39,575 nucleotides of DNA from Histomonas meleagridis 2922-C6/04-290x (taxonomy: Eukaryota > Protista > Parabasalia): contig JAANOX010000135.1 of assembly GCA_020184695.1 (NCBI GenBank), positions 1 to 39,575 of the forward strand. The letters are read 5' to 3'. Shown here one piece after another: positions 1-39,575 of this stretch (within the stretch, counting starts at the first letter, position 1; the number at the start of each line of letters is the position of its first letter). The notes beneath the pieces were generated by a model. It ran no database searches. It had not been told where the DNA came from and was given only the letters and a program-made list of their open reading frames with translations. A program made the position numbers and the translations under genes.

Positions 1-10976: not shown

Positions 10977-11321
10977 TTAATAAATTAATAATAATTCTAA
11001 CATAAAATATTCTGGTTCAATTTCTTTACCATTCATTTCTTTAAACCATATTTTAAAATTTGGTTTTCTACTTTTTATATTCATATTTCTTATATTTAGT
11101 TCTATTTTCATTTGTATAAATACAAAAAAATAATCTTCATAATGATCACGTTCAATGAAATCAGCATGCATTGAAACATCAGATACTAAATATTCCTTAA
11201 ATTTACACTTACATTGTTGTACTACTATATATCTAGGATTTTGAGAATCCACAAATTCAGGCGGAAAACGGTTTTCTTTTTGTGAAGTACAAAAATACGT
11301 TTTAATCACTGGTTTAACCAT
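10977..11321 (-). CDS. Probable minor capsid (penton-like) protein
   Basis: Likely ATG at 11321 (MVKPVIKTY); beta-rich, ends FKIWFKEMNGKEIEPEYFMLELLLIY, resembling single-jelly-roll penton C-termini; adjacent to fiber; inference. Confidence 0.5.
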   Translation of the reverse strand: MVKPVIKTYFCTSQKENRFPPEFVDSQNPRYIVVQQCKCKFKEYLVSDVSMHADFIERDHYEDYFFVFIQMKIELNIRNMNIKSRKPNFKIWFKEMNGKEIEPEYFMLELLLIY

Positions 11322-11359
11322 AAATAAAAATAAAGGTTGTAATGAGACCAAACAATAAC

Positions 11360-11643
11360 CGTCGCTTTTTGACTACTAACCTCCGATCAAAGATAAATCA
11401 AATAGGATAAATGTCCGACCAAAGATAATCGGGGACAATTTGTGCTGGTTATGCGAGGTTTTTGTTAGGTTTATGCGAAAAGTGGTGCTAAAAGTGCTAT
11501 CGTTCCTATCAAAAAGTTTCGCGTTCTCTCAAAATTGAATGTGCATTCAAATATTCAGACGAATTGTATGGCTCACAAAAATCATTTTGATTTTTGTAGC
11601 GAGCGGAGCGAGCACACTCTGGGGATTGGAGGGGTCTGAGGCC
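11360..11643 (-). repeat. Right terminal inverted repeat of copy 1
   Basis: Reverse complement of 1-271. Confidence 0.93.
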
Positions 11644-11697
11644 CCTCCGGAGGGGTCCGAATGGCACCTCCGGAGGCCTCAGACCCCTCCAATCCCC
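11621..11697. other. GC-rich terminal hairpin: 23-bp perfect stem with two internal CCTCCGGAGG palindromes
   Basis: GGGGATTGGAGGGGTCTGAGGCC (11621-11643) pairs perfectly with 11675-11697; internal palindromes at 11642-11655 and 11667-11676. Confidence 0.95.
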
Positions 11698-11712
11698 CCA
11701 GTGAAAACTTAA

Positions 11713-11732
11713 GGTCGGGATCAGTCCCGACC
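11713..11732. other. Small 8-bp perfect hairpin distal to the terminal hairpin
   Basis: GGTCGGGA-TCAG-TCCCGACC. Confidence 0.85.
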
Positions 11733-11741
11733 GCATTATAT

Positions 11742-12836
11742 ACCTACCCAAGCTCAACAGGATGTGAGATATGCAAAACCTAGAGCACGATAACCAGATG
11801 GATCACGTTTATTAACATCACGTGTTAAATCAGAACCTCAAAGAAGATATGTTACAGAGGGTGATGCTCAATATATTTTCGATGATGATTTAAGTCATTA
11901 TCAATATACTGGTTCTGATAGAACATTAATTGATGAGAATATAAAAGCTTTAGCACATTTTATTCTTGATTTAAAGAAAGATGTTAGAAAAGTTAGAGAT
12001 GCACAAACATATGGAGGTGCTTTGGAATATGTTAACAAACATAATGATGGTAAAGATGAAAAATATCATTGGTCAGTAAAAAAAAAAGATGTTAATGCTG
12101 ATGGAATTCCAGATATTATTATAAGAGATCAACATAAAAGAGCTAAATTTGTTATGGATAGACAGTCAAAAAACAAGATCCTTATCAAGTAGCATATATG
12201 GAATATTTACAAAATAATTATGATAATCCTACACAAAGAAAACAATATGTAGCAGATGGAAATAAGATTAAAATATTTAATGAATGGTTAAATACTGAAG
12301 TAAGAAAAGTAAATTATCCAAAACCATTTGATGATCCAATTGTTACATATAATTCTGCATATAATGACTTTAGGGAAAAAGTGAAAAGGGCTAATGATAA
12401 CTATTATAGAGATACGGGTATTATGAATATTTATAAATTACATAGTACTCCAAGAAGAAGGTCAGCAAATGCAGTATTTACTAGTTTACTCGTTAAAGAT
12501 GCATATAATGAATTCAGTGATGGTTTTATAGATAATACTGAATATCAAGGAAGAATTAAGGCTTATTGTCCAATATTTCAATTATCTCTCGTATTATTTA
12601 AAACAATGATTATTTGTAAAGTAGAAGTTATATTACAACAACATAATATTTCAGATATTGCTAAAGGTAAAAAATATAAAATGCCAGAGTCAGGGGAAAG
12701 TTATTATTCAACTGCTTGTAAAAAAGTTGTTACTGATTTGTTAAATGACTCTAATAATGAACAAATAATGCTAGATGCAGTCGAAAAATATGTAGTAAGT
12801 ATAATTGGTACACCTAATGGACTAGCAGATCGATAA
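11742..12836 (+). pseudogene. 5'-truncated divergent paralog of the 5545-7014 gene (element copy 2)
   Basis: DENIKALAHFILDLKKDVRK...DVNADGIPDIIIRDQHKRAKFV aligns with DENMDTLAHLILDLKKDVKK...DINKDGIPDVIVADQHKRAKFV. Confidence 0.8.
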
Positions 12837-12865
12837 ACAAAAATTTTTAAAATCATTATTTTTTT

Positions 12866-13348
12866 ATGATTAAAATAAGTGATTTATCACCCCATGTAGG
12901 GAAGGATAATCCTGAACATAATAGTTCTAGTGCTAATTGTAAAGTTATTATTATTAATAATAACAATAGTGAAACACCAGCACATTATCCTGAAGTTAAT
13001 GAAGAAACACCAAAAATAATTACAAGAGAAACTGAACTTAATACTGATAATGCAAGTGCTTTATATAAACATATAGCTTTAACATTTAGTGCAATATTAA
13101 AAACAAATAATATGAAATTAATAGCAAATTTAATTGATAATAGTGGAAAAATTATTATTAATGCTAATGATTTAGTACAAGCTATAAGTTTAATTTTAGA
13201 AATTGATTTTAATCAAGTTAGATTAAGTTATGAAGATCCTGAACCTGGATGTTTAAAACATGTAAATCCAATTAAAAAAGTTAACTCAATTAAGATTAAT
13301 GGTTATGATTTTAGTTCACAATATAATAAAGAAAAAAACATATTAATG
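12866..13348 (+). pseudogene. Near-identical copy of the 7053 gene, truncated by the MULE
   Basis: Homology ends at ATTAATG 13348; the ORF runs on into foreign sequence. Confidence 0.85.
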
Positions 13349-13976
13349 TATAAAGGGAACGTATTTTACATACGCACTTTTATACGCGCTTTTCGTAATA
13401 AACTATTCAAATACGCACTTTTTTGAATGCACGCCGATCTAACCGAAAAAATTCCAATTTTTTTGATTTTTTTTAAACTTCGAAAATCAAACTTAATGAT
13501 TTTCAATAAAATTAATATATAATATAGCTTATATAAAGTAATAAAATAATTTAATGTTAAATCTTCAAAAAATTAATTCTAAAATGAGATAAGATCAATT
13601 TAAAAAAATATTTTTATTTTAAAATTCCAATAACATTAATCGAATCTACACATTCAAAAACATATATATATATAATGTTTTTTTGGATTAAAATATCTTG
13701 TATTCATGGGAAGAAATGAAGATATTTTCCAAAAAAATTGAATTGTATTGAATTATTGAATGAGTATTCAATTCTTACGTGGAAAAACCGTAAATAAAAA
13801 CAACACATTCAAAAATTTGCCGTCCGATATTTAACTCAAAAGTGATTTTCTGTTCACAATAAAAATATTTCCATTAAAAAAATGATAAACAAATAATTTT
13901 TATTACTATTATATGAAGAAAGATCAATCATTATTGACTATATCAGAGTTTTATTAATTTTATTAAATTAAATTTT

Positions 13977-14488
13977 TAATTCTCATCAAGCCACTTTTTT
14001 TTTTTTTTTTGAAATGAAAAAATTAAAAAAAATAATTTCGTTCACAATTTTCAATTCAATTTAAAATTGCAAAAATTTTATTGTTTATATAGAAAGTGCC
14101 TCTGAAATTTCCATACCAGCTCTTCTCATGTCTACTGAAAATAATGTGCAAAACTATTAATGTAAGCTAGTAACGTACAACATTTCATATTCTGATTCTT
14201 TTTAAATATAATGAATGCAACCATTTTGTCATGAGTAATAGGAAATGGTTCTTCGTGTATTAGATTTATCATCACTTTGGCATAAGCATGAATCAGCCTA
14301 TCATATGTACTTTTCGTTCCTGCTGAAACATTTGCGGCTGATATTGTATCAGCTTCAGCAAGTAATTGCTCCATCAATGACATTTTTAAATATGATTCAT
14401 AAAAAAAAAACTTAAAAACAATATTGAAAATTGTGAGCGAAATTACTTTTTTTAATTTTTTCATTTCAAAAAGTGTCGATGAGAATTA
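13977..14488. mobile_element. ~510-bp cassette with ~66-79-bp inverted repeats, inside the MULE
   Basis: 13977-14055 (TAATTCTCATC...CACAATTTTCAAT) inverted at 14423-14488; no TSD identified. Confidence 0.65.
14132..14383 (-). pseudogene. Tyrosine-recombinase N-terminal (SAM-like core-binding) fragment, Crypton/DIRS-like
   Basis: AGTKSTYDRLIHAY...PFPITHDKMVAFI...CTLLAYINSFAHYF matches the helical YR N-domain pattern; no catalytic domain follows. Confidence 0.5.
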
Positions 14489-14491
14489 CAC

Positions 14492-14556
14492 ATAATAAAG
14501 GCAACTTTTTAAGACGATGACCAAAGTTCTTCGTCTTAAAAAGTTGCCTTTATTAT
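14492..14556. repeat. Perfect 26-bp palindrome with 13-nt spacer
   Basis: ATAATAAAGGCAACTTTTTAAGACGA / TCGTCTTAAAAAGTTGCCTTTATTAT. Confidence 0.95.
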
Positions 14557-14599
14557 TTGTGAAATATCAATTAGATTGCATTCAAAATTTAGTTGATGA

Positions 14600-14930
14600 T
14601 TATTAAAACATTATATGCTAATTTATGCATTTACTCATCATTAATTATTTTATTCATTCATTATTATTTATCATAATGTATTTTGAATATTTATCATTCA
14701 TCATTATATATTATTGATCATTTATTGTTATATTTATTTATGAATAACATTATGCATTACATTAATGAATAACATTATACATTATATTATACGATATATT
14801 ATACATTACATTAATAATGAATAACAATATTCGTTACACTAATGAATAACATTATACAATATATTAATGAATGAAAATATAAATAACATCATACATTTCA
14901 TTATATATATATATATATATATATATATTA
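14600..14930. repeat. AT-rich degenerate tandem repeats (AATGAATAACATTATAC-like) ending in (TA)n
   Basis: Visible reiteration; inverted copy at 24530-24850. Confidence 0.75.
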
Positions 14931-15335
14931 ATTCAAATTAAAATTAATTTTCATTGATTTGTGAAGTTTAACATAATGAAATATTATATCACATTTTAGC
15001 ATATCAAATATTTATATATAAAAATTAAGAGATAAAAAATAACTTCTATCTCATATATTGGATATATATATAGATTTTATTAATTGTTTTGAAATTAAAA
15101 TAATAAAAAGAATTATAATAGCGATGGCTTGTTTATAAATTTTTCAAAAATATTATATATTCATTGAGAAAAATGAACAAAATTTTCGAATTTTTTTACT
15201 TAAATACTAACACTTTTAAATATTTTATTTGTTATGCCACAATTGATATATACCCTATTATTGAACGATCATTTTTAACACAAATACAATTTTTTGTGAA
15301 CATAACAGTCAAAAAGTGCCCAAACTTCACATTTT

Positions 15336-16170
15336 ATGAATTTGTGGCCTGATCGCCATTCTTCTCGTCAACAATGGACTCCAAGTCTTATTACTCATGA
15401 TGGTTATCAATACCGATATGATTTTCAATGCTTTACTCCAATGGATCAATGAATCAACACCAAAAGGTTTATATTATAAATACAGTTTCACAAGAAAAAA
15501 TTAGAAATTATATTCACCATTTAAATAAAATAGCTCAAGGAAATATAATTTCAATTGAAAAATCTTTAACATTAAGTAATGAGCGATTTGTATTATTTCA
15601 ACTCCGAAATGATAAGAAGCCAATAATAAGAAGCAACATATATTTATGCATTCCAAGCTTTTAAAAATAGTTTACAAAGATTCGGTAACGGTTTCAATGC
15701 GGACGTTAAGTCAATCTGCGATTTTGAAGCAGCAGAAATCAATGCAATTATAGAAGTTTTTATTACAAAATCAAATTCATTACAATTATGTTACTTTCAT
15801 CACACTTAGACAATTCGGAGGAAAGCTCAAAAAATTTATCGGAAATAATATCAATAATAATTCATTCCATAATTTAATTAAAACAATTAATATTTTATCA
15901 AGAATTCCGAAAAAAAGTGCCGTCAAATTAATTGAATTTTTACCTGAAATTGAATGCATTGATGGAAGCATGCAGTAGTTTATTAAATATTTCATTAAAA
16001 CTATTTATAGAAAATATTCTATCGATTATTGGAATTCTGAAGGCAAACCCAGAAGTGACATTCTGACAAATAATATCAACGAAAGTTTCAATAGAAAAAT
16101 CAGTAATTCAATTGGGAAAAATTCAAATATCTCACAATTTTGCACAATCATTCAAAAACTGGAAAATTAA
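15336..16170 (+). pseudogene. MULE transposase remnant
   Basis: LITHDGYQYRY, SICDFEAAEINAIIEVF, CYFHHT*TIRR, LTNNINESFNRKI; first catalytic D region absent; stops and frameshifts. Confidence 0.85.
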
Positions 16171-17010
16171 ATGAAAAACAAATATAATTGCATTAATTTT
16201 AGATAAAATACTTTCCGGTTGGGATTTCGAAAAATCTTTTTTACATCAAATTAATGATTTGAAAAAAAAACGAAGTTTTTAATAATGCATTAAAAAATCA
16301 AAATGACGAAAAATTTGGTCTGAAACCATTACCACATTCCAAACCCCCTATAAAATTAGCTTTTACAATAAAAATACCACGATTCTCTTGGAACGAGAGA
16401 ACACAAAAATGGGAATTGGTGGAAGATGATGATAATAAAATTCTGAAATGAACGTTGAGAAAACCGTAAAAAAAATGAGAAAAAAAAAAATTATGATAAA
16501 AAAAGGGTATCTTTTTACAGCACAGTGTTCTGCAGCACAGTAAACCGATAGAACTTTTTGATTGGTTTACATAAATATACATTCATTGTATTCTAACATA
16601 GAACTTAATTGTAACCATATTCAATAAATTTAATCAAAACTCTATACAGACATGGTTTCTTACGACATAATGGTATAGTATTAACTTAAATTTTGATGTT
16701 TTATGAAAATAAAAGACAAATTATTTTTAAATTTATATATATCAGTTAAAATGATTATATTAAATATATAAAATATCAGTAATAATTAATTGGAGTGAAT
16801 ATTTTCGCCACACCAATTTTATACTTATTGTATAATCGGACATCAACCATTATAAACTGATAACATCACCACCGTTTATATAACCGTTCATATTTGAAAG
16901 TAAATCAATCTATCGGTTTTCCCAATACGTTTTGTTTGCTTTTTAATCGGTGAAGGGTAATTTATTGTTGTAAAAAAACGATAGGAAATTTCAAAGAAAT
17001 AATTCAATCA

Positions 17011-17242
17011 AGAATAAAAATATAAGAATAACACAATATGATCAACAAACAAGAGTAACAATATAAGAACAACACAATATGATTAACAATATAAGATTGA
17101 CAATATAAGAATAAAAATATAAGAATAACACAATATGATTAGCAATATAAGATCAATACAATATAAGATCAATACAATATTAGATTAATACAATAAGATT
17201 AACAATATAAGAATAAAAATATAAAAATAACATAATATAATC
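17011..17242 (+). repeat. Degenerate tandem repeat (AATATAAGAATAACACAATATGAT-like)
   Basis: Reiterated units upstream of the zinc-knuckle ORF. Confidence 0.75.
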
Positions 17243-17273
17243 ATTACCAGTAAATGCATCGAATGAACCTGAA

Positions 17274-17612
17274 ATGGTGGTCTCACGAAAGAAAGGAAGA
17301 AAAAAGAAAAGTCAAAACGAACCAGAAGTTATAAGTGAAGATACGCCATCATGCAGAATATGTAAAAGTGAAGAACACAGAGCAGAAAACTGTTTGATAT
17401 ATAATTATTACATTTGGAGAAAAAACAATTTTTCCGGTCCAAAAAATAATTTTAAATGTAAAGTTTGTGGCTCACGGGGTCATAATTCACAAACATGTGA
17501 CGTAAAAAGAGGAGGAGTATTTCGGATAAATGATGAAGTAATTTATTCTTTTTATGGAGATATTTTTCCAAATAATATTGAAGGTTTAATACTAGAAAAA
17601 AGTAATGAATAA
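17274..17612 (+). CDS. Small protein with two CCHC zinc knuckles and a basic N-terminus
   Basis: CRICKSEEHRAENC and CKVCGSRGHNSQTC (CX2CX4HX4C); RKKGRKKK. Confidence 0.7.
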   Translation: MVVSRKKGRKKKSQNEPEVISEDTPSCRICKSEEHRAENCLIYNYYIWRKNNFSGPKNNFKCKVCGSRGHNSQTCDVKRGGVFRINDEVIYSFYGDIFPNNIEGLILEKSNE

Positions 17613-18199
17613 AAAATTCATTGAAATTTGTTATGAATATATTCGATAATCAAAAATTTTCATCTTGAACTGAAATGTTGGGATTTTTTATCTCCACGTA
17701 ATGAATGTGTAACAATTGTTTGCTGACTGAAATGATCAGCTATCATTGTCAACAATCCAAAAAAAATGATTTTTGCGCCAATTAAATAATTTGCACAAAA
17801 ACTTCATTGAATATCGACGTTATCAAAATGACATATTGTCAAAATTTGGTTTTTACCGGGTAAATATTCGATATGAACAAAACAAAAAGTTCTATCGGTT
17901 TACTGTGCTGCAGAACACTGTTCTATAACAAGACATCCATAAAAAAATATAATATAAGATAAGATAAGATAAGAAATAAAAAAATAAGAAAAGATATTAG
18001 AAAAAGGAAAGCCTGGGAAAATAAGGGAGTGCTTGGGTGGGGAAAAGAATAAAAAATTTGGAAAATATGTGTAAAAAAAAAATCAAGAATAGGAAAATTC
18101 CAAATAAAAATATATCAATAAAAAATACATAATTCCCATTTCGAATTATCGAAAAATTACAGAATATTTTCATTATATGTGAAATATATTATTTGATGT

Positions 18200-18486
18200 A
18201 TAAAACAATGTGTAATATTGTTCATATTGTCATTCATTAGTGTATTGCATTATGTCATTAATTTATGTATTGTATAATGTCATTAATTAATACATTGTAT
18301 AATGTTATTAATCGATGTATTGTATCATGTTATCAATTAATGTATTGTATAATGTTATTAATTAATGTATTGTATAATGTTATTCATATTGTTATTAATT
18401 AATGCATTGTATAATGTCATTAATTGATGTATTGTTTAATGTTATTCATATAGTTATTCATCTATGTATTGTATAATGTATTGTAT
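18200..18486. repeat. Degenerate tandem repeat (TGTATTGTATAATGTTATTAAT-like)
   Basis: About 20-22-nt reiterated units. Confidence 0.8.
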
Positions 18487-18556
18487 AAGCTTGGAATGCA
18501 TAAATATATGTTGCTTCCTATTATCGGCTTTTTATCATTTCCGAGTTGAAATAATA
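18487..18556 (-). mobile_element. Distal piece of inverted MULE copy B (split by the mariner insertion)
   Basis: Reverse complement of ~15593-15662. Confidence 0.9.
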
Positions 18557-18632
18557 CAGGGGGGTAAAAAAGTACCCAACCCACCCCTCAAAAATGCTCA
18601 AATCTTAATATTAATTAATTTAGTTAATGTTT

Positions 18633-19500
18633 TTAATTAATGTATTCACCATTGTTTCTAATGACATCTTCCAATCGGTTAATCCATTCATGGAACACAT
18701 TTTGAAGGTCTTCGAAAGTAAGATTGTCCCATATTTATTATTTAATGGCACTTTTTAACTATTTTTCATCGTGAAATGATTTACCTGCGGACTTGTTTTT
18801 CGAGTATCCGAAAAACCGGAAGTCACTTGGTGCAATATCGGGGGAATATGGCGGATGGGGTGCTCTTATTAGTCCGCTTTTTTTTTATACAATCAGTGGT
18901 CACTTTTGAATTATGAATGCGACAGTTGTCCATTTGAATAAACATACCCTCAACTTTTTTCTTTCTAGTACCAATTCGTCCATTTTTGACGATGCTGGAT
19001 AAAATGCATCCACAAAAATGTGTTAAATTAAATTTTAAACCTGGATCTAAAATCTTAACTGTTACAAGGCCAACACCAGTAAAGAATATTGTAACCATCC
19101 GTTTTTTTTTGTATTGATACTTTGTCTCAACCTTGGTGTAACAGAATCTGGATTTGGTGCCCATTGAAAGGCATGATCATAATGCATATTAAACCAACTT
19201 TCATCACCAGTAATAATATTGGCAAAATTGTTTGGTTCATCTGCCTTAAGTATCTTTAAAAGTTCTTCTGATTCTTGGACCCTTTTTAATTTTTGTTCAT
19301 TAGTGAGTAAATGAGGAATCCATTTTTTTGAATATTTATTATAATTCATTTCTAATTAGTTTCTCTTAACAACAAATTTATCAACGTGGAAAGCTTTTGC
19401 CATTACCTTGGTTGATGCATAAGGTTCATCATTGAAAAATTTAAAATTAATTCCTTAATATCGATTTTTGGCCTTCCACTCCTTGGGAGATCTTCGCCTG
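18633..19500 (-). pseudogene. Mariner (DD34D-type) transposase A, 5'-truncated
   Basis: RSGRPK, KWIPHLL, ITGDESWF, IQMDNCRIH, PYSPDIAPSDF across frameshifts. Confidence 0.9.
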
Positions 19501-19502
19501 TA

Positions 19503-20410
19503 TATGGTGATAATATTATTACACTTCGAACAGTTCAGAAATGGACAAAAAAGATGAATGAACATACCTTCTCAATTTTCGAACAGAAAAAAATAGGGAG
19601 ATTAAGAAGATCAGATTTAGATCAAAGAATAACCAGTTTTATATTAAGTTATCCATATGCATCGACGAAGAAAATTGCGAAGAATGTAGGCGCAGATCCA
19701 AAAACAGTGAAAAATATAATGATTAATATTTTAGGGATGAAAAAAGTTAACTTCGAATGGATCCCACATAAGTTGACTCCAGAAATTAAAGCCAAAAGAG
19801 CTGCCATTGCTTCTGAATTATTTGAATTCCTTTCTAGTTCAAATGACTACAGACTAAGACACATATTGACGCAAGATGAAACCTGGATTTATTTTGTTAA
19901 CGGGAGAAACTCGATGTGGATTGAATCTGGAGTGCAAAAACCATACAAACCCAAACAAACTATTGCCTCCAAAAAAATAATGATATCTGTTATATGGTAT
20001 ATAACTGGTATCAAATCAATAACAATGCTCCCGATAGGCCAAAAATTTAATCGAATTTTATTTTCTGAAGTTGTACTTGGAGATTTGGCAAAAAGAATTT
20101 CAACGAAGGGATATTTTTTGCATATGGATGACGCCCGGCCTCATTTGGTTCATGAAAAATTGAATGAATTGGGGATTAAAAGACTTCCGCAACCCACGTT
20201 TTCGCCAGACCTCGCACCTTCTGACTTTTTTCTGTTCGGATATCTAAAAAAATGCTCGAAGGTGAGGAGTTTGAAAATGAAGATCAACTTTTTCAAAAGG
20301 TTGAAACATTACTGTATAATATTCCTAAAGACACCTTCAGAGCCGTATATAATGAATGGATGAACAGACTTTTAATTACAATTGAAACTCAAGGTGAATA
20401 CATATCATAA
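19503..20410 (+). pseudogene. Mariner transposase B, 5'-truncated, frameshift near 20250
   Basis: WIPHKLT, ILTQDETW, LHMDDARPH, PTFSPDLAPSDFFLFGYLK. Confidence 0.92.
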
Positions 20411-20451
20411 ATTTACAAAATTTCTTTTACTTTTTTATTCATTAAAAACAA

Positions 20452-20481
20452 GGCTAACGAACGCACTTTTTCCACCCCCTA
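20452..20481 (-). repeat. Right TIR of mariner B
   Basis: Reverse complement TAGGGGGTGGAAAAAGTGCGTTCG..., similar to the outer TIR, followed by TA. Confidence 0.65.
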
Positions 20482-21007
20482 TAATTGGTTTAATTTAAGT
20501 TCTCAAGAAGGATATATGGGTTGTTTTTGCTAGTAAATAAAATATAATTTGTTTTCCAATAATTAGATGTGCATTATATTATGATTAATAAAATATTTAT
20601 CATTTTGACAATTCAAAAAAAATTCAGATATCTTTAGATACTATAGAGCAATTCGTGGTTTTTGTTCATATTTTCACATGGCAGTATTTGTATATTATAT
20701 ATGTATAATATATTTATAGAATGTTAGGTGAAAAATAAAATATTAGAGATTTTTTAGAACTTTATTTTAAGATAATATTCTTAAATTCTGTCTGACAGAC
20801 TCCTTCCTTATAGAAGCATATGCTTAAAACATATATTTTGGATGTTTTTTATGAAACTTTAATATTGGTGTCACAAATCATCGAAGAAAATTGAATACAA
20901 AATGGACGTTAAACTCGCCCAAGAATTGTGAGAAAACGGCTAAATGAATACTTTATGGTGACGATAGAAGCTCAGGGTTTATCAAAAAGTCAAAAAATTG
21001 AATCGAG

Positions 21008-23444
21008 TTGCCCACGATAGAACAAATTCAGAATGATAACGGTTTTGGTGGTTTTGACATTATGGTCATGTGTCAGCCTGAAAAAATTCTAATTCGGTAT
21101 CTCCTAAACAATTTCGTTCCAGATTGGAATATCTACGAAGACGAGATCAAGATCAAGATTGAATTCCTTTATTTTCATATCCTAAAACAGCAAATTACAT
21201 TTAATCATTTATCACAAATTTTTGTTTTTATGGGTTTAGATCTTAGGCAAACAAATGAAATTCTTGATTGTGCATTGAATAGTCCAGGCCTTCTTGTCCC
21301 AACTGTGAAAAATTCTTGGTCAAAAGAAGAAAAACTCTTGCTTGTGACATGTTGGGTGAAATTTGGTTGCTTTGACAAGGTTTGTTCGATTCTTCCATGG
21401 CAACCATGTGAAGGTTGCAGAAAGGAGCTGTTCAGAATCAGAGATTTATATAAAACGAAACAAAAATTCGAAAATAAAATTATTACGCGAGAAATCGCAA
21501 ATAATGAAATAATTGACAAGTCTCCTTTAATTTTTGTTTCAAATAACGATGAAAAAACAAACAATGATAATTTTGACCATAGCAAAAATATTTCAAAACA
21601 GCTTTTTATATGAAATAATATCAGAAATAGAAGGAAATTAAAAGGACAGCAACTTATTTATGCACGTAAGATCAAAACTTTGAAAACATGCTCCAACATT
21701 AACGAGAAAAAATTGCGGGAAAACAAATTCATTTTTCTAAATGAATTTGATGATATCTTGAATGAAGCTGAAAAGAATTTCAGGAAAAATAATGGCAAAA
21801 GGTATTCACAATCTAGCAAGGCATTTTGGGTCAGACTCATGATGTACAGCAGAAAATCGTTCGCGATGATGAAAGAATATCTAAATGGACCGAGTCAAAG
21901 TACTGTTGATCGATGGGTTAATAATAAGAAAAGCATTCCAAAATGGAATAATTCAGAAAGTTTAGATCAAGTTGATAATATAATTCAATTTTGGGCCAAT
22001 AGGCTTCAACTTTCGAGTGATGAGTTCTATACAATCAGTATTGATGTTGCAAAAGTAGACGAAAATTTAACAATAACTTCGGATGGAGAAGTTAGAGTAA
22101 CAATTGAACAAATTAGTCTTCCAAGGGAACCAATAGAGTACAAAGAAGATCGTGAATTATATTGCAATCTTTGGAATGAGTTATTAGATCGAATAATGAT
22201 TGTTACTCATATCTTCGTCATATTAATATGTCCATTGTCACCAAAAAGGTCTTTTCCTATTTATATAAAATTTTCCAACTCCAGATCTGCTACAGCATAT
22301 ATCAGAAATGATCTTGATTATATTATCAATCACTTAAAAGAAAAAGGAATGAAGATAAAATTTATTGGAAGTGATGGGGATAAATGCTATAGAAACAATT
22401 TCGACAAGCAATATAAAAGAATTACATCATTATGGAATAATAACATAATAAATCTTGATGAAATTTCAAGCGAAGAAGTGATGTATTCAAATGATGCATA
22501 TCATTGCTTAAAACGCCTAAGAAAAGCAATGATAAATAACAAAAGTTTATATCTCAAACCAGATTATATAAATTCATCTCATTGTGTTTCTCAAAATACA
22601 CTTCAGCAGATTGACAAAACGTTTTGTCCAAATCTGGAAATTATTCAGTAATTCTTTATTTATGGGTTGGTGTATTGGCTAGAAGTGTGATGGCAAGCAA
22701 GCATCTTACAAGGTTTAAAATATGTCAAATGTGTTATATTGGCTTATTTATTGTGGTCTTTTATAAAATGTTCTTAGATGTATGGAAAAAGGATCCAAAA
22801 ACAAAATTTTCAATTTCCAAAATGATTTTGAGTCCCATCTTATGCATTGATTACGCAAATTTCTTTTCATGCATGATCAAAGCATTAACATCAATACCTG
22901 ACACATTTCCTTTATCTCGTGTTGGATCAATTTTATCTGAACATTTCTTTGGGAGAATAAGAAGAAATGCCGAAAATTGTCAAACAATGGATTCTATTAG
23001 GTCAGCCATTAATAAGATACAATTTATTGATACATATCGAAAAGACACTAACTTTGATGATGCAAATCATAGAAGGAGGCTAGAATCCGCTCTACTACTG
23101 TAGTAGAATCAGGAATTATTTCATTTGACAATGATGAAATTTTGAAATGCAGAGATTTTGTAAAAAGTTTGTTTCATCAGGTTCAACTTTTAAGATTATT
23201 TGACACCGAAATATATAGGTTTTTGATGAAACCAATATATTCCGATATTAATTCTTTGGAAAAAGAATTATCTGAGAAAGAAAATAGTAATGAATTAACT
23301 GAAACCAAGAAACATTGGACGCTTAATGCTGCACAGTTTCGTGTGAATGGAAGATATGGTAGAAATATCAAAAATAGATATGCTACTTCCGCAAAACCCT
23401 TTCAATATATTAATTCATCCCATCCAGATAGCTTTTATGCTTGA
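21008..23444 (+). pseudogene. P-superfamily (THAP9/Galileo-like) DDE transposase with N-terminal Myb/SANT-like domain
   Basis: RYSQSSKAFWVRLMMYSRKSFAMMKEYLNGPSQSTVDRW, ISIDVAKV, GSDGD, DAYHCLKRLRK, SEHFFGRIRR; ORFs 21008 and 21680 are in frame across a single TGA; WSKEEKLLL...KFG...LP. Confidence 0.75.
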
Positions 23445-23871
23445 GTTTATTCGTTTTGACTTTTCTAAACTGTGTTTTGTAATTAATAAATTAATAAAAA
23501 CACAGTTTTATCATAAAATGAAGAAAGATAGCACTTTAACGACCGTTTAGCACCATCACATTTTCAATCATTAATTGGTCAAAATAAAATTGTCGTTTTA
23601 ACTTTTTGAATTTGATATTAAACACATTTTAAAACATAAATATCTTTGAATATGTATGATTTAATGAGAAGTAAATTGACTTGTTGATTATGCAATATAT
23701 TGTAATATATATGTTATTGATATCTTTAAATAATACCTTGAAATTATGTAGTGGAATACGTCTTCTCAAATACAAGAGTTTATACTTATATATAAATACC
23801 ATTTTATGTTATGATTCATTATTCTTAATAAAAAATTACAGGGGTGGGTCGGATACTTTTTCACCCCCCTG

Positions 23872-26026
23872 TACAAATCGCTCATTACTTAATGTTAAAG
23901 ATTTTTCAATTGAAATTATATTTTCTTGAGCTATTTTATTTAAATGGTGAATATAATTTCTAATTTTTTCTTGTGAAACTGTATTTATAATATAAACCTT
24001 TTGGTGTTGATTCATTGATCCATTGGAGTAAAGCATTGAAAATCATATCGGTATTGATAACCATCATGAGTAATAAGACTTGGAGTCCATTGTTGACGAG
24101 AAGAATGGCGATCAGGCCACAAATTCATAAAATGTGAAGTTTGGGCACTTTTTGACTGTTATGTTCACAAAAAATTGTATTTGTGTTAAAAATGATCGTT
24201 CAATAATAGGGTATATATCAATTGTGGCATAACAAATAAAATATTTAAAAGTGTTAGTATTTAAGTAAAAATTCGAAAATTTTGTTCATTTTTCTCAATG
24301 AATATATAATATTTTTGAAAAATTTATAAACAAGCCATCGCTATTATAATTCTTTTTATTATTTTAATTTCAAAACAATTAATAAAATCTATATATATAT
24401 CCAATATATGAGATAGAAGTTATTTTTTATCTCTTAATTTTTATATATAAATATTTGATATGCTAAAATGTGATATAATATTTCATTATGTTAAACTTCA
24501 CAAATCAATGAAAATTAATTTTAATTTGAATTAATATATATATATATATATATATATATAATGAAATGTATGATGTTATTTATATTTTCATTCATTAATA
24601 TATTGTATAATGTTATTCATTAGTGTAACGAATATTGTTATTCATTATTAATGTAATGTATAATATATCGTATAATATAATGTATAATGTTATTCATTAA
24701 TGTAATGCATAATGTTATTCATAAATAAATATAACAATAAATGATCAATAATATATAATGATGAATGATAAATATTCAAAATACATTATGATAAATAATA
24801 ATGAATGAATAAAATAATTAATGATGAGTAAATGCATAAATTAGCATATAATGTTTTAATAATCATCAACTAAATTTTTGAATGCAATCTAATTGATATT
24901 TCACAAATAATAAAGGCAACTTTTTATTTCTTTTAACTTTGGTCATCGTCTTAAAAAGTTGCCTTTATTATGTGTAATTCTCATCGACACTTTTTGAAAA
25001 AAAAAAAAAAAAAAAAGTAATTTCGCTCACAATTTTCAATATTGTTTTTTTAATATGAATCATATTTAAAATGTCATTGATGGAGCAATTACTTGCTGAA
25101 GCTGATACAATATCAGCCGCAAATGTTTCAGCAGGAACGAAAAGTACATATGATAGGCTGATTCATGCTTATGCCAAAGTGATGATAAATCTAATACACG
25201 AAGAACCATTTCCTATTACTCATGACAAAATGGTTGCATTCATTATATTTAAAAAAAGAATCAGAATATGAAATGTTGTACGTTACTAGCTTACATTAAT
25301 AGTTTTGCACATTATTTTCAGTAGACATGAGAAGAGCTGGTATGGAAATTTCAGAGGCACTTTCTATATAAACAATAAAATTTTTGCAATTTTAAATTGA
25401 ATTGAAAATTGTGAACGAAATTATTTTTTTTAATTTTTTCATTTCAAAAAGTGGCTTGATGAGAATTAAAAATTTAATTTAATAAAATTAATAAAACTCT
25501 GATATAGTCAATAATTATAGATATTTATTCATATAATAGTAATAAAATTATTTGTTTATCATTTTTAATGGAAATATTTTTATTTTAAACAGAAAATCAC
25601 TTTTGAGTTAAATATCGTATGTCAAATTTTTTTGAATGTGTTGTTTTTATTTACGGTTTTTCCACGTAAGAATTGAATACTCATTCAATAATTCAATACA
25701 ATTCAATTTTTTTGGAAAATATCTTCATTTCTTCCCATGAATACAAGATATTTTAATCCAAAAAAACATTATATATATATATGTTTTTGAATGTGTAGAT
25801 TCGATTAATGTTATTGGAATTTTAAAATAAAAATATTTTTTTAAATTGATCTTATCTCATTTTAGAATTAATTTTTTTAAGATTTAACATTAAATTATTT
25901 TATTACTTTATATAAGCTATATTATATATTAATTTTATCGAAAATCATTAAGTTTGATTTTCGAAGTTTAAAAAAATTCAAAAAAATTGGAATTTTTTTC
26001 GGTTAGATCGGCGTGCATTCAAAAAA
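23872..26026 (-). mobile_element. Inverted MULE copy B (main part)
   Basis: Near-identical reverse complement of 13419-15592, including the YR cassette (25071-25324) and the palindrome (24907-24971). Confidence 0.92.
25071..25324 (+). pseudogene. Second copy of the tyrosine-recombinase N-terminal fragment
   Basis: Same sequence as 14132-14383, with a frameshift in an A-run. Confidence 0.5.
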
Positions 26027-26249
26027 TTGAAATTATTAATGTAAAGTATTGTAAATTGAATATGTCATAGCTTAAAAATCTATTTTCTCACTAGGGTAAC
26101 AGAATCTTGACTGGAGGTACCACTAACGTCCTTCGCAAGATGGGACCCAGTGGAAAATGATTTTTTTAATTGTTAACGGTATATTTATAAATAACGACAT
26201 GATGAGCGCTCATCTATTCAATTAGATGTTAATTATGTGTTAAAAGTGG

Positions 26250-26278
26250 CACGGTAGTTGACATAGTAAACTACGGTG
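26250..26278. other. Stem-loop (10-bp stem, 1 mismatch, 9-nt loop GACATAGTA); candidate degenerate origin
   Basis: CACGGTAGTT / AACTACGGTG; loop is not the canonical TAGTATTAC. Confidence 0.45.
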
Positions 26279-26340
26279 GTAATGCCCCACCCCCTCAAAC
26301 ATTAAATATTTATTTACTTCTTCGGGTCCCATAAAAACTA

Positions 26341-26413
26341 CCCGAGTAAGGACCTTCGCATAGCGAAGTGAAAAATATTTGTTATACTCCACTTCGTTAT
26401 GTATATACTCGGG
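26341..26413. other. Larger interrupted stem-loop in the intergenic region
   Basis: CCCGAGTA/TACTCGGG plus CATAGCGAAGTG/CACTTCGTTATG. Confidence 0.7.
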
Positions 26414-26539
26414 AGATAGGAAATTTTTTTGTGCTAATTGTTAACGTATTTATTATGTGATAACTAATGACACTTTTTGATAAGCTATTCGATGTCGAGC
26501 CACATCTAATTCAGTGCTTTACATTTGTCATTTTAATCA

Positions 26540-26761
26540 ATGGAGAAGTAATACTTCGAGATAACAACAATAATAGAACATAAAGTACGATACAATTACA
26601 TAGAATCAAGAGATGTAGTATGGTTCAGAGTTCAGTGGGCAGTAGATAATACAACAGAATGGGTACGTTTTGAAGACTTAAATTGTGTACATTATCTAAA
26701 CCAATACGTTGCTCACCAAGTACCAGCTGGTAGTGTCCAAGAGTTAATGGAAGCAATCTAA
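26540..26761 (+). pseudogene. Stand-alone chromodomain-like protein (74 codons, TAA at codon 4)
   Basis: MEK*YFEITTIIEHKVRY...VVWFRVQWAVDNTTEWVRFEDLNCVHYLNQY; TCATTT upstream; absent from ORF track. Confidence 0.65.
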
Positions 26762-26794
26762 TTGAGTAAAAAGAATAATTCCAATTGGTATTTT

Positions 26795-27337
26795 ATATTG
26801 TAATGTTATGGCATAAGATATGAAAAATGAAACAGCACCTTGATTGCCTGCTTGAATATCAACTGTAGGACTAATTAATAAAGCAATACTATCATTAGCA
26901 CTGAGATTTTGCGACAATGGGTAAAGATACGTGAACCATTTCCTGGTTGTGATGTATCGTATATACCAGATGCCATGATAAAGTTGGGGGGACTGTAAAA
27001 TTGTCCAGTAGGATCAGATTCATTAGTACCAAAATTAAGATTACCTGGTAGTAGAATCAGCAGGAACAAAGACAATAGCCCATTCAAGTAAATTATACTC
27101 AGGAGCAGTACCTGATGCACCAGAACTATAACCAATGTTAAAAGTAATGTTTTTTACTTTACGCATACCTTGAACAGAAGTAGCAGGAACTATATAAATG
27201 TATTGAGTAGTACCAGCAGGAGCAGCAGTATTATTGTTCTCAGAGTAAGTCGTAAATGTAGAATACTTGTTGCGTCTACCAGGAAATAATTAACGTTGTG
27301 GATAGTTACCTATGTATCACCTTGTTTGACGTGGCAT
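26795..27337 (-). pseudogene. CRESS-virus capsid protein (kirkovirus / rodent stool-associated circular virus-like)
   Basis: MPR...RRNKYS, IVPATSVQGMRKVKNITF, WAIVFVP, FYSPPNFIMASG, RIFT(P)LS(R)NLSANDSIALL, SYAITLQ; 2 stops and 2 frameshifts; motifs recalled from this capsid family. Confidence 0.8.
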
Positions 27338-28439
27338 TAGAAAAAATAACCTGCGGGTGTCATAATTTTCACAGAATTGTCACATGTAAATTAACTAAGT
27401 ATGTTTGATATCTTAAAATCTCTATCGTCATTGAAAAAGTGAAATATGTATTGATATTGTTAATGCAAAGTATTGAAAATTGAATATGGATTAGCTTAGA
27501 AATATATTTTCATACAGACAAGTATTATATCTGAAATTAATAAAGAATTCGCTTATAATTCGTCATAAACTTTGGCTGTGTCAAAATTGAAAACAATTCA
27601 GAAGTCTAACGATCAAAAACAAACAAAAAAATCAGACTTTCAATGATTTACTGGTACAACCGCTGAGAAGCACGTTGGATACAAACTTCGAACTTTTTTT
27701 TTCATGGACTCTATATTTATTGGGGAGTGTGACTACTGTTCCTCTTTTGTTTTCCTATTTTGGCGGTTATTTTCACGATCAATAAGTTTTATGGTTAACG
27801 ATAATTCGTGACGTCCAAAACCGATAGAATTTTAATGAATTTAACAACCGTTTATTCAATTTATAAAACGAAATATTAATATTTATTCATTAATCGTGTA
27901 TATTGAATATGATGATGAATACACCATTACGAAATTATATTTTGCTCTTGATTTAAATTCAATAAACCAATTTAAAAATATAATCATTTAAAATGATTAT
28001 GTATATCAATTGCTATTAAACTTCAGTTCAAATTCGAAAATAGTCGTGCTCTTATATATCTGAATTCTTCCCTATTAAAAATAAGTTGTTTTGCCCCTCA
28101 TGAATACTAATGAACAATACTAATCAAGGAGAATCCTCTCCTTAATGTTTTTTGGATTAATAATGATCATCCAAGGCTCAAATAGAAATTAACCAATATC
28201 CACGAATGAAAGAAGGAGCAATGTTTTAATATCACTTGATGTAATGCAATGATATAAAAAACATATTGTTATACTAGAAAAATTAAGTTTGAATGATATG
28301 GAATGATGACAACGTTGGTGCTAGAACTCCTATTGAACTCATTGGCCGTGCCACATGCTTTGCTATGCTTAAGTTGCTGATAAAAACTTTAATTTAGATA
28401 CAGAAAATGATTAAATCACATCATTTAGAAGATATCAAT

Positions 28440-29386
28440 CTCGTTGCATGGTATTGTTATTGATGTTCATAAATTAGTTAATGGAACGCATTCGTTATTA
28501 AACGAATAAAATGATCTGATATTTGATTAATGTTGTTTTTAGATACCAATTTTACAAAATGTCAGAATAAGTAAAAGTGATACTGTTATGCAATCCTAGC
28601 CCAATCCATCATACGAGGAGTTATACCAAATTTCATCACATGGATATATTACTTTGGATCAATTTAGATGTTTGCTTTCCTTTAATAGGGATGTTTTGAG
28701 TTGTATCAAGTCAGAGAAGATCGAAGAAATAATTTTATCATTAAAAAACAAATCATATGAATATGGATTTGCATTATATAATAAAGATGGTAGACTTGAA
28801 CCTAGAGCTAGATTATACTGCGAATTCGGTGGATATAAACGAAAGCTTAAAAAGACAAGAAAAACATGGTATATGATTAGAATTACTCGAAAAGATTCAG
28901 ATTTTTTTATGTTTATAAAGATTTTGTACTGTTTCACAATCATCATGATTCAGTTATTCATTGTGAAGCTATTCATGAAACAATCCATCGTTTGTGTGCT
29001 TCCTTATGTCCAATGCAAGTCAAGCAAATTATCTCAGTACTCTCGACCAGAGTTGAAAATTTATACTTTTGACATTTATCAAATTGTTTATAAAAAATAT
29101 ATCATAAAGTTTTACAGTTTATTTGAGATAATATGTTTTGTCAAATAGAGTATGCACCACATTTGATTTACAAGATGATTATAATATCAAAAGAATCGCG
29201 ATAATAACCATCATTCCTTATGAATTAAATGATCTTCGAGATTTTTCAGAAATTTTTGAGATTGATGGTACACAATTACCAAATAATAAAAAAAGATGGG
29301 GAAATAACACTATTTCTTCTTTAGACCAAAAAAATAAGATCAGGTCATGGGAAATTTTATTTTCAGCACATAATTATGAAATATAA
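28440..29386 (+). pseudogene. Second-family MULE transposase remnant (FAR1-like DNA-binding region and first D)
   Basis: EYGFALY...RARLYCEFGGYKRK; IFEIDGTQLPNNKKRW...LDQKNKIRSWEILF; frame extends upstream through in-frame stops. Confidence 0.55.
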
Positions 29387-29559
29387 TATTATTGGTGTTT
29401 TAATTCTTTACTAATTCCATCAATTTCAACACAATTCAATATTACAAACTAAATTTGGAATTAAAGTTTGTTCCAAAATCGAACAACAAATATTACCAGT
29501 ATCATTCACTTCTCAGTTAGAAAGGCTTTCAAGAAGAACTGATATTGGAGGTAGCTGAT

Positions 29560-30328
29560 GATAGTAATCGAATATTGAAGATGCTTCGGTTTGGTGCATT
29601 TGGCCGACAAATACTGGCTGATTGAGCAGCCATTAACATCAGCAACAAAATCAATTCGACGATTAAAATCATTAATATAATTATTGATCGTCGATCGATC
29701 AAGTGAGTTTTAAATGTTGCATACATGTGTGATAATTTCTTCTTGCGAACCTATTTGTGTTTTTTTAACATCTTTTTAATTATTGCCCAAAAATTTCGAT
29801 TGGGTGGGTCTGGTAAGTTTGGCCACTTTGAAATCAACTTGCATTCAGAATAAAATAAGTTACTTGAAATGGAGCGCCGTCCTGCATAAAGAATCATTTG
29901 TATCTTCCATATTTCATGTCACATGTCTATATTATTTTCGAATTCCTTATGATCGAAATGTATTCATTTCCATCAATCCCGTTAGAGCAAAGAATGATGT
30001 CACTATTGTAGTCAGGTCCGATTACTCCCCACAACATAACGACAGATTCTTTTTTTGCATATTTGGCAAATTGGAAGCGAAGTACCTTTTGCTCGACTAA
30101 AAGTTTATGAATTTTCATTGGAGGTCTCTCGAAATTAAATTCAATATTTCTTGAGAGATCTTGGGATTTCGCCCTATATTGTGATTCTTTTATATGGTTC
30201 TTCCATGAATAACATCTGAGATTCTGTGTTTTACCCCTAAAGTCCTTTGTATATAGTGGTAGGATTTTACCCTCAAGGTGCAATTTCATGATTGCAACAT
30301 CGATTTGTTGATTTGGATTTTTCATCAA
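29560..30328 (-). pseudogene. Tc1-type transposase remnant
   Basis: VMLWGVIG, DGNEYISII, FMQDGAP, KWPNLPDP..NFWAII (degenerate WP..SPDL.PIE..W). Confidence 0.75.
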
Positions 30329-31290
30329 AGTATGTGAATCGTTATTTTAGAAGTGACAGAATTCAAAAATTTTCAGTTTGACAAAATTTGTATATAAATT
30401 GCTGCTGATTTTTACGAACAGTTCATGCAAAAAAACTAAAATAACAATAATAAATAAACAAATGGCAAAAAAAAATTAATAAATAATTAATAAATAATAA
30501 ATGTGAAAAACAAAAGGGCTGATAATGATTATCATATCATATCAACAATAATGGGTAAGGGCAATATAAAAAACAAAAAACGATATTGTTTCAAAATTAT
30601 CTCTAAATTTTTTTATATATAAATATGAGCTCAAAACAACACAATATCGGATGAATGCTAATTAAGAATCTATATTAATACGATAGAAGTATCAGAAAAC
30701 AGTTGATAATTATGAAAATATCAGAGAAAAATAGAAGGTATATGATGTGTTGAAATCGATTACCACAGATGTTGATGAATGAACAAATAATTATTTTTTA
30801 ATCAGTGTATTTACATATTAAAAGTGTATTTATATATGATTAGCTAAAATATGAATATTTGAATATAAGATTATGACATTATTTTCTCATTGAAATTTTA
30901 ATGTCAACGACGATACAATTTACAACAGAATTTTCACATAAATTTCATCACAATTATTGAATGACATAAAAAAGGTTCACCTGACGATCGTCATACACAC
31001 CAAATTACAACGAAGATCTTTTATCAGGCGTCAAGATATAATGGGATTTTTCATGATACTAAGCCTGGGCCCAAGGCATCCACCAGTATAGAACAAATCG
31101 AGCCTCTTATTATTGTCCTGTGAAATTCTAGTGTAATTATTTAGATGACGAAAATGTTCGATACCATCAATGCAATGAACGACTGTCGGAATTGCACTCG
31201 TTCTATTGTTCAGCAGGTATATGAGAAATACGGCTGGATACATAAAGTGCAGGTTCCAAGATGTCGTTACGAAGCATTGATGTGCAACGC

Positions 31291-31627
31291 AATTTTGTAA
31301 AACATTTAATTTATTTACATAAGCATTATATTTATTAAAATCATCATTAAATATTTGATTCAATAATTCCATTTTAGATATTTGATAAGCTTGATCTAAT
31401 TGTTCAGGTGTTATATATTGTAAAGGATTCTTTATAGTAGGATGATATTTTTCATCTATAAATTTATAAATTTGTTTTCTTAATAAATTATGATATTTAT
31501 TATATACAGTTACAGTTAATGTTATTACATTTTTATTTTTAACGATAGAAAATGAAGGTTTAATATTTATAGCAGTAAAATCACAATCTTTAAACTCTTG
31601 AGCGAAGCATGTATAAAGAGATTCCAT
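31291..31627 (-). pseudogene. 3'-truncated copy of the 4295-4666 gene
   Basis: Near-identical up to NVLQN, then foreign sequence. Confidence 0.8.
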
Positions 31628-31666
31628 TAATAATAATGAATTGATTTTATAAAATTATTTTATTTT

Positions 31667-32467
31667 ATGGAAAACGATATTAATATTGATGCCTTAGATA
31701 ATATGATTGATTATTGTTAATATAAAAATAAACCTAAATTAAATGAAGAATTAATAATTGAAATTCATCCAGAAGTAAATGTACCTTATAATTCTTTAAA
31801 TATAGCAGTAGGTAGACAAAGAAGTGGGAAAACTCAATGTATAATTAGAGAAATTATTAAAATTAGTAATATTAGTCCTAGAACTCATTTATTAATTTAT
31901 ATTAATAAAAATGGATTAGAAAATGATCCTACATTTGAATCATTAAAACCTTTAATAAAGATTCCAATATTATATGTAGCTGAAAATCAAGCAGAAGATA
32001 TCGTTAAAGATATATTAAAATGGATACAATTTTATAATGAAATTAAAAATAATCATTGGGAAAATAAAATAGTAGATAATCAAATATCTGAATTATTTGA
32101 AAAATTATCATTTAATAATTTTAATAATTTAACTTTACATACTATAATATTTTTTGAAGATTGTGCTAATAGTCCTTTATTTATAAAACCTACTAATTAT
32201 TTTAATCAATTATTTACTAAATTAGCTCATATTCAATGTTCTGTATTTTTCGCTGTACAATTTTGGAAATCTTTACCTGCTGAAGTTAAAGCTAATGTAA
32301 GTACTATATTTATATTTCCTAATTTCTCTAAACAACAATTAAGTTATATGTTAGCTCAAATACCATTGCCTTATACTAAAGATCAAATTTATTCAGTTTA
32401 TCAAAAACTGTCAGGACATCAAAAAATGATCGTCGACGTGAATAATCAAAAAATAAAAATTGAATAA
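31667..32467 (+). pseudogene. Packaging ATPase, copy 3 (267 codons, one TAA at codon 18, no frameshift)
   Basis: AVGRQRSGKT, IIFFEDCANS, LAHIQCSVFFAVQ; missed by the ORF track. Confidence 0.88.
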
Positions 32468-32498
32468 AAAATGATAAATTAAAATTCATATTTTTTTA

Positions 32499-33972
32499 AT
32501 GTTAAAAGGCCAACAGGGTATAGATAATGAAATAGCTACTTATCTCAATGTTCTTGGTATTGATATGACTGCTGCTAAAGAAAACTTAAAACAATGGAGA
32601 AATAATCAATCCAATAAAACTATAAATGATCTCAATAATCAAATAAAAATATGGCGAACATTAAAAACAACCAATATAGATGAGAATACTTTATGGGACA
32701 ATATATTGACGTATTTACAAAATATTCAACATCCGTTTTTTGAGGATCTAGCCGCATTTCATCCAGAAGTACAAAAGGATGATGCTTTGGAAGAAACAGA
32801 ATATGAAGATCATTTTTCATCAGTGCAGCCAACAGTAACTATCGAAGACATTAAACCAATTTTGTCTAACGAAATTTCACCATTGGGTTATGAAAAAATG
32901 GTTGGAAAATATCAAAAAAAAAGAACAAATACTAAAGGTTTACCACCACCTTTAAGACCTCATGAATATCACATTAGAACTCCTGATGGTAAAATGTATG
33001 ATTTTATAGAAGATAAATCAAAATATAAATATACTGGAGGAAGTAATGTTATATTGGATGAAAATATGGATACATTAGCACATCTTATTCTTGATTTAAA
33101 GAAAGATGTTAAAAAAATTAGAGAGCTTCAAACAATAGAAGGAGCAAGAGCATTAGTTGAAAAACACATAATAAAGATAAAAAGGATCCAAGATATCATT
33201 GGACTGCAATTGAAGAAGATATAAATAAGGATGGTATTCCAGATGTTATAGTTGCAGATCAACATAAAAGAGCAAAATTTGTAAATGGATGGACAGTTAA
33301 ACAACATGACCCCTATGAAGCACAATATATAAGATTTTTACAAAAAAGTTATGGTAGTCCACAAAATAGAAAACTTTTGAGAGCAAAAGGTCAACATATA
33401 GAGGATTTCGATGAATTTATGGATAAATATATAAGAAAAGTTTCATATGATGATAATAAGCCATTTGATGATCCTAGGGTAGAACCTACCCCAGAAGGTA
33501 GACAAATTATGGATACTGTTGATAAATTTAATTTAAAGTATTATCAAGATACAGGTGTTAGAGATGTTTATAAAACACACAAACCAAGAAGGAGAACAGC
33601 AAATCAAGTGTTTACTAGATATGTTATTAAGCCAATTTATAATGATTATCTTAAAGATTATCAAAAGAATAATGCTAATGATGAACAACTTCCTGTAAAG
33701 TTAGCTATGATTAAAGGAATGTTTTCAATACTTAGTGTATCTGCTAAATTTTATAATGACATTATATAAAAACAAGAATGAATAAGATATTGGCAGGTCA
33801 AAATATTAAAAATGAGAAAACAGCTAAGAAATATATTAGAGAAGATACAGGAGGAAATTATTGGACAAGCGCTTCAAAGCAAGCAGTTTCTGAGATTTTA
33901 CTAGATAAGAATAAATTTGCAGATGTTAAAACATCATTATATGGATATATTAACAGTAATCGTGGTTTCTAA
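32499..33972 (+). pseudogene. Copy of the 5545-7014 gene
   Basis: Track ORFs 32499, 33377 and 33778 are near-identical to copy 1. Confidence 0.8.
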
Positions 33973-34010
33973 ATAAAGAAAATTTTTTTTTTTAAAATCA
34001 TTATTTTTTT

Positions 34011-34517
34011 ATGATTAAAATAAGTGATTTCTCACCTCATTTAGGGAAGAATAATACTGAACATAATAGTTCTAGTGCTAATTGTAAAGTTATTATTATT
34101 AATAATAACAATAGTGAAAAACCAGCACATTATCCTGAAGTTAATGAAGAAACACCAAAAATAATTACAAGAGAAACTGAACTTAATACTGATAATGCTA
34201 GTGCTTTATATAAACATATAGCTTTAACATTTAGTGCGATATTAAAAACAAATAATATGAAATTAATAGCAAATTTAATTGATAATAGTGGTAAAATTAT
34301 AATTAATGCTAATGATTTAGTACAAGCTATAAGTTTAATTTTAGAAATTGATTTTAATCAAGTTAGATTAAGTTATGAAGATCCTGAACCTGGATGTTTA
34401 AAACATGTAAATCCAATTAAAAAAGTTAACTCAATTAAGATTAATGGCTATGATTTTAGTTCTTAATATAATAAAAAATATAACACATTAATGGATGAAT
34501 TCAATATTTCCTTATAA
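34011..34517 (+). pseudogene. Copy of the 7053 gene (CAA>TAA at 34464)
   Basis: Native end DEFNISL* at 34517. Confidence 0.8.
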
Positions 34518-34523
34518 AAGGAT

Positions 34524-35378
34524 TCATTTATAAGTATCATAATTTTCATACCAGTCATTAGTATCAGGATTACCATGCCAATACCGAATTTCGTCAGTAG
34601 GTTTAATATTACCCCATCCTGAATGGAATATTTCATCTTCTTCTTTTGAAGGTATATTAATTGCATTTGGAACTGGATTTAATAAATATCTTAGTACTGA
34701 TATTTTTATTCCTTTATATTATGTATATTAAATTTACCTTTTTCGTAATTATCTACTATATAAATATCTGGTAATATTTTTTGATCTCTTTTTTAATTGA
34801 TCTGTGTTATAAACTGTTACTGATGTACCAGGAGGTAAATTAAATCCTTTTTGTTTCATAATTTTATGATTTAATTCATGTAAAGGTAAATCAATAGATT
34901 TTTGTTTTATTTTTGCTTCATATGGTAATATTTTTTTATGATTTAATTTAGATAATGTTTTATGATAAGTATAATTATAATTATGTATAATTTTATTCAT
35001 ATCATAAGGTTAAATACACTCTAAACCCATATTATCAGCCATATCTCTAATAGTTCTACAAATTCTATTAATTATAGCTAAAGATTGATGTATAGGATAA
35101 GATTTATTTTTAATTATTATTCTCTCAACAGGAATTATTTTAGTACCAATTAAATAATTTGATATATATTGTAAACGTTTTGCCCAAAAATGTATTTTCT
35201 GAATCACAATAAATAATTTTGGGATTAAATAAACCTGTACTATAAAGTTCAAATAAAGCTTTAGCTACACTTTCGATTGATTTTTTACTATGTTTATCGT
35301 TCATTTTAATATTAGTGATAGTACCTAATAAATATCTAGTTTGTACTTCTACAGCTAATAAATTACAATAATCATAAT
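34524..35378 (-). pseudogene. Integrase, copy 3 (3' part; divergent from copy 1)
   Basis: YCNLLAVEVQTRYL, IIYCDSE, SLAIINRICRTIRD; retains a C-terminal tail that copy 1 lacks. Confidence 0.8.
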
Positions 35379-36242
35379 TAAATTCATACATATTAGATTT
35401 ACATGAAAGTACAGTTAAACCTGTACAATATAAAGAAACATTCTCAGTTGCAGTATCAATAGTATGATTAGTTTCAGTATCACATTTAAATGTAGTAGTT
35501 ATATTAGCAGAATTACCAATTTGAGTAAAACCATGAGTAAATAAAGGTAAATTATTAAATGTAGCATTAATAGTAGAATCTTCTAAAAATTCTATAACTT
35601 ATTTAATTTTACGTGGATCTACTTGACACCAAATTAAACCATTTTGTTTAACATAAAACTTTAATTCAATATCACCAACTAATCTATTTGAATATAAATC
35701 AAATGCTTGTAAAGCTAATATATCTTCAAATGGAAGATTCATTTCAAATTCGATATCATGTTTATTTCCATCTGCAATTGTATTTAAATCAACATAAGTA
35801 CCACAAACAGATTGATAATATTCTTAAACATTTTCATATAAAGAATGTGTATATTTCCTAGTTTTCTTTTCAGCATAGGGTTTAATTGTTGAATAACAAT
35901 AACCTTCTCGACAACATTCATTTTGTTGATAACCAGTAGAAATATTATTAGACATAATTTGTAATTGATCTAATAATTGATTAGAACTCTTAAAACCTAT
36001 ACATATTTTAACTAAATTTTCTGGATCTGACAAATTACCAGATGAAATAGCTTTTGATAATTGTATAGTTATTCTAATTTTAAAATTAATAAAACCTTCA
36101 GTTATTTGTGAAATCATATGATCACCATGAGTAATTCTTAATCTAGTTTCTTAAGATTGATTAAATGGTGCATTTTGATCATGACAATCTTCAGTTCTTA
36201 AAATAAAAGAACGAGTACCATCATTTTTAGCAATTAAATCTT
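35379..36242 (-). pseudogene. 5'/central part of the major capsid gene, inverted and joined to the integrase
   Basis: Matches 2150-2700; adds NRLVGDIELKFYVKQNGLIWCQVDP...CKSNMY, which is missing in copy 1. Confidence 0.8.
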
Positions 36243-37244
36243 CATTACACTTAAAGAAGTGGTCATGATAAAAAATTAATTATGATAAAGTAGTAATATT
36301 AAAGTAGTTATAATAAAGTAGTTATAATTAACAATAAATATAATAAAGAAGTAGTTATTTATATTAATTCACCTTATATAACACCAGATAGAATGTAAAT
36401 ATTTATCAATATATATAATAATCATACATATCATAATTATATAGAATGTTCTCCAACTGATATGTTTAATAATGAAAATATTGAAAAATAGTATATATTT
36501 GAGTGTCTAAAATTAGCAGAAAAACAACAAAGAATAAGAGATTTAATGATCTTAATAAATTATAATGTTAGATATATATTACCTAGTGTTATGGACGGAA
36601 AACATTCAAAATTATTCAATTTTGTGTAAAGTATTTAAAAAGTTCAATTGAATACATAAATGGTCCCTAGTATTCAAATTGACAAGGTTTTGTTTGGCTG
36701 TATATGCATACAATATGAATTTTGTTTCTTTGCTGTTTACCAGATGAACAGACAAAATACGAAATTATTCAATTTCTGTAAATAAACTATTCAAAATTAT
36801 TTAAATGTATATTTGGTCTTTATATCGATGGCAAAAGTGTCAACGAATTTGATGTGTCTACCAGCTGGACAAATAACATTCGAAATTATTCAATTTCGGT
36901 ATGAAGTATCTAATATCTTTTATAAAAAAACTCATAATATTATGAGTATGTTATATAACAATGAAAAATTTATATCGTCATGCATTAAAAATACTACGCT
37001 TTTTAGGCCTTCGGTACTCGCAAAATATTTTATTAAAACCATTAAACAATCATTTTTACTTAATAATTTGCAAAAAAATTTATTAACAGTCATCATTAAA
37101 AAAAAAAAAATTAGACCTTTTAGTTTATTCAATTTGGTGAGTTGAATGGTTTTGTTTGACATCAACAATCCACATTGGGGGAATTGTCGGATTCCAGTGG
37201 TTTCCTTGATTGTATCGCTGAATAGGAGTCATGTGGGTTTTTCT

Positions 37245-37713
37245 TTATGTGACGGTTATTTGGGGGAGACCCATATGCGGCATATCGTTGTAGACCGTTA
37301 CCCAATTTCTTAATTCTTCAGGTGTAGTACAGTTATCCGCTGTACTCCAAAACCGTTCGTATTTGCCGTTTCGCTGAGGGTTCTTCATTTGTGTTACAAC
37401 AATTTTTATCCCATTGGTATCACAAAATTTTTCTAAAATGACCTTTAAATTCAGTACCATTATCGGTCCATATACAATATTCACGGTTACGATATTGAAT
37501 TGCGATTTCGAGAACGGTTTTAAAAACGTCGGAATCTTTTGTTGGAATCAATTCATGATGAACAATATACCTTGAATAGTCATCAATAAATGCTATTAGA
37601 TATTGACCACCAAAGTGGTGAAGATAGGTGTGCCATATTAAATCGGGGTTATAGTATCGTTCCTTTAAACTGCTCCAAGATAACGGTCTCTCTTCTTCCT
37701 CTTCGGAAATCAA
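37245..37713 (-). pseudogene. IS481/IS3-like integrase-core transposase (IS481EU-like)
   Basis: LIWHTYLH, IAFIDDYSR, IWTDNGTEF, NPQRNGKYERFW, YNDMPH; one frameshift; first D altered. Confidence 0.8.
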
Positions 37714-38672
37714 CTTTTAGCCCCAGTTTTTCAAAACCTCTTTTAATAGCTCCTGGGCTAACAATTTGAGTCCTTATCCGCGTGAACCCTGACCTATTAT
37801 ATTGAGGAATGCCGAGCGTGGCTTCCCCAATTCAGAGGAAACCTCTCAATTTTTCAATTAATTCAATTTTCGATAAACGATAACTATGAATTTTGAATTT
37901 TTCTGAAATTTCCTAATGTTATAACAAAATAAATTGAATAAATTCATTTTTCAATCAACGATGCCTATCGTTTTATTCTTGAATCATTTTTATTTTGTTT
38001 TAAAATGTGACTTTATTCATAATAAGCATGATATACACGTTAGCAACATACTAACAATGAAATAACATTTTTATACATGAAATATATGAAATGCACATAT
38101 GAAATATATGATATGCACATATTAACGATGGAATATCATATTTATACAGGTAATATGATGTAATAAAAGCATAATGAAAATGTGATATCAATCATTGAAT
38201 AAATTGAATTCGAATTGAATTTTTTCAATGGCATGCTATCTATTTCAATAATAATCATTCAATTATTTATAAGTAACCGTCACATTTGATTTTTTATTTC
38301 GAATTTCTGTTTTGTAGCTATAGGATATAAATAACATACTCTGATTTCGATATATTTTAATCTATCAATAAAATATAATATATTTACTATGTTTTCGACT
38401 CGAAAGAATAAACTATGTATCAAAATTGATTTATCTGTTGAATTTTTGAAACTATATAATTATCTCAAAAATTGTGTCTAAACGTCATGCATTTTCAAAT
38501 ATTTGTATGTCTTATTGTGAATCAAAAGTAAAAATATTTGAAGAAATTGTTAGATACTTTATTTTGCGTATAACGTATATAGTTTGATAAACTTCAACGA
38601 AATATTGCGACTTATTCACAACAATGTCCCTGCTATTGAAATCGCCACTATGGTATCGTTCAGAATCCGAAT

Positions 38673-39437
38673 ATGCTCAGAATGTGCCCAAAATGTAACA
38701 GTGTTATGACATTTTATCCACATGAAAGATTCTACCGATGTCGGAATCGAAAATGCGATTGTCACCTTTCTATTTGGCATCCCACACCCAGAAACAATGG
38801 AAAAATTAATGACAATGAGTTCTTCCTTGTTTATGCTTGCTTCTGTATGGATTATCCAATTCATATAGCTGCATCAATAATAGTGATTAGTGATGATGCA
38901 TGTTCGCATTATTATCAGAAGTTCAGAGAACAAGCAGTACTAACAACCATTTATGAAATGAGTAATTTCCCCCTTGGCTCAATTGTCCAAGTTGATGAAT
39001 CGCTTTTCACCAAAAGAAAAGATAACAAAGGGAGGAAAGTTATGCCAAAATGGGTTTTTGGAGCATGCGAAGCTATTAAAGGAGGCAAATGCTACTTTAC
39101 CATTGTTCCTAAAAGAGATAAACTAAATCTAGAAAGATGTATAGGACAATGGGTAAACGTAGGCTCGACAGTGATTTCTGATCAATGGGAAGGTTATATT
39201 GATTTACAAAGAAAAGAATATTTCCATTTCATTGTAAATCATAGTAAGAATTTCGTTGATCCAATTATCAAAGTTCATACTCAAAGGATTGAATCAATGT
39301 GGAGTGCTGTAAAGCAATGGAAAAGAATTCATAAGTACAAAGATCGTAATTATTTAGAAGATCACATTTATGAATTTTGCTATCGCTATAATCACAAAAG
39401 TGATATACTTAGTTTCATGAGGAATTTATATCAATAA
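38673..39437 (+). CDS. Merlin (IS1595/ISXO2-like) DDE transposase with N-terminal zinc ribbon
   Basis: CPKC...CRNRKC, VQVDESLF, WVFG, VISDQWEGY, VNHSKNFVDP, HTQRIESMW; ORF uninterrupted. Confidence 0.92.
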   Translation: MLRMCPKCNSVMTFYPHERFYRCRNRKCDCHLSIWHPTPRNNGKINDNEFFLVYACFCMDYPIHIAASIIVISDDACSHYYQKFREQAVLTTIYEMSNFPLGSIVQVDESLFTKRKDNKGRKVMPKWVFGACEAIKGGKCYFTIVPKRDKLNLERCIGQWVNVGSTVISDQWEGYIDLQRKEYFHFIVNHSKNFVDPIIKVHTQRIESMWSAVKQWKRIHKYKDRNYLEDHIYEFCYRYNHKSDILSFMRNLYQ

Positions 39438-39548
39438 AAATCACATAATTAAATATCATTTAAATGATAAAAAATTGTAATGATATGTATTCGATATTAA
39501 TATTTTATATGTAGAATAATATTTATGTCTTTAAGATGTTGATTATTT

Positions 39549-39563
39549 ACACACACACACACA
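39549..39563. repeat. Short (AC)n microsatellite
   Basis: ACACACACACACACA. Confidence 0.6.
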
Positions 39564-39575
39564 GCGCTATGTGAG

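Follow-up and report, generated by a model that had tools for sequence, protein, structure and literature searches.

How does a linear virus-like element copy its ends when a long and stable hairpin lies close to them? The question is raised by a GC-rich palindrome in the terminal inverted repeat of an element found in a 39,575-nucleotide stretch of Histomonas meleagridis DNA (the whole stretch is referred to as the window). A preliminary description placed this palindrome at the very tip of the repeat, compared it to the T- or Y-shaped ends of parvoviruses and proposed hairpin-primed replication of an integrated element with a double jelly-roll capsid. Self-priming by a hairpin requires a paired 3′ end. 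We examine the fold of the palindrome, its position, its presence in other copies and the genes which accompany it. The element is an endogenous Polinton-like virus relic of a Histomonas-type parabasalid; of all parts of such viruses, the termini are the least well understood.

The palindrome, hereafter hairpin 1, is a discrete island: its G+C content is 70% (11621-11697) as compared to 27% in the window. The stem comprises 23 perfect base pairs, as previously described, followed by a 2-nt bulge and 8 further pairs. When computed as single-stranded DNA, the segment 11600-11750 folds with −55 kcal/mol (z = −10.7); 200 dinucleotide shuffles gave a mean of −24.2 ± 2.9 kcal/mol, and none was as good. 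The two CCTCCGGAGG decamers reported within the stem are indeed both present. However, they do not support a parvovirus-like shape. The T-shaped fold, in which each decamer pairs with itself, reaches −23.6 kcal/mol versus −42.2 kcal/mol for the plain linear hairpin (a gap of about 19), and the isolated decamers do not fold when computed alone. Furthermore, the second decamer is non-palindromic in three of the four other copies.

A hairpin of this kind could also act as RNA, if read-through transcripts of the repeat gave rise to small RNAs silencing the element. The Rfam scan returned only generic microRNA-precursor matches below threshold (best 39.4 bits versus a 65-bit cutoff). Such matches are obtained with any long GC-rich hairpin and no Rfam family reached its threshold; we regard an RNA role as barely credible.

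The position of hairpin 1 becomes clear from the layout of the two repeats, in which the following features are distinguished (none has a strand):

1..311, no strand: left terminal inverted repeat, truncated at position 1 of the window; the left copy of hairpin 1 is represented by its inner arm (bases 1-23)
11320..11748, no strand: right terminal inverted repeat, intact as far as the tip
11575..11597, no strand: AT-rich palindrome (arms of 10 bp, loop of 3 nt) on the inner side of hairpin 1
11621..11697, no strand: hairpin 1, GC-rich 77-nt palindrome
11699..11713, no strand: 15-nt spacer, conserved in all copies
11714..11731, no strand: remnant of palindrome 2 (18 nt), seen as a full palindrome in other copies
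11732..11748, no strand: 17-nt non-palindromic tip, identical in six ends

Within the window, the repeats pair over 20-154 / 11489-11623 (90%) and 167-311 / 11320-11464 (77%). The left repeat lacks the loop and the outer arm of hairpin 1, the spacer, the second palindrome and the tip. Its first 23 bases are, as proposed, the left-end equivalent of the inner arm: they are the reverse complement of the right-end arm with 4 differences in 23 positions, and if the window start is a contig end these are its least reliable bases. The predicted partner arm of bases 1-23 has no other occurrence in the window. At the right end, the repeat extends to 11748, and the spacer, the second palindrome and the conserved tip all lie outside hairpin 1. 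The palindrome is consequently subterminal, contrary to the first assignment.

For the analysis of other copies, five H. meleagridis loci (L001-L005) were collected from two assemblies besides that of the window. L001 is 95% identical to the window copy, while the remaining copies are more diverged. The hairpin is found in other copies: five ends carry the complete module and reach the tip, namely the right ends of the window copy, L003 and L005 (win_R, L003_R, L005_R) and the left ends of L001 and L004 (L001_L, L004_L). At a sixth end, the right end of L001, the module is gone and the tip alone is retained. L003_R and L004_L are 99-100% identical, so that only four independent versions of the module are available.

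Each end with the module follows the same outward order: inner repeat, AT-rich palindrome, hairpin 1, spacer, palindrome 2 and tip. Thereby, three palindromes are packed into the terminal ~260 nt of each repeat. The AT-rich palindrome is kept in every end, with one arm mismatch in the left copy of the window and perfect arms in five others. Palindrome 2 is the most variable component. In L003 and L004 it spans 75 nt with perfect 37-bp arms; in L001 it measures 87 nt and is interrupted by a 12-nt duplication; where it is 75-87 nt long (L001, L003, L004) its arms comprise 36-37 bp. L005 harbors a 46-nt variant with a different arm sequence which is still complementary. The second, 8-bp hairpin of the preliminary description does exist at 11713-11732, but it is the collapsed remnant of this 75-87-nt palindrome. 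The outer edge of hairpin 1 is accordingly 51 nt from the element end in the window and 107-119 nt in the other copies.

The 17-nt tip, read from outside inward, starts with a tandem GGTA (two units), and similarity between copies ends directly beyond it. Both tips of L001 are immediately flanked by ATATAT, a 6-bp target duplication (chance ~7e-4) which rests on this locus, the sole copy with both tips. Palindrome 2 and the target duplication are 17 nt apart. In the fold of the whole 257-nt terminus of L003 (−98.7 kcal/mol, z −14.4), the last 16 nt are unpaired.

GC-rich hairpins with a stem of at least 14 bp occur exclusively at the ends of this element in the window and 16 related loci (~257 kb). 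A dispersed GC-rich mini-element was considered and ruled out, as there are zero solo copies in these 257 kb. Likewise, an assembly artefact is ruled out by the recurrence of the terminal module in three assemblies. Given its presence at both end types and in three assemblies, hairpin 1 is a genuine constituent of the repeat and no artefact or isolated insertion; it forms an integral part of the two inverted ends of this decayed virus-like element, which encodes a capsid.

Genes were mapped onto the window by tblastn with the genes of L006, a 16.8-kb relative from a human-gut metagenome:

2074..3268, + strand: major capsid protein homologue, broken (tblastn to the 539-aa protein of L006, 68-86% identity)
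4337..4666, − strand: homologue of a conserved 131-aa protein (tblastn, 40% identity)
4777..5450, + strand: homologue of a 267-aa P-loop protein, broken by one frameshift (tblastn, 63-73% identity)
5545..7014, + strand: homologue of a 489-aa (L001) / 472-aa (L006) protein, in three reading frames with two frameshifts
7701..8417, − strand: homologue of a 385-aa protein (tblastn, 32% identity)
9223..10956, − strand: 577-aa fibre-like protein, intact, reading frame open
10995..11327, − strand: homologue of a 115-aa protein, adjoining the right repeat (tblastn, 47% identity)

The window copy is a decayed derivative without a polymerase. Its capsid gene changes frame about three times, and one of these changes coincides with a large internal deletion of roughly 135 residues; some of the frame changes in the window could be consensus errors of long reads. 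The capsid was modelled from P0121, the 539-aa protein of L006, with a 46-sequence alignment (pLDDT 91.8). A Foldseek search with this model retrieved the capsid proteins of PBCV-1 (Vp54), SGIV, Sputnik and mavirus with E values of 1e-13 to 1e-9. Judged from the model, the protein is a double jelly-roll major capsid protein, in agreement with the capsid lineage initially suggested. The 267-aa P-loop protein presents Walker A and B motifs in its intact L006 version and has zero sequence matches in Pfam, PHROGs or PDB; it is a putative packaging ATPase, for which Polintons have an FtsK/HerA-type enzyme. The intact fibre-like protein is 64-87% identical to proteins of H. meleagridis which are annotated as tail fibre or as minor tail protein. 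The 489-aa/472-aa protein has no family match, and most element proteins are without a named match in Pfam, PHROGs and PDB sequence searches.

The polymerase is found in fuller relatives. L006 and L008 each have a gene for a family-B polymerase of the protein-primed type (Pfam DNA_pol_B_2; 6.7e-40 and 1.7e-35), and L002, whose repeats belong to the family of the window copy, retains a decayed polymerase in at least four frames (tblastn). Neither the window copy nor L001 has a polymerase. These two copies have different flanks despite 95% identity, and as both are without polymerase yet at different sites, the short derivative has spread.

Other replication and integration functions were searched in the same set. 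Pfam and PHROGs scans showed no HUH/Rep nickase, superfamily 3 helicase or resolvase in the window element or its relatives. The reading frames of the element and of its relatives gave no match to an rve integrase, and among their scanned proteins there is no Pfam match to an adenain-like cysteine protease and no terminal-protein domain or DNA-binding protein.

The capsid family extends far beyond Histomonas. P0121 recruits 609 cluster representatives at E ≤0.001, with no relative in IMG/VR. The capsids P0121, P0223 and P0225 are very common in metagenomes, including those labelled human gut, with identical proteins on 438, 318 and 162 contigs. Metagenome relatives (L006-L016, L022-L025) present compact open gene sets including the polymerase; the human-gut relatives share 70-86% identity in the capsid and also have the ATPase and the polymerase. 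In L007 (2293-11030) and L011 (4183-10203), two or three 539-540-aa capsid-like genes are arranged in tandem or in opposite orientation, and such multiple genes per gut contig suggest adjacent or nested elements. We would guess that the host of the metagenome capsid family is a gut parabasalid such as Dientamoeba. In the literature, no paper was found linking this capsid family to a host and no link between Dientamoeba and Polintons; papers naming both Histomonas and Mavericks concern other subjects.

None of the 20 metagenome contigs of the same capsid family, several of them labelled human gut, contains a GC-rich palindrome anywhere. In two human-gut contigs, mutual similarity ends at a plain AT-rich end. 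A search via the 115-aa neighbour gene and the fibre relative led to human-gut contigs with another gene order and no such termini. Exact-pattern searches with strings of the conserved repeat and the tip gave 0 matches in viral and metagenome collections. So far, the palindrome module is specific to the Histomonas lineage. Its absence from human-gut relatives indicates that the wider family does not need palindromes.

How, then, is the end replicated? The unpaired tip lies at the target duplication, outside both GC-rich palindromes, and the polymerase of the family is protein-primed. Taken together, these two observations favour protein priming. We propose that priming by a protein takes place at the tip and that the palindromes may serve as accessory fold-back elements of the single-stranded end, a reading for which we estimate a probability of about 0.45. 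Since the fuller relatives possess a protein-primed polymerase, replication would most likely start at the 17-nt tip with its tandem GGTA. Once the end is single-stranded, either as a displaced strand or as a 3′ overhang, the palindromes would fold up as hairpins, which could give the end its shape, protect it or assist in recruiting the priming machinery, in a manner comparable to Streptomyces telomeres. The palindromes themselves would probably go back to copying by fold-back or strand switching, a mistake to which strand-displacing polymerases are prone, and templated correction within the strand may keep their arms symmetrical. The accessory reading is supported by the uniform layout of the five complete ends, which come from three assemblies. 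The stable fold of the L003 terminus and the capsid fold also speak for it, as do, from the comparison of copies below, the conservation of the outer module, the perfected stem of the window copy, the inverted centre of palindrome 2 in L001 and the short palindromes nested in the arms. Against it, palindromes are dispensable in the wider family, as the human-gut relatives lack them; the independent versions of the module number only four, integrated copies show no constraint, and neither a terminal-protein domain nor an integrase was identified.

The initial proposal of hairpin priming is at odds with the protein-primed polymerase of the fuller relatives and with the Pfam and PHROGs scans, in which neither a nickase nor a resolvase was matched. 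It nevertheless deserves a closer look in its general form, namely rolling-hairpin or fold-back priming or resolution as in parvoviruses and poxviruses, perhaps as a replacement for the polymerase-linked priming lost in the short copies. The hairpins are very stable and present at both ends, the polymerase-less window copy and L001 occupy different sites, and the same idea has been raised for the terminal palindromes of Halocafeteria elements (bioRxiv 10.64898/2026.07.28.741278). Two further points come from the palindromes: the stem of the window copy appears ‘perfected’, and palindrome 2 has its 3-nt centre inverted in one of three copies, with few of them independent (L001 as compared to L003/L004). 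The inverted centre fits hairpin transfer, but recombination between the arms, or a switch of template from one to the other, would fit equally well. Regarding hairpin 1, flip/flop of its interior had been envisaged, but wherever its loop is kept (four copies), it points the same way with respect to the end. The T shape is unfavourable. Above all, the hairpins are located inside a conserved unpaired tip, so that no paired 3′ end is available. We consider hairpin priming very unlikely.

A compromise would be that the subterminal palindromes form a working fold-back telomere, with ends copied or repaired through hairpin intermediates alongside protein priming. To this we attach only a slight probability. 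If true, it would represent a hybrid mode of end replication which is undescribed for double jelly-roll capsid elements, and it would serve the polymerase-less short copies too.

Returning to protein priming with accessory palindromes, the comparison of copies indicates how far pairing has been maintained. Covariation, predicted in the preliminary description for the arm upstream of the window, was scored in an alignment of five copies of hairpin 1 with 31 pairs. Twenty-three pairs are invariant and two are changed on both sides, so that compensation is found in 2 of 31 pairs; both changes occur in the window copy, and four pairs are broken in some copies. Overall, 89.6% of the cells are paired, a value equalled in 24 of 500 shuffles. 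Compensatory support from this alignment is weak. Uncompensated mismatches are present in L001 and L003/L004. In the outer arm of the window copy, several adjacent bases differ from the other copies, every one of them towards a perfect stem, which looks as if a quasi-palindrome had undergone templated correction and not a series of individual point changes. With hairpin 1 mismatched in this way, and with palindrome 2 collapsed in the window and deleted at L001_R, integrated copies show no constraint.

Breakpoints of deletions or truncations are observed at or inside palindromes in three copies. The one in L002 (9401) falls within the AT-rich palindrome, that of the right end of L001 (9660-9676) at the outer edge of palindrome 2, and that of the window (11714-11731) at the centre of palindrome 2. 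Such a distribution is typical of palindrome instability.

These data bear on the main rival of the accessory reading, according to which the palindromes are by-products without a role: a scar of fold-back or strand-switch copying would have arisen in an ancestral element of the Histomonas lineage, been inherited, and now decays in integrated copies. The human-gut relatives do without palindromes, individual copies are collapsed, duplicated, deleted or mismatched, only 2 of 31 pairs are compensated and the shuffles given above do equally well, and deletion breakpoints in L001_R, L002 and palindrome 2 of the window lie at or inside palindromes. A passive scar accounts less easily for the conservation of the module. 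From hairpin 1 to the tip, the module is more conserved than the adjoining 250 nt of the repeat, and this holds in the most diverged copy: between L005 and the others, identity is 91% in the module versus 66-75% in the adjoining repeat. In addition, palindrome 2 of L005 has changed and is yet self-complementary, and perfect 37-bp arms are still present in L003 and L004. On balance, we judge a mere by-product to be rather unlikely, while giving it serious consideration.

Conservation might also reflect binding of the duplex. In this case, the GC-rich symmetric blocks would be recognised by dimeric proteins of the element or the host, for integration, packaging or transcription control, and hairpins would have no role. 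Short perfect palindromes of 6-10 bp are nested in the arms, where they cover 19 of 36 nt of palindrome 2 (shuffle p ~0.015), the module outconserves the inner repeat, and the precise ends with their 6-bp duplication point to an enzyme which recognises the terminus. Yet arms of 23-37 bp far exceed the need of a protein site, and the exchange of the palindrome-2 arm sequence in L005 with retained symmetry favours pairing over sequence. Neither an integrase nor a DNA-binding protein was identified among the scanned proteins. Duplex recognition sites thus seem distinctly unlikely to us.

Protein priming at the tip with accessory palindromes can be related to several known systems. Polintons/Mavericks and Polinton-like viruses combine a double jelly-roll capsid, a protein-primed polymerase, inverted repeats and a 5-6 bp target duplication. 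The element resembles them by its capsid fold, its P-loop ATPase-like gene and the DNA_pol_B_2 of its fuller relatives, by inverted repeats of several hundred bp and by the 6-bp duplication in L001. Unlike Polintons, the element and its relatives show no detectable retroviral-type integrase; a cysteine protease was likewise not detected among their scanned proteins. The GC-rich multi-palindrome module at the ends, the lineage-variable gene order and the polymerase-less window copy set it apart as well.

With parvoviruses such as AAV, the element shares a stable GC-rich palindrome of similar length within the terminal repeat. The hairpin of the element is, however, non-terminal and not T/Y-shaped, it shows no flip/flop of hairpin 1, and no Rep nickase was found; moreover, the Histomonas element is of a double-stranded capsid type and 12-17 kb in size. 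To our knowledge, bidnaviruses are the only case in which parvoviruses and Polintons meet. They are derived from parvoviruses, their polymerase and inverted repeats are thought to come from Polintons, and these repeats form no parvovirus-like hairpins (PMC4061559). Bidnaviruses use the protein-primed polymerase, a class which the Histomonas family likewise encodes, but no gene of parvovirus origin is seen in the element.

In Streptomyces, the telomeres of linear replicons associate a terminal protein with tightly packed palindromes (PMC4513846). The packed GC-rich palindromes in the terminal few hundred nt of inverted ends provide an analogy, not a membership. Protein priming completes the Streptomyces replicon, but the bacterial proteins are unrelated, and Streptomyces uses an internal origin with a covalently bound terminal protein and end patching. 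The extreme 3′ end of Streptomyces joins the fold, whereas the tip of the Histomonas element is unpaired.

The closest parallel is found in the endogenous virophages and Polinton-like viruses of Halocafeteria seosinensis, in which palindromes lie inside the inverted repeats, beside the target duplications (bioRxiv 10.64898/2026.07.28.741278). These palindromes mainly occur in elements with replication genes other than the protein-primed polymerase, and the authors of the preprint mention hairpin priming as a possibility (bioRxiv 10.64898/2026.07.28.741278). Both cases feature palindromes of tens of nt within the repeats and close to the target duplication. In contrast to Halocafeteria, the Histomonas family has a protein-primed polymerase, three palindromes per end and a 17-nt tip before the duplication. 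Terminal palindromes in Polinton-like viruses are thus already reported. The Histomonas element adds a lineage in which palindromes and a protein-primed polymerase occur together, with close palindrome-less relatives as a comparison group. If terminal palindromes recur in unrelated lineages (stramenopile, parabasalid), they may constitute a general answer to the end problem of small linear DNA viruses; alternatively, they may represent a scar which strand-displacing polymerases leave in general.

Some neighbouring sequences complete the picture of the window. Fragments of the same family are located at 11927-13354, at 31291-35370 and, inverted, at 35380-36243. In the fragment 31291-36243, the ATPase-like gene aligns in one piece and the capsid-gene fragment is inverted. 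Neither of the fragments 11927-13354 and 31291-36243 carries a terminal module. Between them, a 12.6-kb element (13416-26029) is bounded by inverted repeats of more than 2 kb which are mostly 93-100% identical (13446-15592 / 23872-25998). Its reading frames include mariner-like (Transposase_1) and P-element-like (Tnp_P_element) ones. Tandem repeats of 25 nt and 14 nt form arrays at 17010-17255 and 18184-18483, and hairpins of 24-30 bp, rich in AT, occur at 14488-14560 and 24903-24975. Close to the end of the window, the reading frame 38640-39437 encodes a DDE transposase domain of the ISXO2/IS1595-like (Merlin) type (Pfam 8.7e-20).

Related loci also display features of their own. In L002, the decayed polymerase is adjoined by a 471-aa frame (16327-17742) with a proline-rich tail and a stretch resembling a chromodomain (Pfam E 0.056, PDB E 0.7); with this stretch alone, the protein is not callable as an integrase. 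Beyond the polymerase of the same locus, there is a 106-nt GC-rich island (20719-20824). L004 contains, inside the element, a 31-bp perfect inverted repeat around a small GC-rich stem (19271-19363). Lastly, a separate small element with 85-nt inverted repeats (4941-6666) lies just beyond the truncated right end of the L004 copy. It bears a gene for a 272-aa integrase of the rve type and does not belong to the element under study.

Follow-up and report, generated by a model that had tools for sequence, protein, structure and literature searches.

A link between kirkovirus-like viruses and parabasalid hosts, stated in a preliminary description of the locus treated here, is published. Insertions resembling kirkovirus Rep and Cap genes have likewise been reported from Histomonas meleagridis, with 41 Cap-like elements counted (Kinsella et al. 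2022, PMC9615429). These insertions come from the same host and virus lineage as our locus; the sections of that paper available to us count Rep- and Cap-like matches and describe no unit-length Rep-less circle, origin, or chromodomain gene. The copy analyzed here, on a contig of 39,575 nucleotides from H. meleagridis 2922-C6/04-290x (JAANOX010000135.1, whose entire length is called the window), may be one of the 41.

Among exogenous relatives, Rep-encoding kirkovirus-like genomes of 3.1 to 3.9 kb (such as L042, L044, and L022) have the same capsid family (E values of 1e-30 to 1e-61 against its profile). Their origin has the same polarity relative to the capsid gene and is built alike, from a nested hairpin with T(A/G)TTAC and repeats of the TTTTGGAC type; a second non-coding block is shared as well. 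They possess a Rep (Viral_Rep plus SF3 helicase), ORF1, and ORF3 but no chromodomain gene, while the window element is about one-third of their size, lacks Rep, and carries a chromodomain-like gene.

Helper-reliant Rep-less ssDNA circles are well known in plants, where they include betasatellites and nanovirus segments. Betasatellites (Tolecusatellitidae), which accompany begomoviruses, are ~1.35-kb circles that need the helper's Rep, use the helper's coat, have retained a Rep-type stem-loop, and code for a single small protein acting on host silencing, betaC1, which is not a chromodomain. They resemble the 1.3- to 1.4-kb circles described below in size, absence of Rep, and stem-loop but carry no capsid gene. 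The DNA-S of Nanoviridae and other multipartite ssDNA segments are likewise small circles, with a jelly-roll coat of ~170 aa and a common stem-loop. Each nanovirus circle bears a single gene, all in the same sense, and a master Rep circle is known for these viruses, whereas our circles carry a convergent pair of genes, and no Rep circle was found to partner them. The capsid-only “circular molecules” of faecal viromes share the capsid family and the lack of Rep but have no second gene. In chromoviruses (Ty3/gypsy), a chromodomain on the integrase addresses chromatin; compared with these and the HP1/Polycomb chromodomains, the circle protein has the same fold but is free-standing, without integrase fusion, and appears to miss the third cage aromatic. 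To our knowledge, there is hardly any account of Rep-less helper-dependent circles among protist CRESS viruses or those associated with the gut.

An endogenous element bracketed by direct repeats

The locus (Table 1) is a decayed endogenous viral element with host DNA on its left flank. Nucleotide matches to H. meleagridis scaffolds at 88 to 97% agree with the host assignment. The preliminary description had noted direct repeats, and these do bracket a G+C-richer island (34%, versus 20 to 21% in the 2 kb to its left); the copies are 85% identical, and self-BLAST of the window recovered the pair with an E value of 4e-13 and no third copy. On the minus strand, the left copy occupies the place of the iteron-like region of intact relatives, and the similarity of the right copy to the left one begins ~7 nt past the point matching the TGTTACC motif. 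The neighboring 2.2-kb host repeat has an inverted, 97% identical copy at 13416–15592. Because the left boundary of the element falls at the end of this host repeat, the true extent of the terminal redundancy may differ from 62 nt. A longer tandem copy continuing beyond the host repeat was considered and dropped, there being no DNA or capsid-profile similarity elsewhere in the window. No Rfam or tRNA match was obtained in scans of the window. The host repeats on the left, the breakage of both genes, and the 15% divergence of the direct repeats identify the element as endogenous and dead.

Table 1. Features of the element and its left neighbor (window coordinates)
Feature	Coordinates	Strand	Remarks
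Host repeat, 2.2 kb, outside the element	23872–26029		End abuts the left direct repeat
Whole integrated element	26026–27511	− (capsid-sense strand)	1424-nt unit plus 62-nt terminal redundancy
Direct repeat, left copy	26026–26087		Directly 3′ of the origin-like motif when viewed on the minus strand
Origin-like nested hairpin	26088–26150	−	Homologous to H. meleagridis insertion L060, 9795–9855; decayed
Non-coding block	26203–26252		88% over 51 nt to the second H. meleagridis insertion
Two hairpins	26322–26401		z = −3.5 (plus strand); between the 5′ end of the small gene and the origin-like element
Small chromodomain-like gene, convergent with the capsid gene	26540–26761	+	Position and size as in the circles; weak family-profile match; broken
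Kirkovirus-type single-jelly-roll capsid gene	26744–27337	−	Profile and phmmer matches; broken
Direct repeat, right copy	27450–27511		Outer end of the element

The capsid gene contains two in-frame stops and two frameshifts and has lost its normal stop. Its assignment to a kirkovirus-like capsid was borne out by the three stop-free pieces, which match a profile of intact relatives (E values of 9e-23, 3e-7, and 4e-5) and jointly span nearly the entire profile; Pfam and PDB sequence searches with single pieces returned nothing meaningful. A phmmer search of 1.84 billion proteins gave 15 matches to the window capsid, the best being H. meleagridis KAH0796076.1 (2e-20), and the relatives include a protein named “Capsid protein, Raccoon dog stool-Circo-like virus.” None of the capsid matches is literally named kirkovirus, and the label is used here indirectly; the family adjoins Viral_Rep and SF3 helicase genes on the 3.1- to 3.9-kb kirkovirus-like contigs. 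An intact relative (P0002) has a jelly-roll fold that matches bromovirus, geminivirus, nanovirus, and circovirus coats in the PDB (E values down to 6.5e-6), among them the faba bean necrotic stunt virus coat with a target-normalized TM score of 0.61, and CRESS capsids in BFVD (E values down to 1.9e-11).

On the opposite strand, the preliminary description had reported a convergent chromodomain ORF. The ORF is present and convergent, and its family is a chromodomain family, but the sequence of the window copy itself is only a weak match. This copy has ~70 codons with one in-frame stop downstream of the likely ATG, and when searched alone it had no chromodomain match in Pfam or the PDB. Against the family profile A6, hhalign gave an E value of 9e-4 over 37 columns with a probability of 23%, and a family HMM ranked the ORF second of the 755 ORFs in the window (E value of 0.034), behind the window's other copy. 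It is mostly its position, together with this weak profile match, that suggests a chromodomain for the decayed ORF.

The chromodomain family and the free circles

Judged from a PDB profile search and a predicted structure, the small-protein family of the circles is a chromodomain family. Profile A6, from which the window copy was excluded, matched the cpSRP43 chromodomains (1.2e-5) and HP1 (2.5e-4), with E values of 1.2e-5 to 1e-3 across cpSRP43, HP1, CBX1/5, and Rhino; chromodomain proteins are the majority among the 50 matches listed. The AlphaFold model of an H. meleagridis member, P0029 (pLDDT of 86.8), shows three strands followed by a helix, and its best 50 matches in Foldseek are all chromodomains, mostly with target-normalized TM scores of 0.5 to 0.8. 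Intact members score 13.7 and 13.1 bits against Pfam Chromo (PF00385), below the gathering cutoff of 25.1, with both matches covering almost the full model. Two positions of the aromatic cage are conserved, the first as F/Y and the second as W; in the HMMER alignment with HP1, the third coincides with a gap of 3 residues. With aromatics at two of the three cage positions, methyl-lysine reading is uncertain. Among the circles, dN/dS of the small gene is 0.16 to 0.23 at dS of ~1; by this measure, the gene is under purifying selection across a deep divergence. The small protein of circle L003 yielded no candidate in a word-index protein search, and a back-translated search with the chromodomain alignment in IMG/VR found no relative. 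The antisense ORFs of 73 to 85 codons that lie past the capsid gene in full-length genomes were discarded as chromodomain candidates, being of low complexity and without a profile match.

A lack of any linkage between the two genes in exogenous relatives had been named beforehand as a result that would refute the reading of the locus; the genes are in fact linked. Circular metagenomic contigs of 1298, 1299, 1319, and 1390 nt, all without Rep, pair the capsid gene with a convergent chromodomain gene. A circular or tandem form is indicated by terminal overlaps of 25 to 30 nt, by one overlap of 326 nt, or by a long-read unitig name with a final “c,” the assemblers' usual tag for circular sequences. 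The two genes occur together in the same convergent layout in at least eight sequencing data sets, counted as runs or assemblies (ERR14020296, ERR14656807, ERR14656818, ERR14656828, ERR14657284, and ERZ1694238 and the CYGL01 and OJMI01 assemblies). The circles encode a capsid of 165 to 190 aa and, on the other strand, a free-standing chromodomain protein of 68 to 75 aa. We found no earlier report of this class in the literature, and a full-text search revealed no paper connecting chromodomains to CRESS viruses.

The absence of Rep noted in the preliminary description extends to the whole window, in which tblastn with 12 Rep proteins from related genomes gave no match at an E value of ≤0.1; Rep similarity is also absent from the related mini-circles. 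That some related circles are Rep-less was likewise correct, since beside the capsid/chromodomain contigs there are capsid-only circles of 738 to 902 nt (L001, L017, L018, L019, L023, L028, and L068), which bear canonical TAGTATTAC or CAGTGTTAC stem-loops.

A closer member of the chromodomain family (74 aa) lies in the same window at 3384–3608, behind the MCP-like gene of a multi-copy polinton/Maverick-like element and with no kirkovirus-type capsid nearby. P0029 and P0030 are its H. meleagridis counterparts. This relative is a caveat to the linkage seen in the circles. Since the circles join the capsid and chromodomain genes, and metagenomic relatives of the polinton-like element are without the latter, the distribution points to gene flow between elements and not to a host gene.

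Origin-like elements and the source of the copy

The two stem-loops that the preliminary description placed in the intergenic region are real, but the origin-like element is a different structure, located nearer the left repeat. It contains a nonanucleotide-like motif, TTCTGTTAC, at the 3′ edge of the loop (plus-strand coordinates 26096–26104). Its design, in which an outer stem holds an inner hairpin, the loop has T(A/G)TTAC on its 3′ edge, and iteron-like repeats follow, is common to the window, L060, L002, L003, L014, L015, L069, and the Rep-encoding L042 and L044. The origin folds of L042 and L044 have z scores of −7.2 and −4.4; the hairpin of the window folds no better than shuffled sequences (z = −0.96) and was recognized by homology. 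The TTTTGGAC-type repeats are present in both Rep-encoding genomes and mini-circles, and a 100-nt non-coding block is also common to Rep-encoding loci. TAGTGGTAC, in the inner loop, was dropped as a candidate nonanucleotide, because in the comparison with L003, L042, and L044 it is the outer loop's T(A/G)TTAC, on the 3′ edge, that proved conserved.

Insertion L060, the second one in H. meleagridis, is permuted relative to the window element and aligns colinearly with it across the junction of its unit (scores of 65 and 44, versus shuffle means of 21 to 25 with an sd of 4). Because L060 spans this junction, the source was circular or tandem, and we infer a circular source for the window copy. 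Compared with exogenous circles, the non-coding sequence of the window aligns with L002 at ~3 sd above shuffles, and its nucleotide alignments with L014 and L069 are not above shuffles; the colinearity argument accordingly draws on L060 and on the short motifs in common. The outer end of the element is less than ~10 nt from the predicted nick site, which might fit integration of a linear rolling-circle product.

Alternative readings and implications

The element is probably an integrated copy of a ~1.4-kb ssDNA circle, without Rep and replicated in trans, that was a satellite or a genome segment of parabasalid kirkovirus-like viruses. The preliminary description had proposed an integrated unit-length segment or satellite; the gene content and size class of the 1298- to 1390-nt circles agree with it, and segment and satellite both fit. 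The free form would comprise a jelly-roll capsid, an opposite-strand chromodomain protein of ~70 aa, and a kirkovirus-type origin, and no Rep. Its rolling-circle replication would be carried out by a Rep supplied from a co-infecting kirkovirus-like genome or from a partner circle that encodes one, and it would package itself in its own coat; a circle that is Rep-less, copied in trans, and coated by its own protein would be either a satellite virus or a segment of a genome. The element would then have arisen when slightly over one unit length integrated into the parabasalid genome.

It is possible, if doubtful, that the circle was a true segment of a multipartite kirkovirus-like virus, with Rep on a separate small circle sharing a common region as in nanoviruses and bipartite begomoviruses, and was not the satellite of a self-sufficient helper. 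Several Rep-less size classes (738 to 902 nt and 1.3 to 1.4 kb), all with Rep-type origins, speak for a segment, as does the selection on the small gene. However, among 69 loci and in IMG/VR, no circle with Rep alone and a matching origin was found, and the Rep-encoding relatives that share the origin have their own capsid gene and therefore look self-sufficient. The 25- to 27-nt stem-loop common to L002, L014, and L015 had no exact match in IMG/VR, and no individual circle was linked to a helper or partner Rep genome. An accidental neighborhood, in which a chromodomain gene of the host or of polinton/Maverick-like elements lies by chance beside a capsid insertion, appears improbable; the closer family member behind the polinton-like MCP-like gene would suit it, but the convergent pairing recurs in circles from at least eight data sets, and the metagenomic polinton-like relatives have no such gene.

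Still less probable is a full-length kirkovirus insertion from which Rep was deleted, with the 62-nt repeat duplicated locally at a later time and the small ORF being of chance or host origin. Many Rep- and Cap-like insertions are reported in the part of the H. meleagridis survey available to us (PMC9615429), and the small ORF of the window copy is only weakly chromodomain-like. Against this, full-length relatives have ORF1, capsid, and ORF3 in this order, with Rep opposite and no chromodomain gene, whereas the window layout equals that of the 1.3- to 1.4-kb circles gene for gene. The left repeat lies by the origin and the right one by the leader of the capsid gene, the arrangement expected of a circular permutation, and L060 bridges the unit junction. 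An assembly artefact, with reads of an episomal virus fused into a host contig, is scarcely credible even though the window is an entire repeat-rich contig of 39.6 kb. Both genes are decayed, the repeats have diverged, the G+C content of the element has drifted toward the host value, and the flanking host repeats recur elsewhere at 97% identity; the published assemblies, according to the same part of that survey, were built from long and short reads (PMC9615429).

On the preferred reading, an integrated copy of a trans-replicated satellite or segment, the fossil in the Histomonas genome links the free 1.3- to 1.4-kb circle class to a host. These circles retain a kirkovirus-type origin, and through them the CRESS gene repertoire gains a chromatin-reader fold. 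The chromodomain protein would act on chromatin in the host nucleus, perhaps by tethering the double-stranded replicative form or by interfering with its heterochromatin-type silencing. That a related gene stands beside a polinton-like capsid gene in the same genome suggests exchange between unrelated virus-like elements sharing a host. One may conjecture, with considerable doubt, a multi-component system of parabasalid kirkovirus-like viruses and Rep-less mini-circles with their own coat, in which the chromodomain protein tethers or shields the replicon and perhaps favors integration, its gene having moved between ssDNA circles and polinton/Maverick-like dsDNA elements. If so, an integration-favoring chromodomain would help to explain the very high insertion load in Histomonas. 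Kirkoviruses have turned up repeatedly in diseased livestock and in human stool; part of this signal may come from satellite-like circles of parabasalids, which would help in interpreting such viromes.

The integrated unit and its ends

The window is A+T-rich (26.6% G+C) and contains many repeats that recur in Histomonas meleagridis scaffolds at 88 to 97% identity, so the host is taken as H. meleagridis or a species very near to it. Self-comparison revealed large direct and inverted internal duplications, which make up much of the contig; one of them ends at the left edge of the viral element. A mariner-like stretch is 88 to 91% identical to its counterpart in H. meleagridis scaffold WSYJ01000030.1, and one family of A+T-rich short tandem arrays is found both in the window and in the H. 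meleagridis scaffold that holds a second insertion, L060 (arrays at 6851-7655).

As the preliminary description had proposed, direct repeats of 62 nt (85% identity, spacing 1424 nt; self-BLAST E 4e-13) enclose a minus-strand capsid gene and a convergent plus-strand ORF, and Rep is absent from the unit. Self-BLAST gave no third copy of the repeat in the window. The G+C content is 34% between the repeats versus 20 to 21% left of the element. The 2.2-kb host repeat ends where the left copy starts, and thus the original redundancy may have been longer. The repeat is the stretch directly 3' of an origin-like motif; the left copy comes after the origin, and the right copy runs toward the capsid start, exactly as circular permutation predicts. 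L060 is continuous from origin through repeat region to capsid start (local alignment scores of 65 and 44 versus shuffle means of 21 to 25, sd 4). Because L060 is unbroken across this junction, the two ends of the integrated unit were probably once joined in the source molecule. By alignment, the non-coding DNA of the window is weakly similar to exogenous circles. Integration may have proceeded from a linear rolling-circle product, since no more than ~10 nt separate the expected nick from the outer end of the unit.

Kinsella et al. (PMC9615429) predicted that kirkoviruses infect parabasalids and, for H. meleagridis, counted 104 Rep-like and 41 Cap-like insertions, so that an integrated copy in itself belongs to a known type of locus.

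Features of the window and their coordinates
Feature	Position	Strand	Remarks
Integrated unit	26026-27511
Direct repeat copies	26026-26087; 27450-27511
Capsid gene	27337-26744	-	three stop-free pieces, two frames
Origin-like element	26088-26150	-	motif TTCTGTTAC
Multi-copy element	1-8634		96% identical to locus L063, 90% to L061
MCP-like gene	2056-3271	+
Second chromodomain-like gene	3384-3608	+	98% identical to P0029 (74 aa, H. meleagridis); one in-frame stop
Duplication pair	13416-15592; 23872-26029		inverted; 97% identity; 2.2-kb host repeat
Duplication pair	4330-7576; 31291-34531		96-97% identity
Duplication pair	2150-2702; 35683-36242		96-97% identity
Duplication triple	7031-7541; 12844-13354; 33989-34499		96-97% identity
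Transposase-like ORF	19554-20363		mariner-type DDE fragment
Transposase-like ORF	21680-22651		P-element-type HTH
Transposase-like ORF	38673-39437		ISXO2/Merlin-type DDE
Short tandem arrays	14621-14741; 18184-18488; 24529-24841		A+T-rich

Capsid and chromodomain-like genes

The capsid pieces were used as separate queries that end at the frame changes and were never joined. Among 1.84 billion representative proteins the largest piece had 15 matches (best E 2e-20), headed by the H. meleagridis hypothetical protein KAH0796076.1; most are 95 to 222 aa long with an arginine-rich start, and two far longer proteins (615 and 4,292 aa) match weakly in multiple stretches. A contig of 3,975 nt carries one cluster member with the name "Capsid protein, Raccoon dog stool-Circo-like virus." A capsid profile of intact members matches all three pieces (E 9e-23, 3e-7, and 4e-5), which jointly span nearly the whole profile. 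For P0002, the closest intact relative, AlphaFold predicts a jelly roll (pLDDT 67); the model matches coats of bromovirus, geminivirus, nanovirus, and circovirus type in the PDB (E down to 6.5e-6) and CRESS capsids in BFVD (E down to 1.9e-11), one of them from an Entamoeba-associated CRESS virus. With two in-frame stops, two frameshifts, and a frame that overruns the stop position of intact relatives, the window capsid gene is dead.

The chromodomain identity claimed for the convergent ORF holds for its intact family; the window ORF alone gave zero chromodomain matches in Pfam- and PDB-type searches and matches the family profile weakly. That profile was built from six intact members, namely four circle proteins and the 74-aa H. 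meleagridis proteins P0029 and P0030, with the window ORF excluded. Against the PDB it retrieved cpSRP43 (1.2e-5) and HP1 (2.5e-4), with CBX1/3/5, Rhino, CDY, and MPP8 lower, and most of the 50 matches listed are chromodomain proteins; two family members match Pfam Chromo over its full length, below threshold. AlphaFold models P0029 (pLDDT 86.8) as three strands followed by a C-terminal helix, and the model's best 50 Foldseek matches in the PDB are all chromodomains (probability mostly 1.0, range 0.87 to 1.00; target-normalized TM mostly 0.5 to 0.8). In the alignment with HP1, cage positions 1 and 2 are aromatic, while position 3 falls in a three-residue gap, so the family may or may not bind methyl-lysine. 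The window ORF, which carries one in-frame stop, aligns to 37 core columns of the profile (hhalign E 9e-4); in an HMM search run without filters it ranks second of the window's 755 ORFs (E 0.034), behind only the ORF at 3384-3608. From profile match, position, and orientation we accept it as a probable decayed member of the family, the weakest step in the chain.

Three classes of relatives and their origins

Scans of IMG/VR and metagenome contigs with the capsid alignment yielded 53 loci, and single-protein look-ups added others; these relatives sort into three classes. Class 1 comprises 3.1- to 3.9-kb contigs on which ORF1, capsid, and ORF3 share a strand and a Viral_Rep plus SF3 helicase gene lies opposite, the kirkovirus-type layout according to a recent paper. 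In class 2 the capsid gene stands alone, on circles or in tandem arrays whose units measure 738 to 902 nt and bear a canonical TAGTATTAC or CAGTGTTAC stem-loop (L001, L017, L018, L019, L023, L028, and L067/L068); L001 repeats a 795-nt unit in 6.3 perfect copies. Class 3 circles (1298, 1299, 1319, and 1390 nt) carry the capsid and a convergent gene of 68 to 75 codons that begins MEF(P/A)V, and have no Rep similarity. The 1298-nt circle is a long-read unitig with a name ending in "c," by which assemblers usually mark circular unitigs; the 1299-nt circle has a 326-nt overlap, and the 1319- and 1390-nt circles, from four separate runs, have terminal overlaps of 25 to 30 nt. Since class 3 has the layout and size of the window element, exogenous relatives do link the two genes, and the absence of such a link, which would have refuted the preliminary description, does not apply. 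In free circles both genes are under purifying selection, and the small gene has a dN/dS of 0.16 to 0.23 (dS ~1), which argues that it is working there. We found no description of this circle class in the literature, and full-text search of a limited library gave no paper combining chromodomain and CRESS topics.

In the Rep-encoding genomes L042 and L044 a small inner hairpin sits within a long outer stem (fold z = -7.2 and -4.4), with T(A/T)TATTAC at the loop's 3' edge and TTTTGGAC-containing repeats following the origin. This design recurs in the mini-circles L002, L003, L014, L015, and L069; their stems differ, yet are self-complementary. The L003 motif is the canonical TAGTATTAC, and in L002, L014, and L069 a TTTTGG(A/C)-type repeat follows the motif by at most ~25 nt. 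Apart from the origin, L014 and L002 have a second non-coding block of 100 nt in common with 19 Rep-encoding loci (L014 1089-1185; L042 2270-2369; 18 more Rep-encoding loci); in L002, L014, and L015 this block holds an identical GC-stem hairpin. Both L060 and the window align to the origin element of mini-circles and Rep genomes; the window fold does not exceed shuffles (z = -0.96), so the putative window origin is identified by homology, not fold energy.

The window copy is decayed, its relatives are circular, their gene content lacks Rep, and the origin design is shared. Replication of the mini-circle would rely on a kirkovirus-like Rep supplied in trans, and packaging would use the circle's own coat; the chromodomain protein may have host chromatin or the viral minichromosome as its target. 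The Rep-less circle could be either a satellite or a segment; both readings fit the present data alike.

A second chromodomain-like gene inside a polinton-like element

A chromodomain ORF at a host locus without capsid, which the preliminary description regarded as counting against its reading, was found in part: the second gene, a closer family member than the element's own ORF, lies directly behind an MCP-like gene in a multi-copy, polinton/Maverick-like element. The reading as an integrated Rep-less circle is not overturned. The paralogue P0030 lies behind an intact 349-aa version of the MCP-like protein at L061. Metagenomic relatives of the element encode an MCP of 539 aa along with a B-family polymerase of the protein-primed type, and have no chromodomain gene. 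The MCP-like protein has 495 metagenome relatives, 69 to 77% identical and mostly 539 aa (L064, L065; P0033-P0150), with single sequences present on as many as 438 contigs; a human gut metagenome assembly is the source of at least one locus. These contigs, which also carry the protein-primed polymerase gene, have the look of a polinton-like virus or element that is abundant and belongs to a gut parabasalid.

L015 (1-2103) joins the capsid-chromodomain-origin module to a DNA_pol_B_2 gene with 79% amino acid identity to the L065 polymerase, which belongs to this polinton-like family. This join could reflect a mini-circle inserted at the end of a polinton-like element, a neighboring host-genome insertion, or a chimeric contig. 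Together, L015 and the gene at 3384-3608 indicate that two kinds of virus-like element in this host lineage, unrelated to each other, share the chromodomain gene.
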